Shown: positions 1-64,000 of the stretch, in pieces
Layout of the letters: each line of letters starts with the position of its first letter
How positions within the stretch are numbered: the stretch's first letter is position 1
From: Escherichia phage vB_EcoM_JN03
Reading direction: 5' to 3' (one strand)
Length of the DNA stretch: 64,000 nt
Sequence record: OR885871
Position numbers and translations under genes: made by a program
The notes under the pieces: model-generated
The model's input: only the letters and a program-made list of their open reading frames with translations
Told to the model about the DNA's origin: nothing
Databases searched by the model: none

Positions 1-810
1 AGACAGATCTTTTTCATTAAATGAATTCTGAGTTTGCTTGTCGCCTGTTTCTCCAACAACTGCAACAGTCTTGACCACGAATAATACGGATGACAATGCC
101 AGACGAAGTGTACGGCCTAAAATTACATCAAAGTAACCCACGCGCCGACGGGCATCAAGGGAACCGCGCATCGGGTATGTTTCGCCGTCATGTTGTACAC
201 TGATTACCACGCCATCATTGACTTTGGTAACGCCATCAACCAGTGCTGTCGCCAATTCGGCCAACGGCGAAATATTTTCTTCATTGAAGCGGCTTGACCG
301 AGTTTCTAACGGTTTCAGTTCTTCGCTTCTGAAAAGTTTGGCCTGAATAGCAGCAGAGCTATCGTAACGCATACAGATAAACACTGTTTGGTTTTCCAGG
401 AAACGGCCAACATACCATTCTTCGCCTTCAGAATCGACAGACACCGAACCTTCCAGAACTTCATAGGTGTCGGGGATTTTCCCTTCTTCAGTCAATTCTT
501 TAATTGGCGAAATCACGACCACGTTATTAGATTCTTTGATGATACGAACCATCAGGGCGCGGGCAATTGTTTTGGCACTGACGCCATAAACTGATGCCAG
601 AGAAGAATTGCTTTCACCTTTGCTGCTCTTGGTTTGTATTTCTTGAATCTGTTCAGTGGTCAGAGACTTAATCGAAGCTGGATCCACTCCCAGTTCTTTA
701 TCCGACACGCGTTGTATCATTGAGCGCGGTACGCCCAATTCACTGGCTATTGAACTTTGACTTCTGTTCTCATTCAACAGCTTGAGAATACGTTTTTCTA
801 TAGCATTCAT
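1..810 (-). CDS. rIIB: rIIB-like protein, partial (start codon at 810, C-terminus beyond window start)
   Basis: Minus-strand reading frame open from ATG at 810 to window edge; N-terminal helix-turn-helix-like segment (SQSSIASELGVPRSMIQRV) resembling T4 rIIB N-terminus; immediately downstream of rIIA-like gene. Confidence 0.4.
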   Translation of the reverse strand, partial: MNAIEKRILKLLNENRSQSSIASELGVPRSMIQRVSDKELGVDPASIKSLTTEQIQEIQTKSSKGESNSSLASVYGVSAKTIARALMVRIIKESNNVVVISPIKELTEEGKIPDTYEVLEGSVSVDSEGEEWYVGRFLENQTVFICMRYDSSAAIQAKLFRSEELKPLETRSSRFNEENISPLAELATALVDGVTKVNDGVVISVQHDGETYPMRGSLDARRRVGYFDVILGRTLRLALSSVLFVVKTVAVVGETGDKQTQNSFNEKDLS

Positions 811-842
811 CTTGTAGTTCTCACTGTGGGGTAATGGGGCTA

Positions 843-3584
843 TTATGCCCCGAGAATACGTTTTGAAATAGCCTTCACAAATCTAGTGGCATCTTCAATC
901 GCGTTGTGTGCCGAAGGCTGATATGTTGACATCATGAATTTCACCAAACGATGACATTCAACTCGGTATCGGTTTTTGGCCTTTTGCTTTTGAGATATAG
1001 TGCTAGTGACCTTTATCTCATCAAATCCTTCAGCAGTTAATTTTTCATTCAATAAATCAACAACTTGAGTTAACTGGTTACAGGCGCGGAAAAATCTCGT
1101 AGTTGAGAAAGGCATTTCTATATGATAATGTAATTCCTCAACAGCCTTGCGGAAATAACCGTACCCCGATCCAGACGGATTTCGTTTGGCCAGCATACGA
1201 ACAATCTTCCATTCTTCTTCAGTGATTTGTTGTTTCGCATAACCGATGATTGCCTTTGCCCTATGTTGATGATGGGCATAGCCATCCGTAACTTTTCCAT
1301 GGGAATCAATCAACAGCTTGGCACCATAATCAATGCGATGAGACATGATGTTTATGCCCTTGCGAAGTTTCAGGAGTTTCTTAGATTCAAGCGCCTGAAA
1401 TTCATCTTTATAATGCTCAAGCAACATATCAAACACTGCGTCAATGGGGATGAATACTTCTGGGAATTTCTTCATCATCGGAACAGATTTACGACGCGCA
1501 AGAACGATTGTTGGATGTGCTCCCAGCAAATCAAACAGGTTTTCGTTTCCATTCTCGCCGAACTTCGTTCTTTCCATCGCTTCACGCAAATGTCCAGCCG
1601 CGGATTGTCGTAAGGTATTACCATGAATTTTATGGATACCTTCTCGGCCAGATACTTCGATATATACGATCTTTTTGCCTGAATCAATAATATCTGAAAC
1701 GGTTTTTCCATCCAATTCATAAACGCTATGGAAGTTAAATGAATTGTAATGGAAACTAAACATCCCAGGATCTTTTTCAACGGTCGGGCGAACATATTCC
1801 ATTTCATGCATGAAATAGACTTCATCCGGATTGAATAAATCGCCAAAGACCTCAATCAGTTTATCGGCAAAGACCAGGTAGTCCGGCGTTGTTTCTTGTA
1901 CACCGATCCATGATTCAAAATAAGACTTCAATTCCTCATGGTTGGTAAATGATTCTTTATGTGCCGCCAGCTGATTCCGATTACTGAAATAATTTTCATT
2001 CGGTTTGACGACGATAACGACATTGAAGTTATTGCGTGCTGTTTGTATCTTCAGGTTTCGAGCACGATTCGAGTTATCAATAATAACAGCAATTTTTGAT
2101 TTAGATTTCAACCAATTTCCGACAGAGTTCACATAAATGCTGTCGTGTACTACACCGTTGTCGTGTACTTCAATTTCGTAAGGACTACCAATAGACCGGA
2201 AAGGTGCATCCAAAGAGTAATCGCGCACGACGTCCGGCGCTCCGATATAACGGAACGTGCCTTTGTAGAAACGGTTATCTACAGGAAATTCCCGTTCGAC
2301 CAATTTACGGAAACCACTACCGAACATATCAGTCAGCTGAGTCTTTTTCATATACAACATAAGAGGACCCATTGACTCCGCTTGGCGAAGTTCATACATC
2401 TTCGCTTGCATGATATTTTCGGCCACATGCTTGAACACGCGGTTCAGGCTTTCACGAGTGAATTCGTCGTATGACAAGTCTTCGCGTGACGGCGGTACAT
2501 TCAGTTCTCCAAGTTCGAAGAAGGTATAGGAACTCGGGAATTTTTCCAGCACGGTGCATATTTCAGAGTCCAATTGGTCGAGATCTATCGGGTAAGAAAC
2601 CCCGCCCATGACAGCATAGTGGATGTTGTCGGAATCTGACTTCGGTTGGATATATGTGTTGCCTACACGGTTTTCGAAGTTGATGTCAGACCAACGGAAA
2701 GAATAACTGGCGTTTTCAACCTTCGGTCGCATTGAAGGTCGCATCACTCGACCCAAACGGACCAACTCTTGTTCAAAGGCGGTAAACCGCTGATTCTTTA
2801 CAGGAACTTTAACAGTCAGGCCGTTGAACTCATCAGTGTCCTCCGGTTTAGGATCACGGGTATCTAAATCCTTGGTAATGAGATCCACAGTTGGGATTCT
2901 GTCCGCATTCAGATACATCAGGAAACGATACAGTTTCCCTTCATAGCGACTTTCTACTGTAAATGAATCAGATACAGCAAATGGGGATTTAGAACCTAGC
3001 CCAAACGCCCCTATTTGCCCGTCGTCGTCCTCTTTTGTACTATGGAAGAGTGTTGTATACAAACCAGGTCCACGAATGATCTCGCCATCCTCAGCGCGGA
3101 ATACCAGTACCCCATTATAATAACCAGGTGTACCAATAACAGCAGTGCTATCAGGGATTTCGTCTTCCTTCACGACGATATTACCTTCAACCAGCACTTC
3201 ATCTTCACGCGCTGTAATAGGCTCGCCGATGATCATTTCTAATGGAAGACCAACCCCATAATCTTTAATTTCCAGCCAGGGTTCCATAACATCCGGTAAA
3301 TGTACAACAACAGGAGTTCCCTTGGGGGCAAGATGTTTGCTGTATCGTTGAGGCATAGGAGTGAGAGGAGCATAATGCGATGGCATCCAGCGTTGTTGGC
3401 GATCACGCATATTATGTGAGTCTATACCATTACACAACGTCTCACGCAAAGACGCCGCCTCTTTATATTTGTAGAGACTTGAAAATAATGTTTCAAATAA
3501 TTTATCCGTCATCTTGACATTGAATGTCTGTCCGACGATGGTAGAAGAAGAGCGCACGAAATGCTCGGACTTGCGCATTTTCAT
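843..3584 (-). CDS. rIIA: rIIA-like protein with N-terminal GHKL (Bergerat-fold) ATPase domain
   Basis: 913-aa ORF; N-box ETLCNGID, G1 box DYGVG, G2 box GQIGAFGLGSKS in the N-terminal 200 aa; no Toprim motifs seen, so rIIA rather than topoisomerase. Confidence 0.5.
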   Translation of the reverse strand: MKMRKSEHFVRSSSTIVGQTFNVKMTDKLFETLFSSLYKYKEAASLRETLCNGIDSHNMRDRQQRWMPSHYAPLTPMPQRYSKHLAPKGTPVVVHLPDVMEPWLEIKDYGVGLPLEMIIGEPITAREDEVLVEGNIVVKEDEIPDSTAVIGTPGYYNGVLVFRAEDGEIIRGPGLYTTLFHSTKEDDDGQIGAFGLGSKSPFAVSDSFTVESRYEGKLYRFLMYLNADRIPTVDLITKDLDTRDPKPEDTDEFNGLTVKVPVKNQRFTAFEQELVRLGRVMRPSMRPKVENASYSFRWSDINFENRVGNTYIQPKSDSDNIHYAVMGGVSYPIDLDQLDSEICTVLEKFPSSYTFFELGELNVPPSREDLSYDEFTRESLNRVFKHVAENIMQAKMYELRQAESMGPLMLYMKKTQLTDMFGSGFRKLVEREFPVDNRFYKGTFRYIGAPDVVRDYSLDAPFRSIGSPYEIEVHDNGVVHDSIYVNSVGNWLKSKSKIAVIIDNSNRARNLKIQTARNNFNVVIVVKPNENYFSNRNQLAAHKESFTNHEELKSYFESWIGVQETTPDYLVFADKLIEVFGDLFNPDEVYFMHEMEYVRPTVEKDPGMFSFHYNSFNFHSVYELDGKTVSDIIDSGKKIVYIEVSGREGIHKIHGNTLRQSAAGHLREAMERTKFGENGNENLFDLLGAHPTIVLARRKSVPMMKKFPEVFIPIDAVFDMLLEHYKDEFQALESKKLLKLRKGINIMSHRIDYGAKLLIDSHGKVTDGYAHHQHRAKAIIGYAKQQITEEEWKIVRMLAKRNPSGSGYGYFRKAVEELHYHIEMPFSTTRFFRACNQLTQVVDLLNEKLTAEGFDEIKVTSTISQKQKAKNRYRVECHRLVKFMMSTYQPSAHNAIEDATRFVKAISKRILGA

Positions 3585-3691
3585 AGTATAGAATTCCTGT
3601 TCAGATCAAAGAAGAACACATTATTGGGTAAGGTTATGATACTGGCGGGTGGTTCAATAGAAAAGCCTCCAATCGGAGGCTTTAATCAGGA

Positions 3692-4045
3692 TTAACTTCC
3701 CTGAACGTTTACAACGGTGGCGTTGAAATTGAATATCGGGTGGGTGGCACCTGGCTCTAACGTCTCTTCCAGATAACCCACAATATTGCGTGTCACAGAT
3801 TTCGGCTCTGCGCGGGAAGGCTTCGTTGCGCCGAGGTCAATAATGCTCGAAGTGACTTGTTCAACCTGAGTGTGATTGACAACAAAATGATAACGACTAC
3901 CGAAGGCCGCAACTTCAACTTCTGTTATTTCTAAACCACTCAATTCAGAGCTGTTCAACTGCTTCACATTCAATTGAGAGCGGAGGTGCTCTACAATATT
4001 GCTGTAAACATATTGTGGTGTGATCAGCTGTTCAATAGAACTCAT
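3692..4045 (-). CDS. hypothetical protein (117 aa)
   Basis: ORF with AGGA ribosome-binding site upstream; co-oriented with neighbours. Confidence 0.45.
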   Translation of the reverse strand: MSSIEQLITPQYVYSNIVEHLRSQLNVKQLNSSELSGLEITEVEVAAFGSRYHFVVNHTQVEQVTSSIIDLGATKPSRAEPKSVTRNIVGYLEETLEPGATHPIFNFNATVVNVQGS

Positions 4046-4214
4046 GACATATCCTCATTTCTTTGGGGGTTTATTGTTACTTAAACGGATCACCTCTGCT
4101 CGAAGGAAGAGGATTTCATCGGCCATCATTTTACCTTCTTGAAACATAACATGACATCGTGATGATCTGGGTTCACCTTCCGATAATGCGTGAAGGCGAT
4201 ATTCGGGGATGACA

Positions 4215-4421
4215 TCATTTACGGCGTTTCTTTTTGTTCTTTCCATGGGTCTTGGCCTTTTTAGGACGACTGACGGAAGGACGAGCATGCCCAGGTTCCC
4301 CAGGGGTACACCCTTGTGCATAACGATGATCATCCCAGAGACGACCATTATGCGTCATATCTTCAGCCATGGCGGACAAAGCAAGGGTTGCTACAGCCGC
4401 AGCAGATAATGGTTTAGACAT
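4215..4421 (-). CDS. small secreted basic peptide (signal peptide plus Lys/Arg-rich tail)
   Basis: Strong RBS AAGGAG 6 nt before second ATG; Ala-rich signal-like N-terminus MSKPLSAAAVATLALSAMA; C-terminus KKAKTHGKNKKKRRK. Confidence 0.4.
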   Translation of the reverse strand: MSKPLSAAAVATLALSAMAEDMTHNGRLWDDHRYAQGCTPGEPGHARPSVSRPKKAKTHGKNKKKRRK

Positions 4422-4860
4422 TTGTTTCTCCTTTTGCTGCATACGACAGAGCTTTTACGATCATAACAGCCAAACCGATAGGATCGTATGCATTGTCGAA
4501 TTCTTGTTCTATGTTCTGACGAATTTCATCAGAAGATTGTACTTCAGAGCAGTTCTTACTCTGTCTGCGTTGCTCTTGCTCGACTAGATCTTTGAACAGA
4601 AGGTCTTTGAAAGAATACTCATCGAAGTTTTCAAGATACCGTTGGATGCTTGGTTGTTTTACATCCATCGTTTGACGCAAATTGCTAATAGTTGAACTTG
4701 CCTGTTCGCGGTGTTTGTTCATAACAGCAAAGTTAACGGGCTTGCCCCAAGCATTCATCACTGGATTAGAGCATACTTGGCCAAAGAGATCTTGGAAGGC
4801 ATCATCCATGTGGATCAACGCAGTGGCCAATTCTTCATAAGTTGGTTTTTGAGTAGTCAT
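4414..4860 (-). CDS. hypothetical protein (148 aa)
   Basis: ORF in minus-strand gene array. Confidence 0.45.
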   Translation of the reverse strand: MTTQKPTYEELATALIHMDDAFQDLFGQVCSNPVMNAWGKPVNFAVMNKHREQASSTISNLRQTMDVKQPSIQRYLENFDEYSFKDLLFKDLVEQEQRRQSKNCSEVQSSDEIRQNIEQEFDNAYDPIGLAVMIVKALSYAAKGETNV

Positions 4861-5228
4861 TTTCGTTTACTCCGATTTTTATATTTCTTAGCCTGACGTT
4901 TATGTTGGGCGGCTCCATATAGGCGCGGCGGCTTTTGATAACGTTGTGACGCAATTATGTCCCTGTCATCGGCTTCTGCTTCACAATACGAGATATCTGC
5001 CTTCCGTAACTGAGCCACCGCTTGAGATACCAATGTTTTGCGTTCACTTTCTACCAGATCATCACAAATTATCATGCGTTCACCTGGTTCACAACGACGT
5101 TTAGGAATATCGTCTACACTGATACATTCTACTTCAACGCCTTTCAGCTTTTCTTGAAGGATAATGGCCATAGTCCGAGCGCCGATTCCTCCTCCAATAA
5201 TTGCAATCTTTCTTGGCTTGTCAGACAT
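4857..5228 (-). CDS. small protein with N-terminal Rossmann-type dinucleotide-binding motif and basic C-terminal tail
   Basis: Start chosen at MSDKPRK; motif KIAIIGGGIGARTMAII (GxGxxG/A); tail KRQAKKYKNRSKRK. Confidence 0.4.
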   Translation of the reverse strand: MSDKPRKIAIIGGGIGARTMAIILQEKLKGVEVECISVDDIPKRRCEPGERMIICDDLVESERKTLVSQAVAQLRKADISYCEAEADDRDIIASQRYQKPPRLYGAAQHKRQAKKYKNRSKRK

Positions 5229-5240
5229 AACACATTCCAT

Positions 5241-5272
5241 AAAAAAGAGGATAGAGCAATAATACCCTATCC
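5241..5272 (-). terminator. rho-independent terminator (minus strand)
   Basis: GGATAG / CTATCC hairpin followed by TCTTTTTTAT on minus strand. Confidence 0.45.
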
Positions 5273-5290
5273 CCATTTATTGAAGAACTA

Positions 5291-5713
5291 TTAGTCTTCC
5301 GAACCTACAACCCCACCACGCAGATCCTGTGCTGGCTTACCATCAGGTGCCATGACATAGATGGTATTGATGGTCTCAAACCAAGACAATAAATCAACTC
5401 CTTCAGTGTATAGCGTTACCGGAACAGAAGTTTTGATTTCTTTCTGTTCATCCTTCAAATCCGGATGACTTCCCGATAGGGTTAACCAAGCGAATCTTCC
5501 GTTGGGATAAATAATGCCTTCTTTGAACATTACAATCTTTTTGCGAGGATTATTGGCTTCGCCCAGACACACCACCAAATGATGTATCATTTCGGGGCGC
5601 GTCAACAACGTGTCATCTTTGATAATGCCCTGCTTGACAGCAGAGATTACCACTTCATCCAGTAACGCCTGTTGCTGTTCCAGCGTCAGAGATTCGGTTA
5701 GTTTCACGCTCAT
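5291..5713 (-). CDS. hypothetical protein (140 aa)
   Basis: ORF in minus-strand gene array. Confidence 0.45.
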   Translation of the reverse strand: MSVKLTESLTLEQQQALLDEVVISAVKQGIIKDDTLLTRPEMIHHLVVCLGEANNPRKKIVMFKEGIIYPNGRFAWLTLSGSHPDLKDEQKEIKTSVPVTLYTEGVDLLSWFETINTIYVMAPDGKPAQDLRGGVVGSED

Positions 5714-5717
5714 GATA

Positions 5718-5915
5718 TCAGCCTTTTAAGTTAAGAATTTCACCAAGGACAGCGTGCAAATGCTTTGCAGATTCAATGTCCAACAGAATGGTGTCATAAA
5801 GACGCCCGTTGTCGTCACTCCCAACCTGCTTTATCACCACTCCCCTGGGGTCTAAGCTCACCAAAGTTTCCTTGGCAGGCGTCGTGTACACAGAGCTAAA
5901 TTTATCAGTGGGCAT
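5718..5915 (-). CDS. hypothetical protein (65 aa)
   Basis: Short ORF tightly packed between neighbours. Confidence 0.3.
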   Translation of the reverse strand: MPTDKFSSVYTTPAKETLVSLDPRGVVIKQVGSDDNGRLYDTILLDIESAKHLHAVLGEILNLKG

Positions 5916-5964
5916 AACAGAACCTTACTCGGTTTGGTTAGCTCCAGTTGGAGCTAACTGTGAA

Positions 5965-6534
5965 TTAGCCTTTGAAGTTAATCGGAGTCTGGACACCAGA
6001 GTCAAATGCGGCCTGGGTGCGGGTGTCACTCACCACCTGACATGTCTTGTCAAGATCGATACGCGGATATCCAAAGATTCCTGCTATCAGAGAACCAGGG
6101 AACTGGCCAAGTTTAGTTTCATAGATCGCACATGCGTCCAATTTTTTAGTTTGGCTAATGCGGAATTCATCCCGACCTGAGCTGATAACAACCTGAATCT
6201 CTTTGTACAAAGATGAATCAAACTGAATATTCTGTTCCTGAATCCATTGCATTACTGCTTTAGAACCGTCTGCGCCATAACGGCCTTGGAAAGTATCTTT
6301 GATCACTTCCTTCAAACCGTTTTTGTACATGTCAGGAATCTGCGCCGTCTCCTGAACTTTGAGCGTGTAGTTGCTCAGGTGGTTTTCAGAATCTTTGTTG
6401 AACTTTTTGACCTGTTGTTCAATGCGGTTGAAGTCATTGAAATAGCTAACCACACTACCAATCCCAATTACAGCAAATGCTAGAATCGCCAACCCAACAA
6501 TCCAACCAATTGAAATACCTTTACGTTGTGACAT
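5965..6534 (-). CDS. LemA-family-like membrane protein
   Basis: N-terminal transmembrane helix; C-terminal segment FPGSLIAGIFGYPRIDL resembles the conserved LemA C-terminal motif (FPsNiaAglFGf). Confidence 0.45.
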   Translation of the reverse strand: MSQRKGISIGWIVGLAILAFAVIGIGSVVSYFNDFNRIEQQVKKFNKDSENHLSNYTLKVQETAQIPDMYKNGLKEVIKDTFQGRYGADGSKAVMQWIQEQNIQFDSSLYKEIQVVISSGRDEFRISQTKKLDACAIYETKLGQFPGSLIAGIFGYPRIDLDKTCQVVSDTRTQAAFDSGVQTPINFKG

Positions 6535-6549
6535 CTTTACTTCCTCTTG

Positions 6550-7659
6550 TTAAAACAAACGTTTATAAGTTCGACCATTGTACTGCATGCGGCCTAATAT
6601 GAAAACTGCGGTAAAAGGGATACATCCAAACAGCACGACGATAATCACTTCCCAAGTTTTAAGATCTCGCCATTTCAGATATTCCATTTCCTTCATCTCA
6701 ACTCGGTTGTATCCCTTACTGATATTGACCGCAACTTCTTGAAACACGGATATGCCCATTGGTTTCCCTGTCAATGAAAGTCCGTTACGAGAATGGAGTT
6801 CCATGTTGTTCATGCCGTCGGCAAATGACGTAGACTTACCCCAATTAATTTTCATATCCTTTGAAATATCGGTGACTACAATAACATCGTTCTTTTTACC
6901 GCCAGACCATGCATATAGAAGTCCCTGAAAATATTCAACAGGCTGGCCAGAAGTCACAACCCAAACGATATTAACCTGACGTGAAGCACCTAATGTTTTC
7001 AGAGTATTGTTCAGATAATCATTCCAGTAATCAACAGGAATGTCCATCCCTGACATATTCAGAACACGAGTTACTCGGTAATAATCATACACCCTCGGAT
7101 ATGAAGGGATATGCTCTTTGAACTTCTCGGCGAATTGCTGGTCAGATTTAGAGAATAATGAATCTTTGTTGCCCAGCACATAATTCATATATGAATGTTC
7201 ACGTGCCGCAGGTTCCCCGATTTTAACTTGTGCCCAACGCGGAGGCTCTGTAGTACCCTGACGATCAATACGGTCAATGCTCAGATCACCGACGGTTGTT
7301 AATACGTCCCAATCAACGTCATAAGAGTGCTCATAGCATGTGCTGCAATGACGCGTTTGTGTACAAGATCGGTTATTTCCTGAACCAGAGCAAGATGTTG
7401 TGTAATAACACATACATTCATAAGAATGTTCACAACCCACCTTATTCCGTTGCTTATCAGTTACATATCCATTCAGGATTTCCACGTCCCCAGAACTACC
7501 AAGGGAGAAAGCAGCATATAATCCCGACTGGATAAGGCAAGACAATACGATAACAATGGCCGTGGCGATCAAAGTCTCCTTTGGCTCATGGGTCTTGCGG
7601 TGATATATTATAAACAAGATGGCCAAAATTACAGGAACCACAAACAGAAGGTAAATCAT
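6550..7659 (-). CDS. Cys-rich membrane protein (two N-terminal and one C-terminal predicted TM helices)
   Basis: Hydrophobic N- and C-termini; cysteine cluster CEHSYECMCYYTTSCSGSGNNRSCTQTRHCSTCYEH. Confidence 0.5.
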   Translation of the reverse strand: MIYLLFVVPVILAILFIIYHRKTHEPKETLIATAIVIVLSCLIQSGLYAAFSLGSSGDVEILNGYVTDKQRNKVGCEHSYECMCYYTTSCSGSGNNRSCTQTRHCSTCYEHSYDVDWDVLTTVGDLSIDRIDRQGTTEPPRWAQVKIGEPAAREHSYMNYVLGNKDSLFSKSDQQFAEKFKEHIPSYPRVYDYYRVTRVLNMSGMDIPVDYWNDYLNNTLKTLGASRQVNIVWVVTSGQPVEYFQGLLYAWSGGKKNDVIVVTDISKDMKINWGKSTSFADGMNNMELHSRNGLSLTGKPMGISVFQEVAVNISKGYNRVEMKEMEYLKWRDLKTWEVIIVVLFGCIPFTAVFILGRMQYNGRTYKRLF

Positions 7660-8042
7660 AACACACCATCCACGAGTTGTTCCTTCGTCATACCAAGAAG
7701 TTGATTTTTGTGAGAACTGTGCGCCCCGTTCAATTTGAGCAATTCCCAGCGTTCTTCATGATACTGTGGAGTTATTGCATCGTCAAAAGAAACATGGTGG
7801 CGATGCATAATTGTTGCAACGGTGTGAAGAACGATTGCTGTTGCTCTTTTTAAAGCACGTGTATCCGTGATGTGGTCTTCGTATTCGAATCCCATCAAAT
7901 CGAGTTCTTTTCGGATATATGCTATAGACAAATCACCTTCAGAATGCAATTTAACAATAGTCGCTTTCTTAGGATGTAACACGCCGTCTGTTTCTTTCAT
8001 GAACAGATCGTACAAATATTGTTTGTATTCGGGGCGCTTCAT
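7656..8042 (-). CDS. hypothetical protein (128 aa)
   Basis: ORF; start overlaps stop of upstream gene (translational coupling). Confidence 0.45.
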   Translation of the reverse strand: MKRPEYKQYLYDLFMKETDGVLHPKKATIVKLHSEGDLSIAYIRKELDLMGFEYEDHITDTRALKRATAIVLHTVATIMHRHHVSFDDAITPQYHEERWELLKLNGAHSSHKNQLLGMTKEQLVDGVL

Positions 8043-8260
8043 CTCGTAATCCCTCCGGCACAGATGATATTCAGTTCACCGCGACGGAAACCGCCTTGCC
8101 CACCGTTCAATTTAGTCGGAAGCGTATCTTGAACTTTTTGTGCGAACTCTTCCGACACTACCAGATGACCCTTTTCTTGTTTCGGGGTAGATTCAAAATA
8201 GTCGCCAAATGTCGCTTCCATATCGAGCACAGACATGTCTTCAATTCGTTGCATTGCCAT
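8039..8260 (-). CDS. hypothetical protein (73 aa)
   Basis: ORF overlapping neighbours by 4 nt. Confidence 0.4.
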   Translation of the reverse strand: MAMQRIEDMSVLDMEATFGDYFESTPKQEKGHLVVSEEFAQKVQDTLPTKLNGGQGGFRRGELNIICAGGITR

Positions 8261-8271
8261 GATATAGGACC

Positions 8272-8463
8272 TCAGTATAATTTCGTATAAACTTGTTTAA
8301 CGCCAATATCGGCAGGAGCTGTGCTCTGCTGCATATTATAGAATGCCAAATCTGCTTGTTCTTTGTTTTCAAAATCAACTACAACTGTGTGTACTGATAT
8401 TGCTTCACCCTGTCCATAAGCATAACAACGGCTGGTGACCAATATTTTGTATTGAGGTGTCAT
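8272..8463 (-). CDS. hypothetical protein (63 aa)
   Basis: Short ORF in same array. Confidence 0.3.
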   Translation of the reverse strand: MTPQYKILVTSRCYAYGQGEAISVHTVVVDFENKEQADLAFYNMQQSTAPADIGVKQVYTKLY

Positions 8464-8476
8464 AAATCAATCCTTG

Positions 8477-8516
8477 CAAAAAGAAAGGGGAACGGGCTAA
8501 TAATAACCCATTCCCC
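8477..8516 (-). terminator. rho-independent terminator (minus strand)
   Basis: GGGGAATGGG / CCCGTTCCCC hairpin followed by TTTCTTTTT on minus strand. Confidence 0.5.
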
Positions 8517-8544
8517 TTTATTGAAGAACGCAATCGCAATCAGA

Positions 8545-8712
8545 TTACTTTTTCTTCAGCTCTTCCAGTTTGGCTTCGATTTGTTCCAGGATGTCTTTAC
8601 CCTTCTGAACAATCACTTCACCGTCTTGCGCGTGTTTACGAAAGACCAGAGCGCCAGCTACGAAGCCGACAACAACGCCAGGAAGCGCGTACACCAACAG
8701 ATCTTGTAACAT
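8545..8712 (-). CDS. small membrane protein (55 aa), below the ORF-track length cutoff
   Basis: Hand-translated: MLQDLLVYALPGVVVGFVAGALVFRKHAQDGEVIVQKGKDILEQIEAKLEELKKK; preceded by TATAAATA motif and followed by hairpin plus T-run. Confidence 0.4.
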   Translation of the reverse strand: MLQDLLVYALPGVVVGFVAGALVFRKHAQDGEVIVQKGKDILEQIEAKLEELKKK

Positions 8713-8740
8713 GATAATATCCTCACTTTATAGGTGAGGA

Positions 8741-8748
8741 TATTTATA
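8741..8748 (-). promoter_or_regulatory. T4-type late promoter motif TATAAATA (minus strand)
   Basis: Exact TATAAATA about 29 nt upstream of small ORF start at 8712. Confidence 0.4.
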
Positions 8749-9984
8749 TCAGCGCTTCAACAAAGACATGAGGTTTACACTGGTCGACTTCGGATTGTCC
8801 TCTATCTTTCGGACGGGCATTTTCAGATTAGTGTAAACCTCAGATGGTTCCCAACGCGTACCCTGCTGTAAATGCCATATATGTAGAGGAACACCCGTCT
8901 CAAAGAACACAGGCATCTTCCACTTCTGGACGCCAGGAACGTGCCCTGCAGGAGCTTTTTCGCACAACAGGGTATCTGGTAGCCAGAGTGAACGGGCTTC
9001 CCATAATGCCTTACAGGAGTATTCAGGCCAAATACGTTCCATATAATCGATCTCGTCCCATGTACGCTCGGCGTCCCACCCGATGTAACGGGTATTCTTC
9101 AGTCGGAAGAATTTCTTCAGCCAACAAGCACCGGAGGTCTCAAAGTTCAGACGATTGATAAACGTGATGTGGCCAAACTCTTCAACGCATTCCTGAAACG
9201 CTTTCTCAAGGTCGGTTTCGAGTATATCACATTCTTCGTCTGTAATAGGACAACCGTTAATCTTTTTCTTCCCGTGCTTGGTCACCCAATCATCACGGTT
9301 GGATAAGAATGCCGCGCCGTTACGATTGGATTCGCTACCATCACGGTCACGCAACATGAAACCAGGGACGTCTATATCCCATATGTTACCGAAGACCATG
9401 TTCAGGGCTTCCAGGAAGTTCCATGCGCTCAGGCGACCGAAGTATTTCCATGACATCGCCGTATTCCACAGTTCAGTGAACTGGTCTTCCTTGGTAGTGC
9501 ATTCCAACATCCAACGAAAAGAATCCATTTGGGTTTTACCACCCAACCAATCGATATAGGACTGAACGCACGGAATCATCTTCGACTTACGATAACGACA
9601 ATCTGTATCGAAGCGCATACGATCAAAGTTCAGGTTATACCAATCAGAAAATCGCTGAAACTCTTTCGGAGATTGTGGGGGTACAGGAAATTCACTGTAA
9701 ATTGTCCATGGTCCAATCCCATTATAGCAACAACCCCACAAAAAGGCCATCCAAATCTTGCGCTCGATCTTCTCGAGCTGTGTGATGCCTTCTGTAACCT
9801 CTATGGCATAATCCATCAGACGGACTTGCTGGTTATGCTCTTCAGTGTAGGATAGCGCCTCCACCCATGCCTTGAGCAGGTACATGCGATTTTCTGGCTT
9901 ACGATAATCTACTGCCAGATCAATCGGGTATTTCCATTTTTCAGGGGCTTTATACCCCTGCGGCATTTTAGACAGATGCGTCAT
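8749..9984 (-). CDS. Trp-rich enzyme-sized protein, candidate aGPT-Pplase-like thymidine hypermodification enzyme
   Basis: 411-aa Trp/Tyr-rich ORF; sits 0.5 kb from a P-loop kinase and HAD phosphatase; assignment is by context and composition only. Confidence 0.3.
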   Translation of the reverse strand: MTHLSKMPQGYKAPEKWKYPIDLAVDYRKPENRMYLLKAWVEALSYTEEHNQQVRLMDYAIEVTEGITQLEKIERKIWMAFLWGCCYNGIGPWTIYSEFPVPPQSPKEFQRFSDWYNLNFDRMRFDTDCRYRKSKMIPCVQSYIDWLGGKTQMDSFRWMLECTTKEDQFTELWNTAMSWKYFGRLSAWNFLEALNMVFGNIWDIDVPGFMLRDRDGSESNRNGAAFLSNRDDWVTKHGKKKINGCPITDEECDILETDLEKAFQECVEEFGHITFINRLNFETSGACWLKKFFRLKNTRYIGWDAERTWDEIDYMERIWPEYSCKALWEARSLWLPDTLLCEKAPAGHVPGVQKWKMPVFFETGVPLHIWHLQQGTRWEPSEVYTNLKMPVRKIEDNPKSTSVNLMSLLKR

Positions 9985-10318
9985 CCTTCACCTCGGCTTC
10001 GAGTTGGATATCTTCGGGGCTTACTACGGGCTGTCCCAGAGACCAGATAGGCAGGAAACGACGATCATTCGTCACCAACCAAATTTGCTTGGCGGTTTTC
10101 GTCTTTTCGGAAATAAAATGCTGGGCATTGACTTGGGTACGAGCCAAACCCACCTGACGCCAAGAACCGAAATCCTTAGAAGAAGGATTGGTATTCAGTT
10201 GAAATTGTGGGACGATTTTATTCTGTTCCGGATAATAACGGACAGCGTTAATCATCTTCGCATCACCACGGTAATCAATAGCAACAGCGACAACGTTGCG
10301 TGGAATGAGGATTTTCAT
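9968..10318 (-). CDS. hypothetical protein (116 aa)
   Basis: ORF in array. Confidence 0.4.
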   Translation of the reverse strand: MKILIPRNVVAVAIDYRGDAKMINAVRYYPEQNKIVPQFQLNTNPSSKDFGSWRQVGLARTQVNAQHFISEKTKTAKQIWLVTNDRRFLPIWSLGQPVVSPEDIQLEAEVKDDASV

Positions 10319-10319
10319 T

Positions 10320-10523
10320 TTAATTCCTTTTGAAACTCTGAATTATGTTATAGACGAAAGGCGTTAATAAGATAGCACCCCCCAAATAATATAACGCGTA
10401 AACGTTCAATATTTCGGTTGAATCCAACTCAACGATGCCCAAATATTTCATGACACCGACAAGCACAGCTGTGATACACATCACCAATCCGACGAACACA
10501 AAATATTTAGACATCTGTTTCAT
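10320..10523 (-). CDS. small membrane protein (67 aa)
   Basis: Hydrophobic ORF with two predicted TM segments. Confidence 0.35.
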   Translation of the reverse strand: MKQMSKYFVFVGLVMCITAVLVGVMKYLGIVELDSTEILNVYALYYLGGAILLTPFVYNIIQSFKRN

Positions 10524-10525
10524 TT

Positions 10526-11431
10526 CTAACCCTTACTCAACAGGCCGAGAAGGGATACAGAGGACTTTGTTACCTCTCCCTTGGCGCTCGCCTTGGTTTT
10601 AGATTTGGTCGCCTTCTCAGGGACTCGATGCGCTAGAGGATCATCCCCACCGACTTCACGCGTCATTGGGTCAGTTTCACAGAATCCGTAGAAATCTTTG
10701 ATGTCCAGACCCATGGCGTGAAACTCACCACGCATTTGATGATGAATAGCGTTGCCAATCACCCACAAAGGTGCATCAAACGGCATCATGGCTAATTCGC
10801 TATCATTTCCTGTTTTGAATTCTTGAGTGTTTGTAGACGATTGGCGATACAACACGTCTTGACCGCTGTAATCATTGACCACCACTTCCCAACCCAGCAC
10901 CAGCATTTCAGTCTTCGACTTCTCAAACTCCTTGGAGTAAGATTCGTTGCGTGACCAGCCGGAGTCCCCTGCTTCCTTACCAGAGCGACCACGGATGCGA
11001 GCATCATACTGATAGCGGTCAGGGTATGCAAAATAAAGCAACGCCAGTGATTCAATCGGATAGTTCTTGAACATCCATTCAGGACGCCATTTATCCGACA
11101 ACATGAGGGGTTCACCCTCGCACACCAAAGTGTAACCCTGAGCCAGCCAGCCTTTGACCAGATCACGGGCGATATCACCCGAGCCTGTGGCGGCGTGGAT
11201 GGCGTCCATGGAAGTCCAGGAAGCCAGACCGGATTTGTTGGACACAGTATACTGGCCAACGAAGATTAACTTCAGCTCTTCGAATTTCAGACCGAATGGG
11301 CGCGTCTTGTCACCAATGGTGTAGGTGAGTTCAGTAGGCTCCAGCTTAGTTCGGAGCCATTCGATGAACTGGACCACTCTCGTACCCTTGCCCACGCCAC
11401 TTGTTCCCTTCACTACAATTATTTTAGCCAT
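10526..11431 (-). CDS. P-loop kinase (candidate 5-hydroxymethyl-dU DNA kinase or nucleotide/polynucleotide kinase)
   Basis: Walker A motif VVKGTSGVGKGT at residues 6-17; 301 aa. Confidence 0.5.
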   Translation of the reverse strand: MAKIIVVKGTSGVGKGTRVVQFIEWLRTKLEPTELTYTIGDKTRPFGLKFEELKLIFVGQYTVSNKSGLASWTSMDAIHAATGSGDIARDLVKGWLAQGYTLVCEGEPLMLSDKWRPEWMFKNYPIESLALLYFAYPDRYQYDARIRGRSGKEAGDSGWSRNESYSKEFEKSKTEMLVLGWEVVVNDYSGQDVLYRQSSTNTQEFKTGNDSELAMMPFDAPLWVIGNAIHHQMRGEFHAMGLDIKDFYGFCETDPMTREVGGDDPLAHRVPEKATKSKTKASAKGEVTKSSVSLLGLLSKG

Positions 11432-11772
11432 TATGCATCTTCCTCAATACGCCAGCTCACACCGCCCATCCATGGTGCCCAGAACACAGCAACCTGTGGG
11501 CGGCCATTCTCTTCAAACTTCACTTTATACTGGTCGTCGAAGTTATAGAAAATTTCATCGTCATCTGGTGCCATACCGTTTTCTATCAGAACACGCTTTA
11601 ACTCCAGCGCCGCACCAACGGAAGTGGGTGTGGTTTGTTTACGAATGAAGTTGTTCACATGGATAATAACGCCATCCATATCGCTATCACCGGAACGCTT
11701 GTCTGGGGTTTCCCCAAACTTGGATTGTTCTTGCACGATGTCCTCCTCAATGGACGTATTGATAATGGCCAA
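11431..11772 (-). CDS. hypothetical protein (113 aa)
   Basis: ORF in array. Confidence 0.4.
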   Translation of the reverse strand: MAIINTSIEEDIVQEQSKFGETPDKRSGDSDMDGVIIHVNNFIRKQTTPTSVGAALELKRVLIENGMAPDDDEIFYNFDDQYKVKFEENGRPQVAVFWAPWMGGVSWRIEEDA

Positions 11773-12529
11773 TCAGGCGGTTCACCACTTCGACAATATT
11801 GCGGTTCAGGAAGTCGAAGTGGTTCTGGCCTTCTACTGGTTTAATATAAAGCATATCTTCCGAGTTCGAAAGATCCAGTTTTTCATAATTTCCCTGAGGA
11901 ACAAAGATGACAAAAATATTGTTCATCGCACAGGGTTCAACGTATTTCGGGTTATCATCAATTAAAACATCACCTGCCAAAAGATGCTTTTCGTCGGTGC
12001 TGACAAACCCGTTGAAGATGCCAGGGAACTTGTCATAGACAAACTGGCGCTTGCTGCGCTCGTGTTCTGGCTCACACTTAGATACTGCGATCAATTCAAC
12101 ATTTTCAAAGTCTTCGAGAAGGATCTTCTTCAGATTCACCAGGAACTCGTAAGCGCCTGGAAGCGGGTTCATCTTGGCATACAGGTCCGGCATGCGCCAC
12201 CAATCCATAGGATCACGTCCTGTAGGTGAATCCATCCATTGACCAGCAACAAACACACGGCGCGTCAACCATGCTGGGTGAGCGCGTTCCCGCATGAGGA
12301 TCGCCAAATCACCAGCATGAGCCATATAGCACTCTTTGGTGATACGCTGGAAATCATTGGGATAATCATGACAACCCATGTTTTCAGCAGCAGCTTTTGA
12401 ATTGGAAATATTAAACCAATCCACCCAAGGGGAGAGGCTATCAACCAAAGTCAAGTCTACGTCTACCAGGATACGATACATTCCACCGATTTTAGAATTG
12501 GCATCATACAGACCAACATGATTATTCAT
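11747..12529 (-). CDS. HAD-superfamily phosphatase-like protein
   Basis: Start set at MNNHVGLYD; HAD motif I VDVDLTLVD (DxDxT) and C-terminal LIDDNPKY aspartate motif. Confidence 0.45.
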   Translation of the reverse strand: MNNHVGLYDANSKIGGMYRILVDVDLTLVDSLSPWVDWFNISNSKAAAENMGCHDYPNDFQRITKECYMAHAGDLAILMRERAHPAWLTRRVFVAGQWMDSPTGRDPMDWWRMPDLYAKMNPLPGAYEFLVNLKKILLEDFENVELIAVSKCEPEHERSKRQFVYDKFPGIFNGFVSTDEKHLLAGDVLIDDNPKYVEPCAMNNIFVIFVPQGNYEKLDLSNSEDMLYIKPVEGQNHFDFLNRNIVEVVNRLIGHYQYVH

Positions 12530-12884
12530 CAGACTTCTCCACTTGATCATAACCAGTTGCGGTGCATTGCTCTTCTGTGCAATCTGCATACAGAACCACA
12601 GAAGATTCCTTCACGTAAGTGGTACAGTGATAGGTTTCATCTTCCTGGATGGAATCGTCATAATTGCAAACAGTTTGCAACGGACCAGGAGTGGTGTTGT
12701 CCAAAGCTGCATGTGCCTTGATGGTGTCTTCCATCTTATTCACCGCTTGCTGATTGGTGAACGTCGGCGCATCGAGGTCAACCGAATCCAGAAGAGTTGC
12801 ACATGCTGACAATGAAAACGCCATGGTCGTCACAGCGAACACCTGCATGATTTTGTGAAAAAGGACATCTTTTTTAAGTTTCAT
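12522..12884 (-). CDS. putative lipoprotein
   Basis: Start at MKLKK; signal peptide ending in lipobox-like LSAC; Cys-rich mature part. Confidence 0.45.
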   Translation of the reverse strand: MKLKKDVLFHKIMQVFAVTTMAFSLSACATLLDSVDLDAPTFTNQQAVNKMEDTIKAHAALDNTTPGPLQTVCNYDDSIQEDETYHCTTYVKESSVVLYADCTEEQCTATGYDQVEKSDE

Positions 12885-12944
12885 AACAATACCTGTTGTC
12901 AAAGGGATAACAGGGGGAATTATATCCCCCTTTGGTTTATTGAA

Positions 12945-15941
12945 TCAACCTTTCTTGCCCATCATGGACAACAGGTTAACTCGACGTTTATGAGACCAAC
13001 CAACCACATCCAAGATAGACTGAATTGGCTCTATAAAGGTCTTTTCAAACGTGGTGTGGTAATCCACCCATTTATCCAATCCCAATTCTGGAGGAAGGAA
13101 GTCAGGGAAGGCTATGCGATCATTCCCCACAGGATTGCCAGGTTTCAGGTTGATGATTTTAACCTTATCACCGGATTCGATAGGCGGAAGACCGAGATCT
13201 TCGTGCTTATCGATCAGCTTGTTGTACATAATACAAGCCTTGGCAGCGAAGTGCGTACCGCTGATGTAATTCCCGTTCGCGTCTAACCACTTCTCAATAT
13301 CGCTTACACCAGATGCCTGAGCGATATCATCCACGGTGAGTTCCATATATTCCTTTTTGTATCCAGCGATTAATTCCTGAACCTCTGCCTCAGTACCGAG
13401 CAGGACTTTCTCATAACATTTAACCAGACGCTCACGACACCACTCAGGAGTGGTTGATTTACGCGCTTCCAAACCTTTGAATTTGATCTTTGGCTTCTCA
13501 TACTTGATGCCTTCGCTATCGTATACTGCCATGCAATACATCTTCTTGGCTCGCCATACAGCAGACGATGCGATGACCTCACGTTCCCAGACCATGCGCT
13601 GCTCAAACCCGTTCATGGTATTACACAACAACTGCGCCCATTCACTGGTTTTTGGCTGGTAATTCTCTTTGATCCATTGGTCAATGTTATCAACAAGTTT
13701 GTGATGGTCCTTTTCTTCAGGCCACAATTGCTTGACCAGGCGTTCAATGCAAATGTAGTTGGAGTCTGTATCACCTGCGATAACAAAATCCTGACCAGTG
13801 GTGCCACAAAGTTTGTTCAGATAATCATCAGTGTGGCGTTTGTTCCATTTATTGATCAGCTGGCCGGAAGTGGTAATTGCTTCAGCGATGTTGATGTTGA
13901 AGTATTCTTTAAACCAGACGTTAGAAATTGCACCATATCCTGCGTTCATCAAGATCTTCAGACCTTGTTGTAACGTATCTTGGGCAACTCCCAAATCTTC
14001 CCACTTGTGCATGACTTCAGTCAGGTGATCAAGGTCGATATGCTTGTGTTCTTCATACCATTCAGGATCGTAGAAACGAGACTTCATGGCAGATTCAAGG
14101 TGGAAATCACCTTTAGACATTTCCTTACACCAACCAGCCCATTGCTCATACTTCAGGCCAGTTGCTTTCTCGCCTTTACGGTCAGCGTATATGCCTCGCA
14201 TAATTTCGGAAAGGAAGGACATCTTCTCATTACTGAAGAACTGAACGTTCGGGGTAAACGAAACGTTATAACGGCGTAACGTTTCAAAATGGAATTCACC
14301 CAGCGCGACCAATTCATCAACAACTTGTATGCGTTCATCAATAGCACGCTGCAGCTTGTCGTGAAGATTTTTGAGATGACGGCGCTTGTTCATAGGCGTT
14401 GTCATATCATTCATCGCTTTGGTCAATTCTTCACACATGGACTCAATGATATCGCGACGTGTGTGCTTATCAGAAACAATAGTCTCAGGACCAAGGTTGT
14501 ATTGCTGTATGATGTGGGGATACAGGGAGTTTAAGTCCTCAGAGAATACCCAGAAATATATCCCTGGTGCAACCTCCATGACATATGCGCCTTCAAAGTC
14601 CGTTGGACCATCATATACACGCTGTATTTTAGGGACAATCCCCTTTTCATAAAGACGATAGTAACACATCGCCAGCCATGGTGCTACAGTCCCAAGACCG
14701 TCTTCATAGTTAGATTTGGTGCGATACGCCAATACGAACATCAGCTGTATCAAACGCAGCTTTTGTTCTAAACGCCACACGAGTTTGACGTCTTTGATAC
14801 CATATCGGGTGTGTTTGCAATAATCATTAAAATATAGATCATACAATGACTTGCTTTCACTATAATCCAACTTCTTCTCACCGAGTTCACAATAAGCGAT
14901 CCAATCCAGTGAGTATTTTTCGCGGGTTGTGTACGTGTGTTTCTTGTAAACTTGCATGTAGTCCATCATAGGACAACCCACGAATTGATAAGAAGTCACG
15001 TCGCCTTTACGGTCTTTGATGAAACGTTTCTTGAGTTTGCCCCAAGGACTGAGGCGCTCTGCCTGGGTTTCGCCGAGAACCTGCGTAATACGTTCAACCA
15101 AGTACGGGCTATCAAACGTTTCGATGTTCCAGCCAGTCCAACCATCAAATTGACGTTCAGACCAATAATCTAAGAAGGCGCGAAGAAGTTCTTGTTCAGT
15201 CGTGTATTCTTTGTATTCAACCTCAAGACCACCTATCTCTTCATCATTTGGATCATATTTGAATTTATGGCGATCCTTAGAGCACGGCATACCCCAGACA
15301 TAGAACTTGTTGGTGTTCATGTCTTGAAGCTGGATGAGCGTAATAGGGAAGGCGGCATTCATGTTCTGTGTGATCTTACCATTACTATCAATGATAGGGA
15401 ACTGGTCAGTCACGTTGTTAGAAATAAAGGAACCTGGAAAATGCTCTCGAACGAAATCATGGTTGGCCAACACTTGCTTATGGAATCGGCGAACACGCGC
15501 CTCGCTCCCCTTAAACGTGTGGGATTCAATCGTCGCGTGAGGAAATGGACCTTTAGTCATTTCTCCATCGCGCCACCCAGCCGAGAAAACTTCGATATCC
15601 ACGTTGGCGATGTGAATATTTGAGTAATCGGGGGTAATCATCCCAGGAAAACTATGCGCTATGAATTGATATGCATAATCCGTTTGTCCGTAAACGGCAG
15701 CGCCTTCGACCTCCTTATACTCCTCCAGATAGTTGTCGGCATCACGCATTGACGCAAATTTTTTAGACACCAACGGTTCATTGAGGAGGCCAATCTTTTC
15801 AACTTTGGAATAATCGGCTGTGGGTAAATACAAGGTGGGTTCGAATTTCTTACGCAACATACGGCGATTGCCGTTGTCGTCTGCAATACGAATCAGAAGG
15901 TCGTTACCCTGTCGGGCAACGTTCGTATAGAAAACAGTCAT
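12945..15941 (-). CDS. 43: DNA polymerase, family B (T4 gp43-type)
   Basis: 999 aa from MTVFYTNV; motif C VIAGDTDSNY and exonuclease-type N-terminal half; N-terminus resembles T4 gp43. Confidence 0.85.
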   Translation of the reverse strand: MTVFYTNVARQGNDLLIRIADDNGNRRMLRKKFEPTLYLPTADYSKVEKIGLLNEPLVSKKFASMRDADNYLEEYKEVEGAAVYGQTDYAYQFIAHSFPGMITPDYSNIHIANVDIEVFSAGWRDGEMTKGPFPHATIESHTFKGSEARVRRFHKQVLANHDFVREHFPGSFISNNVTDQFPIIDSNGKITQNMNAAFPITLIQLQDMNTNKFYVWGMPCSKDRHKFKYDPNDEEIGGLEVEYKEYTTEQELLRAFLDYWSERQFDGWTGWNIETFDSPYLVERITQVLGETQAERLSPWGKLKKRFIKDRKGDVTSYQFVGCPMMDYMQVYKKHTYTTREKYSLDWIAYCELGEKKLDYSESKSLYDLYFNDYCKHTRYGIKDVKLVWRLEQKLRLIQLMFVLAYRTKSNYEDGLGTVAPWLAMCYYRLYEKGIVPKIQRVYDGPTDFEGAYVMEVAPGIYFWVFSEDLNSLYPHIIQQYNLGPETIVSDKHTRRDIIESMCEELTKAMNDMTTPMNKRRHLKNLHDKLQRAIDERIQVVDELVALGEFHFETLRRYNVSFTPNVQFFSNEKMSFLSEIMRGIYADRKGEKATGLKYEQWAGWCKEMSKGDFHLESAMKSRFYDPEWYEEHKHIDLDHLTEVMHKWEDLGVAQDTLQQGLKILMNAGYGAISNVWFKEYFNINIAEAITTSGQLINKWNKRHTDDYLNKLCGTTGQDFVIAGDTDSNYICIERLVKQLWPEEKDHHKLVDNIDQWIKENYQPKTSEWAQLLCNTMNGFEQRMVWEREVIASSAVWRAKKMYCMAVYDSEGIKYEKPKIKFKGLEARKSTTPEWCRERLVKCYEKVLLGTEAEVQELIAGYKKEYMELTVDDIAQASGVSDIEKWLDANGNYISGTHFAAKACIMYNKLIDKHEDLGLPPIESGDKVKIINLKPGNPVGNDRIAFPDFLPPELGLDKWVDYHTTFEKTFIEPIQSILDVVGWSHKRRVNLLSMMGKKG

Positions 15942-16020
15942 TGTTTGTCTCCGGTTAACCGTGCCGTTAGCACGTCCCCGTAATTTAGCCGAGGAACGTT
16001 CAATGACCAAGGAGTTTATT

Positions 16021-16593
16021 ATGGCAATCCCCTTTGTGAGTATGATCCCAGGGGCGCTAAAGCAACTCTGGAATCTTGGGACTGATTTGGTGCAATACAA
16101 GCGGGAAATTGTTCAGGCTAAACACGATGTAAAGCTGGAGGCTATCAAGTCCTCCTCAGATTGGGAGCTGTCTAAGATCACCGAAGTCGGCGGGTCTTGG
16201 AAAGATGAATTCTGGACTATCGTATTAGCTGTTCCCGCTATCCTTGTAATGATCGCTCCGGTTGTAGAACTTCTAATGTTCCCCACCGAGTATCATAAAG
16301 GGGATTTCATCAAAGCAGTAATTGGTGGTATGCAAGCCCTTGAAACAGCACCTGATTGGTATACAGCTTCATTATTGACAGCAATTAGTGCATCATTCGG
16401 TATCAAGGGGTATAACCATTACAAAAGCAACAGCCGGAAGGCGCAAGCTGTGGATGCTCTCAAGCAGTTTGGGGTCAAAGTGGTTAACAAAGATCCCACT
16501 GTTGTTACTCAGTCGGGTTCTCCCGATCTTGAGTCTGCTCCCCCAGCTGGGTCTACTGCGACCTCTGGTGCGTGGCCTGATCTGAAGAAATAA
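16021..16593 (+). CDS. membrane protein (190 aa, one central TM helix)
   Basis: AGGAG RBS before ATG at 16021; hydrophobic segment FWTIVLAVPAILVMIAPVV. Confidence 0.45.
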   Translation: MAIPFVSMIPGALKQLWNLGTDLVQYKREIVQAKHDVKLEAIKSSSDWELSKITEVGGSWKDEFWTIVLAVPAILVMIAPVVELLMFPTEYHKGDFIKAVIGGMQALETAPDWYTASLLTAISASFGIKGYNHYKSNSRKAQAVDALKQFGVKVVNKDPTVVTQSGSPDLESAPPAGSTATSGAWPDLKK

Positions 16594-16635
16594 GTTCAAG
16601 GGGAGGAAACTCCCCTTTCTTTTGGTGTTTAGGGA

Positions 16636-16848
16636 ATGAAAGTGGTAAACAAGAGATTGCTCGTCACCCAAGGCGGGGCGACGATAGTGAGAGGAAGGAT
16701 TTACGAACAGATTCAGCTGGGTGATCATAAGACACGCCTGACTGTCAAAGCACCGGACGGCGGATGGCCCACAAAGGTGGTTGTCCCCGACGGCCTCATA
16801 GAACGAGGGACAGCAGTGTACAAAGGAGCAGAGTTCAAAATTTATTAA
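16636..16848 (+). CDS. hypothetical protein (70 aa)
   Basis: ORF. Confidence 0.4.
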   Translation: MKVVNKRLLVTQGGATIVRGRIYEQIQLGDHKTRLTVKAPDGGWPTKVVVPDGLIERGTAVYKGAEFKIY

Positions 16849-16866
16849 AATATTTATTGAATAAAG

Positions 16867-16894
16867 TTTACTTCTTCAATAACTGGCGTATACT
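16867..16894 (+). promoter_or_regulatory. sigma70-like early promoter (TTTACT-16 nt-TATACT)
   Basis: Near-identical to the element at 62947-62974; 50 nt upstream of ATG 16944. Confidence 0.45.
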
Positions 16895-16943
16895 TCTAAT
16901 TGTAGTACGAACAAACAACAATCTGAAGAGAAGGAAATACATC

Positions 16944-17501
16944 ATGGCAATCGAAATTATCGCTCAATCCAAATCCGGCAAAACTGTATTGTTCGGCACC
17001 GAAGAAGGCCGTGTAATCACCACTTTGGGCACAGTTGACGGCAGCAACCCCGTAAAAGGCGGTCGCTTCCTGGTTGAGTACGGTTCTCGTGTCGTGATGG
17101 TAAGTAAAATTGATGGGCGTGATATCACTGCTCCTCGTCAAGAATTCTTTGATTCACGTTCTGCCGCCATGCAATTCTTTTTCTTCCAGAAACGTCACGA
17201 ACTGTTCGTTGAAGCGAAAGACGCAGGTCTGGACGACGCAACGGCTGAGCTGATTGCCGAAGGTAAAATGACTCTTGAGACTGCTCTGGGAGACATGGAT
17301 TGCGAAGCCGAAGCGCATTATATTGAATATTCCGCATATCAGAACGAATGTGAAGATGATCCGGAAGATGATGGATTTGACCCAGACCTACACGGTGGAG
17401 AGGATGACAATACTCCTTCTCTGGAAGTTATCATGGCAGGTGGTCAGGCCGCTTGGGAATGGCAGAATGAAAAGAACGCATGGTTGGATTCCCGTATCTA
17501 A
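16944..17501 (+). CDS. hypothetical protein with strongly acidic C-terminal region
   Basis: Start at MAIEIIAQS, 50 nt downstream of sigma70-like promoter; terminator hairpin directly after stop. Confidence 0.5.
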   Translation: MAIEIIAQSKSGKTVLFGTEEGRVITTLGTVDGSNPVKGGRFLVEYGSRVVMVSKIDGRDITAPRQEFFDSRSAAMQFFFFQKRHELFVEAKDAGLDDATAELIAEGKMTLETALGDMDCEAEAHYIEYSAYQNECEDDPEDDGFDPDLHGGEDDNTPSLEVIMAGGQAAWEWQNEKNAWLDSRI

Positions 17502-17508
17502 ATGACTG

Positions 17509-17535
17509 AAGCCCCTTCGGGGGCTTACTTTGAAC
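17509..17535 (+). terminator. rho-independent terminator
   Basis: AAGCCCC-TTCG-GGGGCTT hairpin plus T-rich tail. Confidence 0.55.
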
Positions 17536-17549
17536 TGAAGGACTATATC

Positions 17550-18092
17550 ATGAGCACCCCAAAAACTCCTGTTCGTATTGCCGTCGAGCCTCTGCTGGTT
17601 GATGCTGAGAATGCTGCTGAGCAGTACGCGAACAAAGTCATCAAGAACATAATGGACGATCTGGCATCCAACGGCTGGGACGTCGAGAAGTGCGCTCCGT
17701 GGCCATCTTCGGTTGGTGTCAAGTTTGGTGATCCAGATTACCAACGAATGAAATCAAAACATGCGCTCTACCGTTCTTTGACCCAGGCAGTGAATCCTTC
17801 TTACATACCTGGGAAGCCGGATATTGTCAAAGCTGATCCTGAGCGCCATGCTCTGTTTGTCAAAGAAGCACGTCGAAACGCTGCGATGCAATATGAGTCT
17901 TTCATTTGTAAACTGGAAGACAAAATTGGTGGGCACAGCGCGGCTGTGCTGAATGGTTCCCATATATGGGGTTATTCAATCCTAACCGTGACTACACCAG
18001 AGGGGATCGAGCGCTGGAAGACTCAGACGATTATCAATGTGTCCAAGCTGGGCAAACTCTTTAACCAATATCCAACGAGGAAGGTGAAATGA
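17550..18092 (+). CDS. hypothetical protein (180 aa)
   Basis: Start at MSTPKTPV with AAGGA RBS; the 17502 start would lie inside the upstream terminator hairpin. Confidence 0.5.
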   Translation: MSTPKTPVRIAVEPLLVDAENAAEQYANKVIKNIMDDLASNGWDVEKCAPWPSSVGVKFGDPDYQRMKSKHALYRSLTQAVNPSYIPGKPDIVKADPERHALFVKEARRNAAMQYESFICKLEDKIGGHSAAVLNGSHIWGYSILTVTTPEGIERWKTQTIINVSKLGKLFNQYPTRKVK

Positions 18093-18463
18093 TGAAAAAC
18101 TTCGCACAAGAATTACAGACTACGATTGACCAGGCTCAGATTTGGGAAGCCATGGGGATAGTTGAAAAAGCCGTTGATATCTTTGTTTGCAAAATGAAGA
18201 AGCAACTCGTTTCCCAAGCAAATCGCGGAGTTGAAATTGATGACATGGTGTACGCTGTTGGTGGCCACAGGTTTGACGAAATATTAACAGCATTTGAACA
18301 GGCATATAAGTCTCAAAAATACCCAACAGACAAGCAAGTCGAAAAGTTCAAAACATTGTTGGCGGCGAGTCTTCTGAAGGAAGGTTTGAAGTTCGAATTA
18401 CACAAGGATGAAAGAACAGATGTCGTAACAATGAGATTCACAGTACACACAAACGATATCTAA
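18089..18463 (+). CDS. hypothetical protein (124 aa)
   Basis: ORF with GAAGGTGA RBS; start overlaps upstream stop. Confidence 0.5.
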   Translation: MMKNFAQELQTTIDQAQIWEAMGIVEKAVDIFVCKMKKQLVSQANRGVEIDDMVYAVGGHRFDEILTAFEQAYKSQKYPTDKQVEKFKTLLAASLLKEGLKFELHKDERTDVVTMRFTVHTNDI

Positions 18464-18495
18464 AACAAAGGGGCATTAAGCCCCTTTGTTTATTT
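18461..18495. terminator. bidirectional terminator between convergent genes
   Basis: CAAAGGGG-CATTAAG-CCCCTTTG hairpin flanked by A-run and T-run. Confidence 0.6.
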
Positions 18496-26423: not shown

Positions 26424-26993
26424 TTATTTTAACACTTCTAACTTCACAACACGACGCAGAAGGTAAACATATTCGCCAGCAGCTTCATGCGTCATATAAT
26501 GGGTAGAAGGTGTGGAATGATTGTTCTGGGTTTCTTTTAATCCAACACGTTCTGCCCAACCATTAATAGAGTTCCCATAGAAACCGATAATCGCGCCAAA
26601 ATAAATGCGCTGGCTTTCTGGCTCTAAAACATAGTTGACAGTGAAACAAATATCAGAACGAATAGACTCCAGTTTCATACCAACACGACCTTCGGAGAAT
26701 TCGTTACGAACATATAAATGACGGAAACGATCGCGCCGCGCTTGTGATGATTCTTCCAATTCTTGTCGGAGTGAAGAAGTTACGTCAATATTAAATGAAA
26801 ATGTTGGATTCTGTAAATCGGAACGGGCCAACTCTAACGCAGATTCAACAACGCGACGGAAATTGATACTTTTACCTGTCAGGCGTTTCACTTCATCTGT
26901 GATTGTTCCAAAAGGGATTTTCGTGGCGCGTTCCCCTTCGTATTTTGCCAATAAAGGAATAATGTGTTTCATGATTGCTGTGTTAATGTGCAT
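26424..26993 (-). CDS. hypothetical protein (189 aa)
   Basis: ORF directly upstream (in transcription sense) of the RNA island. Confidence 0.5.
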   Translation of the reverse strand: MHINTAIMKHIIPLLAKYEGERATKIPFGTITDEVKRLTGKSINFRRVVESALELARSDLQNPTFSFNIDVTSSLRQELEESSQARRDRFRHLYVRNEFSEGRVGMKLESIRSDICFTVNYVLEPESQRIYFGAIIGFYGNSINGWAERVGLKETQNNHSTPSTHYMTHEAAGEYVYLLRRVVKLEVLK

Positions 26994-27309
26994 TCCGGAG
27001 CCTCACCGAATTGATTAAATGTCTCCATTATTATATTGGAGATACGTTTATTGAATATAAACACAGGAATGGCCAATAAAATAATGACAGTGATTATTAA
27101 TAGGTAAAAACTAATTTTCTACAACATCAAGAAACTGTATCTTAACGCGGTGCCCTTCGAGTTGTGAGTGTTAACGAACAACGAGAAGCAGCCTCCATGG
27201 CTGCGGAATGGGACTGCCTGTCAAGGCGGTGTTACGAGCGAGGGCGTCAGCCCCCTCGCGAGTATATTCGAATAAATTAAACGCGCGCGAGCGTTTTGAT
27301 TCCCGTTGG

Positions 27310-27316
27310 CTAAATA
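27310..27316 (+). promoter_or_regulatory. late promoter core CTAAATA upstream of baseplate wedge gene
   Basis: Same heptamer recurs upstream of at least eight plus-strand structural genes. Confidence 0.5.
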
Positions 27317-27356
27317 TCTTCAACACCATATTCAAACTCAGGTGATGGAGATTATC

Positions 27357-29138
27357 ATGGCCACGCAAACAGTTCCTTCACTCGACGTCAGAGCATTTGA
27401 ATACATTATTAAACAGCGAATGAAAGCTGATCCCACCTTTAAAGATTATGACTTTGAAGGTTCTGGTCTTAGTGCGATTATTCGTTTGTTGGCATCTGAC
27501 GCGAACGCCATAGCCTTTATGCAAAACATGCTTAATGGTGAAGGCCATTTGAAGACAGCAAATCAACGTTCAAACGTCGGTTTATCTGCTGCATTTCTTT
27601 CCTACACGCCTGACAACTATCGGGCAGCATACATGTATGTCAACATCAAAGTTACGCCTTATGACGCCAGCACAGCCCCCAATGAGATCATCATGGATCG
27701 GCGCGTAATGTTCGTTGGGGCAAAAGACGGCAGTTCCTACAACTTTACTGTTGAGAAACCAGTGTCAGCAACGTTGACTGCAGACGGTTATTACATGTTC
27801 AACAATGTAAAGTTGGTACAGGGGAATTGGTTGTACAAGACATATGATGTTGAAGGAAGCGCGATTTCAACATATACGATTCCTTCTGGGAATGTCGATA
27901 TCAATCATATGGTCGTGCAAGTACAAGAATCAGAGTCTTCCGACGTTTCGACGACATATCAACGTTACAACAGTCCATTTGATCTGAGCCAATATGCCCA
28001 CCTGTATTTCGTAGAATTGGGTATTGATGGTCTGTATGTGTTTGAATTCGGAGATGGTTATCTTTCGCGTCGAGTAGAAGATGGGAACGTCATATTCCTT
28101 CAATACTTAGAAACTTCTGGTGCTGATGGGAATGATATTACAAGCCTGTCATCAGCGTCATCCATAGGCGGGTTTAACCAGGTCGACGTAGAATTGGTTT
28201 CCGAACGTAGCGCAGGTGGAGACGATCCAGAATCTATTGAGGACACTAAACGGTTGGCTCCTTTAGCTTATCAGGCTGATGGTGCGGCGGTTACAGAAAC
28301 AGATTATGGTGTATTGACTGAAAGGTTATTCTCCAACGTCTCCCGAGCTAAATCATATGGTGGTGACACGCTGTCTCCTCCTGATTCTGGCTATGTTTAC
28401 ATCGCTGTTATACCTTCTGTTGGTGAGACACTTTCGGACGCTGAGAAGGCCGATATCGTTGCTGCTCTGGACAAGTATAATGTGGGATCTATTACCCCCA
28501 AAGTGGTAGACTCCGAGATCACATATATCCAAGTCTCAACGACTATATTTTGGGATCCTACTTCTACAGTCTACGTTGAAGAACAGATGAAAGTTGTTGT
28601 TGGAAACAGTATCGTTAAATGGGGTGAAAATAATCTCGGCGGATTTGACCAATTGTTTGACAAAGAAATATTGCAGGAAGCAATTACAAAAATGGAACGT
28701 TCTATCAACTCGAATATTACTTCAGTTGGTTATAAACGCCATTTCAAACCTGATTATGGAATCTTAGACAGTTTCACATTCAGTTATGGACGAAGTATCA
28801 AACCTGGTTCTGTGAAAATAACGGGGTTCAAACCGCTTCCTGCCGAGGTGGATTTCACTTACTACATGCGCGACGATAATGGCGATCTGAACATGTATAA
28901 AGTGAATAACAATGACACGACAAAAGAGTTTTTAGTTCAAAAAACAGGGGTTGTGGATTATGCAAATGGGGTTGTAGACCTTCAGCAGATCACGGTCTCT
29001 AACTATAACCCTGAAGGGGTGACCATAGTCGTGTTACCGGATGGACTGAACCAGAACATACAGGCTACACAAAACCAAGTATTCAAGATTGGTGATGTGG
29101 TTGTTACGCCAGAGGTGCGCTATGTCCAAAGATCTTAA
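27357..29138 (+). CDS. 6: baseplate wedge protein (T4 gp6-like)
   Basis: Start at MATQTV after GGAG RBS; segment DYDFEGSGLSAIIRLLASDANAIAFMQ matches T4 gp6 N-terminal region DYDFEGSRLNVLCDLLAYN. Confidence 0.7.
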   Translation: MATQTVPSLDVRAFEYIIKQRMKADPTFKDYDFEGSGLSAIIRLLASDANAIAFMQNMLNGEGHLKTANQRSNVGLSAAFLSYTPDNYRAAYMYVNIKVTPYDASTAPNEIIMDRRVMFVGAKDGSSYNFTVEKPVSATLTADGYYMFNNVKLVQGNWLYKTYDVEGSAISTYTIPSGNVDINHMVVQVQESESSDVSTTYQRYNSPFDLSQYAHLYFVELGIDGLYVFEFGDGYLSRRVEDGNVIFLQYLETSGADGNDITSLSSASSIGGFNQVDVELVSERSAGGDDPESIEDTKRLAPLAYQADGAAVTETDYGVLTERLFSNVSRAKSYGGDTLSPPDSGYVYIAVIPSVGETLSDAEKADIVAALDKYNVGSITPKVVDSEITYIQVSTTIFWDPTSTVYVEEQMKVVVGNSIVKWGENNLGGFDQLFDKEILQEAITKMERSINSNITSVGYKRHFKPDYGILDSFTFSYGRSIKPGSVKITGFKPLPAEVDFTYYMRDDNGDLNMYKVNNNDTTKEFLVQKTGVVDYANGVVDLQQITVSNYNPEGVTIVVLPDGLNQNIQATQNQVFKIGDVVVTPEVRYVQRS

Positions 29139-29976
29139 TAATGGACACAACGGGGTTAAGTATGAAACTCCGTTGTTCTACCAGAATGATTTCCCTCTGT
29201 TCATAGAATTTATGGACACGTTCTTCAATTGGTTGTATAGACAGCAGGGGTTCACTCAAGAAGAGATCTTGGCATATCTGGCAGATACGTCTAGTTGGAT
29301 GAATCCTGAGAGTGAAGATTCTCCGGTTAAACAGCTGATTGATTTAAAGGCTGACAAGACCCCAGGCTCAGAGGCCAAGGATTATTTGTCAGATAAATTT
29401 TTGGTCAGAACATTTGAGAACATGATGGCTCTGGATGCCGAAGAACTTTTAGATGCCGACGGAAGGCCGCTACTGTCAATAGAAGATAAGAACAAACAGA
29501 TAGATGACTGGTATAATGATTTTGGTTTCCAACGAACTGTTGATAAATCATTTCAGGAATTTGGTCATTTTATCCCAGTCGGTTCGGATTCTTTATTGAC
29601 GGCCACGGGCGATACGTTCTCTGTTTATATCGAAGGAACGAAACGGAGAACTCTGGATCATCCGCGTTGGCTGAAATTGTTGAAACACATCTATAAAATA
29701 CGTGGAACAAAGAAAGCGATTGAATTGTTCTTTTGGATATATTTCGGTTGTCCAGTCAGCGTCTATTTTACGAAAGAAGACATAGGCGGTCTGGACGGAA
29801 ATTTTGAATGTGACGGCACGACAGGGATGCGTGATGATTACTATTATGATGAATACACTTATGTTATAGGAGTCCCAGGCGACGTATCTGACTTTGAAGG
29901 TGTGTTTGAGCGCGTCTTCCGTCAGCATTTTCATCCTGCTGGATTTACTGTATTCCTAGAAAGCACAAGGAGCTAA
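29122..29976 (+). CDS. putative baseplate-associated protein (284 aa)
   Basis: Start at MSKDLNNGH with GAGGTG RBS; overlaps gp6 stop; position between baseplate wedge and fiber genes. Confidence 0.4.
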   Translation: MSKDLNNGHNGVKYETPLFYQNDFPLFIEFMDTFFNWLYRQQGFTQEEILAYLADTSSWMNPESEDSPVKQLIDLKADKTPGSEAKDYLSDKFLVRTFENMMALDAEELLDADGRPLLSIEDKNKQIDDWYNDFGFQRTVDKSFQEFGHFIPVGSDSLLTATGDTFSVYIEGTKRRTLDHPRWLKLLKHIYKIRGTKKAIELFFWIYFGCPVSVYFTKEDIGGLDGNFECDGTTGMRDDYYYDEYTYVIGVPGDVSDFEGVFERVFRQHFHPAGFTVFLESTRS

Positions 29977-29978
29977 AA

Positions 29979-31169
29979 ATGGCCGATTTCCTGAGTCAAT
30001 ATACAGGTCAGCAGATAGATCAGATATTGGGTTCTGTTGACGACAAAGTAAGTAAAAATGACGTTATTAACGATTTTGAAGTTAACGACCCATTGTTTCC
30101 ACCATCTGCTCGCCTGACATATGAGTTGAAAAGATCTGTTGACACAATCAATGATACTCTGGCCAACAAAGTTATTCGTACAGATAGTGGTGAACAAACA
30201 ATCAATGGCAAAAAGACTTTCAATGCGTTGTTGGTGACCAATGGGGGCATACAAGTTCCCGCCGGAAAATCCGTTTCAATCACAGATGAACCAACGAACT
30301 CGACAGATGGTGTTAACCTGAGCATGTTGAGAAAGCATGGCGTCAGTGAAGACACTACCCCGCCTGGTTCTGGTTTGGCTGGGGAGTTGTTGACATCCGG
30401 ATATTACAAATTCAATTTGGACTTCACCAGGTTGTCTGCGTATACCGGACCAACGTTGCCGACTTCAGTTCCAGTACAAACAGATTCTGGAGCGCGTTAT
30501 TGGACAATGACTGCATTTTTTGATGCGTTGTTTGCAGACAACCGATTTAATGGATATGTGACAACGACAGCGTATGACGCAGATATGCTGAGTCTAGAAT
30601 CCCAGATTAATAACATCAACACGTCGTTGAACGGGAAAGTCAACACCTCGACTTACAACACTAAGATGGCGTCATTGGATTTGAGTATCTCCAATATCAA
30701 TACGTCTCTGGGTAATAAAGTCGAGGTCAGCACGTACAACACGAAGATGGCATCTCTGGATAACAGCATCAGTTCTCTTTCCAGTGATAAAGTTAGTGTA
30801 TCAACGTATAATGCCAAGATGACCTCTATCGACAATAGTTTGGGGAACGCCGTTTATCGTACCAAAACGAATTTGTCGTCATACACGGTTTCGGCTTCTG
30901 GAACGACGGCTCTTCCAGATTTTGATTTGGTGAACCTTTGTCAAATACTGGTAACTGCGCAATGGGGGATAGGTAACGTTGTTGACACATATCGAGTAAC
31001 CATAACTCGTGACGGAACGATCAAATCAGAGTTGTTAGTTCAGAAAAGTACGAGTGGTACAGTGACGTTCACAGGGTCTGTGGTGGGCGGTAAATTGAGA
31101 ATTTCCGTTGTTAATGCGAATACAACAACTGCTTGTTCTGTTGATTATTCTATTGCAGCTTCTTTCTAA
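29979..31169 (+). CDS. tail fiber protein with three tandem repeats
   Basis: Fiber-type N-terminal segment; repeats VNTSTYNTKMASLDLSISNINTSLGNK x3, also visible as ~60-nt DNA repeats. Confidence 0.6.
   Translation: MADFLSQYTGQQIDQILGSVDDKVSKNDVINDFEVNDPLFPPSARLTYELKRSVDTINDTLANKVIRTDSGEQTINGKKTFNALLVTNGGIQVPAGKSVSITDEPTNSTDGVNLSMLRKHGVSEDTTPPGSGLAGELLTSGYYKFNLDFTRLSAYTGPTLPTSVPVQTDSGARYWTMTAFFDALFADNRFNGYVTTTAYDADMLSLESQINNINTSLNGKVNTSTYNTKMASLDLSISNINTSLGNKVEVSTYNTKMASLDNSISSLSSDKVSVSTYNAKMTSIDNSLGNAVYRTKTNLSSYTVSASGTTALPDFDLVNLCQILVTAQWGIGNVVDTYRVTITRDGTIKSELLVQKSTSGTVTFTGSVVGGKLRISVVNANTTTACSVDYSIAASF
30590..30850 (+). repeat. three tandem ~60-nt direct repeats inside the tail fiber gene
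   Basis: Repeated ...STYNTKMASLD...SISNINTSLGNK coding units. Confidence 0.55.
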
Positions 31170-31171
31170 AA

Positions 31172-31211
31172 CTAAATACCCCTAGATGACATGAATACAT
31201 TTAGGGGTATT
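31172..31211 (+). promoter_or_regulatory. late promoter CTAAATA fused to a 10-bp 5'-UTR inverted repeat whose 3' arm carries the Shine-Dalgarno sequence
   Basis: AATACCCCTA ... TAGGGGTATT, ATG at 31216. Confidence 0.5.
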
Positions 31212-31215
31212 ACAA

Positions 31216-34200
31216 ATGGCCAACAAACCAACACAGCCTCTTTTCCCTTTGGGTTTAGAAACTTCTGAGTCTTCGAACATAAAAGGCTTCAACAACTCCG
31301 GCACTATTGAGCATTCCCCTGGTGCCGTAATGACATTTCCTGAAGATACTGAAGTTACAGGTCTTCCATCTTCTGTGCGTTACAATCCTGATAGTGATGA
31401 ATTTGAAGGTTATTACGAAAACGGTGGTTGGTTGTCTTTGGGGGGCGGTGGAATACGCTGGGAAACGCTCCCTCACGCTCCCTCTAGCAATTTGTTAGAA
31501 GGTCGTGGCTATCTCATTAATAATACCACAGGGACATCTACAGTGGTTCTCCCTTCCCCTACGCGTATTGGGGATTCCGTTACTATTTGTGATGCTTATG
31601 GGAAATTTGCCACTTACCCATTGACCGTGTCTCCTTCTGGAAATAATTTGTATGGCTCCACTGAAGACATGGCTATAACAACTGATAACGTATCAGCAAC
31701 GTTTACTTGGTCTGGACCTGAACAAGGTTGGGTTATCACATCCGGCGTCGGTCTTGGTCAAGGTCGTGTGTACAGTCGTGAAATATTTACACAAATTTTG
31801 GCGTCTGAAACAAGTGCTGTCACTCTCAATACTCCACCAACAATCGTGGACGTGTATGCTGACGGAAAACGTCTTGCGGAATCCAAATATTCATTAGATG
31901 GGAATGTAATCACTTTCAGTCCTTCTTTGCCAGCCAGCACAGAACTTCAGGTGATTGAATATACTCCTATTCAATTGGGTAATGGCGGTGGTTCTGGTTC
32001 TTCTACAATTACCTGGGTCTATAATGGGGGTTCAGCGATTGGCGGTGAAACCGAAATCACGTTAGACATCGTTGTTGATGATGTTCCAGCCATTGATATA
32101 AACGGAAGTCGCCAGTATAAAAATCTGGGGTTCACATTCGATCCATTAACCAGTAAAATCACTCTTGCGCAAGAACTGGATGCGGAGGATGAAGTTGTTG
32201 TAATTATCAATGGAACGCCAAACATCTATAATCAAATTGATTATACTTTGCGGGAAGTGGCTCGTGTAACCAATGTTAAAGATACAGAGGTCATTTATTT
32301 TAGTGTTGGTGCTGTGTTAAGTGGATATAAAGTTATCTATGATAAAGTAACACAGAGATCATATTTTATTCCAGAGTTACCGACTGGAACCACGGCGGTC
32401 AGCCTTAGTTCTTCGGCTGTACTTGTGCATTCTGCTGGTAGTGTTGATCTGGGCGCATTAGCTGTATCTCGTGAAGAATACGTAACATTGTCTGGGACAT
32501 TTGATTCTGGTGCTGTCATCAATGTTAAAAATGAATTACTCACCCACACGGATGGAAAGTATCGCTGGGATGGGGAATTCCCCAAAATCGTTCCGGATGG
32601 TTCAACTCCGGCGACGTCTGGTGGCATTGGTATTGGGTCATGGGTTGCAGTAGGTAATGAAGCAATACGTGTAGAGCTTGCAAGTCCTGCAAGTGGGTAT
32701 GGTGCTGAAATGGTAGCACTGAAACAGCCAGTTTCTGGCTCAAAAGAGCGCACTGTTTACGACTGGATTGCTGATATCATAACTGCAAAGGATGGGGATA
32801 GTATTGTTGCAGATGGTATTAATAATGATGCTGTTGGTATAAACGCTTTCCTACCTGTACTGGCAGCAGCGCAGCGTGAACTCCTTTTAGTTCCTGGCGT
32901 TTATTTGATAAACGATGACATTACAATAGATATTCCGGTAACGATCCAGCCAGGTGCAATCCTGAAGCCTAGAAATGGTGCGCAACTTACGTTCAAATCA
33001 GAGATAAGAGCTGGATGCTATAAAATATTCGACACCGAGGATGATTTTTACACGTCACCTGTCGCCGTGCCATCTGTAAAGATAGCAAAAGGCGGAGTAA
33101 AACCAGAGTGGTTTGGTGCTGCTACGGTGAGTTCTTATGATGAGATTGCATCAGCGGTTAACTGCTCTCCGGCATTCATGAAAGCGTGGAGGGCAACAAC
33201 TGGGGAATATACCGCAAACGTTACGGCATCATACAGGCAGTCTGAGTACATGCACTCGTATATAGACCTATCCGCTGGAAAATACCGCATGGATAAAGAG
33301 GTATTCCTTGGTCACACTGATTTCACACCAACAACTGTAAGATACAACAAAAACGGTGGTGGCGTTATAGGGCAAGGTGCAGGTTTATCTATTCTGGTAT
33401 TCACTGACAGCGAGTATGCTGGGAACGCATATTTTACCGCAAATGATATGTCAGGAGAAATGCACACGTTTAAAGGATTTAAATGTACAGCATTCGATCC
33501 ATCAAAAACAGGCACTGCTCAGTATGAAACAAAAGTTGGCGCAATGATTCTGATTGGTAGCGCTGATTCCATAACTACTTCTGATTTATGGGCCGCTGGA
33601 GCGACTACTGTCGTTGCAGATACTAATGGCTTTGGTAGAGGTGGTGTTGGCATTCAGTTTGATTCTCTTGTAGACCATCAATTTTCTGACCTGTTAGTTG
33701 AACATTGTGTGCATGGGGTGGCATTCAGTTCATGCATTTCAACAGGAAATAACATTAAGGGGTTTGCAAACAAAATTAGTGATTTGTCATTCGGAAACTA
33801 CATCCCTGACTGGCCTCAAATGGTATCACAAACAACTAAGAATACTATAGGGGTTAACGGTTTCGAGTCTAAATTCTGCCTGAATAACCCAATAACATTT
33901 GGCACATATGACAACATGGTTGATATAACCGGTGTTGTTGTTGATGGTCGTGCAGAGTCCTCACTGTCAGTCGTTACCAACCGTGTGATTGGATTTGGTG
34001 TTGGTGGTGGTGTGTCAGGCACTATTTCTGGGTCTGCCAGGAATCTGCTTTTAGGACTAATTGCAGATTTCGGGGTCTCATTTGCAGGAAGGGACGGCGC
34101 ACCATTAAGACTTAATTTCGATATCGAGAATATTGTTGGGGCCTCATCTTCTGAAAACGCCGTTGTCGCTGTTGATAAATCTGACTCCAATTTAATTGGT

Positions 34201-34509
34201 TCGATTGGTATCTCATCATCTGTGTTTCCTATATTGAGGTCATCTAGCACCACCACCACAATTGAAATAAATGCTAGCGACATAACACTAACAACAGGAA
34301 GCCCTTCTGGAACAAATGCAATCTTATGTAAAGGTGGTAACTTAAACGTCACGGCTTTAAAGATATCAAACTCAACAGGAATAACTGGGTTAGTCTACGC
34401 AGAAAATAGTTCTGTATTACTACCTACACACACTATAAGCCCAACAAGAGCAGTGACAAAAGTTGGCGGAGCGACTATTAAATCGTACTCTATAACTGAT
34501 TTTGCTTAA
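31216..34509 (+). CDS. tailspike protein (1097 aa), paralog 1
   Basis: Shares conserved module (EVIYFSVG...YKVIYDK...SVDLGALAVSREEYVTL...KYRWDG...GSTPATSGG) with three downstream paralogs; divergent C-terminus. Confidence 0.65.
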   Translation: MANKPTQPLFPLGLETSESSNIKGFNNSGTIEHSPGAVMTFPEDTEVTGLPSSVRYNPDSDEFEGYYENGGWLSLGGGGIRWETLPHAPSSNLLEGRGYLINNTTGTSTVVLPSPTRIGDSVTICDAYGKFATYPLTVSPSGNNLYGSTEDMAITTDNVSATFTWSGPEQGWVITSGVGLGQGRVYSREIFTQILASETSAVTLNTPPTIVDVYADGKRLAESKYSLDGNVITFSPSLPASTELQVIEYTPIQLGNGGGSGSSTITWVYNGGSAIGGETEITLDIVVDDVPAIDINGSRQYKNLGFTFDPLTSKITLAQELDAEDEVVVIINGTPNIYNQIDYTLREVARVTNVKDTEVIYFSVGAVLSGYKVIYDKVTQRSYFIPELPTGTTAVSLSSSAVLVHSAGSVDLGALAVSREEYVTLSGTFDSGAVINVKNELLTHTDGKYRWDGEFPKIVPDGSTPATSGGIGIGSWVAVGNEAIRVELASPASGYGAEMVALKQPVSGSKERTVYDWIADIITAKDGDSIVADGINNDAVGINAFLPVLAAAQRELLLVPGVYLINDDITIDIPVTIQPGAILKPRNGAQLTFKSEIRAGCYKIFDTEDDFYTSPVAVPSVKIAKGGVKPEWFGAATVSSYDEIASAVNCSPAFMKAWRATTGEYTANVTASYRQSEYMHSYIDLSAGKYRMDKEVFLGHTDFTPTTVRYNKNGGGVIGQGAGLSILVFTDSEYAGNAYFTANDMSGEMHTFKGFKCTAFDPSKTGTAQYETKVGAMILIGSADSITTSDLWAAGATTVVADTNGFGRGGVGIQFDSLVDHQFSDLLVEHCVHGVAFSSCISTGNNIKGFANKISDLSFGNYIPDWPQMVSQTTKNTIGVNGFESKFCLNNPITFGTYDNMVDITGVVVDGRAESSLSVVTNRVIGFGVGGGVSGTISGSARNLLLGLIADFGVSFAGRDGAPLRLNFDIENIVGASSSENAVVAVDKSDSNLIGSIGISSSVFPILRSSSTTTTIEINASDITLTTGSPSGTNAILCKGGNLNVTALKISNSTGITGLVYAENSSVLLPTHTISPTRAVTKVGGATIKSYSITDFA

Positions 34510-34511
34510 CA

Positions 34512-34540
34512 AAAACCCCGCTTCGGTGGGGTTCTTATTA
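34512..34540 (+). terminator. rho-independent terminator
   Basis: CCCCGC-TTCG-GTGGGG hairpin followed by T-rich run. Confidence 0.6.
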
Positions 34541-34571
34541 TACCTTTGTTCATAAATTTTATTAGTTCAGA

Positions 34572-34608
34572 CTAAATACCCCATATTGGTCATCCTTTAT
34601 GGGGTATT
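34572..34608 (+). promoter_or_regulatory. late promoter CTAAATA plus 11-bp 5'-UTR inverted repeat
   Basis: AATACCCCATA (34575-34585) and TATGGGGTATT (34598-34608), ATG at 34612. Confidence 0.5.
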
Positions 34609-34611
34609 ATC

Positions 34612-36525
34612 ATGATTTCTCAATTCAATCAACCACGCGGCTCCACTTCCATAGAAGTTAACAAACAATCTATCGCTCGAAATTTCGGTGTCAAAGAAGA
34701 CGAAGTCATTTATTTCACTGTCGGTATTGATCTCAGCGGATTTAAAGTAATTTATGATGAGTCTACCCAACGGGCTTATTCTCTTCCTTCGGGTATTGTT
34801 TCAGGAACGATTGCGATAAGTCTGAACGAACAAGCCATCCTTACTCATTCTTCTGGCTCTGTTGACCTTGGGGAATTAGCAGTAAGCCGCGAAGAATATG
34901 TGACTTTACCTGGTTCTTTTAATTTCGGTCATACCATTAATGTGAAAAATGAACTTCTTGTTCACGATGATAAAAAATATCGATGGGATGGTTCTTTGCC
35001 AAAGGCAGTTGCCGCTGGTTCTACACCCGATAACTCAGGCGGTGTTGGTTTAGGTGCATGGTTGAGTGTTGGTGATGTATCATTGAGAGCGGATTTGGCT
35101 AGTGGCACACTTGGTAAAGGTGCGAATCTTTTGACATATAAGTCACAAGTATCAAACTCGGTTGCTATAAGCCAACAAATTAAAAATAGTGAAAGGGTTT
35201 CTGTTTTTGAGTATTTGGCTAAGCCTATTCCTGGTTTTGATAATGCATCAGCATTCGCTGCTATGAAAGCTGATGCTGAAGCAGGTGTTGTAATAACAGT
35301 ACCTTCAGGAGTATATGAAACATCTGAACCACTGAGATTCACAAAACCTGTTCAAATATGGTTTGATGTAGGAGTGCGAATAAAACTTACATCTGGTGCA
35401 CATGACCATGTTGTGGAAATAGATTTACGTGGACAAGATGAGGGGTATTGGGGGTATAAACCTTTCTTTGGTGGTGGCAGGGTTATTCTTGATGGTCTTG
35501 GTCATGCTAAGTACGGGCTATCACTTCGTGGCGTAATATCTGGTGGTTTTCCTGGTATTCAAGCAACCAATATAACAACTGCTGGGTTATATCTGGCTTG
35601 GACTCAATGCTGTACATACACTGATTTTATTTGCTCTAATAACGTGGAGGTTTTCACAACAAAACCCCTGCACGGTATTTTAGTAGATAAAGATAACAAT
35701 CCGTCAAATCCACGTGGTACATCATGCGATATCTTTATTAACCCATGTGTAGAGCACACTGCGGGTGATGGGTTTGTAGGACTAAGCCTGATGAACTCAA
35801 TGGTTATAAACGGAACAATCGAGGGAAACCTTGGCGCAGGCATTTCATTGGGGCATCCTACAGATAATACTTACACTGCACTGGGTAATACATTTCTTGG
35901 TATTGACCTTGAGGTGAACACGCTAACTGATATTGTGATTAACAAGTTTTCACACATGAACGAGTTCATAGGACTCAAATCAGGTTATTCATCTCCATCA
36001 GTTCAGGTCAGAGGTTTTCGTAACTATTTCTCTGGAGGTACTGTTAGCGATTTCGACTTCAGGCCAGATAGCCATGACAACCACGTACAGGATGTAACAC
36101 TTTTAGCTGAGTTTCCTGTTGTTAATGATGAAGGGATAAGAAACACTTATGAAAGATTATGGAATCTTAACAATGCTCAAGTTAACGTAAGCACAAACCC
36201 TGTTAACACAAGAAGCAATCAGCCTATAGCGGGAGGTGAGACAGTAACGTTAGACCCATATAAAGCATCCTATGTTGTATGCACCGCAACAGGAACACCT
36301 ATTAATATAGTTTCTGCCACCAAAAAATTAGATGGAGCAAGAATAGATTTGACAATTCACAATGCATCAGGAACAGATTCATTAGTCATTAACTGGGCAT
36401 CAGATATTAGAGTTGGCAATTTTACTCCTCCACCAGCAGGTAAACATAAGGGGTTATCACTAAGATATGATGCTAATTACGGTTATTGGACTGTAGTTGG
36501 TGTTGGACTGGACGCTTTATCGTGA
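34612..36525 (+). CDS. tailspike protein (637 aa), paralog 2
   Basis: Conserved module near N-terminus; divergent C-terminal domain. Confidence 0.65.
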   Translation: MISQFNQPRGSTSIEVNKQSIARNFGVKEDEVIYFTVGIDLSGFKVIYDESTQRAYSLPSGIVSGTIAISLNEQAILTHSSGSVDLGELAVSREEYVTLPGSFNFGHTINVKNELLVHDDKKYRWDGSLPKAVAAGSTPDNSGGVGLGAWLSVGDVSLRADLASGTLGKGANLLTYKSQVSNSVAISQQIKNSERVSVFEYLAKPIPGFDNASAFAAMKADAEAGVVITVPSGVYETSEPLRFTKPVQIWFDVGVRIKLTSGAHDHVVEIDLRGQDEGYWGYKPFFGGGRVILDGLGHAKYGLSLRGVISGGFPGIQATNITTAGLYLAWTQCCTYTDFICSNNVEVFTTKPLHGILVDKDNNPSNPRGTSCDIFINPCVEHTAGDGFVGLSLMNSMVINGTIEGNLGAGISLGHPTDNTYTALGNTFLGIDLEVNTLTDIVINKFSHMNEFIGLKSGYSSPSVQVRGFRNYFSGGTVSDFDFRPDSHDNHVQDVTLLAEFPVVNDEGIRNTYERLWNLNNAQVNVSTNPVNTRSNQPIAGGETVTLDPYKASYVVCTATGTPINIVSATKKLDGARIDLTIHNASGTDSLVINWASDIRVGNFTPPPAGKHKGLSLRYDANYGYWTVVGVGLDALS

Positions 36526-36570
36526 CATCACCAACATTATAAAATGATGTTGTTGCTGTTAAAATTTAAA

Positions 36571-36598
36571 TAACCCCGCTTTGGCGGGGTTCTTGTTA
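36571..36598 (+). terminator. rho-independent terminator
   Basis: CCCCGC-TTTG-GCGGGG hairpin plus T-run. Confidence 0.6.
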
Positions 36599-36629
36599 TA
36601 CCTTTGTTCATAAATTTTATTAGTTCAGA

Positions 36630-36667
36630 CTAAATACCCCATATTGGCAAATCCTTTATGGGGTATT
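36630..36667 (+). promoter_or_regulatory. late promoter CTAAATA plus 11-bp 5'-UTR inverted repeat
   Basis: Near-identical to the cassette at 34572-34608. Confidence 0.5.
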
Positions 36668-36672
36668 TTCAA

Positions 36673-39438
36673 ATGACCAGAAATGTAGAAGAATTATTCG
36701 GCGGCGTAATCACAGCTCCTCACCAGATTCCTTTCACGTATAAATCAAATGTCGGTGGAGAAACTTTCCTTTCTTTGCCGTTCCATCCCGTCACTGGTGT
36801 TATCACAATCAACGGTGGTATGCAAGTTCCGTTAGACAACTTTGAAATCGAAGGAAATACGTTGAATCTCGGGCGCGCATTGTCCAAAGGCGATGTTGTG
36901 TATTGCTTATTCGATAAAATTCTTTCGCCAGAAGATACAGCCAAAGGTATCCGCATATACAAATTTCAGGCCGTGGGAGGTGAAACCGAGTTCACTCCTG
37001 ATTTCACATCCTATGGTGTCCAATCTCTTTATATCGGTGGCGAGTACAAAACACCCGAAATTGAATATTCCTATAACAGCACGACAGGGAAAGTGTCTTT
37101 GCAAACTGCACTGACTGCAGGCGTTTGGGTAGTCGCTGAAATGTCTGTTAAACAACCGAATATCAGTCCGGCGTTTGACCGAAGTATTCAAGAAATCGCC
37201 CGTTCTGCTAATGTAAAAGACTCTGAAGTCATCGTTAGTACGGACACCATATCTTTGTTGGATGGGAAGAAAGTTGTTTATGATATAGCGACGCAAACCA
37301 GTTATGGTTTACCAACCATTCCTGATGGTTCTGTCATTTCTTCTGTATCTGCTGGGAAATTGAATTACAACCCAGGTGATGTGCAGGTTGATTTGTTGCC
37401 TTTAGAAGATTCATTTATTAATGTGATAAACACTCTGGGGCGCAATGATGGTGCCAAGTATATTGGAGAATGCCATTCTGTTGCTGATCTCAGGAATACT
37501 GAACCCACTATGGATGGACAACGCATTATTCTTAAGCAACACACTGCGGGTACTCTTCTTGGCGGAGGGGTATTCCGTGCGTTAATTGATGGTACAGGAA
37601 AGACTGATAATAACGGTACTGTGATCAAAACTGTTGGCGGCGCGGCATGGTTACGTGTTAATGCTGATAGAGTTAACCCATTCATGTTTGGTGCTTTGGG
37701 TGGTTCTAATGATGATACTATTCCAGTACAATCTTGTGTGGATAGTGGTAAGGCCACACAATTAACTGATGCACATTACGTTAGCAATATCCAGTTAAAA
37801 TATAATACGTCGTCTATTTATGGGTCTGGATTACATTACTCAAGGTTGCATCAGTTGCCTTCTGCTACTGGGAATTGTATTACCATAAAAGATACATGCT
37901 CCCTTATTGTATTAGACGCCTTTGGGGTATATGGCACAGGTGCACAACAAGGCATGCCATTTACTGCGGGCACAACAGGTATCTATGTAGAAACTCCTTC
38001 AGGTCTCTCAGCCGATTATCCGTTCCACACTACCGCAGACCCAAGACGCGACTTGTGTATTTCTAAGGTCCATATAGCAGGTTTTGATGAATATGGGTTA
38101 AATATTGATAGTGGTAACTTTAGTGTTACTACAGATTCTCTTTTAGTCAACCACATCAATCAGGTGGGTGTCCGTTGTGCTACTACTGATTGGACTTGGA
38201 CAAATATCCAGGTTAATACCTGCGGTAAACAATGTCTGGTTCTTGATGGTTGTGGTAATGGTCGTATTATTGGCGGTAAATTCATTTGGGCTAACTGGCA
38301 ACCTTATGGTACAGTAGGACAGTTCCCAGGCATTACTATTAATAACAGCCAGAATATGGTTATTAATGGTATTGAGGTACAAGATTGTGGCGGGAATGGC
38401 ATTGAGATTAGCGATTCATATTCAATTTCCATGAACGGATTGAACACCAATCGTAACGGCATCAATGCTAACAACACTTTCTACAACATCGTATTTAACA
38501 AAAGCGATGCAGTTATCAACGGATTCGTAGGACTCAATTATGCCGCGAATAGTGGTTCAGGTGCTAACTCTAGTGCAGGCAATTTTCAGTTCCTGTCTAA
38601 TGATTGTAGTGTCACCATTAATGGTGTGGTTGAGACTGGTTATATGGGCATTAACTTTATTGGTGATAACAATATTATCAACCCCACCAATTCCGACCTG
38701 AGCATTAACGGATTGGTTAATTATTCCAAGACTGGTTTGCAAACCATGAACGAGACCCCTACATTTGATGGTGTTAGCACTACACCTGTTTATGTAAGTG
38801 TCCCATCTTCTGTAGGGCAAGTAAATGGTCTGAGACTATCACAAGCCAACAAAGATAAATTACTGTATTCAAGAACAGCAGGTCCAGAAGGTATTACCAT
38901 GGCTGCTGTTGTAGTACCCACCATATCTGGAGCTGAAGTATTTAACTTCATGGCCATTGGTTCAGGGTTTAGTGATACATCCAACAGTCTTCATCTTCAA
39001 TTAGTTATAGACGCTTCTGGAAAACAAACAATTGCTTTGCTATTGGGGGGCGATGGTACAACCCAAATTTTATCTGGGGATTTACCTAACGACCTTAAAC
39101 TACAAAGTGGTGTACCATATCATATAGCTATTGGTGCTAAACCTGGATATTTCTGGTGGAGTATTCTTAATATTCAGACGGGTAAGAGAATCAGACGGTC
39201 ATTCCGAGGCGCTTATTTAGCCGTACCATTTAATTCTATATTCGGATTAACTTCTTCATTAACATTCTTCTCGGATAGCAATGCTGGTGGGGATGCTTGT
39301 TCTGGGGTTGGTGCTAAAGTGTATGTTGGTATGTTCTCTTCTGAGAACGATTATGTAGCTTCACGATACTACAACCTGATTAATCCTGTAGACCCTACTA
39401 AGTTAATTAGTTACCGTATATTGGATTCTTCTATTTAA
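36673..39438 (+). CDS. tailspike protein (921 aa), paralog 3
   Basis: Start set at MTRNVEE (36673) because the 36658 ATG lies inside the hairpin arm; conserved module about 190 aa in. Confidence 0.6.
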   Translation: MTRNVEELFGGVITAPHQIPFTYKSNVGGETFLSLPFHPVTGVITINGGMQVPLDNFEIEGNTLNLGRALSKGDVVYCLFDKILSPEDTAKGIRIYKFQAVGGETEFTPDFTSYGVQSLYIGGEYKTPEIEYSYNSTTGKVSLQTALTAGVWVVAEMSVKQPNISPAFDRSIQEIARSANVKDSEVIVSTDTISLLDGKKVVYDIATQTSYGLPTIPDGSVISSVSAGKLNYNPGDVQVDLLPLEDSFINVINTLGRNDGAKYIGECHSVADLRNTEPTMDGQRIILKQHTAGTLLGGGVFRALIDGTGKTDNNGTVIKTVGGAAWLRVNADRVNPFMFGALGGSNDDTIPVQSCVDSGKATQLTDAHYVSNIQLKYNTSSIYGSGLHYSRLHQLPSATGNCITIKDTCSLIVLDAFGVYGTGAQQGMPFTAGTTGIYVETPSGLSADYPFHTTADPRRDLCISKVHIAGFDEYGLNIDSGNFSVTTDSLLVNHINQVGVRCATTDWTWTNIQVNTCGKQCLVLDGCGNGRIIGGKFIWANWQPYGTVGQFPGITINNSQNMVINGIEVQDCGGNGIEISDSYSISMNGLNTNRNGINANNTFYNIVFNKSDAVINGFVGLNYAANSGSGANSSAGNFQFLSNDCSVTINGVVETGYMGINFIGDNNIINPTNSDLSINGLVNYSKTGLQTMNETPTFDGVSTTPVYVSVPSSVGQVNGLRLSQANKDKLLYSRTAGPEGITMAAVVVPTISGAEVFNFMAIGSGFSDTSNSLHLQLVIDASGKQTIALLLGGDGTTQILSGDLPNDLKLQSGVPYHIAIGAKPGYFWWSILNIQTGKRIRRSFRGAYLAVPFNSIFGLTSSLTFFSDSNAGGDACSGVGAKVYVGMFSSENDYVASRYYNLINPVDPTKLISYRILDSSI

Positions 39439-39443
39439 AAATA

Positions 39444-39468
39444 TACCCCTCTTCGGAGGGGTCTTTAC
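39444..39468 (+). terminator. rho-independent terminator
   Basis: CCCCTC-TTCG-GAGGGG hairpin plus TCTTTACT. Confidence 0.5.
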
Positions 39469-39489
39469 TAGAAAAACAATGAGGTACTT

Positions 39490-41535
39490 ATGAACGAAAT
39501 GTTTAGTCAAGGTGGTAAAGGTTCGACTGGAATCTTAACCAATAAACAAGCAGTAGCCAGACACTTTGGTGTTAAACAATCTGAGGTTGTTTATGCCAAA
39601 TCAGGACAGTCCTTGTCTGGTTATAAAGTGATCTACGATAAGGTATCTCAACGTGCCTACGCTCTCCCTTCTAACATTGGTGCTGTAACGGTCACCAGTT
39701 TGGTCGACGGCATCCTCACGCACTCTGGAGGCACCGTAGATTTGGGTGCATTGGCTGTGTTAAGGGAAGAGTATGTTACTCTTGTTGAAAATTTTACTTC
39801 TGGATTTACGATTCGTGTCAAGAACGAAGTCGTGAGCGATGGGGTGAGTCTATATCGTTGGGATGGTGCTTTACCTAAAACCGTTGCACCTGGCTCAACA
39901 CCTGAAACAACTGGTGGAGTTGGTTTAGGTGCATGGTTGAGTGTTGGTGTTGCCACATTAAGAAGTGAATTAACATTGAATGTTTCAGATATTAATGGAT
40001 TGATTAACGTTAATACAAGAAACAAAAATTTCATGTATGTTACATCATCGTTTCGAGGGGGTGGAGGTGCTGGTGTATATGTATGGAATCCCACAAAAAA
40101 TAAATCATTACATAACGGAGCGACTATCATAGACCCATCAAGGACTCTACCGATAAACTGGGATTCTCAGTCGCAAATAGATGATTGGTTTACAATTTCA
40201 TCCACAGATGGGGTGGGATGTTTTGAATTAATTGAGGGGGAGAGCTCGGTTAATCCATTGCAGTGGGGCTGCTTGGGCGATTCATCAAAAGACAACCCAC
40301 ATAGTGGGTATGATAACTCTTTAATATCTGATTATGTTGATGACTACGCTGAATCAGTAAATAAAACAGTATTTTGGCCTCACGGTATATTTAGATTCAC
40401 TGGCCCACAGCAAAGAAAGACAAGGCATGATGGACATGAATACATTAGAATGAATAGTGAGTTTTCTACTGTTTTTATTATTGATAATCAGACGCCAATA
40501 ACTTTTCTAAAAGGAAAAGGGATTGGGACCGACCATCAGAAACTGTATGCCCACGGTTCAAGAGGAATAGAATATATTGGCAACCCTAAACGAATCCATA
40601 CTCTTCTTGATGCATACATGTACACGACATCATGGGAGCATTTTGCTGTTCGTGGATTTAAATATGGATTTGATATAAATTTTGTTTCTTTCCATATTCA
40701 GAATTTCTATTTTACTGATAATGAAATTGGAATTTACCCAAAACCACTAATGCCGCCATTGCAAGCTGCCGCACCAAGTACAATGCTATCATTATCTTAC
40801 GGTGCATTTGATTTCAGTAAGAATGGAATAGTATTCACTGAGAGATTTGGGCTTGGCGAGGCAGAAAACGTCATAAACGTAAATCTATCTTCTGTTGTGT
40901 TCGAACAAAATGAATTTGACGGATTCAGTTGTGCTAACTATCCATTACCTGTCGGTGTGAAAAATGCCAACAACAGGGTTATGAACCTTACAGTAAATAA
41001 TTGCTGGGCTGAACTTAACGGTAGAGCTGGTTTCAATTTCGAGAACGCTGACGTAACTGCGAATTCATTGAGAATAAATGAAGCGGATGAATTGATTTAT
41101 CCAGCAGGGGCAAGGACATACTCTATTGATGTAAATGGTGTAAGGGAAACAAACGTACTAAAATCGTCACTTTATGGAGCGCATAATATAGAAGCTCCGG
41201 TATCTGGTCAAATGATAATAAAACCAGATGGTAGCATTTATTCTGGTGCGACAATGCCTTTTACTGTTACAAAGACATCGGAAGGTCAATTTAAATTAAC
41301 GAATGCATCATCTACTCAGGGGTTTCAATACGTATCAATAGAGGTTATGCCATTCGATAGAGCAAGGATTGATACTGTTGTGACATGTGACCCATCAGAT
41401 GTCGCAGCGTTCGTTCAGTTTGGTACAATATCAAGCTATAAGATTGAATTTACATCGAGAGGCACATCTACATTTGTAACTCCAGAGGCTGGTTTCGCAG
41501 TTAAATTCTCATGGGTTCACCCTCTTAATAATTAA
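39490..41535 (+). CDS. tailspike protein (681 aa), paralog 4
   Basis: N-terminal conserved module closely matching paralog 2. Confidence 0.65.
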   Translation: MNEMFSQGGKGSTGILTNKQAVARHFGVKQSEVVYAKSGQSLSGYKVIYDKVSQRAYALPSNIGAVTVTSLVDGILTHSGGTVDLGALAVLREEYVTLVENFTSGFTIRVKNEVVSDGVSLYRWDGALPKTVAPGSTPETTGGVGLGAWLSVGVATLRSELTLNVSDINGLINVNTRNKNFMYVTSSFRGGGGAGVYVWNPTKNKSLHNGATIIDPSRTLPINWDSQSQIDDWFTISSTDGVGCFELIEGESSVNPLQWGCLGDSSKDNPHSGYDNSLISDYVDDYAESVNKTVFWPHGIFRFTGPQQRKTRHDGHEYIRMNSEFSTVFIIDNQTPITFLKGKGIGTDHQKLYAHGSRGIEYIGNPKRIHTLLDAYMYTTSWEHFAVRGFKYGFDINFVSFHIQNFYFTDNEIGIYPKPLMPPLQAAAPSTMLSLSYGAFDFSKNGIVFTERFGLGEAENVINVNLSSVVFEQNEFDGFSCANYPLPVGVKNANNRVMNLTVNNCWAELNGRAGFNFENADVTANSLRINEADELIYPAGARTYSIDVNGVRETNVLKSSLYGAHNIEAPVSGQMIIKPDGSIYSGATMPFTVTKTSEGQFKLTNASSTQGFQYVSIEVMPFDRARIDTVVTCDPSDVAAFVQFGTISSYKIEFTSRGTSTFVTPEAGFAVKFSWVHPLNN

Positions 41536-41540
41536 TATAA

Positions 41541-41568
41541 AAACCCCGCTAATGCGGGGTTTTATTTC
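41541..41568 (+). terminator. rho-independent terminator
   Basis: CCCCGC-TAAT-GCGGGG perfect hairpin plus TTTTATTT. Confidence 0.65.
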
Positions 41569-41589
41569 TATCTGTTTGTTGGCTGTATA

Positions 41590-41596
41590 CTAAATA
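41590..41596 (+). promoter_or_regulatory. late promoter core CTAAATA
   Basis: 34 nt upstream of ATG at 41630. Confidence 0.45.
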
Positions 41597-41629
41597 TCTC
41601 TATAAAATGGCACTCGATGGAGCATCAAA

Positions 41630-44600
41630 ATGCAATCTACAAATTTAAACCGTCGCCCGTATTGGGATGACTGGAATCCTGGGAAACGTTTTTCACGGAT
41701 TCTTTTTCGTCCGATGCCTATCAAGGTTCAGACTCGCGAACTGAACCAGATGCAGACTATTCTTCAGGATCAAATTGAAAAACTGGGCAACCATTTGTTC
41801 AAAGATGGTTCTATGGTTATCCCTGGCGGTCTGACGATCACTAACGCCGCAGTCTCTTTGAAATTCACTTTGGCGGGTGGTACTGAATTCACCGATCTGG
41901 AAGGTATTTCTGAACTCTACGTTTTGGGGAAGGACAATAATGCCAAAGCGCGTGTGTTGTCTCTTGAACGTGATCTGTCTGCTCCTGATACGATGCTGGC
42001 TATCCTTGAGATGACTGAAGCGGGTAATGCTGACGGATTCCATGTTAACGATAATCTGTATTTCCAGACTTACGACGTGAATGATAATTTCATTCGTATT
42101 GGTTATGGTATCGCAGCTGCGGTGACTGGTTCTATCGTCGCTCGTATGACGAAAGGCGTTTACTTCATTCGTGGGATGTTCCTAGACGTTGATGACGCAA
42201 CTCTTATCGTTGATAAAACTTCGAACACGTCTTCCCACCGCATCGGATTTAAAGTCACCGAAACCATTGTCACTGAAACAGAAGATGAATCCCTTTATTC
42301 AAATGCTCAGGGAACGATTAACTCCAAAGCCCCAGGCGCTCATCGTCTTCGAATAGATCTGGTCTTATCTCGATTTGATTATGATGCTGTGGTTGAAGAC
42401 TTTGTTGAACTGGCCAAAGTTCGTGATGGTAAAATCCAGTCTATGGTGACTCAGTCTACCTATAATATTCTGGAAGACACGTTAGCCCAACGGACTTATG
42501 AAACCAACGGCGATTATAACGTTTCAACGCACCAGATCGACATCCGCGAACACCTGAAAGTCAATAACAATGGTGGTGTATTCAATGCTGCTGATGGCGG
42601 TGACGAGAGCAAATTTGTTTCTGTGATGAAACCAGGTATTTCCTATGTTCGCGGTCGACGTATCGAAAATGTCGGGGAAGAACTGGTTATTGTCGACAAG
42701 GCGCGGGATACCGATGTCCTGAATAACACCCCTGTTGCGGTGGCCACAGGCAATTATCTGGTCACTAAGAATTCTAAAGGTGTGCCAGTGATATCCCGCA
42801 CCGTTCGATACAAATTACTGAATGCTTCAGGCGTTACCCAGGCTACAGCACTTTGTATATCAGCTGAACGTAATTCAACAGAATTTCGTCTGTATATGCG
42901 CGACCTGGTCGTTACTGGCGATGCATCCACTATCACCAAAGTGTCTTACGAAGAAAGCGGTATCACCATGTTCTCTGCTGAACTGGAATCCAATCAGTTT
43001 AACCAGAGTTCTATGATAGATCTGATCTTCTCTCTTCCGGTATTCGGTGTCAAGACTTTAGCACCAACTGGCTCCGTGGATATCAACTACACTGTTCTCA
43101 GAACGTATAAAGTGACGTTGGACAACAGCGGCGCGGGTTCTATTTCTGCTCCATTGGGATATAGTTTTTCCCCAGAATTTTCGTTGTACTCTGCAGCGAA
43201 ATCTGATGGTTCTGAAGCGCAGTTCGATATCTCTGGTTCTTTGTCTTTGACTGGTTCTCCGGTCGGTTCGGCGCTGCAGATTTCTCTGGGTAGTGGTAAT
43301 GCTAACCAGTCAATCAATTTGCTGGCGCTGATGATTCGTACCACGGCCACAATCAAAACGAAGACCATCACTGAAACAACTGAAACAGTGACGTTCACCT
43401 CGCAGACTAGCCGTCCTTTGGCGAATCACGATGGTTGGAAATTGGTATCGGTCAAAAACGATACTGGCGCAGACGTGACCTCCAGCTTCGTCCTAGATGG
43501 CGGACAGCGTGATGCAGGGTATTACAAGTCTAACTTGTTATCCAGCGCTGGAGCAATCTCAGGGACGTATACAGTGGTGTATCAATACTTCGCCCACAGT
43601 TCCGGTGATTTCTTCTCTGCTGATTCGTATACTTCGATGGATTATAAAGATATCCCGAATTATACATCTTCTACATCAGGCGCGGTGTACGGCCTGGCAG
43701 ATAGTTTGGATTTCCGTCCGAAAATCACCAACGGAACTTCTGACACAGATATGGTTCGTCCAAACACTGCAGTTATTCTGGACACAGAATATTATCTGCC
43801 GCGTATTGACGCGATTTATCTGGCAGACAACGGTGTGTTTGGTGTGGCTCGAGGCATTAGTTCTAACAACCTGGCTTCTCCAGCAATCCCAGCGAACGCC
43901 ATGCGTTTGTATGAATTGTTGATCCCACCGTATACGCCGAATATTGATGATATACAAATTCGCACTATTGACAATCGTCGTTATACGATGCGCGATATCG
44001 GTAAACTGGAAACCCGTATTTCCAATGTTGAATACTATACCTCTCTGTCACAGCTGGAATCTTCGGCGATGACACAGCAAGTGTTCGACCCCATCACGGG
44101 TAATCCCCGTTTCAAAAATGGTATTGCGGCTGATCCGTTCAAAGACTTCCGGTTGATTGATGACTTGTCTGAAGATTGGATGGGTTCTATCGATACCGAA
44201 AACGGACGTCTGCGCCCGTTTGTACAACAAAACGTTGTTGACATGACTCCTGTTGGCTGGAACAAAGTGATGGATGGGATGGTGGTTTGCAATTACACGC
44301 CTGAAATCTCAGTGAACCAAGAATATGCGACGACGACGATCAACGTTAACCCGTACGCAGTATTCAATTGGGAAGGTTTCTTGAAGATTAACCCGACCAC
44401 AGACTACTGGTTCGAAAACTATTATGTTGCACCGCGTATTATCAATGAAACGATCAACACCCGTGGTACTGTACAAGAAGGTTCAGTGTACGGAACATGG
44501 CGTACTGTTTCTGTTTCTGATCGTGTTTGGGAACCGCATGGTGCTGGTGGTGTGTGGTGGGGATATCGTTACCGCACGACTGTTTCTGCCCGTGATGTCA

Positions 44601-46468
44601 CCACATATACATACACGGACAAAACAACCACGACCATGACTGGTGAACAGATTGTGGAGACGCAAGTTATCCCATACATGCGCGAGATCGATATTTCTTT
44701 CGACGCATCTGGGCTGCGACCTTTCACTCGTATGTATGCGTTTTTCTCTGGTCGTGACGTTAATCTGTATTGCAAACCGAATGGTGGTAATTTCGGAGAC
44801 CCAATCACCACTGATGCCAATGGTGCTGTTAAAGGTGTATTCCGCGTTCCACAGAACGATACAATCAAGTTCAACACAGGCGACAACGTGTTCCGCTTAA
44901 CGGATAGCCCTGTTGACAGTAAATCTGCGGATGATACACTGACCAATGCAGAAATTGTTCATAAATCTTTCGGTAAGAAACAAGGTATTCAAAAGACCTT
45001 TGTCAACACTCGTGTCCTTGGTTACACTGCCAGTACTCGCACCGAAACCAGCACTTCTGAAGTTGTGGTCGACCAATGGCGTGATCCGATTGCCCAATCG
45101 TTTATGGTGGCGACTAAGAATGGCGGCGAGTATATCGAAGGCGTGGAAGTATTCTTCTCTACCAAGTCACGTGATGTTCCGATCACTCTGGAAATTCGCG
45201 AGATGGAGAATGGCTTACCTTCTCACACAGTCATTACTCGTAAGACTTTGAACCCATCTGAAGTGACGATCTCTACAGACTCTTCCGGCGGTACGAAGTT
45301 CACCTTTGATTATCCGGTGTATCTGCAAGCATCTACTGAGTTTGCTATCGTTTTGTTGGCGAATACTCAGGATTACAACGCGTATATCGCGGAAATGGGC
45401 AAGAAAAACCTTCTGTCCAACGAATATATCGCCAAACAACCGTATACGGGGGTGTTCTTCACTTCTTCAAACGGTTCAACTTGGTCTCCGAACCAAATGG
45501 CCGATATGAAATTCCGCATATATCGTTGCAACTTTGCGGCTGGTCAGAACGTTGTAACATTTGATCCGAAGCTCGGGCCAAAACAACGTCCGTTGGGATT
45601 GAACACTCTGAACTGCGTAAGCGGGTCTTCTGTTGTGACTGTGTTTGCACCTGGTCATGGTTTGGTTGCTGGGAACAATGTCACTCTTTCTGAATTGACA
45701 GGCGGTTGTGGCTTTACTCCTGAACAACTTAACAAAACGTTTACTGTGACAGATGCGAGCTATACTTCATTCAAGATTGACGTCGGTACGGCAGCAGACA
45801 GCAATGGGCAAATCGGTGGAGATAATGCTTCTTTCTTGGGCAATTATCTGGTTGATATGTTCTATGCCAGCGTTACCAATTCGGCTCTGGAAGGTTCAAT
45901 TCTGAAATTGGAATACCGTTATCGCGATGCCACTTCAAATTCTATGTCTGATTGGGCTGAGTTTGAAACTGACACTGACGTGGCGTTACCGACTGAAGGT
46001 ATCTATCGTCAGGTTGGTGACTTCCAGATTCGTGCTACTATGACTCGTAGTGAAAACAACGTGTACACAGCACCGATGATTGATGGTGATGACCTGAGCG
46101 TGATCTTCAACTCTTATGGCGTAGATCCTTTTGAAGACGTTTTCAAATATGTCACAAAGGACATTGGTTTCGATAACCCATGTTCGACTGTGAAACTGTT
46201 CTTCGGGGCGATGCTGCCTTCTCAGTCTTCGATGAAGATGCAGGTGAAACTTCTACGAGCAGGGCAAGAGATGGATAGTGTGGCTTGGGAAGACGTCGCC
46301 CCAACTTCGCCTTTGGTTAACGACGGTTCCACATTCTTTGAATATGAGTATGACAAGACTGTGGCAAGCAACAATCCGTTCGTTGGATTAAAAGTCAGAG
46401 CACTTGTAAGGGGGAACCGAGTTGCTCCTCCTTCGTTCAAAGACTTCCGTCTTATTGCTCTGGCATAA
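41630..46468 (+). CDS. large virion structural protein (1612 aa), function unresolved
   Basis: Single uninterrupted ORF between tailspike and neck genes, late promoter upstream; no motif recognised by eye. Confidence 0.5.
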   Translation: MQSTNLNRRPYWDDWNPGKRFSRILFRPMPIKVQTRELNQMQTILQDQIEKLGNHLFKDGSMVIPGGLTITNAAVSLKFTLAGGTEFTDLEGISELYVLGKDNNAKARVLSLERDLSAPDTMLAILEMTEAGNADGFHVNDNLYFQTYDVNDNFIRIGYGIAAAVTGSIVARMTKGVYFIRGMFLDVDDATLIVDKTSNTSSHRIGFKVTETIVTETEDESLYSNAQGTINSKAPGAHRLRIDLVLSRFDYDAVVEDFVELAKVRDGKIQSMVTQSTYNILEDTLAQRTYETNGDYNVSTHQIDIREHLKVNNNGGVFNAADGGDESKFVSVMKPGISYVRGRRIENVGEELVIVDKARDTDVLNNTPVAVATGNYLVTKNSKGVPVISRTVRYKLLNASGVTQATALCISAERNSTEFRLYMRDLVVTGDASTITKVSYEESGITMFSAELESNQFNQSSMIDLIFSLPVFGVKTLAPTGSVDINYTVLRTYKVTLDNSGAGSISAPLGYSFSPEFSLYSAAKSDGSEAQFDISGSLSLTGSPVGSALQISLGSGNANQSINLLALMIRTTATIKTKTITETTETVTFTSQTSRPLANHDGWKLVSVKNDTGADVTSSFVLDGGQRDAGYYKSNLLSSAGAISGTYTVVYQYFAHSSGDFFSADSYTSMDYKDIPNYTSSTSGAVYGLADSLDFRPKITNGTSDTDMVRPNTAVILDTEYYLPRIDAIYLADNGVFGVARGISSNNLASPAIPANAMRLYELLIPPYTPNIDDIQIRTIDNRRYTMRDIGKLETRISNVEYYTSLSQLESSAMTQQVFDPITGNPRFKNGIAADPFKDFRLIDDLSEDWMGSIDTENGRLRPFVQQNVVDMTPVGWNKVMDGMVVCNYTPEISVNQEYATTTINVNPYAVFNWEGFLKINPTTDYWFENYYVAPRIINETINTRGTVQEGSVYGTWRTVSVSDRVWEPHGAGGVWWGYRYRTTVSARDVTTYTYTDKTTTTMTGEQIVETQVIPYMREIDISFDASGLRPFTRMYAFFSGRDVNLYCKPNGGNFGDPITTDANGAVKGVFRVPQNDTIKFNTGDNVFRLTDSPVDSKSADDTLTNAEIVHKSFGKKQGIQKTFVNTRVLGYTASTRTETSTSEVVVDQWRDPIAQSFMVATKNGGEYIEGVEVFFSTKSRDVPITLEIREMENGLPSHTVITRKTLNPSEVTISTDSSGGTKFTFDYPVYLQASTEFAIVLLANTQDYNAYIAEMGKKNLLSNEYIAKQPYTGVFFTSSNGSTWSPNQMADMKFRIYRCNFAAGQNVVTFDPKLGPKQRPLGLNTLNCVSGSSVVTVFAPGHGLVAGNNVTLSELTGGCGFTPEQLNKTFTVTDASYTSFKIDVGTAADSNGQIGGDNASFLGNYLVDMFYASVTNSALEGSILKLEYRYRDATSNSMSDWAEFETDTDVALPTEGIYRQVGDFQIRATMTRSENNVYTAPMIDGDDLSVIFNSYGVDPFEDVFKYVTKDIGFDNPCSTVKLFFGAMLPSQSSMKMQVKLLRAGQEMDSVAWEDVAPTSPLVNDGSTFFEYEYDKTVASNNPFVGLKVRALVRGNRVAPPSFKDFRLIALA

Positions 46469-46520
46469 ATAATGTTGAAAGGTGGGCGTAAAGCCCACCA
46501 AACCAATAGAGGATAAAAAT

Positions 46521-46769
46521 ATGCGTGGAGTGAAAGTACAGGGGCACGCATCCATGTTGAGAAGCAGTTCTTGCCCTGGCGCGATTATTTGCACCGATCA
46601 CGCCGCTGGCATGGCTGCATTGCAAGCCCGTCAACGCAATGAAACTCGTGAAGCCACCATTGTTGAACAATCAAACCAGATATCTAATCTGGAGGCGACA
46701 ATCAAAATGATGGCCGAAAAGTTGGGGATCGAAATCCCCGAAGGAGGTCAGAATGGCGACGCAAGCTGA
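46521..46769 (+). CDS. hypothetical protein (82 aa)
   Basis: Start at MRGVKVQ with GAGGA RBS. Confidence 0.35.
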   Translation: MRGVKVQGHASMLRSSSCPGAIICTDHAAGMAALQARQRNETREATIVEQSNQISNLEATIKMMAEKLGIEIPEGGQNGDAS

Positions 46770-47094
46770 AAGAACGGGGCTTGACATCCGTGGTATCTTA
46801 ACCGCTGTCGTGGCTTCTGCATTGGTCTCGGCAGCATCGTTCCTTTGGTTCATGGGCGGGATGGAAACGCGCGTGAATGTATTGGAACGAGATTCCAACA
46901 AGATGGATCAAGTTCTTCAGAAAGTGAATGACATGAGTGAACGTATGGCGATCATGAATACTGACCTCGCATATGTCAAACAAAACATGGCTGAGTTAAA
47001 ACTCAATAGCAGCAGTCTTTCAGATGATGTTCGCACACTGCGGATTACTGTATCTGATTTGCAGCAAAAGGGGAATAACAATGGCCGTCAATAA
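46753..47094 (+). CDS. membrane-anchored coiled-coil protein (113 aa)
   Basis: GAAGGAGG RBS; TM segment ILTAVVASALVSAASFLWFM followed by heptad-like region. Confidence 0.4.
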   Translation: MATQAERTGLDIRGILTAVVASALVSAASFLWFMGGMETRVNVLERDSNKMDQVLQKVNDMSERMAIMNTDLAYVKQNMAELKLNSSSLSDDVRTLRITVSDLQQKGNNNGRQ

Positions 47095-47833
47095 GATTCG
47101 AGACAAAAAATCTTTTATGAATTATGTCTTGCGTAAATTGGGCGCTCCTGTGATCCAAATTAACCTTGACAGTTCACAAGTCGAAGATGCAGTCGATGAT
47201 GCTCTGCAGAAATTTTGGGAATATCATCGTGATGGTAGCCAAGATGCGTTCTTCCTGTACCAAGTTAAACAAGAAGATATCGACAAGGGATATATAGAAT
47301 TTCCCGATGATATTGACGATGTGATTGAAGTTATCCCTGGACCTCCTATTGAGTCAATCGGAAACTGGGCAACTCCTCAATGGCAAATGGCTCAAGCAAT
47401 GCTTGTCCCCAAAGCAGCGCTGGTTTCTATTCGTCTCATTGATTATGTTTCCATGCAACAACGCCTGTCGGATATCACAAGCGTCTTAAATGTTCGCCGT
47501 AATTTTGTGTACAAGAAGTTCCAGCGACGCCTTTACCCGCAGTTTGCTGCCATTGTTGATGAAACTCTGGCTTTTCGTTGTTATCAAAATATCGACCCCG
47601 AATCGGAAGAAAACGCTGAAGCATGGAATGATATGTGGTTGAAAGCGTATGCGACTGCATTGGTCAAGCGCCGTTGGGCAGAGGTGCTTAAGAAGGCAAG
47701 AGGCATCCGTCTCCCTGGTGGTATCGAACTGGATGGTGATAGTATGTTCAGTGAGGCCGAGACCGAGATAGAGCGGCTGGAGGAAGAATTGCGTACTGGT
47801 CAGCAATACCCTATCGATTTTATGATGGGATAA
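47081..47833 (+). CDS. 13: neck protein (T4 gp13-like)
   Basis: N-terminus LRKLGAPVIQINLDSSQVEDAVDDALQKFWEYHRDG matches T4 gp13 LRRLGAPIINVELTPDQIDD...FYSEYHFDG. Confidence 0.7.
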   Translation: MAVNKIRDKKSFMNYVLRKLGAPVIQINLDSSQVEDAVDDALQKFWEYHRDGSQDAFFLYQVKQEDIDKGYIEFPDDIDDVIEVIPGPPIESIGNWATPQWQMAQAMLVPKAALVSIRLIDYVSMQQRLSDITSVLNVRRNFVYKKFQRRLYPQFAAIVDETLAFRCYQNIDPESEENAEAWNDMWLKAYATALVKRRWAEVLKKARGIRLPGGIELDGDSMFSEAETEIERLEEELRTGQQYPIDFMMG

Positions 47834-47834
47834 G

Positions 47835-47864
47835 AGAAGGCGGGTTATCCCGCCTTTCTTTTTA
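47835..47864 (+). terminator. rho-independent terminator
   Basis: AAGGCGGG-TTAT-CCCGCCTT hairpin plus TCTTTTTAT. Confidence 0.6.
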
Positions 47865-48074
47865 TAACTTGATGTCGCGTCCGGAAGGATCTGAATTTGC
47901 TAGAATATAACCATCAACCACGTTCTTTTCGTCCCACCATTCAATAAAATCATTATCCTTTTCGCCTTTGATAAGACCCACAATGTTATATGAACCATCG
48001 GCGATTTTAGCATCTACACAGATAATTCTCACACGCCTTCCGTCACGAGTTTCTTTAATATCTTCAACCTTCAT
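47862..48074 (-). CDS. hypothetical protein (70 aa) on the opposite strand inside the structural module
   Basis: GAGGAA RBS 9 nt before ATG; sits between neck genes. Confidence 0.4.
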   Translation of the reverse strand: MKVEDIKETRDGRRVRIICVDAKIADGSYNIVGLIKGEKDNDFIEWWDEKNVVDGYILANSDPSGRDIKL

Positions 48075-48105
48075 TTATCAATTCCTCAAAAGAATTAATG
48101 ATTGA

Positions 48106-48112
48106 CTAAATA
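48106..48112 (+). promoter_or_regulatory. late promoter core CTAAATA
   Basis: 24 nt upstream of ATG at 48136. Confidence 0.45.
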
Positions 48113-48135
48113 CCTTCAAAATTGAGGGTAAAGTC

Positions 48136-48777
48136 ATGGCTACTTCAAAATATTTCAACTATACAGCACATCAAGGTACTCAAAAATTAATTGATGACTT
48201 GGTGGTCGAGATGATACAATTGCGTGGGATTGACGTCAAGTATATCCCACGTTCTATTGTTGAAAAATACCCAATTTTAAACGAGGCCGAACACAAATTC
48301 GACCAAGCGTTTGACATCGAAGTGTATATGCAGGATTATCAAGGCTTCAACACACAGATGTGGGAAAAGTTCGGCGGTATCCAATTACAAGATGAAGTGA
48401 CCTTCACTATTGCTCGTCGTCGTTTTTCAGAAGTTATTGGTAATGGTCCAGGCCTTGAACAAATGCCTCAAGAAGGTGATTTGATATATCTGCCTATGGC
48501 TAACAAAATATTTAAAGTGAATAACCCGAACAACGATGAAGAATTCATGCAATTTGGGAAATGGTACACATATTCCCTACCATGTACGTTGTTCCAATAC
48601 GGTAACGAAGATTTCGATACAGGTGTATCTGAAATAGACGATATCGATAAACGATTGCAGGATCTGGAAGGAGACGGTGTGTACAAAGACGCCAGCCTGC
48701 AAACGGATAACCAATTTGCGGACGAAATAGAGAAAGATCTTTCGCCCAATAAAATGAAGATAGACTTCGGGGAATAA
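48136..48777 (+). CDS. 14: neck protein (T4 gp14-like)
   Basis: EGDLIYLPMANKIFKV matches T4 gp14 EGDLIYFPMDNSLFEI. Confidence 0.6.
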   Translation: MATSKYFNYTAHQGTQKLIDDLVVEMIQLRGIDVKYIPRSIVEKYPILNEAEHKFDQAFDIEVYMQDYQGFNTQMWEKFGGIQLQDEVTFTIARRRFSEVIGNGPGLEQMPQEGDLIYLPMANKIFKVNNPNNDEEFMQFGKWYTYSLPCTLFQYGNEDFDTGVSEIDDIDKRLQDLEGDGVYKDASLQTDNQFADEIEKDLSPNKMKIDFGE

Positions 48778-48779
48778 TC

Positions 48780-49478
48780 ATGGCCAGACCATTTGAAAAA
48801 TATTTCTACCATGAATCGTTGTTGAAATATATCCATGTTTTCAACGCTATCATGTCGGATTTAAAAGTCAAAACCGAACGTGGCTTGATGGAAATCCCGC
48901 TGCATATGGCCATTGGCCGCCGTAATGACCTCAACAGGAACGTGCCAGCCAATATGCTGCCATTTGCAACAATGTCCTTTGGTCAGTTCGAAATCAATAA
49001 ACAGGTGACCAAGTCGTATCATAATCAGATATCGACTGCAACTGCGCGGTCCAAACAACGAATTCCGATCATTATAGATTTTGAATATAACATCAGAACG
49101 AAGAAACTGGTCGAAATGCTACAGGTGTTGGAACAAATTTATTCTGTGTTCACTCCTTCTGTTGACTGTCAGATAAAGGACAACGACACTTTATCTCAAG
49201 ATCAGAACGTGAAGATAATGTTGGTAAATCACACGATTTCTGACAACTGGGAAGGAGACGCAACAGAATCACCACACATAGATTGTTCATTCAATTTTCA
49301 ATTACATGGTCACATCTATGGAGAAGATTATTGGGTTGATGATGGTTCGGGCGGTGGGGATCCAAACGTCATCAAAGAGATAATTATTGAAATGTCTAAT
49401 GATTTGAACATGCCATGGTCGGAACTTCCTGAATGGTTCCGAGTTGATAAAGACGGCATACATCATCCGGAGGATTGA
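48780..49478 (+). CDS. 15: tail sheath stabiliser / tail completion protein (T4 gp15-like)
   Basis: Position after gp14 and before terminase; weak N-terminal similarity to T4 gp15. Confidence 0.5.
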   Translation: MARPFEKYFYHESLLKYIHVFNAIMSDLKVKTERGLMEIPLHMAIGRRNDLNRNVPANMLPFATMSFGQFEINKQVTKSYHNQISTATARSKQRIPIIIDFEYNIRTKKLVEMLQVLEQIYSVFTPSVDCQIKDNDTLSQDQNVKIMLVNHTISDNWEGDATESPHIDCSFNFQLHGHIYGEDYWVDDGSGGGDPNVIKEIIIEMSNDLNMPWSELPEWFRVDKDGIHHPED

Positions 49479-49480
49479 TC

Positions 49481-50161
49481 ATGAGCAATATGTCAGAAAG
49501 GTTACTCGCCACACTTGATGCGGTGACTGCCCGAGACGAAGTTGGGAAGGAGGCAATGGAGGCTGTCGCCCCTCGTCCAGGTATTGACTTCGATGAAAAT
49601 ACAGGTGAATGGTTTGGTGAACGTCCGGAAGGGTATCAGCCGATTCCTGAACCGCCTTCATTGGAGGATATTGCTTCCAAGGAATCCAAAGTACCTGAGT
49701 TTGCGGACACTGATGCTACAACGGATTACAAACGGATACGCGACACAACATATGCCATGCAAGAAGCCACAATGTTCATGATGGGACAAGCCGCTAAATT
49801 GGCTGCATCCACAGAAGCTCCGCGAGCATTTTCTGTTTTCCGTGAATTGGGTGAACTCATGCGAGGTCTGAATAAAGACTTGATGGAAAACCAGAAAACC
49901 ATCAAGGCAGTAACAGGTGATAAAGAACCACCTGTTGATGACACGACAGTGGATGTTACAACTTCACCAGACGGAACAACAACAGTATCGGTTGGGAAAA
50001 AGGCGCGATCTTCTCGCGATTTATTGAAGACGATCGAAGATGCACGCCGCCGCGCTGAAGAAAGAGCACAAGCAAAGGCCGCACAACAACCAGAAGATGA
50101 AATCATTGATGGTGAAACAGTTGATGTGAAGGAAGAAGACGATGGCGTATCAGAAGCGTGA
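49481..50161 (+). CDS. 16: terminase small subunit (T4 gp16-like), by position
   Basis: GGAGGA RBS; gene immediately upstream of and overlapping the large terminase; acidic C-terminus. Confidence 0.45.
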   Translation: MSNMSERLLATLDAVTARDEVGKEAMEAVAPRPGIDFDENTGEWFGERPEGYQPIPEPPSLEDIASKESKVPEFADTDATTDYKRIRDTTYAMQEATMFMMGQAAKLAASTEAPRAFSVFRELGELMRGLNKDLMENQKTIKAVTGDKEPPVDDTTVDVTTSPDGTTTVSVGKKARSSRDLLKTIEDARRRAEERAQAKAAQQPEDEIIDGETVDVKEEDDGVSEA

Positions 50162-52352
50162 TATAGAATATGCCCCAATTAAAACGGGGTTCAAAATAGA
50201 CGATGTGAAATTGCGTATGGACCAAACGTTCATGCGCAAACCTTCTGTGCGTGCTCCTCGAGTCGAGTTAATGCTGACAGATGAACAAGAAGACGAATTC
50301 GTTGAATGTTCTATGGATGCACACTACTTCGCCGCCAACTATTACAAGATAACCACGATCGATAAGGGCTTTATCCTTTTCGATATGCATGATTATCAGA
50401 AGCAGTTGTTCCACGACTTTCAGGACTATCGATTCAATGCGGTCGTCCAGGCTCGTCAGTCCGGTAAATGCGTCCGTGGTGATACTCTTGTTTATGTCTA
50501 TGATACAATCAGTCAACAAGAGTTGCATCTCACCATAGAAGAGCTTCACAAGCGCTTCGAAGGACCGAACCATGCTGTGCCACTGAATACCATTGGCAAC
50601 CACAATAAGTTTGTAGACAGCCGTTTCGGGAAACGATATTTTGTTGAGTCCGACACTGGCTGGGTTCCGGTTATTGCCGCTCATAAAACGAAAGAATACG
50701 CTGAATACGTTGTCAGGACTGAAACCGGACGCACAATTCATGTCGCAGATGAGCACATGTTCTTCAATGAATATGGGCGCGAAGTATTTGCTAAAGACAT
50801 GGAGGCCGGAGATGCCATAATGACCCAGGAGGGAATAGAATTCATCTCTGAGATCTGGGAGACTGGTGAGTACCACCACATGTATGACTTGCAAGTCAAG
50901 TCCAGCGATCAACGTTATTACACGAATGGGTTCCTCAGCCATAATACCACGGTCGTGGCTGCGTTTCTTCTTTGGTATGCGATGTTCCACTCAGACAAAG
51001 AAATCGCGGTACTGGCAAACAAAGAGAAACAAGCGATTGAAATTCTTGACCGTATCAGGAAGGCGTATCAGGACCTCCCATTCTTCCTTCAGCAGGGTTG
51101 TGAGAAGTTTGGTTCTACCCTGATAGAGTTTGAGAATGGTTCTAAGATATACGCTTATGCCACGTCTTCGGACTCCATCCGTGGTCGTTCTGTATCGCTC
51201 TTGTACGTTGACGAAGTCGCGTTTATCGAAAACGACTTTGAATTTTGGGAATCAACTTTCCCAGCCATTGCATCTGCCGATACATCACGCTGTATTTTGA
51301 CAAGTACTCCGAAAGGCCAGCGAGGGTTGTTCTATGATATTGTCACCAAAGCAGATCCGCGCCATCCACAATACAACGACTTCCACCTAACTGAAGTCCC
51401 ATGGTATAAGGTTCCGGCATATACCAAAGATCCAGATTGGGAAACCAAACAACGTGCCCGTCTGGGGGATGCTCGTTTCGATCAAGAATTTGGCATTAAG
51501 TTCCGTGGTTCCGTGGGTTCATTGATTCCGGCCAAATGCTTAGATAAAATGACGTCCAAGTTATATCGGGAACCTAATGAATTCACCAAGATTTATAAGG
51601 AATACGACCCACAACGTCTCTACTTTGGGATTGCGGACACTGGGAAGGGGGTGGAAGGAGATTATTCCGTCTTAACAATTCTGGATATAACTGAATATCC
51701 GCATGTTATAGCAGCCAAGTACAGGAATAACACGATACCTCCTATGATGTATGCATACACGATAGCTGATATGTGCACCGAATACGGGGAATGCCCTGTC
51801 CTTGTTGAAACAAACAACGACGTCGGCGGTCAGGTTATTACAATTCTTTATCAAGAGATAGAATATCCAGAAATCATATTCACATCAACAGATAACAAAG
51901 GGACGGGGAAACGGATTGGTGGACGTAAACCGGAACCTGGTATCAATACCAACAGAAAAGTCCGATCTATCGGTTGTGCTAACCTGAAAGCGCTCATTGA
52001 GAAAGAAATGTTGGTGATAGAAGACCAGGACACGATAGATGAACTCAGTACATTTGTGTTCAAAGGCGCTCGGTATGAAGCCGATGACGGTTGTCACGAT
52101 GACTGTGTCATGCCGTTGGTCTTATATTCTTGGGCAGTTAAACAAGAATGGTTCAGTGATTTGACATCTACAAGTATTTCTCAGGACATGAGAAACCGAA
52201 TGTCTTCAACTGAATCTCAGCAGGTATTCCCATTTGGTGGTTTAGTCGTTGGAGACACCCCATCCGAAACTGAGCATTTGCCTGGTTTCGGGGGTATTCA
52301 AGTTTTCAACGAAATGTCAGGGATGACCATGGATGAGTGGTTTAAGAATTGA
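50142..52352 (+). CDS. 17: terminase large subunit (T4 gp17-like), interrupted by a mini-intein
   Basis: 736 aa; Walker A reads QARQSGK / C...intein...N / TTVVAAF, i.e. ARQSGKTT once the insert is removed. Confidence 0.85.
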   Translation: MAYQKRDIEYAPIKTGFKIDDVKLRMDQTFMRKPSVRAPRVELMLTDEQEDEFVECSMDAHYFAANYYKITTIDKGFILFDMHDYQKQLFHDFQDYRFNAVVQARQSGKCVRGDTLVYVYDTISQQELHLTIEELHKRFEGPNHAVPLNTIGNHNKFVDSRFGKRYFVESDTGWVPVIAAHKTKEYAEYVVRTETGRTIHVADEHMFFNEYGREVFAKDMEAGDAIMTQEGIEFISEIWETGEYHHMYDLQVKSSDQRYYTNGFLSHNTTVVAAFLLWYAMFHSDKEIAVLANKEKQAIEILDRIRKAYQDLPFFLQQGCEKFGSTLIEFENGSKIYAYATSSDSIRGRSVSLLYVDEVAFIENDFEFWESTFPAIASADTSRCILTSTPKGQRGLFYDIVTKADPRHPQYNDFHLTEVPWYKVPAYTKDPDWETKQRARLGDARFDQEFGIKFRGSVGSLIPAKCLDKMTSKLYREPNEFTKIYKEYDPQRLYFGIADTGKGVEGDYSVLTILDITEYPHVIAAKYRNNTIPPMMYAYTIADMCTEYGECPVLVETNNDVGGQVITILYQEIEYPEIIFTSTDNKGTGKRIGGRKPEPGINTNRKVRSIGCANLKALIEKEMLVIEDQDTIDELSTFVFKGARYEADDGCHDDCVMPLVLYSWAVKQEWFSDLTSTSISQDMRNRMSSTESQQVFPFGGLVVGDTPSETEHLPGFGGIQVFNEMSGMTMDEWFKN
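50469..50945 (+). mobile_element. mini-intein (159 aa) in the terminase large subunit P-loop
   Basis: Begins with Cys after SGK, block B-like TGRTIHVADEH, ends FLSHN followed by Thr; in-frame; no homing endonuclease domain. Confidence 0.75.
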
Positions 52353-52355
52353 TCA

Positions 52356-52362
52356 CTAAATA
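52356..52362 (+). promoter_or_regulatory. late promoter core CTAAATA
   Basis: Upstream of tail sheath gene. Confidence 0.45.
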
Positions 52363-52404
52363 TCTTTCAAATTGAGCGAAACTCTACCGAGAAGGAATGA
52401 TATT

Positions 52405-54300
52405 ATGGCAACTCAAAGCTTCAGCGTTGCGCCGTCCGTTCAGTGGACTGAGCGTGATGCCACGCTTCAGACGTCCCCGTCCGTTGTTGTTCAGGGCGCG
52501 ACCGTCGGAAAATTTCAATGGGGTGAAGTTGAACTTCCAGTGCTGGTGACTGGTGGTGAGACAGGTTTGGTGAAGAAATTCTTCAAACCCAACGACAGTA
52601 CTGCGACCGATTTTCTCGTAATCGCGGACTTTTTGTCTTACAGCTCTATGGCATGGGTGACCCGTGTTGTTGGTCCTCTGGCCAAGAACTCTGTTACCAA
52701 AGGTCAGACAGCGATTGCGATCAAAAACAAACTGGATTTTGAAACAGCAAGTCCTTCGGCGTCCATCACTTGGACTGGTCGTTATCCAGGTTCCCTGGGT
52801 AATGATATTGCTATCAATGTTTGTGATGCTGCTGGATTCTCAACTTGGGAATTCCGTAATAACTTTGCATACGCACCTCAGTCTGGTGAATTCCATGTAG
52901 TTGTCGTAGACAAAGTTGGTCGCATTACCGACTCTGCTGGCGCGGTCGGTCAGGTTGACCGTATCTCCGTTTCTGGTACGGCTACTGCTGCTGGCACCAT
53001 CAGTGTGGCAGGTGAAGATATCGCATATCTGGATACTGATACTCCAGCCGATTTGGCAACCAAAATCGGTACAGCACTAACTTCCCTGACAAGTGTTTAT
53101 TCTTCTGTTGTCGTGAAGTCCAACACTGTCATCGTGACCCATAAAGCTATTGGTCCCCAGACAGTTACTGCTATTGTTCCAGATGATAAGGGGCTGACTG
53201 CAACCGCCGTGATTACCACTGTTGGCGCATCTGGTTCTATTATCGAAAAATACGAACTCATGCAGAACACACAGGGTTCCAAAAAGTCCGATGGCGCGAA
53301 TGCGTACTTCAAAGATGTCATCAATGATACATCAAATTGGGTGTACACCTTCGCTACCGCTCTGGCAGCAGGTGTTGTTGAATTAGAAGGCGGCGTAGAC
53401 GATTATAACATCAACCGCGTGGCAGCTATCCAAGTCTTGAACAATGCTGAAGCATATGATGCGAAGCCAGTATTTGCGTACTGTGAAGAACTGATTGAGC
53501 AACAAGCATTGATCGACTTATCTACTGAGCGAAAAGATACGGTATCTTTCGTATCCCCGCTCCGTGATACGGTTGTTGGCAACCGTGGTCGTGAAATGGA
53601 TGATGTCGTTGCTTGGCGTGAAAGCCTTGTTCGCGACTCTTCTTATTTCTTCATGGATGATAACTGGGCATATGTGTACGACAAGTACAACGACAAAATG
53701 CGTTGGATTCCGGCTTGTGGTGGCACCGCAGGTGTTTGGGCGCGAAGCATTGAAATCGCGGGTATCTACAAATCTCCGGCGTTCCACAACCGTGGTAAAT
53801 ACAACAACTATAATCGAATGGCGTGGTCTGCTTCTTCTGATGAACGTGCTGTGTTGTACCGCAATCAGATCAACAGCATCGTAACCTTCTCCAATGAAGG
53901 CATCGTCCTGTATGGTGACAAAACTGGCCTGACCCGCCCGTCGGCGTTTGACCGCATCAACGTTCGTGGTCTGTTCATCATGGCTGAGCAGAACATCGCC
54001 GCAATCGCCAAATACTATCTTGGTGAGAACAATGACGCGTTTACACGTGGTCTGTTCAGCAATGCGGTTCGTCCATATATCCGCCAGCTGGCAAATATGG
54101 GCGCGATTTACGATGGTAAAGTCAAATGTGATGAAGACAACAACACTGCTGATGTCATTGCGGCAAACCAAATGGTTGCAGGCATTTGGTTGAAGCCTGA
54201 GTACAGCATTAATTGGGTCTACTTAGATTTTGCTGCAGTTCGACCAGATATGGAGTTCAGCGAAATCGAATCCGGTGGCGGCATCGTTGCTGCTTCATAA
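52405..54300 (+). CDS. 18: tail sheath protein (T4 gp18-like)
   Basis: Start at MATQSF after GAAGGA RBS; GKFQWGEVELP matches T4 gp18 GKFQWGPAFQI. Confidence 0.8.
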   Translation: MATQSFSVAPSVQWTERDATLQTSPSVVVQGATVGKFQWGEVELPVLVTGGETGLVKKFFKPNDSTATDFLVIADFLSYSSMAWVTRVVGPLAKNSVTKGQTAIAIKNKLDFETASPSASITWTGRYPGSLGNDIAINVCDAAGFSTWEFRNNFAYAPQSGEFHVVVVDKVGRITDSAGAVGQVDRISVSGTATAAGTISVAGEDIAYLDTDTPADLATKIGTALTSLTSVYSSVVVKSNTVIVTHKAIGPQTVTAIVPDDKGLTATAVITTVGASGSIIEKYELMQNTQGSKKSDGANAYFKDVINDTSNWVYTFATALAAGVVELEGGVDDYNINRVAAIQVLNNAEAYDAKPVFAYCEELIEQQALIDLSTERKDTVSFVSPLRDTVVGNRGREMDDVVAWRESLVRDSSYFFMDDNWAYVYDKYNDKMRWIPACGGTAGVWARSIEIAGIYKSPAFHNRGKYNNYNRMAWSASSDERAVLYRNQINSIVTFSNEGIVLYGDKTGLTRPSAFDRINVRGLFIMAEQNIAAIAKYYLGENNDAFTRGLFSNAVRPYIRQLANMGAIYDGKVKCDEDNNTADVIAANQMVAGIWLKPEYSINWVYLDFAAVRPDMEFSEIESGGGIVAAS

Positions 54301-54307
54301 AAATGAC

Positions 54308-54338
54308 CAACCCCGCTTCGGCGGGGTTTTCCTTTGTC
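54308..54338 (+). terminator. rho-independent terminator
   Basis: CCCCGC-TTCG-GCGGGG hairpin plus TTTTCCTTT. Confidence 0.6.
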
Positions 54339-54358
54339 TTATTGATTTGAGTTATTGA

Positions 54359-54817
54359 ATGATATACGCATACAAAATTGAAACGATAACTAATGGAAAG
54401 GTCTACATCGGTGTGACCAATGACCCACAACGAAGATATGATCAGCATTTTGCGAATGCTTTTCATCATGGAGTCCAAAGTGAATTGTATGATGCCATGC
54501 GTAAGTATGGAACATCTGGATTTACTTTCGTTGTAATTGCTCAGACCGATGAAGTCCATAAATGGGAATTAGAGAAGCAACTCATCGCTCAATATAATTC
54601 TTATGAGATGGGTTACAACATGAATAAAGGCGGTAATGATGGAAGTCATATGCTGGGTAAAACTGCAGCAAAATTGACATCCACAGGTGAACACATTGGT
54701 CTTGTTTCTCTCATAGATCCCCGTTGGGAATTGTGTGAAATCGAACCCGTTTTAAGCAATGTTGACCACGGATTTGATTTTTCTTCCATGAAGATTAAAA
54801 GATTGACGACTAATTAG
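54359..54817 (+). CDS. GIY-YIG homing endonuclease (free-standing, 152 aa, possibly truncated)
   Basis: N-terminal MIYAYKIETITNGKVYIGVT...RRYDQH; inserted between sheath and tube genes. Confidence 0.6.
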   Translation: MIYAYKIETITNGKVYIGVTNDPQRRYDQHFANAFHHGVQSELYDAMRKYGTSGFTFVVIAQTDEVHKWELEKQLIAQYNSYEMGYNMNKGGNDGSHMLGKTAAKLTSTGEHIGLVSLIDPRWELCEIEPVLSNVDHGFDFSSMKIKRLTTN

Positions 54818-54847
54818 AATTGTGTACTCTTATTTGGAGATATAAAA

Positions 54848-55381
54848 ATGGCGACAGTCAATGAGTTTCGCGCAGCCATGTCACGAGGGGGCGGCGTACA
54901 ACGCCAACACCGCTGGCGTGTGACTGTAAACTTTCCTTCTTTTGTTGCTGGTTCCGACACAATTCGTGACGTGTCCTTGCTGGCTGTAACCACCAACACC
55001 CCAACAGGTCAGCTGGGCGAAATTCTGGTGCCCTGGGGTGGTCGTGAACTTCCGTTCCCAGGGGATCGTCGTTTCGAAGCGCTTCCTGTGACGTTCATTA
55101 ACGTGGTGAACAACGCTCCATACAATGCTTTTGAAGTGTGGCAGCAATTCATCAACGGTAGTGAAAACAACCGCGCCAGCGCGAATCCAGATGATTATTT
55201 CCGTGATATCATCATGGAACTTCTGGACGCGAATGACAACGTGACTAAGACATGGACTTTACAGGGCGGCTGGCCTCAAAACCTCGGCCAACTGGAACTC
55301 GATATGTCGGCAATGGACTCTTACACACAGTTCACTGTCGACTTGCGTTATTTCCAAGCCGTTTCTGACAAGTCATTGTAA
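54848..55381 (+). CDS. 19: tail tube protein (T4 gp19-like)
   Basis: C-terminal GGWPQNLGQLELDMSAMDSYTQFTVDLRYFQ matches T4 gp19 GLWPTNVGELQLDWDSNNEIQTFEVTLALDYWE. Confidence 0.75.
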   Translation: MATVNEFRAAMSRGGGVQRQHRWRVTVNFPSFVAGSDTIRDVSLLAVTTNTPTGQLGEILVPWGGRELPFPGDRRFEALPVTFINVVNNAPYNAFEVWQQFINGSENNRASANPDDYFRDIIMELLDANDNVTKTWTLQGGWPQNLGQLELDMSAMDSYTQFTVDLRYFQAVSDKSL

Positions 55382-55448
55382 TGTCCTCGGTGCTGGGGGA
55401 ATGTTATTCCCCCTCACTAATTACAAGAAAACGTTGAGGACTTAGATC

Positions 55449-57131
55449 ATGGCTGGATACGGCATGGGGTTCTTCGGTTTGTTTGGTGGCGGCGGTTTAG
55501 TCAATGCCAAAGTCGACACCGATAAGTTAGCCCAAAAACAAGATGAATTGTTGCTCACCAAGGCGACAGTTGTTGCTCTGGACGATGCTCAAGACGGTTC
55601 TATAATCCTTCAGGGCGGTGCAAACACCTACAACTATGTTGGCGTTGAGAGTGAACTTCTCAGCGTTAAAACAGTTGTGGAAGAATATCAGTCCATGGCT
55701 CAACAGCCTGAAATTCGCAAAGCTGTGGACATTATTGTCAATGATGTTGTCACCTGTGAGGAAGATGAAACTCCAGTGACAGTAAACCTTGACAAAGTTG
55801 AAGGGATATCTGATACTGTTAAAGAATCTATCACCGAATGCTTCAAAGAAGTTATGCACTTGATGGACTTTGACAATACAGCATATCAGAAGATCCGGAA
55901 ATGGTATGTTGACGGTCGACAAGCATATCATGTCATCGTTGATCCCACGAATAAAAAAGGCGGGATCAAGAAATTGGTTATGCTTGATTCTCGTTGCATT
56001 CGTCCTGTCTATATCGTTGAGAAGGCGATGCGTGAAGGCGGTATTGAAGCAATAGAATCTGTAACATTGAAGTATTATTACAACCCGAATTATAATCGAA
56101 ACCAATTCACTGGCCAATCTGGTACTTCCCAGAACTTCCAGCCTTCACAGCAAGAACTCGTATTCGATGACGAAAGCATTGTTTACATCGATAGTGGTGA
56201 AGAGCCATTGGCCAATGGTATTGTCCCAGGCCTTTTAAATCCTGCTATCCGTCCGTTGAACAACCTGGTTACGACTGAAGATGCGACTGTAATTTATGCC
56301 ATCACTCGCGCCCCTGAGAAACGCGCATTCTATCTTGACGTCGGTACTCTCGGTAAGAAATCTGCTGAAGAATACATGACCATGATGATGGGTAAATTCA
56401 AAAACCGCAACGCATATGACCGCACCACTGGTAAGATAACAGGTAATGCCCATCTTATGGGTATTGCAGAGGATTATTGGTTGCCGCGCCGCGAAGGTCA
56501 GAATGCTACAGAGATTGCGACTGTTGGGGGTGGGAATCAATTGGGCGAAATGGATCACGTGAACTATTTCCGTGAAAAACTCTATGATGCTCTAATGATC
56601 CCTAAGAGCCGCCTCCAAGAGGAAGGATCTATTAACATTGGGGGTTCTAACCTTGCGGAGATTACACAGGAAGAGCTGCGCTTCAGCAAGTTCTGTGCTG
56701 GGTTACGACGCCGTTACTCCCATTTCTTTATGGAATTCTTGCGCCGCCAGTTAATTTTGAAAGGCGTTACGGATGAAAAGGATTGGAATGAGAAGATCAA
56801 ACCGTTTATAAAGTTTGAATTCACATCCGATAGTTACATTCGTGAACAACAAGAAAACGCTATCTTGAATGATCGTCTGGCTTCATTGAACACTGTTGAG
56901 CCATTTGTTGGTTCCATTTTCTCCATAGACTACGTCATGAGAAATGTATTGCGTATGTCTGATGAAGAAGTTAAAGAACAACAAACGAAGATCGCGGAAG
57001 AGAAAAAGAAAGGTCTCTATCCGAAGGTTCAAGCAGATGAAACTGGCAATTATAGCGGTTCAGATGTTAGTCCGTTGAAGTTTAAACCTGAGACTATCCC
57101 ATTCTCCGGTTCAACAGACGATAGTATTTAA
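55449..57131 (+). CDS. 20: portal protein (T4 gp20-like)
   Basis: RKWYVDGR, ITRAPEKRAFY and EDYWLPRREG match T4 gp20 RRWYVDSR, ITRAPDRRVWY, EDYWLQRRDG. Confidence 0.85.
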   Translation: MAGYGMGFFGLFGGGGLVNAKVDTDKLAQKQDELLLTKATVVALDDAQDGSIILQGGANTYNYVGVESELLSVKTVVEEYQSMAQQPEIRKAVDIIVNDVVTCEEDETPVTVNLDKVEGISDTVKESITECFKEVMHLMDFDNTAYQKIRKWYVDGRQAYHVIVDPTNKKGGIKKLVMLDSRCIRPVYIVEKAMREGGIEAIESVTLKYYYNPNYNRNQFTGQSGTSQNFQPSQQELVFDDESIVYIDSGEEPLANGIVPGLLNPAIRPLNNLVTTEDATVIYAITRAPEKRAFYLDVGTLGKKSAEEYMTMMMGKFKNRNAYDRTTGKITGNAHLMGIAEDYWLPRREGQNATEIATVGGGNQLGEMDHVNYFREKLYDALMIPKSRLQEEGSINIGGSNLAEITQEELRFSKFCAGLRRRYSHFFMEFLRRQLILKGVTDEKDWNEKIKPFIKFEFTSDSYIREQQENAILNDRLASLNTVEPFVGSIFSIDYVMRNVLRMSDEEVKEQQTKIAEEKKKGLYPKVQADETGNYSGSDVSPLKFKPETIPFSGSTDDSI

Positions 57132-57138
57132 AGTTCAA

Positions 57139-57145
57139 CTAAATA
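57139..57145 (+). promoter_or_regulatory. late promoter core CTAAATA
   Basis: 28 nt upstream of small ORF at 57173. Confidence 0.4.
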
Positions 57146-57172
57146 TAGAAAATTAATTCGGAGATCAAAATC

Positions 57173-57343
57173 ATGAGCGCAATTGATATCGTTCGTGCAG
57201 TAATTGACGGTGACACTGAAACTGCTGTTGCAGAATGCAACATGGAACTTGATGCACGTAGTCAAGAACTATTAAACCAAGGCACAGCATATGTTCTGGA
57301 TTCTATCGCAGCTGATATGAATTCAAACAACAACGGCCAGTAA
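57173..57343 (+). CDS. small acidic protein (56 aa), possible prohead core component; below ORF-track cutoff
   Basis: Hand-translated MSAIDIVRAVIDGDTETAVAECNMELDARSQELLNQGTAYVLDSIAADMNSNNNGQ; RBS CGGAGA. Confidence 0.35.
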   Translation: MSAIDIVRAVIDGDTETAVAECNMELDARSQELLNQGTAYVLDSIAADMNSNNNGQ

Positions 57344-57351
57344 GGAGATGC

Positions 57352-57669
57352 ATGATGGAAATCACAGAGATCGCCACGTTCGCTGATTTCCTGGCCTCTC
57401 GTATGGACGAGCAGCGAGTCATCGATAAAGTGAACGCTCGTGGTAAACGCCGCCGCCGCTTGAAATGTGCCCCTGGGTTCAAATTGTCGGCTGATGGTTC
57501 ACGTTGTGAAGTTATGGACGCCAGCGAACGTCGTGTTCGCAAGATCGGCAACCGCAAAGCCCTCCGCTCTAAAAAGCGTATGGGAATGGGCTATCAACGT
57601 AAAATCGAGCGCCGCAAGAAAAAGGCTATGAAGTTCCGCAAAATGATGGGACTGAGTAAGAACAAGTAA
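57352..57669 (+). CDS. highly basic small protein (105 aa), possible prohead core / internal protein
   Basis: Arg/Lys-rich; located between portal and prohead protease genes. Confidence 0.4.
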   Translation: MMEITEIATFADFLASRMDEQRVIDKVNARGKRRRRLKCAPGFKLSADGSRCEVMDASERRVRKIGNRKALRSKKRMGMGYQRKIERRKKKAMKFRKMMGLSKNK

Positions 57670-57676
57670 GGAGTTT

Positions 57677-64000: not shown

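What the first reader, a model, noticed from the sequence alone, without database searches (positions are those of the whole stretch)
5965..7659. LemA-like protein paired with a Cys-rich multi-TM protein
The 189-aa protein has an N-terminal TM helix and a C-terminal FPGSLIAGIFGYPRIDL segment resembling the LemA signature. The gene just upstream encodes a 369-aa protein with three TM helices and a dense Cys cluster. LemA genes in bacteria usually pair with a membrane partner; such a module in a lytic phage is not something I recognise and may act in superinfection exclusion or envelope remodelling.
Basis: inference. Interest (0 to 1): 0.5.

Follow-up and report, generated by a model that had tools for sequence, protein, structure and literature searches.

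The report
Phage LemA-like plus TPM-domain membrane pair
Two adjacent genes of this Vi01-like (Kuttervirus) phage encode very divergent versions of the bacterial LemA protein and its usual TPM-domain membrane partner; the pair is conserved in about 500 large phage genomes, but what it does is unknown, in phages as in bacteria.

Summary
On the minus strand, 6550-7659 encodes a 369-aa protein with three TM helices and seven Cys in a 33-residue stretch. A 189-aa protein with one N-terminal TM helix follows at 5965-6534, after a 15-nt gap.

The LemA idea holds, but only at profile level. Pfam LemA does not hit the window protein. A 45-member family profile aligns to true LemA with 96.8% probability (84.8% without the TM helix; decoys 0.4% or less), and its best PDB hit is LemA 2ETD.

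The pair is adjacent in all 22 loci tested and co-evolves (r=0.74). It occurs in about 500 phage records (ICP1, CBA120, RaK2-like jumbos, Lak). The "virion structural protein" label is unsupported: two virion proteomes of relatives lack it.

The most likely role is an inner-membrane complex with periplasmic domains that acts as a scaffold or chaperone on the host envelope. Superinfection exclusion is untested and less likely. Moderately interesting; a new variant of a known kind.

The parts
6550..7659 (-). Partner gene: 369-aa polytopic inner-membrane protein (TM1, TM2, Cys/His-rich beta domain, TPM-fold domain, TM3, basic tail). CBA120 orf253 / SFP_0195 / Sajous1 gp97 equivalent.
   Evidence: ORF; phrog_2087 E=2.7e-167; 453+ homolog clusters; AF2 model pLDDT 91.1, pTM 0.80
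7600..7659 (-). TM1 of the partner (aa 1-20). N-terminus inferred to be periplasmic.
   Evidence: Hydropathy scan; helix H2-20 in the model; orientation inferred from the basic HRKTHEPKE loop that follows
7498..7575 (-). TM2 of the partner (aa 29-54), inferred to act as a signal anchor that exports the large domain.
   Evidence: Hydropathy scan; helix H26-54
7090..7497 (-). Beta-rich domain (aa ~55-190, boundaries approximate) with no detected relatives. It holds the conserved Cys/His cluster at aa 76-111 (nt 7327-7434): C76, H78, C82, C84, C90, C99, C105, C108, H111.
   Evidence: Long beta strands E57-74, E80-91, E98-108, E114-121; Cys/His conserved in 53-63 of 63 homologs; no Pfam or PDB sequence match
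6670..7077 (-). TPM-fold domain (aa ~195-330, boundaries approximate), including the conserved QVNIvvV...W-x-G-G-K-K-N-D-v block (aa ~228-262).
6586..6654 (-). TM3 of the partner (aa 336-358), followed by a basic cytoplasmic tail (RMQYNGRTYKRLF).
   Evidence: Hydropathy; helix H335-357; the family's C-tail averages 3.4 K+R, net +1.9
6540..6548 (-). Ribosome-binding site AAGAGGAAG in the 15-nt gap between the two genes.
   Evidence: Read directly from the sequence
5965..6534 (-). LemA-like gene: 189-aa bitopic membrane protein. CBA120 orf254 / SFP_0196 / Sajous1 gp96 equivalent.
   Evidence: ORF; phrog_1383 E=8.4e-88; hhalign to bona fide LemA 96.8%; AF2 model pLDDT 80.1
6445..6516 (-). Single N-terminal TM helix of the LemA-like protein (aa 7-30). 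It continues into a 56-residue first helix (H9-64).
   Evidence: Hydropathy; model
6049..6465 (-). Region homologous to the LemA domain (aa 24-162). It includes the family-specific R-Y-G-x-D-G-S motif (aa 85-91) and the FPGSLIAGIFGYPRIDL segment (aa 145-161, nt 6052-6102).
   Evidence: hhalign alignment; profile hit to 2ETD; invariant columns
6040..6132 (-). Span bounded by Cys135 (nt 6130-6132) and Cys165 (nt 6040-6042), inferred to form a disulfide bond.
   Evidence: In 45 homologs, 28 have both Cys, 17 have neither, and none has only one
8484..8519 (-). Terminator-like hairpin (16 pairs plus a T run) upstream of the gene block that contains the pair. Possible upstream boundary of the transcription unit (pattern match only).
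   Evidence: sequence
5247..5274 (-). Terminator-like hairpin (12 pairs plus a T run) two genes downstream of the pair. Possible downstream boundary of the transcription unit (pattern match only).

Best explanation
The two genes are a phage-borne, highly divergent version of the bacterial lemA-TPM two-gene membrane module. Shown: the 189-aa protein is a remote LemA homolog with a single N-terminal TM helix and a helical domain. The 369-aa protein carries a TPM-fold domain between a signal-anchor helix and a C-terminal TM helix with a basic tail, which is the same layout as bacterial LemA-linked TPM proteins. It also has an extra N-terminal TM helix and a family-specific Cys/His-rich beta domain of about 135 residues. 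The genes are always adjacent, in the order TPM partner then LemA-like, and are inherited as a unit. Inferred: both soluble domains face the periplasm, and the two proteins form an inner-membrane complex. By analogy with the roles reported for their relatives (LemA-like domains as membrane-associated scaffolds or remodelling factors; TPM domains as chaperone, adaptor or assembly factors for membrane complexes), the complex acts on a conserved host envelope or inner-membrane component during infection, for example to keep the membrane or a membrane complex functional. It is not a virion component and not a lineage-specific exclusion device. The molecular target is unknown.
Confidence: 0.55

Rival explanations
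1. Superinfection exclusion: the inner-membrane/periplasmic pair blocks DNA injection or the tail lysozyme of later-arriving phages, as T4 Imm and Sp do.
For: Membrane and periplasm location. Position in a non-structural region a few genes from rIIA/rIIB. Carried by virulent phages.
Against: The same module is kept, at 30-45% identity, in very different phage groups infecting different hosts: Ackermannviridae, ICP1, 110-120-kb Vibrio phages, Aeromonas phiAS5-type, RaK2/GAP32 jumbos, Agricanvirus, Lak, Tenacibaculum phages. It also occurs in chromosome-like contexts with cellular neighbours shared between two genomes. By my own knowledge, exclusion proteins are usually small, fast-evolving and lineage-specific. 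It descends from a housekeeping or stress-type bacterial module. There is no match to defence-system models other than a weak hit over the TM/coiled-coil region.
Confidence: 0.1
2. Virion structural protein, as the PHROG/RefSeq label says: the 189-aa protein is part of the particle.
For: phrog_1383 is labelled 'virion structural protein'. Many RefSeq records carry that product name.
Against: The protein has an N-terminal TM helix and lies outside the structural gene block. The LIMEstone1 virion proteome (39 proteins, none beyond ORF174, whereas the pair lies beyond the DNA polymerase ORF178-182) does not list it (the position is inferred). The CsCl-purified Sajous1 virion proteome does not list gp96 or gp97. 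I found no primary evidence for the label. The Erwinia jumbo-phage mass spectrometry used crude lysates and its text does not mention gp47.
Confidence: 0.04
3. Lysis-timing control: the pair senses or modulates the holin/antiholin system through periplasmic domains, like T4 RI/RIII, or protects against premature lysis like rII.
For: Inner-membrane proteins with periplasmic domains. Location 7-8 genes from rIIA/rIIB on the same strand.
Against: No similarity to holin, antiholin or spanin families: only 2 of 63 partner homologs give weak hits to a holin Pfam family. The pair is not next to rII or lysis genes in the ICP1, Deimos-Minion, CBB or metagenomic loci I looked at. Cellular copies exist.
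Confidence: 0.1
4. A periplasmic enzyme or metal-handling protein: the TPM domain works as a phosphatase/nucleotidase, or the Cys/His cluster binds a metal, so the pair changes periplasmic metabolites or ion balance.
For: Some TPM domains show weak phosphatase or ATPase activity and bind Ca2+ or Mg2+ (PMC13456599). The W-G-G-K-K-N-D loop is almost invariant. There are 7 Cys + 2 His conserved. Two cellular copies sit next to a Na+/H+ exchanger and a CDF cation-efflux gene. In CBB/GAP32, TelA and a metallopeptidase lie just upstream.
Against: Reported TPM activities are weak and disputed, and the best-studied members act as adaptors or assembly factors without metal or nucleotide binding. This gives no explanation for the obligate LemA-like partner. 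The neighbour evidence comes from a few loci only.
Confidence: 0.12

Closest known systems
LemA family (Pfam PF04011; structure 2ETD, Thermotoga TM0961; by my own knowledge also magnetosome protein MamQ)
   Same: Size of about 190 aa, a single N-terminal TM helix, and a helical domain with a very long first helix. The profile-profile match covers the whole soluble domain. It has the C-terminal F-P-G-x(3)-A-x(2)-F-G-[FY] motif and an Asn shortly after the TM helix (S-x(2)-N in the phage family, Y-N in LemA). It is encoded next to a TPM-domain gene.
   Different: It is below the Pfam threshold. About 18 residues of the central LemA segment (ENYPxLKA region) are missing and replaced by a family-specific, nearly invariant R-Y-G-x-D-G-S...Q-W-I-Q-E-x-N block. 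A covarying Cys pair is present in 28/45 members. The gene lies downstream rather than upstream of the TPM gene. The fold match to 2ETD is not confirmed.
Bacterial LemA-linked TPM-domain membrane proteins (Pfam PF04536; e.g. the genes after lemA in Thermotoga and Neobacillus)
   Same: TPM alpha/beta/alpha fold. The W-x-G-x-G...N-[GD]-v-hydrophobic loop motif follows a hydrophobic strand. The layout is export signal, TPM, TM, basic tail. The gene is encoded with a LemA-type gene.
   Different: The phage protein is about 120 aa longer. It has two N-terminal TM helices instead of a cleavable signal peptide. A beta domain of about 135 aa with 7 Cys + 2 His sits before the TPM domain (the two bacterial partners have no Cys). 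Its tail is short and basic rather than Gly/Arg-rich. It is below the Pfam threshold.
Characterised TPM proteins: TLP18.3/Psb32 (photosystem II repair/assembly), AscF (mycobacterial CIII-CIV supercomplex adaptor), MOLO-1, YdjH (PspA partner)
   Different: No sequence-level relationship beyond the fold. The partners and targets differ. None is paired with a Cys-rich domain. The target of the phage protein is unknown.
   Same: A membrane protein encoded next to LemA in some bacteria (PMC12631010).
   Different: No DUF2207 signal in the window protein or among the families listed for its 63 homologs at E<=1. The fold found is TPM.
T4 Imm/Sp and rIIA/rIIB (phage membrane proteins for exclusion or protection)
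   Same: Non-structural phage membrane proteins. The pair lies near rIIA/rIIB in Kuttervirus genomes.
   Different: No homology detected. The pair has cellular relatives and a far wider distribution among phages.

Membership tests
LemA family (PF04011) | Matches the Pfam LemA model above its gathering score | tested here: not met
   The window protein gives no LemA hit even at E<=10. Only 5 of 45 relatives hit it, best E=0.0016, all below threshold. None of 86 relatives has a precomputed Pfam domain.
LemA family (PF04011) | Homology to bona fide LemA proteins detectable by profile-profile comparison over the whole domain | tested here: met
   hhalign gives 96.8%, E=2.8e-10, 138 columns. Without TM helices it gives 84.8%, E=6.5e-6, 129 columns; decoys and controls give 0.4% or less. 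The profile vs PDB gives 2ETD as top hit, E=0.0055.
LemA family (PF04011) | Architecture: single N-terminal TM helix followed by a helical domain of about 150 aa; total about 190 aa | tested here: met
   TM at residues 7-30. The model is all-helical: H9-64, H68-82, H87-100, H107-143 plus short helices. The LemA proteins used for comparison are 177-209 aa.
LemA family (PF04011) | Conserved C-terminal F-P-x(4,5)-A-x(2)-F-G-F motif and the preceding Arg/Tyr positions | tested here: met
   FPGSLIAGIFGY aligns to FPGVIFAKMFGF. R121, Y138 and G155 fall on LemA-invariant columns.
LemA family (PF04011) | Four-helix-bundle fold superposable on 2ETD | tested here: inconclusive
LemA family (PF04011) | Encoded next to a TPM-domain (or DUF2207) membrane protein | tested here: met
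   Adjacent to a TPM-fold protein in 22/22 loci. Gene order is reversed relative to those two bacterial examples.
TPM domain (PF04536) | Matches the Pfam TPM_phosphatase model above its gathering score | tested here: not met
   No hit for the window protein. It is the top family among relatives, but only 13/63 at E<=1, best 1.8e-4.
TPM domain (PF04536) | Alpha/beta/alpha sandwich fold matching solved TPM domains | tested here: met
TPM domain (PF04536) | Conserved loop motif W-x-[GI]-G...N-[GD] after the hydrophobic strand | tested here: met
   W251, G253, G254, K255, K256, N257 and D258 are invariant or nearly so. They align to WGIGQKEKNNG of the Thermotoga TPM protein, although that comparison is weak overall (23.8%, E=8.4e-4, 47 columns).
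TPM domain (PF04536) | Phosphatase/nucleotidase activity or metal binding (reported for some members only) | not testable with these tools
   This needs biochemistry. The literature disagrees on whether it defines the family.
DUF2207 (PF09972) | Match to the Pfam model | tested here: not met
   No hit at E<=10 in the window protein. DUF2207 is not among the families listed for the 63 relatives at E<=1.
Virion structural protein (phrog_1383 / RefSeq label) | Detected in purified virions | tested here: not met
   Literature check only. It is absent from the LIMEstone1 virion proteome table and from the CsCl-purified Sajous1 virion proteome (gp96/gp97 absent). No primary source for the label was found.
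Known anti-phage defence / exclusion systems (PADLOC models) | Match to a defence-system protein model | tested here: not met
   The partner gives no hit. The LemA-like protein gives only a weak hit to LeoBC (E=1.1e-4, 19.5 bits) over its TM/coiled-coil region 9-112, which I judge non-specific.

The most novel reading that the evidence does not exclude
The pair is a widely conserved phage tool for taking over the host envelope. A LemA-type scaffold plus a TPM-type chaperone with a redox- or metal-active Cys/His domain would bind a conserved host inner-membrane or periplasmic machine (respiratory, secretion or envelope-stress complex). It would then remodel or protect the membrane during infection, possibly countering membrane-targeting abortive-infection effectors as rII does. 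Because the phage version is compact, abundant, and present in tractable phages (ICP1, CBA120, Vi01), it would give the first direct experimental handle on what the very common bacterial LemA-TPM module does.
Probability: 0.2. Interest if true: 0.7.

Novelty: new variant of a known kind. Interest (0 to 1): 0.4.

Why it matters
LemA and its TPM partner form a very common bacterial two-gene membrane module. I found no established function for the module. This analysis shows that about 1% of sequenced phage genomes carry a recognisable but strongly diverged copy, including model systems such as Vibrio phage ICP1, CBA120/Vi01 and RaK2-type jumbo phages. That has three consequences. (i) It corrects a propagated annotation: the small protein is labelled 'virion structural protein', and in one record 'major capsid protein'. 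(ii) It gives a name, TPM-domain membrane protein, to a 450+-cluster family annotated only as hypothetical. (iii) It offers genetically tractable systems in which the role of the module can be tested by deletion. Selection for the pair across unrelated large virulent phages suggests that it acts on a conserved feature of the Gram-negative envelope.

Tried and rejected
1. Direct Pfam, NCBIfam and PDB sequence scans of the two window proteins gave nothing usable. The partner family profile against PDB sequences also gave nothing.
3. The AlphaFold-database Foldseek library was not available. All three fold-search jobs were then used, so the Cys-rich beta domain could not be searched on its own.
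4. The PADLOC hit to LeoBC was rejected as TM/coiled-coil bias.
5. The exhaustive profile search lists only the best 150 of 1,411 hits, so it could not show whether the tail of the list reaches true LemA proteins. This was replaced by hhalign against a purpose-built LemA alignment.
6. Expression timing could not be determined. There is a single T4-type late-promoter motif, TATAAATA, in 64 kb (2.05 expected by chance), and it lies upstream of a different gene, with a terminator-like hairpin between it and the pair. Sigma-70-like matches are not above chance (11 found vs 14.4 expected). A literature search for Ackermannviridae transcriptomes found nothing useful.
7. I looked for the source of the 'virion structural' label in the Erwinia jumbo-phage and CBB papers without success.
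8. A search for a conserved third gene found only the pair itself and antisense shadow ORFs.
9. There is no copy in 5,426 complete E. coli genomes at the DNA level.

Full report
SOURCE AND OBSERVATION. The window is from a Vi01-like phage. The 4-kb stretch around the finding is 96-98.5% identical to Salmonella/Escherichia Kuttervirus genomes (SFP10, CBA120 relatives, GG32, kage; family Ackermannviridae). The described features are there. The small protein has one hydrophobic helix (about residues 7-30) and the string FPGSLIAGIFGYPRIDL at 145-161. The larger one has three hydrophobic helices (1-20, 29-54, 336-358) and seven Cys within residues 76-108, plus H78 and H111. All of these are conserved in 53-63 of 63 homologs. 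The genes are tightly packed. The partner's ATG overlaps the stop of the upstream gene by 4 nt. Its TAA is followed by AAGAGGAAG and, 15 nt after the stop, by the ATG of the small gene. Terminator-like hairpins on the minus strand at 8519-8484 and 5274-5247 bracket a block of seven small genes that includes the pair (pattern match only). Both are real, selected genes: PHROG matches at E=8e-88 and 3e-167, 86 and 453+ homolog clusters, and 1,411 clusters at 50% identity for the small protein.

IS THE SMALL PROTEIN LemA-LIKE? Direct searches say no. There is no Pfam LemA hit even at E<=10, no NCBIfam hit, and none of 86 relatives has a precomputed Pfam domain. Profile methods say yes. A profile of 45 diverse relatives (A1) has PDB 2ETD ('lemA protein', Thermotoga TM0961) as its best hit, E=0.0055, aligned over 32-160 vs 11-156. 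LemA is the Pfam family most often hit weakly by individual relatives (5/45, best E=0.0016). I then built an alignment of 32 bona fide LemA proteins, all carrying PF04011, and compared profiles. The result was 96.8% probability, E=2.8e-10, over 138 columns. Because a TM helix followed by long helices can produce spurious matches, I repeated the comparison with the TM helices removed. That gave 84.8%, E=6.5e-6, over 129 columns that span the whole soluble domain. Reversed-column decoys and unrelated controls gave 0.4% or less.

THE SAME MODULE AS IN BACTERIA. In the two bacteria sampled (Thermotoga, Neobacillus), lemA is followed directly by a PF04536 gene. Those TPM proteins have the layout signal peptide, TPM, TM, Gly/Arg-rich tail, and no Cys. 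The phage partner keeps the logic of export signal, TPM, TM and basic tail. It adds a first TM helix and the Cys-rich domain, and the gene order is reversed (partner first).

LINKAGE AND DISTRIBUTION. The LemA-like gene lies immediately downstream of the partner, on the same strand, in all 22 loci where this could be tested. These are the window; metagenomic contigs with partner identity down to 28%; ICP1, Deimos-Minion and CBB; 12 of the 13 loci from the species-genome scan (the 13th ends at the contig edge); and three large plasmid-type replicons. Pairwise-identity matrices of the two proteins correlate (r=0.74; Mantel 0/2000). No third gene is conserved with them. One protein, P0239 (553 aa), is a partner::LemA-like fusion, but it is seen on a single metagenomic contig.

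Among 50,697 phage records, 501 encode the LemA-like protein and 486 the partner. The per-genus counts are almost identical (Salmonella 166/168, Escherichia 62/62, Klebsiella 54/55, Erwinia 29/29, Aeromonas 25/26, Acinetobacter 23/23, Serratia 22/22, Vibrio 22/22, Dickeya 19/19). The records span Ackermannviridae, ICP1, 110-120-kb Vibrio phages, Aeromonas phiAS5-type phages, Agricanvirus, RaK2/GAP32/CBB jumbos, Sinorhizobium, Xanthomonas and Tenacibaculum phages, and Lak megaphage. All hosts named are Gram-negative.

The pair is rare in cellular genomes. There are 13 loci in about 185,000 species genomes from a one-pattern scan, and none in 5,426 complete E. coli genomes at the DNA level. A few contexts do look cellular. 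Achromobacter anxifer has the pair next to recA and an MscS-like channel gene. Two different proteobacterial MAG contigs share a Na+/H+ exchanger and a CDF cation-efflux gene upstream of the pair. The pair is also on 0.6-0.94-Mb replicons of Vibrio, Variovorax and Photobacterium whose genes are almost all annotated hypothetical.

TOPOLOGY (INFERRED). In the partner, the short loop between TM1 and TM2 (HRKTHEPKE) and the C-terminal tail (family mean 3.4 K+R, net +1.9) are basic. This places them in the cytoplasm and the 280-residue Cys-rich + TPM region in the periplasm. In the LemA-like family, Cys135 and Cys165 are either both present (28/45) or both absent (17/45), and never present singly. 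That is the pattern expected for a disulfide, hence a periplasmic domain. The order of helices in the fusion protein is consistent with both soluble parts being on the same side. This is inference. It conflicts with models of some LemA-like domains on the cytoplasmic face, and a cluster of 7 Cys + 2 His could also be a cytoplasmic zinc site.

FUNCTION. Nothing here measures function, and the function of LemA is unknown in bacteria too. The literature available to me links LemA-like domains to membrane scaffolding and remodelling (PMC12631010). It links lemA and a TPM gene to an envelope-stress transcriptional response (PMC13236525). It describes TPM domains as chaperone, adaptor or assembly factors for membrane complexes, such as photosystem II repair, the mycobacterial CIII-CIV supercomplex and PspA partners, with disputed weak phosphatase activity (PMC11237479; PMC13456599).

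The database label 'virion structural protein' is not supported for this phage group. The LIMEstone1 virion proteome lists 39 proteins, none beyond ORF174, whereas the pair lies beyond the DNA polymerase ORF178-182 (position inferred). The CsCl-purified Sajous1 virion proteome does not list gp96 or gp97. The genes sit between the DNA polymerase/nucleotide-metabolism genes and rIIA/rIIB.

My best explanation (confidence 0.55 for the identity and architecture, less for the mechanism) is an inner-membrane complex of two co-translated proteins with periplasmic domains. It would act as a scaffold or chaperone on a conserved host envelope or inner-membrane component during infection. Superinfection exclusion is possible, but it fits poorly with 30-45% identity kept across unrelated phages of different hosts and with the cellular copies. 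Roles in lysis timing, periplasmic enzymology or metal handling remain open.

NOVELTY AND SCORE. The kind of system (LemA + TPM) is known though uncharacterised, and the LemA call already exists in a few records. Three things appear to be undescribed in the library I could search: the TPM identity of the partner, the extra Cys/His domain with reversed gene order, and the recognition that this is a strictly linked module spread through about 1% of phage genomes, including model phages. I rate it a new variant of a known kind, with interest 0.4. It is a sound annotation advance and a good experimental entry point to LemA biology, but not a surprise in kind, and it has no mechanism yet.

Noticed in passing
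window 8484-8760, minus strand: The only T4-type late-promoter motif TATAAATA in the 64-kb window (8748-8741) is followed by a hairpin (CCTCACCTATAAAGTGAGG) and a 55-aa hydrophobic ORF (8545-8712). Then comes the strongest terminator-like hairpin of the region (8519-8484, 16 pairs plus a T run). It looks like a small self-contained transcription unit for a membrane peptide, just upstream of the operon with the pair. One motif is not above chance (2.05 expected).
   Followed up: partly
window ~5932-5953, minus strand: A perfect 9-bp hairpin, GTTAGCTCC-AACT-GGAGCTAAC, lies 8 nt after the stop codon of the LemA-like gene, with no T run. It could be an RNA-stability or processing element between this gene and the next (5718-5915).
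   Followed up: no
L031 (CP099927.1), L032 (NZ_LR594690.1), L033 (NZ_CP090497.1): Replicons of 0.6-0.94 Mb in Vibrio parahaemolyticus/vulnificus, Variovorax and Photobacterium damselae are listed as non-mobilizable plasmids. Almost all their genes are annotated hypothetical, and they carry the same phage-type partner + LemA-like pair. They may be giant phage-like extrachromosomal elements rather than ordinary plasmids.
   Followed up: partly
L016 and L017; L018: Two different proteobacterial MAG contigs (177 kb and 667 kb) share a Na+/H+ exchanger and a CDF cation-efflux gene just upstream of the pair. In Achromobacter anxifer the pair sits between a recA-type gene (472 bits to Pfam RecA) with an MscS-like channel gene on one side and unannotatable genes on the other. 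Whether these are true chromosomal copies or islands is unresolved.
   Followed up: partly
L006-L008 (330-kb metagenomic contig) and L029: Known or candidate anti-defence and NAD-salvage genes lie near the pair in large uncultivated phages. L006-L008 carry Acb1 (PF23474), NAPRTase plus a PRPP-synthase-like gene, and a GmrSD_N domain protein. The contig with the fusion protein (L029) carries a Gad2-family gene.
   Followed up: no
L012 (Pectobacterium phage CBB, NC_041878.1 250525-252740): In CBB/GAP32-type jumbo phages, a TelA-like 'tellurite resistance' gene and a putative metallopeptidase lie directly upstream of the pair, on the same strand. This may be a larger envelope-stress or metal-related block in that lineage.
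   Followed up: no
P0029 (Pectobacterium phage DU_PP_V) and many RefSeq phage records: Homologs of this membrane protein are annotated 'major capsid protein' (DU_PP_V) or 'virion structural protein' (many RefSeq records). These look like propagated mis-annotations.
   Followed up: partly
window 4857-5276, minus strand: The longest ORF here (139 aa) starts inside the terminator-like hairpin at 5274-5247. The SFP10 and kage records annotate shorter products (384 and 372 nt), so the true start is probably downstream of the hairpin.
   Followed up: no
window 5965-6534 (protein residues 9-112): There is a weak PADLOC match of the LemA-like protein to LeoBC, the dynamin-like defence-system component (E=1.1e-4, 19.5 bits, profile positions 480-567 of 601). 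I judged it to be TM/coiled-coil bias but did not examine it further.
   Followed up: no
window 8749-9984, minus strand: A conserved 411-aa protein of unknown function (SFP_0190 / kage_185 / Sajous1 gp102) lies upstream of the pair on the same strand. The deposited records give it no functional annotation.
   Followed up: no

What the first reader, a model, noticed from the sequence alone, without database searches (positions are those of the whole stretch)
31172..36667. Three tailspike genes share a late-promoter plus 5'-UTR hairpin cassette
Upstream of the genes at 31216, 34612 and 36673 the sequence CTAAATACCCC is followed by a 10-11 bp inverted repeat. Its 5' arm overlaps the promoter and its 3' arm (TATGGGGTATT) contains the only Shine-Dalgarno-like G-run, 3-5 nt before the ATG. 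Read-through transcripts from upstream would sequester the SD, while transcripts starting at the promoter would lack the 5' arm and be translatable. This is the arrangement described for T4 gene e and soc, here apparently reused for each tailspike.
Basis: partly seen in the sequence, partly recalled or inferred. Interest (0 to 1): 0.6.

Follow-up and report, generated by a model that had tools for sequence, protein, structure and literature searches.

The report
Late promoter hidden in ribosome-site hairpin
In this Vi01/CBA120-like phage, three tailspike genes and at least five other late genes each have a late promoter inside one arm of an RNA hairpin that hides the ribosome-binding site, an arrangement known from phage T4 that probably lets only late-promoter transcripts be translated.

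Summary
CTAAATACCCC occurs exactly at 31172, 34572 and 36630. Each copy is followed by a 10-14 bp inverted repeat whose 3' arm holds the GGGG Shine-Dalgarno, ending 3-4 nt before the ATG. Predicted hairpins are about -19 kcal/mol (z -4.7 to -6.2).

It is not a tailspike cassette. The window is a Kuttervirus (Ackermannviridae). The same design precedes a fourth exact motif copy (19466-19456, minus strand) and the gp6, gp14 and two small genes. The fourth tailspike gene (39490) lacks it.

In the CBA120 genome, 12 of 30 TAAATA-led genes pair the promoter-proximal segment with their own SD. Swapped pairs do so in 8% of cases (permutation 0/2000). These 12 include the endolysin and the RuvC-like resolvase. 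A Dickeya phage homing-endonuclease gene inside the DNA polymerase gene has the design too. These are functional counterparts of T4 e, 49 and I-TevI.

The hairpins persist across seven genera, with compensatory changes and sense-strand G·U pairs. Predicted cost of opening the SD/AUG region is 18-20 kcal/mol in read-through RNA and 6-8 in promoter-initiated RNA.

Verdict: a T4-type late-only translation gate, not described for this family in the searched literature and untested experimentally. No early read-through into the tailspike genes is evident, so its purpose there is unclear.

The parts
31172..31182 (+). Late-promoter motif CTAAATACCCC upstream of TSP4. It begins 3 nt after the stop codon (31167-31169) of the upstream baseplate or tail-fibre gene.
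   Evidence: positional enrichment of CTAAATA
31175..31211 (+). TSP4 leader hairpin. The 5' arm is 31175-31188, the loop 31189-31197 and the 3' arm 31198-31211. The SD GGGG is at 31204-31207 and the ATG at 31216.
   Evidence: -19.1 kcal/mol, z -6.2; conserved in 28 sequences from 5 genera
34514..34533 (+). Intrinsic terminator after TSP4. It forms the first part of the 79-nt repeat 34511-34589.
34572..34582 (+). Late-promoter motif CTAAATACCCC upstream of TSP3.
34575..34608 (+). TSP3 leader hairpin. The 5' arm is 34575-34585 and the 3' arm 34598-34608, with a small inner GG/CC stem. The SD GGGG is at 34601-34604 and the ATG at 34612.
   Evidence: (-19.6 kcal/mol, z -4.7)
36572..36591 (+). Intrinsic terminator after TSP3. 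It forms the first part of the second copy of the 79-nt repeat, 36569-36647.
36630..36640 (+). Late-promoter motif CTAAATACCCC upstream of TSP2.
36632..36668 (+). TSP2 leader hairpin. The 5' arm is 36632-36643 and the 3' arm 36657-36668. The SD GGGG is at 36660-36663 and the ATG at 36673.
   Evidence: (-19.1 kcal/mol, z -5.9)
19436..19466 (-). Fourth exact CTAAATACCCC (19466-19456) with its hairpin. The 5' arm is 19462-19452 and the 3' arm 19446-19436, 11 bp including one U·G. The ATG is at 19433. The gene encodes a 149-aa protein with an ADP-ribosyltransferase-like domain (CBA120 orf229 homologue).
   Evidence: (-17.2 kcal/mol, z -3.8)
27310..27359 (+). gp6 baseplate-wedge leader. CTAAATA is at 27310-27316, the 5' arm ATCTTCA at 27316-27322 and the 3' arm TGGAGAT, which contains the SD, at 27346-27352. 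The ATG is at 27357.
48106..48138 (+). gp14 neck-protein leader. CTAAATA is at 48106-48112, the 5' arm TACCTTCA at 48111-48118 and the 3' arm TGAGGGTA (SD) at 48123-48130. The ATG is at 48136.
   Evidence: (-13.6 kcal/mol, z -5.6)
22277..22313 (-). Leader of a 77-aa gene (CBA120 orf225 homologue). TAAATA is at 22311-22306, the 5' arm AATAGATCT at 22309-22301 and the 3' arm AGGTCTATT at 22288-22280, overlapping the SD AGGAGGT. The ATG is at 22279.
   Evidence: (-8.6 kcal/mol, z -3.1)
8710..8748 (-). Leader of a 55-aa gene (CBA120 orf249 homologue). TATAAATA is at 8748-8741 and abuts the upstream stop codon. The 5' arm is 8744-8734 and the 3' arm GTGAGGATATT (SD) is 8726-8716. The ATG is at 8712.

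Best explanation
These are T4-type late-only translation gates. (C)TAAATA is the -10-like element read by the phage's gp55-type late sigma factor. The bases from within that element to about 5-10 nt beyond it form the 5' arm of an RNA hairpin. The 3' arm is the Shine-Dalgarno region of the gene that follows. Any RNA that starts further upstream contains both arms, so the ribosome-binding site is locked in a helix of about -19 kcal/mol and the gene is poorly translated. This applies to read-through from the preceding gene, leakage through the terminators, or early and antisense transcripts. RNA started at the embedded late promoter begins inside or after the 5' arm, cannot form the helix, and is translated. 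Each gated gene is therefore expressed essentially only from its own late promoter. Shown here: the sequences, the predicted structures and their significance, site-specific complementarity, conservation and compensatory change, and the kinds of genes involved. Inferred: that (C)TAAATA is the late promoter, that transcription starts about 6 nt after it, and that the hairpin represses translation in vivo.
For: (1) Six window leaders fold far better than shuffles, with z from -3.1 to -6.2 and 0 of 200 shuffles as stable. Two more, gp6 and the orf249 homologue, show the same pairing.
(2) In the whole CBA120 genome, 30 annotated genes have TAAATA 18-80 nt upstream of the start. In 12 of them the promoter-proximal 17 nt pairs with their own SD region at -10 kcal/mol or better. 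The figure is 8% for swapped promoter/SD pairs and 6% for control genes; 0 of 2000 permutations reach the observed mean or count.
(3) CTAAATA behaves as a positioned signal. Of its 25 copies in CBA120, 17 lie 10-75 nt upstream of a same-strand start, against 1.1 expected. CBA120 is annotated with gp55, gp33 and gp45 homologues (PMC3184105).
(4) The hairpins are conserved with structure-preserving change across genera. The TSP4 leader was compared in Kuttervirus, Agtrevirus, Limestonevirus, Taipeivirus and Miltonvirus, and the RuvC leader also in Nezavisimistyvirus and Vapseptimavirus. Compensatory changes in the RuvC leader include C-G to G-C at the base just after TAAATA in SKML-39, A-U to G-C in phiMAM1 and A-U to U-A in T751. 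The endolysin and gp6 leaders also show changed arms.
(5) The wobble pairs in the predicted stems are G·U on the sense strand. In 6 of the 8 hairpin leaders in the window, the sense fold is clearly more stable than the antisense fold, by 2.5-5.8 kcal/mol; two are within 0.6; one favours antisense by 1.3. This points to RNA rather than DNA.
(6) The predicted energy to open the SD-AUG region is 20.3, 18.0 and 18.9 kcal/mol in read-through RNA, against about 7.8, 7.7 and 5.7 in RNA started 6 nt after TAAATA, for TSP4, TSP3 and TSP2.
(7) The same design precedes the endolysin (Muramidase plus PG_binding domains), the RuvC-like resolvase and an HNH endonuclease gene lying inside the split DNA polymerase gene of phage PP35. 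These are functional counterparts of T4 e, 49 and I-TevI. For those T4 genes the mechanism is experimentally documented (PMC3014915; PMC2988022).
Against: No transcription start sites, timing data or translation assays for any Ackermannviridae phage were found. The promoter identity and start position therefore rest on analogy with T4. At the tailspike genes the classical purpose is not evident: the upstream genes are themselves late, terminators already precede TSP3 and TSP2, and early-type TTCAAT-N14-TATAAT promoters in the window lie almost entirely on the other strand. Some late leaders have no such hairpin (VrlC-like 41591, gp18 52357, the orf230 homologue at 18986), and neither does TSP1. 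CTAAATACCCCATA also occurs in other genera without a complementary 3' arm, so the C-run is partly intrinsic to the promoter. For the 77-aa gene at 22279 the model predicts no difference between read-through and late RNA.
Confidence: 0.6

Rival explanations
1. The hairpins act mainly as transcription insulators. They would be weak intrinsic terminators or pause sites that stop RNA polymerase coming from upstream just before the start codon, and the SD sits in the stem only because the stem is G-rich.
For: The 3' arms are followed by or include U-rich runs, such as GGGGUAUUUUC at TSP2 and the endolysin and orf171 leaders of CBA120. Each tailspike gene is otherwise built as a promoter-gene-terminator unit.
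Against: The terminator scan did not flag any of these hairpins, but it did flag the true terminators 40-60 nt upstream of sites 2 and 3. In the stable fold the UAUU(U) run is paired with AAUA of the promoter, so no free U-tract is left. The TSP4 stem is followed by ACAAAUG. Loops reach 9-13 nt. The SD lies in the 3' arm in every case, even when the arm sequences differ completely.
Confidence: 0.1
2. The hairpins are translational-coupling devices. A ribosome finishing the upstream gene would melt the 5' arm and free the SD, so that the downstream gene is translated from polycistronic RNA only when the upstream gene is translated.
For: At TSP4, at the ADP-ribosyltransferase-like gene and at the 55-aa gene, the promoter motif starts 0-7 nt after the upstream stop codon.
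Against: At TSP3, TSP2 and gp14 the upstream stop codon is 60-300 nt away, with a terminator in between. gp6 opens its operon downstream of a divergent intergenic region. A terminating ribosome would reach only the first few pairs of the 14-bp TSP4 stem; this last point is inference.
Confidence: 0.08
3. Transcription really starts upstream of the stem, because TAAATA is not the -10 element or the start lies elsewhere. The hairpin would then be a 5'-terminal stem-loop that stabilises late mRNA or tunes translation down in all transcripts.
For: No start sites have been mapped for this family. Some late leaders of abundant structural proteins lack the hairpin.
Against: (C)TAAATA closely matches the T4 late element TATAAATA, and the phage is annotated with a gp55 homologue. 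The motif's fixed position 29-55 nt before starts fits a promoter. In Vibrio phage VAP7 the 5' arm lies upstream of CTAAATA, yet it would still be excluded from a promoter-initiated RNA. A stem of -19 kcal/mol over the SD of virion proteins would be costly if it were present in every mRNA.
Confidence: 0.07
4. The inverted repeat is a DNA-level element, such as an operator for a dimeric regulator or a cruciform that modulates late-promoter opening, rather than an RNA structure.
For: One arm overlaps the promoter. Autorepression by protein binding over a late promoter is known for T4 I-TevI (PMC2988022).
Against: Arm spacing varies from 4 to 17 nt. Arm sequences beyond AATA differ among sites. 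Stems contain G·U pairs, which would be A·C mismatches on the other strand. Sense folds are mostly more stable than antisense folds.
Confidence: 0.04
5. The shared cassette at TSP3 and TSP2 exists chiefly as a homology block for recombinational exchange of tailspike modules, and the hairpin is incidental. This could hold alongside the main explanation.
For: There is a 79-nt repeat, 95% identical, that includes the terminator and the promoter. The same leader precedes tailspike genes of 204-921 aa in other phages. Exchange of receptor-binding domains by recombination is documented (PMC11721090).
Against: This does not explain the inverted symmetry, the SD in the 3' arm, or the same architecture with unrelated sequences at non-tailspike genes.
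Confidence: 0.08
6. Chance or base composition. The promoter's C-run is trivially complementary to a G-rich SD.
For: CCCC against GGGG gives 4 bp for free. CTAAATACCCCATA occurs without a partner arm in some leaders.
Against: Complementarity extends to 10-14 bp. Own-versus-swapped permutation gives 0 of 2000. Shuffle z-scores reach -6.2. Orthologues show compensatory substitutions.
Confidence: 0.02

Closest known systems
Phage T4 genes e (lysozyme), soc and 49: a late promoter embedded in an RBS-sequestering hairpin (PMC3014915)
   Same: A TATAAATA-type late promoter lies in the DNA that encodes the 5' strand of a helix sequestering the SD or AUG. Long transcripts are poorly translated, and late-promoter transcripts lack the 5' strand. 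Functional counterparts in this family, the endolysin and the resolvase, carry the same design.
   Different: In this phage the element is (C)TAAATA followed by a C-rich tail. The design is used at about 40% of candidate late leaders (12 of 30 in CBA120). It also occurs at genes inside late operons (gp6, three tailspikes, gp14), where no early read-through is evident. None of it has been tested experimentally.
T4 I-TevI, I-TevII, I-TevIII and segB, and Aeromonas phage Aeh1 mobE: homing-endonuclease RBS hairpins with a late promoter (PMC2988022)
   Same: The HNH endonuclease gene orf176 of Dickeya phage PP35 lies inside the split DNA polymerase gene. It has CTAAATA followed by a stem that covers its SD.
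   Different: This case is in a related genome, not in the window. Neither the endonuclease nor its regulation has been tested.
The published 'unique regulatory motif' CTAAATAcCcc of Vi01-like phages (quoted in PMC7283392; attribution to the 2012 Viunalikevirus genus proposal is from my own recollection)
   Same: It is the same 11-mer, and all four exact copies in the window are instances of it.
   Different: In the paper read here the motif is only listed with its genome positions. Its pairing with the downstream SD was not mentioned there, and no other searched paper holding the motif deals with this family.
Intrinsic (rho-independent) terminators
   Same: Both have a G+C-rich stem followed by a U-rich sequence, in an intergenic position.
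   Different: The hairpins were not flagged by the terminator scan. Their U-run is paired with the promoter's A-run, their loops are long, and the SD is always in the 3' arm.

Membership tests
T4-type late-promoter-embedded RBS-sequestering hairpin (e / soc / 49 / I-TevI class) | The SD and/or start codon is sequestered in a stable helix in transcripts that begin upstream. | tested here: met
   Predicted helices of -13.6 to -19.6 kcal/mol cover the SD at TSP4, TSP3, TSP2, the ADP-ribosyltransferase-like gene and gp14. The predicted opening cost is 13-20 kcal/mol in read-through RNA. This is prediction only.
T4-type late-promoter-embedded RBS-sequestering hairpin (e / soc / 49 / I-TevI class) | A gp55-type late promoter lies within or next to the 5' strand, so that late transcripts lack that strand. 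| tested here: inconclusive
   In sequence the feature is present: (C)TAAATA overlaps the first 3-5 nt of every 5' arm, and the arm ends 5-10 nt after it. Motif position is strongly non-random. Promoter activity and the start site are inferred from T4 and have not been mapped.
T4-type late-promoter-embedded RBS-sequestering hairpin (e / soc / 49 / I-TevI class) | The phage encodes the late transcription machinery (homologues of gp55, gp33 and gp45). | tested here: met
   CBA120 is annotated with orf120 as gp55, orf084 as gp33 and orf163 as gp45. This is also stated in PMC3184105 and PMC3121705. It is an annotation in a close relative, outside this window.
T4-type late-promoter-embedded RBS-sequestering hairpin (e / soc / 49 / I-TevI class) | The gated gene lies on longer transcripts that start at early or middle promoters. 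| tested here: inconclusive
   This is plausible for the minus-strand genes at 19433, 22279 and 8712, which lie among early-type TTCAAT-N14-TATAAT promoters. It is also plausible for the CBA120 endolysin and RuvC genes, which sit among replication and nucleotide-metabolism genes. It is not evident for TSP4, TSP3, TSP2, gp6 or gp14: their upstream genes are late, terminators are present, and no early-type promoter was found on that strand.
T4-type late-promoter-embedded RBS-sequestering hairpin (e / soc / 49 / I-TevI class) | Translation of long transcripts is demonstrably reduced relative to late transcripts. | not testable with these tools
   This requires reporter fusions, toeprinting or ribosome profiling.
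Intrinsic terminator | A short G+C-rich stem with a 3-8 nt loop, immediately followed by a free U-tract. | tested here: not met
   None of the leader hairpins was listed by the scan, while the four true terminators after the tailspike genes were.

The most novel reading that the evidence does not exclude
In Ackermannviridae the T4 gate may have been generalised from a timing device for a few late genes in early regions into a standard part of late-gene expression units. At the tailspike genes, terminator, late promoter and SD-hiding hairpin together would make each gene a context-independent, portable module. Its output would depend only on its own promoter, which would allow tailspike genes to be swapped between phages without disturbing expression or stoichiometry. 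The C-rich tail of the family's signature motif CTAAATAcCcc would then be maintained partly as an anti-SD arm.
Probability: 0.25. Interest if true: 0.55.

Novelty: new member of a known kind. Interest (0 to 1): 0.4.

Why it matters
It gives the first mechanistic reading of the conserved CTAAATAcCcc motif of Vi01-like phages. It also predicts which genes are restricted to late-promoter expression: the endolysin, the resolvase, a probable ADP-ribosyltransferase, the baseplate protein gp6, the neck protein gp14 and three of the four tailspikes. These phages are being engineered by tailspike swapping and reporter insertion. For that work the practical point is that the roughly 45-nt leader is a functional unit. 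Constructs that keep the 5' arm but are driven from an upstream promoter are predicted to be poorly translated, and deleting the 5' arm should release the block. The finding also extends the known reach of a classical T4 regulatory device to another family, and to late operons where its purpose is not yet explained.

Tried and rejected
- Rfam, with gathering thresholds on the whole window and E-value mode on 31100-36750, found only tRNAs and sub-threshold hits on the terminator. No known RNA family matched the hairpins.
- A sigma-70 promoter scan of 26800-46700 showed no enrichment (43 found, 47 expected), so it could not identify an upstream early promoter.
- A search for the family's early-type motif TTCAAT-N14-TATAAT found good matches almost only on the minus strand.
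- Literature searches for transcription-start or transcriptome data, or for any description of the hairpin in Ackermannviridae, returned nothing relevant.
- MAFFT plus RNAalifold on orthologous leaders misaligned indel-bearing arms and undercounted compensatory pairs. The per-sequence folds are more informative.
- I considered a reverse-orientation late promoter in the 3' arm and rejected it. The reverse complement reads GAAAATACCCC at TSP2 and TGTAATACCCC at TSP4, not CTAAATA.
- I did not build a covariance model, because any model trained on these hairpins would be circular.


Full report
**What is there**

- CTAAATACCCC is exact at 31172, 34572 and 36630.
- Each copy is followed by an inverted repeat: 31175-31188 with 31198-31211, 34575-34585 with 34598-34608, and 36632-36643 with 36657-36668.
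- The 3' arm contains the only Shine-Dalgarno-like run (GGGG) and ends 3-4 nt before the ATG at 31216, 34612 and 36673.
- As RNA the leaders fold at -19.1, -19.6 and -19.1 kcal/mol, with z-scores of -6.2, -4.7 and -5.9. None of 200 dinucleotide-preserving shuffles folds as well.
- Sites 2 and 3 sit inside a 79-nt direct repeat (95% identical) that begins with an intrinsic terminator.

**Identity of the window**

The region matches Kuttervirus phages such as CBA120, SFP10 and Det7 at 94-97% identity over its conserved parts. By comparison with the CBA120 annotation, the genes are:
- TSP4 at 31216
- TSP3 at 34612
- TSP2 at 36673
- TSP1 at 39490
- a VrlC-like baseplate protein at 41630

gp6 and two further baseplate or tail-fibre genes lie upstream.

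**The feature is not specific to tailspikes**

A fourth exact CTAAATACCCC lies on the minus strand at 19466-19456. It has an 11-bp stem with one U·G pair that covers the SD of a 149-aa gene whose product has an ADP-ribosyltransferase-like domain.

Scanning every TAAATA that is followed by a start codon found the same architecture with different arm sequences:

| Gene | TAAATA site | 5' arm / 3' arm |
|---|---|---|
| gp6 | 27310 | ATCTTCA / TGGAGAT |
| gp14 | 48106 | TACCTTCA / TGAGGGTA |
| 77-aa gene | 22311, minus strand | AATAGATCT / AGGTCTATT |
| 55-aa gene | 8748, minus strand | AATATCCTCAC / GTGAGGATATT |

TSP1 has no such promoter or hairpin. The leaders at 41591, 52357 and 18986 have little or no pairing.

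**Genome-wide test**

I rebuilt the CBA120 genome from five fetched pieces.
- Thirty annotated genes have TAAATA 18-80 nt upstream of the start.
- In 12 of them the 17 nt starting inside the motif pair with the gene's own SD region at -10 kcal/mol or better.
- Swapped promoter/SD combinations reach that level in 8% of cases, and genes without the motif in 6%.
- None of 2000 permutations reached the observed mean or count.

The complementarity is therefore site-specific and not a by-product of a C-rich promoter meeting a G-rich SD. CTAAATA itself is a positioned signal: 17 of its 25 copies lie 10-75 nt upstream of a same-strand start, against 1.1 expected.

**Which genes carry it**

In CBA120 the 12 are TSP4, TSP3, TSP2, gp6, gp14, orf229, orf171, orf225, orf223, orf249, orf102 and orf087.
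- orf102 is the endolysin, with N-acetylmuramidase and peptidoglycan-binding domains.
- orf087 is a RuvC-like Holliday-junction resolvase.
- In Dickeya phage PP35, an HNH endonuclease gene lying between fragments of the DNA polymerase gene has CTAAATA followed by a stem over its SD.

These are functional counterparts of the T4 genes e, 49 and I-TevI. [quoted passage not shown] A late promoter located in the 5' strand region produces translatable RNA (PMC3014915; PMC2988022).

**Conservation and covariation**

The TSP4 hairpin is present in all 28 sequences examined, from Kuttervirus, Agtrevirus, Limestonevirus, Taipeivirus and Miltonvirus. The inner stem pairs differ between genera: CCCCTAGATG/CATTTAGGGG, CCCCTAG/CTAGGGG and CCCCTAATG/CATTAGGGG.

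The RuvC leader keeps its stem in seven genera with true compensatory changes:
- ATAC...GTAT becomes ATAG...CTAT in SKML-39.
- CCCATAAC/GTTATGGG becomes CCCGTAAC/GTTACGGG in phiMAM1.
- AAC/GTT becomes ATC/GAT in T751.

In Vibrio phage VAP7 the 5' arm lies upstream of CTAAATA rather than downstream. A promoter-initiated RNA would still lack it.

The endolysin and gp6 leaders behave likewise. The wobble pairs in the predicted stems are G·U on the sense strand. Six of the eight hairpin leaders in the window fold clearly better in sense than in antisense, by 2.5-5.8 kcal/mol. Two are within 0.6, and one (the 55-aa gene) favours antisense by 1.3. This argues for a sense-strand RNA structure rather than a DNA operator.

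**Mechanism**

At T4 late promoters, transcription starts about 6 nt after TATAAATA; this figure is from my own knowledge of T4. [quoted passage not shown] If the same holds here, the late RNA retains only 1-5 nt of the 5' arm.

| Gene | Opening SD-AUG, read-through RNA (kcal/mol) | Opening SD-AUG, RNA started 6 nt after TAAATA (kcal/mol) |
|---|---|---|
| TSP4 | 20.3 | 7.8 |
| TSP3 | 18.0 | 7.7 |
| TSP2 | 18.9 | 5.7 |
| ADP-ribosyltransferase-like gene | 20.5 | 7.3 |
| gp14 | 13.0 | 4.4 |

The promoter assignment, the start position and the translational effect are inferences. I found no start-site mapping or expression data for any member of the family.

**What does not fit neatly**

For the gated genes on the minus strand, and for the endolysin and resolvase, early read-through is plausible. 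They lie among early-type promoters or replication genes.

For the tailspikes, gp6 and gp14 it is not evident.
- Their upstream neighbours are late genes.
- TSP3 and TSP2 are already preceded by terminators.
- No early-type or enriched sigma-70-type promoter was found on that strand.

There the gate may insulate each gene so that it is expressed only from its own promoter, or it may act as a safeguard against stray transcripts. Weaker alternatives are a terminator-like insulator, translational coupling (the promoter starts 0-7 nt after the upstream stop codon at three sites), a 5'-terminal stabiliser if the start lies upstream, or a DNA-level operator. CTAAATACCCCATA also occurs in other genera without a complementary arm, so the C-run is at least partly intrinsic to the promoter.

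**Comparison with what is known, and novelty**

The mechanism is that of T4 e, soc, 49, I-TevI and Aeh1 mobE. The motif CTAAATAcCcc is already listed as a signature of Vi01-like phages (PMC7283392). In the papers searched, its pairing with the SD is not mentioned, and a 2024 review of the family contains no occurrence of 'promoter', 'transcription' or 'terminator'. Rfam has no matching family.

I classify it as a new member of a known kind. It is well supported by sequence and comparative evidence and untested experimentally. It is of moderate interest because of how widespread it is: about 40% of candidate late leaders. Its use inside late operons is also unexplained.

Noticed in passing
window 39441-39492: The TSP1 gene has no CTAAATA. 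Its upstream region is a terminator hairpin (39445-39462) immediately preceded by TAAAAATA, which is one mismatch from the T4 late consensus TATAAATA. If that were a weak late promoter, RNAs started there would lack the terminator's 5' arm and escape termination.
   Followed up: no
window 34511-34589 and 36569-36647: A 79-nt direct repeat (95% identical) comprises a terminator, an A+T-rich spacer and the late promoter. The same leader precedes tailspike genes of 204-921 aa in other Ackermannviridae. It may serve as a homology block for tailspike exchange.
   Followed up: partly
window 36658-36675: An in-frame ATG at 36658 lies inside the 3' arm of the TSP2 hairpin, 15 nt upstream of the start at 36673 that CBA120 annotates. 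The ORF lister therefore reports a 926-aa rather than a 921-aa product.
   Followed up: no
L003 (Dickeya phage PP35) about 5500-5537, minus strand: The HNH endonuclease gene orf176 lies between fragments of the DNA polymerase gene. It is preceded by CTAAATACTCTTTAACCACGGTGAAGGAG, whose stem hides the SD. This is the same context as T4 I-TevI.
   Followed up: partly
L041 (Vibrio phage VAP7) about 100-152: In the RuvC leader the 5' arm AAGCCCTCTA lies upstream of and overlaps CTAAATA, rather than following it. The geometry differs but the predicted logic is the same.
   Followed up: no
L002 8135, L003 9214, L004 7914 and L005 8330 (all minus strand): Homologues of CBA120 orf230 in four other phages (three genera) carry CTAAATACCCCATA with no complementary 3' arm. 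The C-rich tail is therefore partly a promoter feature in its own right.
   Followed up: partly
window 5259, 8500, 12919, 21488, 23845 and 27030 (minus strand) and 16875 (+ strand): Matches with 0-1 mismatch to the family's early-type promoter motif TTCAAT-N14-TATAAT lie almost all on the minus strand. There are 27 matches at up to 2 mismatches, against 11 expected.
   Followed up: partly
window 18984-19433, minus strand: The 149-aa product of the gated gene has an ART-PolyVal ADP-ribosyltransferase-like domain (Pfam E = 2e-10). It may be a virion-packaged, late-made modifying enzyme analogous to T4 Alt.
   Followed up: no
window 22667-23962, minus strand: There is a cluster of four tRNA genes.
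   Followed up: no

What the first reader, a model, noticed from the sequence alone, without database searches (positions are those of the whole stretch)
31216..41535. Four tandem tailspike paralogs with a shared attachment module and divergent distal domains
ORFs of 1097, 637, 921 and 681 aa all contain a conserved ~130-aa module (VIYFxVG, YKVIYDK, SVDLGALAVSREEYVTL, KYRWDG, GSTPxxSGG) but have unrelated C-terminal regions. This is the multi-tailspike layout typical of ViI-like phages and implies four receptor or depolymerase specificities. The C-terminal domains are the likely host-range determinants.
Basis: partly seen in the sequence, partly recalled or inferred. Interest (0 to 1): 0.5.

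Follow-up and report, generated by a model that had tools for sequence, protein, structure and literature searches.

The report
Kuttervirus four-tailspike host-recognition gene cluster
This is the well-known four-tailspike gene cluster of a CBA120/ViI-type (Kuttervirus) phage: an ordinary layout, but three of its four sugar-cutting tips have not been seen in any sequenced phage of this group.

Summary
The four ORFs are real and at the stated coordinates. They are the tsp4-tsp3-tsp2-tsp1 cluster of a Kuttervirus, with the same gene order as phage CBA120 and about 97-98% nucleotide identity in the conserved parts.

The shared module is the D1-D2 "head" (TD1-TD2; D2 = Pfam PF18668) plus neck. It is complete in only three proteins (54-58% identity between TSP1, TSP3 and TSP4 over 145-163 aa). 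TSP2 has D1 only (about 31-36% identity) and lacks three of the five quoted motifs.

Published CBA120 work shows the head is not a baseplate-attachment domain. It docks TSP1 onto TSP4-XD3 and TSP3 onto the TSP2:TSP4 complex. TSP4 alone anchors to the baseplate, through its N-terminal AD.

The four distal domains:
- **TSP2:** 99.1% identical to the O157-specific CBA120 TSP2, with catalytic residues intact.
- **TSP3-C:** pectate-lyase-like by profile.
- **TSP1-C:** has only three close relatives among 5.8 billion proteins and could not be modelled.

Verdict: a known system and a new member. The novelty is limited to the set of receptor-binding domains.

The parts
31216..34509 (+). tsp4 (1097 aa), the scaffold spike. 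Domains: AD aa 1-75 (31216-31440), XD1 aa 80-178 (31453-31749), XD2 aa 189-249 (31780-31962), XD3 aa 265-335 (32008-32220), D1-D2 head and neck aa ~340-491 (32233-32688), distal beta-helix body aa 492-1097 (32689-34506).
34612..36525 (+). tsp3 (637 aa): D1-D2 head and neck aa 1-~165 (34612-35106); distal body aa ~166-637 (35107-36522).
   Evidence: PDB 6NW9/5W6F (CBA120 TSP3) match aa 1-177 only. The head is 93% identical to CBA120's. PF18668 at aa 90-155. The body matches phrog_18522. A profile of its relatives hits Sf6 tailspike, pectin lyase, polygalacturonase and CBA120 TSP3 at the start of the beta-helix. Relatives carry PF12708.
36673..39438 (+). tsp2 (921 aa): XD2-XD3 aa 1-168 (36673-37176), single D1 aa ~169-245 (37177-37407), then neck, D3', beta-helix and D4 body (37408-39435). 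This is the O157-specific spike.
   Evidence: PDB 6W4Q (full-length CBA120 TSP2) E=0 over aa 1-921. Identity is 99.1%, with 8 substitutions and none at D506, E568, D571 or Y623. The longest ORF starts at 36658, but that ATG lies inside the upstream hairpin.
39490..41535 (+). tsp1 (681 aa): basic D1-D2 head and neck aa 1-~165 (39490-39984); a widely shared sub-domain aa ~161-270; an orphan distal body to aa 681.
   Evidence: PDB 4OJ5 (CBA120 TSP1) matches aa 1-179 only. The head is 69% identical to CBA120's but 97.5% to Salmonella phage SeKF_19's. PF18668 at aa 91-153. The body has 3 close relatives in 5.8e9 proteins and about 7 relatives at 25-30% identity. AF2 failed.
31172..31211 (+). CTAAATACCCC motif followed by a 5' stem-loop directly upstream of tsp4. 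Equivalent elements lie at 34572-34608 (tsp3) and 36630-36668 (tsp2). There is none before tsp1.
   Evidence: Four exact copies occur in 64 kb, three of them here; the chance expectation was 0.73 even with one mismatch allowed. Hairpins fold at -19 kcal/mol with z about -5. The promoter role is inferred.
34514..34533 (+). Terminator-like GC hairpin after tsp4. Equivalents lie at 36572-36591 (after tsp3), 39445-39462 (after tsp2) and 41540-41563 (after tsp1).
   Evidence: The 79-nt spacer 34511-34589 is repeated at 36569-36647 with 95% identity.

Best explanation
The region encodes the branched four-tailspike receptor-binding complex of a Kuttervirus (Ackermannviridae, CBA120/ViI type).

Assembly (inferred here from near-identity to CBA120, where it was shown experimentally):
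- TSP4 is the scaffold. Its N-terminal anchor domain (AD) binds the baseplate.
- TSP4's XD2 binds the XD2 of TSP2.
- TSP4's acidic XD3 receives the basic D1-D2 head of TSP1.
- The head of TSP3 docks onto the TSP2:TSP4 complex.

It is a trimeric adaptor, and its conserved coding sequence also serves as the left-hand homology arm for swapping the distal receptor-binding cassette. The conserved terminator and spacer after each gene serve as the right-hand arm.

Each distal body is a trimeric beta-helix enzyme that binds and cuts one surface polysaccharide, so the virion carries four specificities:
- TSP2 targets E. coli O157 O-antigen (99.1% identical to the characterised enzyme).
- TSP4, TSP3 and TSP1 carry cassettes acquired from unrelated sipho- and P22-like phages of Salmonella, Citrobacter and E. 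coli. Their receptors are unknown. A Salmonella O:41-type O-antigen is a weak guess for TSP4.
For: Identity and synteny:
- Megablast to 252 phage records, almost all Kuttervirus, covers only the conserved half of the region at about 97%.
- The gene order matches CBA120, from the gp6 baseplate wedge through orf215, TSP4-3-2-1 and orf209.

Architecture:
- TSP4 aa 1-338 matches PDB 7REJ, and aa 1-401 are identical to CBA120.
- TSP2 matches PDB 6W4Q over its full length.
- Heads with PF18668 are present in TSP4, TSP3 and TSP1.
- Charge complementarity is kept: TSP1 aa 1-90 has net charge +3 (pI 9.4) and TSP4 XD3 has -9 (pI 4.05).

Assembly rules come from the analytical ultracentrifugation and crystal work on CBA120 (PMC8825819) and a review (PMC11721090).

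Cassette exchange:
- DNA identity to CBA120 and to the nearest relative (L002, 98%) stops at 32573, inside the TSP4 head, and resumes at 34511, just after the stop codon.
- Protein identity to donor-like spikes jumps from 30-50% to 90-100% at the head/body junction.
- The same TSP1 body sits behind a PF18668 head in a siphophage-like contig and behind a P22 head-binding domain in another contig.

Folds:
- The TSP3-C profile hits pectate-lyase-type enzymes.
- The TSP1-C profile hits the PF12708-type N-cap of PDB 6C72, AlgE and pectin lyase.
Against: - No experiment on this phage exists. Complex assembly is extrapolated from CBA120.
- TSP1-C could not be modelled (pLDDT 28). Its own Pfam hits are below threshold, and hhalign links it to TSP3-C only over a 69-column N-cap and not to TSP4-C.
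- TSP3-C was not modelled.
- No catalytic residues were assigned for TSP4, TSP3 or TSP1.
- The O:41 guess rests only on the serovar names of assemblies that carry relatives. More distant relatives occur in other serogroups and in Citrobacter.
- The TSP1 head is only 69% identical to the CBA120 head that was tested biochemically.
Confidence: 0.93

Rival explanations
1. One reading: the shared ~130-aa module is a common baseplate-attachment domain, so the four spikes attach to the baseplate independently and in parallel.
For: The module lies at the extreme N-terminus of TSP3 and TSP1, where attachment domains usually are. It is found in 975 phage records in front of diverse bodies.
Against: - In TSP4 the module is internal (aa ~340-491), behind AD-XD1-XD2-XD3.
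- TSP2 has only D1.
- In CBA120, TSP1, TSP2 and TSP3 do not associate without TSP4-N.
- The TSP1 head binds TSP4 XD3, TSP3 needs a preformed TSP2:TSP4 complex, and the TSP4 head is not required for partner binding (PMC8825819).
Confidence: 0.03
2. One or more distal domains, above all the orphan TSP1 body, is not a glycoside hydrolase. It could be a binding-only module or an enzyme with other chemistry (lyase, deacetylase or esterase).
For: - TSP1-C has no Pfam, PHROG or NCBIfam family for its body.
- It has no PDB sequence relative beyond an N-cap motif, and the structure prediction failed.
Against: - The TSP1 body is 97-100% conserved over about 300 aa in three different phage chassis, which argues for a selected function.
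- Remote relatives carry PF12708, PF13229 and endosialidase-chaperone domains typical of depolymerases.
- All four CBA120 spikes and most solved beta-helix spikes are enzymes (PMC7506556).
Confidence: 0.15
3. The unusual TSP4 distal part is an assembly chimera, with reads of a co-occurring phage joined through the conserved head sequence, rather than a real recombinant gene.
For: - The nearest relative (98% identity) has a different TSP4 body.
- No exact copy of this TSP4, TSP3 or TSP1 is on record.
- The left junction lies in sequence that is repeated three times in the cluster (D1 repeat family).
Against: - The ORF is intact and in frame.
- The right junction falls exactly at the conserved terminator, as at the other tsp genes.
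- Such swaps are the documented mode of Kuttervirus evolution (PMC8432352; PMC11414711).
Confidence: 0.03

Closest known systems
Escherichia phage CBA120 TSP1-4 branched receptor-binding complex (orf210-213; Plattner 2019; PMC8825819; PMC7506556)
   Same: - Same gene order and neighbours.
- TSP4 aa 1-401 are identical, and 95.5% over aa 1-491.
- TSP2 is 99.1% identical over its full length, including the catalytic residues.
- The TSP3 head is 93% identical.
   Different: - The distal bodies of TSP4, TSP3 and TSP1 are unrelated to CBA120's at sequence level.
- The TSP1 head is a different allele (69%).
Kuttervirus contig ABMJMY010000009.1 (158,163 bp) in 'E. coli' assembly GCA_031520405.1 (L002)
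   Same: 98% nucleotide identity over window 34511-51535. TSP3 is 99.8% and TSP1 99.6% identical, with the same TSP2.
   Different: Its TSP4 (1011 aa) shares only aa 1-488. The body differs from both this window and CBA120.
Tailspikes of P22-like prophages and siphophages of Salmonella, Citrobacter and E. coli (for example P0004 in a S. Waycross assembly, P0006/P0007, Enterobacter phage Arya, E. coli phages hz69 and GZMU_E2010)
   Same: They carry homologous distal bodies: TSP4-C 92-46% and TSP3-C 93-46% identity.
   Different: They have other N-terminal adaptors (P22 head-binding PF09008, T7-type PF03906, or a lone PF18668 head) on other virion types.
Podophage G7C two-spike complex, gp66 and gp63.1 (PDB 4QNL; G7C assignment from memory)
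   Same: The D1-D2 head of the docking spike is homologous (4QNL E 1e-48 to 1e-56). The docking logic is the same, head onto XD3 of the scaffold spike (PMC8825819).
   Different: Two spikes rather than four, a podovirus tail, and a different anchor domain.
Phage T4 gp10 baseplate adaptor
   Same: The XD1-XD3 folds of TSP4 and TSP2 serve as trimer docking platforms (PMC8825819).
   Different: gp10 carries no enzymatic body, and sequence identity is only about 10%. Not tested here beyond identity with the solved CBA120 fragment.

Membership tests
Kuttervirus (CBA120-type) branched four-TSP complex | Four adjacent tsp genes in the order tsp4-tsp3-tsp2-tsp1, between the baseplate-wedge genes and the orf209 homologue | tested here: met
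   colinear with CBA120 orf217-orf205 at 97-98% nucleotide identity outside the distal cassettes.
Kuttervirus (CBA120-type) branched four-TSP complex | TSP4 with the N-terminal AD-XD1-XD2-XD3 scaffold | tested here: met
   PDB 7REJ E 6e-222 over aa 1-338. Aa 1-401 are identical to CBA120. The Gly-rich linkers are present in the translation.
Kuttervirus (CBA120-type) branched four-TSP complex | TSP2 with XD2-XD3 and a single D1 head | tested here: met
   PDB 6W4Q over aa 1-921, 99.1% identity. No PF18668 (D2) hit.
Kuttervirus (CBA120-type) branched four-TSP complex | TSP1 and TSP3 begin directly with the D1-D2 head and neck | tested here: met
Kuttervirus (CBA120-type) branched four-TSP complex | Physical assembly of the four trimers into one branched complex on the baseplate | not testable with these tools
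   Inferred from identity with CBA120 parts (PMC8825819) and from retained charge complementarity.
Beta-helix tailspike depolymerases (pectate-lyase-like superfamily, PF12708/PF13229) | Right-handed parallel beta-helix body | tested here: met
Beta-helix tailspike depolymerases (pectate-lyase-like superfamily, PF12708/PF13229) | The same fold in TSP3-C and TSP1-C | tested here: inconclusive
   TSP3-C: profile hits to the N-terminal coils of pectin lyase, polygalacturonase, Sf6 and CBA120 TSP3 (E 3e-11 to 1e-6), and relatives carry PF12708, but it was not modelled. TSP1-C: only N-cap matches, its own Pfam hits are below threshold, and AF2 failed.
Beta-helix tailspike depolymerases (pectate-lyase-like superfamily, PF12708/PF13229) | Carboxylate catalytic pair and polysaccharide cleavage | not testable with these tools
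   Verified by conservation only for TSP2 (D506, E568, D571 unchanged). Invariant Asp and Glu columns exist in the TSP4-C and TSP3-C alignments but were not assigned.
Pfam PF18668 Tail_spike_N (TSP1/Gp66 N-terminal domain, = D2) | Score above the gathering cut-off (25 bits) | tested here: met
   TSP4 76.2 bits, TSP3 99.9 bits, TSP1 76.2 bits. Not met by TSP2.
'Haemolysin-type calcium-binding protein' (RefSeq label of TSP4 orthologues) | RTX/haemolysin-type Ca-binding repeats | tested here: not met
   No such Pfam or NCBIfam hit in TSP4. The label seen appears to be a legacy annotation.

The most novel reading that the evidence does not exclude
The distal body of TSP1 (aa ~270-681) would represent an uncharacterised lineage of phage polysaccharide-active enzymes.

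- It has only three close relatives among 5.8 billion proteins, each on a different virion chassis.
- It belongs to no PHROG, Pfam or NCBIfam family.
- It has no solved relative beyond the N-cap.

It could have a receptor specificity, and possibly a catalytic chemistry, not yet described. Together with the new TSP3 and TSP4 bodies, this would make the phage an O157 Kuttervirus with three unknown extra host specificities.
Probability: 0.3. Interest if true: 0.35.

Novelty: new member of a known kind. Interest (0 to 1): 0.2.

Why it matters
The system itself is textbook for Ackermannviridae, so nothing conceptual changes. The practical value is as a natural example of cassette exchange. Two phages that are 98% identical differ by exactly one TSP4 receptor-binding cassette, with junctions in the conserved head and at the conserved terminator. 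Three receptor-binding bodies are new to the genus. Such bodies are raw material for the tailspike-chimera engineering already practised on CBA120-type phages (PMC9965104, PMC12737597). Their receptors, once determined, would extend the tables that predict host range from TSP subtype (PMC8432352).

Tried and rejected
- **AF2 of TSP1-C** with the only 3 admissible homologues gave pLDDT 27.9, so no model and no fold search was possible.
- **Megablast of the three distal regions** against 50,697 phage records found nothing.
- **Exact-protein look-ups** of TSP1, TSP4 and TSP3 found nothing on record, so the window's source could not be identified.
- **IMG/VR scans:** the best TSP4-C relative is 53% identical and TSP1-C has none.
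- **NCBIfam** gave no hits for any of the four proteins.
- **Rfam** gave nothing in 30900-41800.
- **hhalign of the TSP1-C profile against the TSP4-C profile** gave probability 4%, so no link.
- **BLASTP of TSP1 aa 161-270 against the D3' region of TSP2** was not significant (E 0.21), and phmmer of that sub-domain against the PDB found nothing. The idea that it is a D3'-type domain stays unproven.
- **Antisense ORFs of 126-178 aa inside the tsp genes** have no PHROG match and are treated as spurious.
- **Sigma-70 promoter scan** found fewer sites than shuffled controls, so it is uninformative.
- **Literature search for the CTAAATACCCC late-promoter motif** found no supporting paper in the library.
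- **Profile searches with full-length homologues** were dominated by the homologues' P22-type head-binding domains and had to be read by profile position.
Full report
**Observation.**
The four + strand ORFs exist as described: 31216-34509 (1097 aa), 34612-36525 (637 aa), 36658-39438 (926 aa) and 39490-41535 (681 aa). Pairwise BLASTP shows a strongly significant shared segment in three of them:
- TSP4 aa 346-488 vs TSP1 aa 20-161: 54%, E 3e-40.
- TSP3 aa 1-162 vs TSP1 aa 1-161: 58%, E 2e-51.
- TSP4 aa 341-590 vs TSP3 aa 14-264: 44%, E 3e-56.

The 921-aa protein aligns only over the first half of the module (its aa ~161-263). Identity there is 31-36% over 84-118 aa, E 1e-7 to 1e-8. A longer 25% alignment to TSP4 mainly reflects similarity of the upstream XD3 domains. 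It has no counterpart of SVDLGALAVSREEYVTL, KYRWDG or GSTPxxSGG. Pfam PF18668 (Tail_spike_N) is found in the 1097-, 637- and 681-aa proteins but not in the 921-aa one. The statement that all four contain the module is therefore true for three and half-true for the fourth. Beyond the module the four proteins are unrelated in sequence.

**What it is.**
Megablast of the region hits 252 phage records, nearly all Kuttervirus (ViI/CBA120-like Ackermannviridae). It covers only about half of the query, at about 97% identity. The annotated CBA120 region is colinear: gp6-like baseplate wedge, orf216, orf215, then orf213 (TSP4), orf212 (TSP3), orf211 (TSP2), orf210 (TSP1), then the 1612-aa orf209 homologue and the neck genes. 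The window's ORFs are therefore tsp4, tsp3, tsp2 and tsp1.

Comparison with solved structures fixes the architecture:
- **TSP4:** aa 1-338 matches PDB 7REJ, the AD-XD1-XD2-XD3 fragment of CBA120 TSP4 (E 6e-222). Aa 1-401 are identical to CBA120.
- **TSP2:** matches the full-length CBA120 TSP2 structure 6W4Q over aa 1-921. Identity is 99.1%. None of its 8 substitutions touch Asp506, Glu568, Asp571 or Tyr623, the experimentally defined catalytic residues.
- **TSP3 and TSP1:** match solved CBA120 TSP3 and TSP1 only in their first 160-180 residues.

**What the shared module is.**
In the CBA120 literature TSP1, TSP3 and TSP4 carry two homologous N-terminal domains, D1 and D2 (also called TD1 and TD2), which form the 'head'. 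A short helical 'neck' follows. TSP2 carries D1 only (PMC8825819; PMC7506556). That is exactly the pattern seen here.

Analytical ultracentrifugation with domain deletions gave these results:
- The TSP1 head binds XD3 of TSP4.
- TSP2 binds TSP4 through its own XD2.
- TSP3 needs its head and a preformed TSP2:TSP4 complex.
- TSP1, TSP2 and TSP3 do not interact without TSP4-N.
- The head of TSP4 itself does not impede partner binding, which also occurs with a TSP4 fragment lacking it.

The N-terminal ~80 residues (AD) of TSP4 are assigned as the baseplate anchor, by inference from the homologous G7C gp66. The module is thus a spike-to-spike docking adaptor in TSP1 and TSP3 and an internal spacer in TSP4 and TSP2. 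It is not a common baseplate-attachment module.

In this window the electrostatic complementarity invoked for docking is retained: TSP1 aa 1-90 has net charge +3 (pI 9.4), and TSP4 XD3 has -9 (pI 4.05). The TSP1 head is a different allele from CBA120's (69% identity) but is known in other kutterviruses, for example 97.5% in Salmonella phage SeKF_19. The head occurs in 975 phage records across many genera. It is also homologous to the head of PDB 4QNL, which from memory is the G7C gp63.1 spike.

**The distal domains.**
None of the distal regions of TSP4 (32716-34509), TSP3 (35152-36525) or TSP1 (40030-41535) has a megablast match in 50,697 phage records.

*TSP4-C*
- At protein level it is 49% identical to the tail spike of Enterobacter phage Arya.
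- In the 5.8-billion-protein collection its best relatives are 92% and 90% identical ~740-aa spikes with a PF18668 head. Next come 81-83% P22-type (PF09008) prophage spikes of Salmonella, then more distant ones that carry PF12708.
- The 92% relative sits in a siphovirus-like 46.9-kb contig of a Salmonella serovar Waycross assembly.
- Several lower-identity clusters also come from Waycross and from subsp. arizonae 41:z4,z23:-, but also from 62:z4,z23:-, serovar Bron and Citrobacter. A Salmonella O:41-type receptor is only a weak guess.
- An AF2 model from a 30-sequence alignment is confident (pLDDT 88.1, pTM 0.87).
- Foldseek returns tailspikes and beta-helix glycosidases at probability ~1.

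*TSP3-C*
- It is 52% identical to the tailspikes of two E. coli phages with ~43-44-kb genomes and 43% to a PhiSH19-type kuttervirus spike.
- In metagenomic contigs it is 84-93% identical to spikes with PF18668 heads.
- Many relatives carry PF12708 or are named 'glycosyl hydrolase family 28-related'.
- It belongs to phrog_18522.
- A profile of the family hits the first coils of Sf6 tailspike, pectin lyase, polygalacturonases, beta-1,3-glucanases and CBA120 TSP3.

*TSP1-C*
- This is the outlier. It has three close relatives in 5.8 billion proteins: one in the E. coli-assembly kuttervirus contig, one behind a PF18668 head in a siphophage-like contig, and one behind a P22 head-binding domain.
- It has no relative in IMG/VR and no PHROG for the body.
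- An exhaustive phmmer search finds 383 proteins, but almost all match only aa ~161-270. The body has about seven relatives at 25-30% identity. Some of these carry PF12708, PF13229 and endosialidase-chaperone domains.
- A profile hits only the PF12708-type N-cap of PDB 6C72, the AlgE epimerases and a pectin lyase. hhalign links it to the TSP3-C family over the same cap (95% probability, 69 columns).
- AF2 failed (pLDDT 28). A beta-helix depolymerase fold for TSP1-C is probable by transitive homology but not shown.

**Mosaic structure and mechanism of exchange.**
- The window is not in the collections as such.
- Its nearest relative is a 158-kb contig in an 'E. coli' assembly (GCA_031520405.1). 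Identity is 98.1% over window 34511-51535 and 97.8% over 29247-32573, but 32574-34510 is not shared. The two phages have the same TSP3 (99.8%), TSP2 and TSP1 (99.6%) and differ by exactly the TSP4 distal cassette.
- The left break (nt 32573, codon ~453) lies in the D2-coding sequence. The right break lies at the first base after the stop codon, where a conserved terminator-like hairpin begins. The breaks relative to CBA120 are analogous for tsp3 (35075 and 36569) and tsp1 (39594 and 41537).
- Protein identity to donor-like spikes steps from 30-50% in the head to 90-100% in the body.
- This matches the published view that conserved N-termini and flanks let kutterviruses swap receptor-binding modules or whole tsp genes, including with P22-like phages (PMC8432352; PMC11414711). 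The 'GTTAVSL' recombination motif proposed there is present in this TSP4.

**Surroundings and both strands.**
- Each tsp gene is followed by a GC-rich hairpin with a T-rich tail.
- tsp4, tsp3 and tsp2 are each preceded by an exact CTAAATACCCC. There are four copies in the 64 kb; the chance expectation was 0.73 even with one mismatch allowed.
- That motif is part of a strong stem-loop (-19 kcal/mol, z about -5) whose 3' arm (GGGG) lies 8-10 nt before the ATG.
- tsp1 has only a 51-nt spacer without the motif. From memory this motif is the late-promoter consensus reported for ViI-like phages. I could not verify that in the library.
- Antisense ORFs of 126-178 aa have no family match, and Rfam finds nothing.

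**Comparison, novelty and verdict.**
Every defining feature of the CBA120-type branched TSP system that can be tested in silico is met (see the membership table). Physical assembly and enzymatic activity cannot be tested here. The layout, the head module, the variable bodies and their horizontal exchange are all published. What is new is the particular set. An O157-specific TSP2 is combined with three distal bodies that no sequenced kuttervirus in the phage collection carries, and one of them (TSP1-C) has no characterised or even family-level relative. I rate this a new member of a known kind, of low general interest (0.2), with modest practical interest for host-range prediction and tailspike engineering.

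Noticed in passing
window 31172-31211, 34572-34608, 36630-36668 (also 19456-19466, minus strand): An exact CTAAATACCCC motif lies immediately upstream of tsp4, tsp3 and tsp2. Each is embedded in a strong stem-loop (about -19 kcal/mol, z about -5) whose 3' arm GGGG is the only Shine-Dalgarno-like element, 8-10 nt before the ATG. The inner stem sequences differ between tsp4 and tsp3/tsp2 while pairing is kept. It may be a late promoter plus a 5'-UTR stabiliser or translational element. tsp1 lacks it.
   Followed up: partly
window 34511-34589 and 36569-36647: The 79-nt spacer (terminator hairpin and AT-rich stretch, running into the promoter-like motif) is duplicated at 95% identity after tsp4 and after tsp3. 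It could serve as a right-hand homology arm for cassette or whole-gene exchange.
   Followed up: partly
L002 (GCA_031520405.1, contig ABMJMY010000009.1, 158,163 bp): A complete-length Kuttervirus genome sits as a single contig in an E. coli isolate assembly. This could be carrier state, pseudolysogeny or contamination. Its TSP4 gene (1011 aa by my translation) is not among the called genes in the record.
   Followed up: no
window 22664-23962 (minus strand): The tRNA cluster reads Ser(gct), Gln(ttg), Asn(gtt), Met(cat). CBA120's annotation has Ile(gat) in the second position instead of Gln.
   Followed up: no
window 41630-46468: The 1612-aa orf209 homologue directly downstream of tsp1 (DUF4815; phrog_358 and phrog_877, function unknown) is a very large conserved virion-region protein with no assigned role.
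   Followed up: no
window 50142-52352: The 736-aa terminase large-subunit homologue is longer than typical. In the near-identical L002 record the product has a faint Intein_splicing hit next to Terminase_6N.
   Followed up: no
window 39970-40299 (TSP1 aa 161-270): A ~110-aa sub-domain between neck and body (motif ...YxW..xxxK..HNGxTIIDP...) matches several hundred otherwise unrelated 500-900-aa proteins in the exhaustive search (383 hits). It has no Pfam or PDB sequence match. It may be a common post-neck adaptor domain (D3'-like?) that lacks a family model.
   Followed up: partly

What the first reader, a model, noticed from the sequence alone, without database searches (positions are those of the whole stretch)
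50469..50945. Mini-intein splitting the Walker A P-loop of the terminase large subunit
The terminase ORF reads QARQSGK, then a 159-aa insert beginning with Cys and ending SHN, then TTVVAAF. Removing the insert restores a contiguous P-loop ARQSGKTT. The insert has a block B-like TGRTIHVADEH and is too short for a homing endonuclease domain, so it looks like a self-splicing mini-intein at the ATPase active site. Packaging would then depend on protein splicing.
Basis: partly seen in the sequence, partly recalled or inferred. Interest (0 to 1): 0.75.

Follow-up and report, generated by a model that had tools for sequence, protein, structure and literature searches.

The report
Known mini-intein in phage terminase P-loop
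The DNA-packaging enzyme gene of this phage (Escherichia phage FEC14) carries a small self-excising protein insert (an intein) in its ATP-binding loop; the reading is correct, but the same element was reported in sister phages in 2013.

Summary
The window is Escherichia phage FEC14 (Kuttervirus, Ackermannviridae). Its gp17-like large terminase ORF (50142-52352, 736 aa) has a 159-aa insert (50469-50945) between Lys109 and Thr269. The insert starts with Cys and ends His-Asn, and Thr follows it. With the insert removed, the protein aligns end to end with T4 gp17 (E 1e-76) and has a continuous Walker A, RQSGK-TT. Syntenic relatives without the intein read exactly RQSGKTTVVAAFLLWYA. An AlphaFold model of the insert (pLDDT 95.9) matches only solved inteins among its top 50 PDB hits. 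All class-1 catalytic residues are invariant across 21 diverged inteins at this site. There is no endonuclease domain.

It is not new. The same intein (99-100% identical, same boundaries) is annotated in phages Maynard, Marshall, Mooltan and Magnus, and was published from 2013. The Lys|Thr P-loop position is described as a "classic" intein site.

Two small additions come from this work. First, FEC14 carries one of two intein alleles (72.5% nt identity) on a backbone otherwise about 99% identical to CBA120, in a recombinant patch of about 0.65 kb. Second, in published virion mass spectrometry of a sister phage, all four "terminase" spectra lie inside the intein. Splicing itself was not tested here.

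The parts
50142..52352 (+). terL precursor gene (gp17-like large terminase, 736 aa, 84.8 kDa including the intein)
   Evidence: ORF. It is 100% identical to the FEC14 CDS ATW66774.1. Pfam Terminase_6N covers residues 269-460 and Terminase_6C covers 498-656.
50142..50468 (+). N-extein (aa 1-109), ending in the first half of Walker A, ...ARQSGK
   Evidence: It aligns with T4 gp17 up to the ...SRQLGK motif.
50469..50945 (+). Class-1 mini-intein, 159 aa, 18.6 kDa (TerL aa 110-268)
   Evidence: Boundaries are identical to the 'intein' mat_peptide of Mooltan and Magnus. It is 99% identical to the RefSeq 'intein' YP_008772116.1. AlphaFold2 pLDDT is 95.9 and the top 50 Foldseek PDB hits are all inteins.
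50469..50492 (+). Block A (CVRGDTLV). Cys1 is the N-terminal nucleophile.
   Evidence: C1 is invariant and T6 is conserved in at least 90% of the 21 aligned inteins at this site. TIGR01445 intein_Nterm matches insert residues 1-99.
50727..50765 (+). Block B (GRTIHVADEHMFF). His96 is the conserved block-B histidine; the usual Thr is replaced by an invariant Ala93.
   Evidence: A93, D94 and H96 are invariant. The block aligns with gp41-1 block B.
50874..50903 (+). Block F (HHMYDLQVKS) with invariant Asp140
   Evidence: M138 and D140 are invariant. The block aligns with the 'vYDLqV' block of the CDC21 and CatC inteins.
50916..50945 (+). Block G (YYTNGFLSHN), with penultimate His158 and terminal Asn159
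   Evidence: T152, L156, S157, H158 and N159 are invariant. TIGR01443 intein_Cterm matches at this position, although below its cut-off.
50946..52349 (+). C-extein (aa 269-736). It starts with Thr+1, which is both the splice nucleophile and the Walker A Thr. It holds the rest of the ATPase domain and the nuclease domain.
   Evidence: Relatives without the intein read K|TTVVAAFLLWYA.
50454..51118 (+). Recombinant patch: intein allele A plus co-transferred flanks (at most 15 nt on the 5' side, 130-170 nt on the 3' side) in a backbone otherwise like CBA120
   Evidence: In this tract, 146 of 148 informative sites are Mooltan-type, 1 is CBA120-type and 1 matches neither. In the N-extein upstream of the tract, 33 of 34 informative sites are CBA120-type, as is nearly all of the C-extein beyond 51118. 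A Fisher test on approximate counts gives p of about 8e-84.
49475..50161 (+). terS (gp16-like small terminase). It overlaps the terL start, and no homing-endonuclease gene lies between them in this phage.
   Evidence: By contrast, Aglimvirinae have an HNH/NUMOD3 gene at this position.

Best explanation
The insert is a canonical class-1 mini-intein, a HINT splicing domain with no homing endonuclease. It lies between the invariant Lys and Thr of the Walker A P-loop of a T4 gp17-type large terminase. The gene is translated as an 84.8-kDa precursor in which the ATP-binding loop is broken.

The inferred mechanism is the established class-1 pathway. Cys110 makes a thioester with Lys109 by an N-S acyl shift, helped by block-B His96. 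The hydroxyl of Thr269 attacks this thioester to form a branched ester. Asn268 then cyclises, helped by His267 and block-F Asp, and releases the 18.6-kDa intein. An O-N shift leaves a normal Lys109-Thr269 peptide bond, giving a 66.2-kDa terminase with the intact loop RQSGKTT.

The anatomy, fold, catalytic residues and precise empty-site homologues are shown here. The chemistry, and the requirement of splicing for packaging, are inferred. At the DNA level the element has no nuclease of its own. It appears in all 258 records that matched the terL query, in six Ackermannviridae lineages (Kuttervirus, Taipeivirus, Limestonevirus, Agtrevirus, Miltonvirus and an unassigned Aglimvirinae phage). Between lineages it is reshuffled by homologous recombination. 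FEC14 itself carries intein allele A on a backbone that elsewhere carries allele B.
For: The coordinates and junction residues are exact.

The extein-only protein aligns with T4 gp17 structures 3ezk/3cpe at E 1e-76, and the alignment runs uninterrupted through 'arqsgkttvvaafl' against 'srqlgkttvvaifl'.

Relatives without the intein have 75-85% extein identity, lie in the same gp13-gp19 gene order, and read RQSGK|TTVVAAFLLWYA.

The AlphaFold2 model has pLDDT 95.9 and pTM 0.88. The top 50 Foldseek PDB hits are all inteins or related HINT domains: VidaL at E 9e-11 with TM 0.83, plus RadA, gp41-1, NpuDnaB and RecA.

Sequence hits go to the gp41-1, CDC21 and CatC inteins. TIGR01445 scores 25.4 against a cut-off of 24.5.

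C1, H96, D140, H158, N159 and Thr+1 are invariant in 21 inteins that are 30-79% identical.

Purifying selection acts on the insert: pN 0.09-0.15 against pS 0.74-0.77 versus Magnus and CBA120.

Identical 'intein' annotations and published statements exist for sister phages.

In CsCl-purified virions of the sister phage Sajous1, all 4 spectra assigned to TerL lie in the intein. That is 3 of 5 detectable intein peptides and 0 of 26 extein peptides, which suggests the intein exists apart from the exteins.
Against: No splicing experiment exists for this intein or any Ackermannviridae homologue in the literature I could search.

Pfam Intein_splicing scores 33.9 bits against a gathering threshold of 35.8. 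TIGR01443 intein_Cterm scores 11.9-13.4 against a cut-off of 15.6.

The block-B Thr of the usual TxxH motif is Ala in this whole family, so N-terminal activation may differ in detail.

The mass-spectrometry evidence is only four spectra from one study. It was not designed for this question and is compatible with contamination.
Confidence: 0.93

Rival explanations
1. The insert is a degenerate, non-splicing HINT domain that stays in the mature terminase as an extra domain.
For: No splicing data exist. Pfam and TIGR01443 scores are slightly below their curated cut-offs. The block-B Thr is replaced by Ala.
Against: The insert separates the Walker A Lys from the Thr that directly follows it in T4 gp17 and in all intein-free homologues. 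Every residue needed for splicing is invariant over 21 sequences down to 30% identity, which would not be expected if chemistry had been lost. Virion mass spectrometry finds intein peptides without extein peptides.
Confidence: 0.02
2. The insert is a cleavage-only element, like a bacterial intein-like domain. It cuts itself out but does not ligate, so the terminase works as two non-covalently associated fragments.
For: In-silico data and intein-only peptides cannot tell ligation from double cleavage.
Against: Thr+1 is strictly kept as a nucleophile, and Cys1 and His-Asn are canonical. The structural matches are dominated by true splicing inteins. A P-loop broken between Lys and Thr is unlikely to bind ATP, which is an inference from P-loop NTPase knowledge. 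Mycobacteriophage TerL inteins tested in a reporter gave mainly ligated product (PMC5050341).
Confidence: 0.02
3. It is the same intein, but retained because splicing is conditional. Redox state, temperature or a substrate would trigger it, so that it acts as a post-translational switch timing terminase activation rather than being purely selfish.
For: All 258 records that matched the terL query carry the intein, although it has no endonuclease, and 255 of them cover at least 80% of the gene. The insert is under strong purifying selection. The location in an ATPase active site is the kind proposed in the literature to allow regulation (PMC5050341).
Against: Intein-free syntenic relatives exist and are presumably functional. 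Retention is also explained by the lethality of any imprecise deletion in the P-loop. This allele has only one Cys in the intein, so no obvious intein-internal disulphide trap is possible. There is no experimental hint.
Confidence: 0.12

Closest known systems
TerL intein of Salmonella phages Maynard, Marshall and Mooltan, and of Klebsiella phage Magnus (Ackermannviridae)
   Same: It is the same element. The length is 159 aa and the boundaries are the same. Protein identity is 99-100% for Maynard, Marshall and Mooltan and 84% for Magnus. The host gene and gene order are the same. It was published as 'large terminase interrupted by an intein'.
   Different: The FEC14 GenBank record itself does not annotate it. 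FEC14 combines this intein allele with a CBA120-type extein backbone.
Mycobacteriophage TerL1-a intein, the 'classic P-loop' insertion (Kelley et al. 2016, PMC5050341)
   Same: [quoted passage not shown] The paper likewise infers that splicing is needed to build the active site.
   Different: The host is a different terminase family (Terminase_1, not the T4-type Terminase_6). There is no detectable close sequence relationship. Related TerL1-b and TerL1-c inteins in that study carry active endonucleases, and this one has none.
Solved mini-inteins: VidaL (6vgv), cyanophage-like gp41-1 (6qaz), Pho RadA (4e2t), Npu DnaB (4o1r)
   Same: They share the HINT fold, with TM-scores of 0.7-0.83. They share Cys/Ser1, the block-B His, and the terminal His-Asn.
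   Different: Sequence identity is only 15-22%. They sit in other host proteins. This family has Ala in place of the block-B Thr.
TerL inteins of Campylobacter phages CP21 and vB_CcoM-IBB_35, Vibrio phage VP-1 and Salicola phage SCTP-2
   Same: They are related inteins (33-40% identity over the C-terminal 70%) in gp17-type terminase P-loops. The VP-1 intein is at the identical K|T site.
   Different: The CP21 intein sits three residues earlier (PRQ|C...HN|SSKSTT). The terL genes of VP-1 and SCTP-2 are additionally broken by other elements.

Membership tests
Intein (class 1, mini-intein) | In-frame insertion at a conserved site of a host protein, with homologues that lack it and are contiguous across the site | tested here: met
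   T4 gp17 aligns across the junction. P0015-P0019 and about 50 others read RQxGK|T... directly. Syntenic loci without the intein are L008-L010.
Intein (class 1, mini-intein) | HINT fold | tested here: met
   The AlphaFold2 model has pLDDT 95.9. The top 50 Foldseek PDB hits are all inteins or related HINT domains, with a best E of 9e-11. This rests on a predicted structure, not a solved one.
Intein (class 1, mini-intein) | N-terminal nucleophile (Cys/Ser/Thr at position 1) | tested here: met
   Cys110 of TerL is invariant in the 21 aligned inteins and is the first residue after Lys in all 35 insert-bearing homologues.
Intein (class 1, mini-intein) | Block B TxxH motif | tested here: inconclusive
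   His96 is invariant, but the Thr position is an invariant Ala (ADxH) in this family. The His is the more conserved residue of the motif (own knowledge). The effect of Ala is untested.
Intein (class 1, mini-intein) | Block F Asp, and block G penultimate His plus terminal Asn | tested here: met
   D140, H158 and N159 are invariant.
Intein (class 1, mini-intein) | +1 extein nucleophile (Cys/Ser/Thr) | tested here: met
   Thr269 is present in all 29 delimited homologues.
Intein (class 1, mini-intein) | Curated profile thresholds | tested here: inconclusive
   TIGR01445 intein_Nterm scores 25.4 against a cut-off of 24.5 for the insert alone, but 20.7 in the full precursor. TIGR01443 intein_Cterm scores 11.9-13.4 against 15.6. 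Pfam PF14890 scores 33.9 against 35.8, E 3.5e-8.
Intein (class 1, mini-intein) | Absence of a homing-endonuclease domain (this defines 'mini') | tested here: met
   The insert is 159 aa and forms a single compact domain in the model. No LAGLIDADG, HNH or GIY-YIG hit was found.
Intein (class 1, mini-intein) | Demonstrated protein splicing (excision plus ligation) | not testable with these tools
   Support is indirect only. Intein-only peptides were seen in Sajous1 virion mass spectrometry. No splicing assay was found in the literature searched.
Class 3 intein | No position-1 nucleophile, a block-F Cys, and the WCT triplet | tested here: not met
   Cys1 is present. The catalytic block-F position is Asp. 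The single Cys in the intein is C1.
T4 gp17-type large terminase (host protein) | An N-terminal ATPase with Walker A SRQxGKT and a C-terminal RNaseH-like nuclease | tested here: met
   Matches to 3ezk/3cpe at E 1e-76 over residues 28-516 of the spliced sequence. Pfam Terminase_6N and Terminase_6C both match.

The most novel reading that the evidence does not exclude
The mini-intein has no endonuclease, yet it may not be merely inherited. It may be actively exchanged as a cassette among co-infecting Kuttervirus lineages, helped by a trans-acting free-standing nuclease. That would be an intein version of 'collaborative homing' or localized marker exclusion.

The hints are these. Allele A is at least 98.7% identical at the nucleotide level across extein backgrounds that differ by about 11-13% (dS about 0.7-0.9). 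Four phages share a 5' breakpoint 4-16 nt before the intein but have different 3' breakpoints. Aglimvirinae keep an HNH/NUMOD3 endonuclease gene directly upstream of terL. A second unexcluded oddity is that the excised intein may be physically associated with virions.
Probability: 0.12. Interest if true: 0.55.

Novelty: already known. Interest (0 to 1): 0.2.

Why it matters
For annotation, the FEC14 record and most Ackermannviridae records label this gene simply as terminase, or even as "pretoxin HINT domain protein" or "hypothetical protein". They should carry an intein mat_peptide, and TerL-based phylogenies and clustering should use the spliced sequence.

For biology, it is one more case of an intein sitting in the catalytic loop of an essential phage ATPase. 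Virion production must therefore depend on a protein-splicing step. This is a potential control point, and a compact (159 aa) Cys1/Thr+1 intein may be of biotechnological interest.

The allele-swap pattern offers a tractable natural system for asking how inteins without endonucleases spread. That part remains a lead, not a result.

Tried and rejected
**Group I intron or other RNA element instead of a protein-level insert.** An Rfam scan of 50000-51400 at E up to 1 found nothing relevant. The reading frame is continuous and under purifying selection.

**Antisense ORF 50268-50990 (240 aa) as a hidden endonuclease gene.** It is open only in FEC14 and has 1-3 stops in all six relatives checked. 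It is spurious.

**Foreign-composition test.** Intein GC is 46.1%, against 44.6% for the exteins and 44.5% for the window. There is no anomaly.

**Protein-database search with the intein alone.** It returned only two entries, because the word index favours full-length matches. The full-length query was needed.

**A homologue of the Aglimvirinae HNH/NUMOD3 endonuclease in the window.** tblastn found none.

**An endonuclease domain in the 443-451-aa versions at the same site (P0083, P0111).** Pfam found no endonuclease hit. The extra roughly 280 aa are low-complexity-looking and unexplained.

**Mention of the terminase or HINT protein in the phiD3 proteome paper.** There is none.
Full report
**Identity of the window and the gene**

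[quoted passage not shown] It lies in a T4-like gene order, gp13-gp14-gp15-gp16(terS)-gp17(terL)-gp18-gp19. The FEC14 record does not mention an intein.

**The observation**

The ORF encodes 736 aa. Translation and coordinate arithmetic confirm every detail of the finding:
- Residues 103-109 are QARQSGK.
- Residue 110 is Cys, encoded from nt 50469.
- The insert ends SHN at residue 268 (nt 50945).
- TTVVAAF follows.

The insert is 159 aa (18.6 kDa). The precursor is 84.8 kDa and the insert-free protein is 577 aa (66.2 kDa).

**Does removal restore a terminase?**

Yes. The 577-aa extein-only sequence matches T4 gp17 structures 3ezk and 3cpe at E 1.4e-76 over residues 28-516. The alignment runs without a gap through the junction: "vvqarqsgkttvvaafllw" against T4 "nlsrqlgkttvvaiflah". 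The insert therefore lies between the Lys and Thr of the gp17 Walker A motif SRQLGKT.

An independent test used a database search with the full precursor, which returned 817 homologues, of which 120 were listed. Those with a recognisable RQxGK loop continue in one of two ways. About 52 continue directly with T(T/A/Q). The other 35 continue with Cys, and in the 29 whose 3' boundary could be delimited the insert is 150-451 aa and ends ...SHN|TT.

Five uncultured relatives (P0015-P0019) have 75-85% extein identity and read RQSGK|TTVVAAFLLWYA, exactly the predicted ligated sequence. Two of them were traced to contigs with the same gp13-gp19 synteny. Their DNA is colinear with the FEC14 exteins across the empty site.

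**Is the insert an intein?**

Sequence profiles give a consistent but borderline answer:

| Profile | Score (bits) | Cut-off (bits) | Note |
|---|---|---|---|
| Pfam Intein_splicing PF14890 | 33.9 | 35.8 | E 3.5e-8 |
| NCBIfam TIGR01445 intein_Nterm | 25.4 | 24.5 | insert alone, residues 1-99 |
| NCBIfam TIGR01443 intein_Cterm | 11.9-13.4 | 15.6 | matches the correct last 21 residues |

phmmer against PDB sequences finds the gp41-1, CDC21, engineered CatC and VidaL inteins at E 8e-4 to 2e-2, and blocks B, F and G are aligned.

The structural evidence is clear. I aligned 21 inteins taken from this same site (30-79% identical to FEC14; alignment A1). AlphaFold2 on that alignment gave a single, mostly beta domain with mean pLDDT 95.9 and pTM 0.88. 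Foldseek against the PDB returned only inteins or related HINT domains in the top 50. These include VidaL (E 9e-11, TM 0.83), the RadA branched intermediate, PhoCDC21-1, RecA, gp41-1, NpuDnaB and a TFIIB mini-intein.

The invariant columns in A1 are the catalytic set of a class-1 intein:
- Cys1.
- Block-B His96, inside an invariant A93-D94-x-H96. The usual Thr of TxxH is Ala throughout this family.
- Block-F Asp140.
- Ser157-His158-Asn159.
- Thr+1.

No endonuclease domain is present. Class 3 is excluded, because Cys1 is present and the only Cys in the intein is C1.

The insert is under purifying selection. Against Magnus, pN is 0.09 and pS is 0.74. Against CBA120, pN is 0.15 and pS is 0.77. 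Its GC content (46.1%) is like that of its surroundings.

**Mechanism (inferred from the established class-1 pathway)**

1. An N-S acyl shift at Cys110 forms a thioester with Lys109.
2. Thr269 attacks the thioester and forms a branched ester.
3. Asn268 cyclises and releases the intein.
4. An O-N shift produces the Lys109-Thr269 peptide bond and thus the intact P-loop.

Because Lys and Thr are adjacent in all intein-free homologues, an unspliced precursor should be unable to bind or hydrolyse ATP, so packaging should depend on splicing. This step is inference. No splicing experiment on this intein family was found.

**Indirect proteomic evidence**

A 2024 paper reported LC-MS/MS of CsCl-purified virions of phage Sajous1 and never mentions inteins (PMC10892097). 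The three peptides identified there have the same sequences in the FEC14 intein. Its Table S3 lists four spectra assigned to TerL: EYAEYVVR, (R)FEGPNHAVPLNTIGNHNK (twice) and YFVESDTGWVPVIAAHK.

All four map to intein residues 30-83. They represent 3 of the 5 readily detectable tryptic peptides of the intein and none of the 26 from the exteins. Under uniform sampling of an intact precursor, the probability is about 0.004.

This is what one would expect if the intein is excised and persists as a separate, stable protein, while mature TerL leaves the capsid after packaging as in T4. With four spectra it is only a hint, and it may reflect contamination.

**Prior knowledge**

The element is already described.
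- Genome announcements for Salmonella phages Maynard and Marshall (2013) state that "the large terminase ... is interrupted by an intein", based on InterPro Hint and splice-site hits.
- Mooltan and Magnus (2019) say the same.
- Their GenBank records carry an "intein" mat_peptide with exactly the boundaries proposed here.
- RefSeq holds the 159-aa "intein" YP_008772116.1 at 99% identity.
- Kelley et al. (2016) call an insertion between the invariant Lys and the nucleophilic Thr of a terminase P-loop the "classic" P-loop intein position. They showed that other mycobacteriophage TerL inteins splice in a reporter.

Most other Ackermannviridae records leave it unannotated or mislabel the gene, for example "pretoxin HINT domain protein" in phiD3.

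**Distribution**

- All 258 phage-collection records that match terL carry the insert, and 255 of them cover at least 80% of the gene.
- tblastn with the intein finds 320 records.
- A junction-spanning probe hits Ackermannviridae as two pieces 477 nt apart, and the nearest intein-free isolates (Vibrio phages such as GR28A) as one piece.
- The intein therefore appears fixed among sequenced isolates of the family, while empty-site relatives exist in metagenomes.

**Extra finding: the intein is a recombination cassette**

Within Kuttervirus there are two intein alleles:
- Allele A: FEC14, SFP10, Se-J, SeKF_19, Mooltan, pertopsoe.
- Allele B: CBA120, PhiSH19, Mutine, phage 38.

They are 72.5% identical in nucleotides and 78.6% in protein. 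Within each allele, identity is at least 98.7%. The alleles do not track the exteins:

| FEC14 compared with | Extein nt identity | Extein dS | Intein nt identity | Intein dS |
|---|---|---|---|---|
| CBA120 | 98.4-99.4% | 0.03-0.08 | 72.5% | saturated |
| Mooltan | about 89% | 0.7-0.9 | 99.6% | 0.01 |

Site-by-site analysis used 341 informative positions in terL. FEC14 is CBA120-like everywhere except one tract. That tract starts between 50453 and 50465 and ends between 51077 and 51119. It covers the intein, at most 15 nt of 5' extein, and 130-170 nt of 3' extein. A Fisher test on approximate counts gives p of about 8e-84.

SFP10, Se-J and SeKF_19 share the same 5' breakpoint but have different 3' ends:

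| Phage | 3' breakpoint |
|---|---|
| SeKF_19 | within the 3'-terminal part of the intein (upstream of 50945) |
| Se-J | 51008-51038 |
| FEC14 | 51077-51119 |
| SFP10 | beyond about 51221 |

The A-B distance is as large as the extein distance between subfamilies (about 75%). At least one allele was therefore probably imported from outside the genus.

Caution is needed. Other a/b patches unrelated to the intein occur in terL of PhiSH19, Mutine, SeKF_19 and pertopsoe, so general mosaic recombination is common here. The shared 5' breakpoint may simply reflect one ancestral recombinant. A nuclease-assisted process is not shown.

The nearest free-standing endonuclease gene in FEC14 is a GIY-YIG ORF 3.4 kb downstream. 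The HNH/NUMOD3 gene that sits directly upstream of terL in Aglimvirinae has no homologue in this window.

**Verdict**

The element is a typical class-1 mini-intein at a classic P-loop site and is already described in sister phages. Interest is low. The allele-exchange pattern and the intein-only virion peptides are modest new leads.

Noticed in passing
window 54359-54817 (+): A free-standing GIY-YIG homing-endonuclease ORF (152 aa, Pfam GIY-YIG E 2.5e-11) lies between the tail sheath (gp18) and tail tube (gp19) genes. The FEC14 record annotates it only as 'hypothetical protein'.
   Followed up: partly
window 48769-49268 (gp15 region): A second divergent patch (about 30 mismatches in 500 nt) interrupts the otherwise near-identical FEC14/CBA120 alignment. 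This shows that patchy mosaic recombination is general in this module and not specific to the intein.
   Followed up: no
L005 809-1687 (Dickeya phage phiD3); L007 809-1687 (Salmonella phage SKML-39): Aglimvirinae carry an HNH/NUMOD3 homing-endonuclease gene wedged between terS and terL, about 320 nt upstream of the intein site. The arrangement resembles 'collaborative homing' of endonuclease-less introns. It is absent from FEC14 and has no homologue in the window.
   Followed up: partly
PMC10892097 Table S3 (Sajous1 virion mass spectrometry); the peptides map to window 50556-50717: All four spectra the authors assigned to the large terminase lie inside the intein and none lie in the exteins. 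The paper does not mention the intein. A free intein may co-purify with virions.
   Followed up: partly
P0084 (Vibrio phage VP-1 TerL), P0054, P0080, P0112: These terL ORFs have a GIY-YIG domain (residues about 500-590) fused after the ATPase domain, where the nuclease domain should begin. terL there seems to be split by an inserted endonuclease gene, in addition to the P-loop intein in three of the four.
   Followed up: no
L021 892-1785 (Salicola phage SCTP-2 gene 267): The annotated 'terminase large subunit' ORF starts inside the intein, with only the C-terminal 115 or so intein residues followed by HN|TAVAALYLLWYAMF, and with stop codons upstream. It ends shortly after 'LLY|CLDGETTVKL', which looks like a second intein start in Walker B. 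This may be a split intein or a heavily fragmented terL.
   Followed up: no
L020 1438-2709 (Pseudomonas phage Cassandra, 'UvsX-like recombinase'): The ORF begins with a C-terminal intein portion related to the FEC14 intein (...HRYYGDGFSSHN|SGKSYIV), so it sits in the RecA-type P-loop. An annotated homing-endonuclease gene follows it. The N-terminal part of UvsX was not located.
   Followed up: no
L019 394-1605 (Campylobacter phage CP21 gene 125): A related TerL intein sits three residues earlier in the P-loop (PRQ|C...SHN|SSKSTT). The ORF ends with '...FSC|CLENTRVQV...', which looks like the start of a second intein.
   Followed up: no
P0083 and P0111 (metagenomic TerL, 983 and 1010 aa): The inteins at the same K|T site are 443-451 aa. 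The extra roughly 280 aa are Ser/Arg/Asn/Gln-rich, look low-complexity, and have no Pfam endonuclease match. They might be a mis-called frame or an unrecognised domain.
   Followed up: no
window 50268-50990 (-): A 240-aa antisense ORF spans the intein region. It is open only in FEC14 and has 1-3 stops in six relatives, so it is almost certainly not a gene.
   Followed up: yes
window 22664-23962 (-): A cluster of four tRNA genes: Ser-GCT, Gln-TTG, Asn-GTT and Met-CAT.
   Followed up: no
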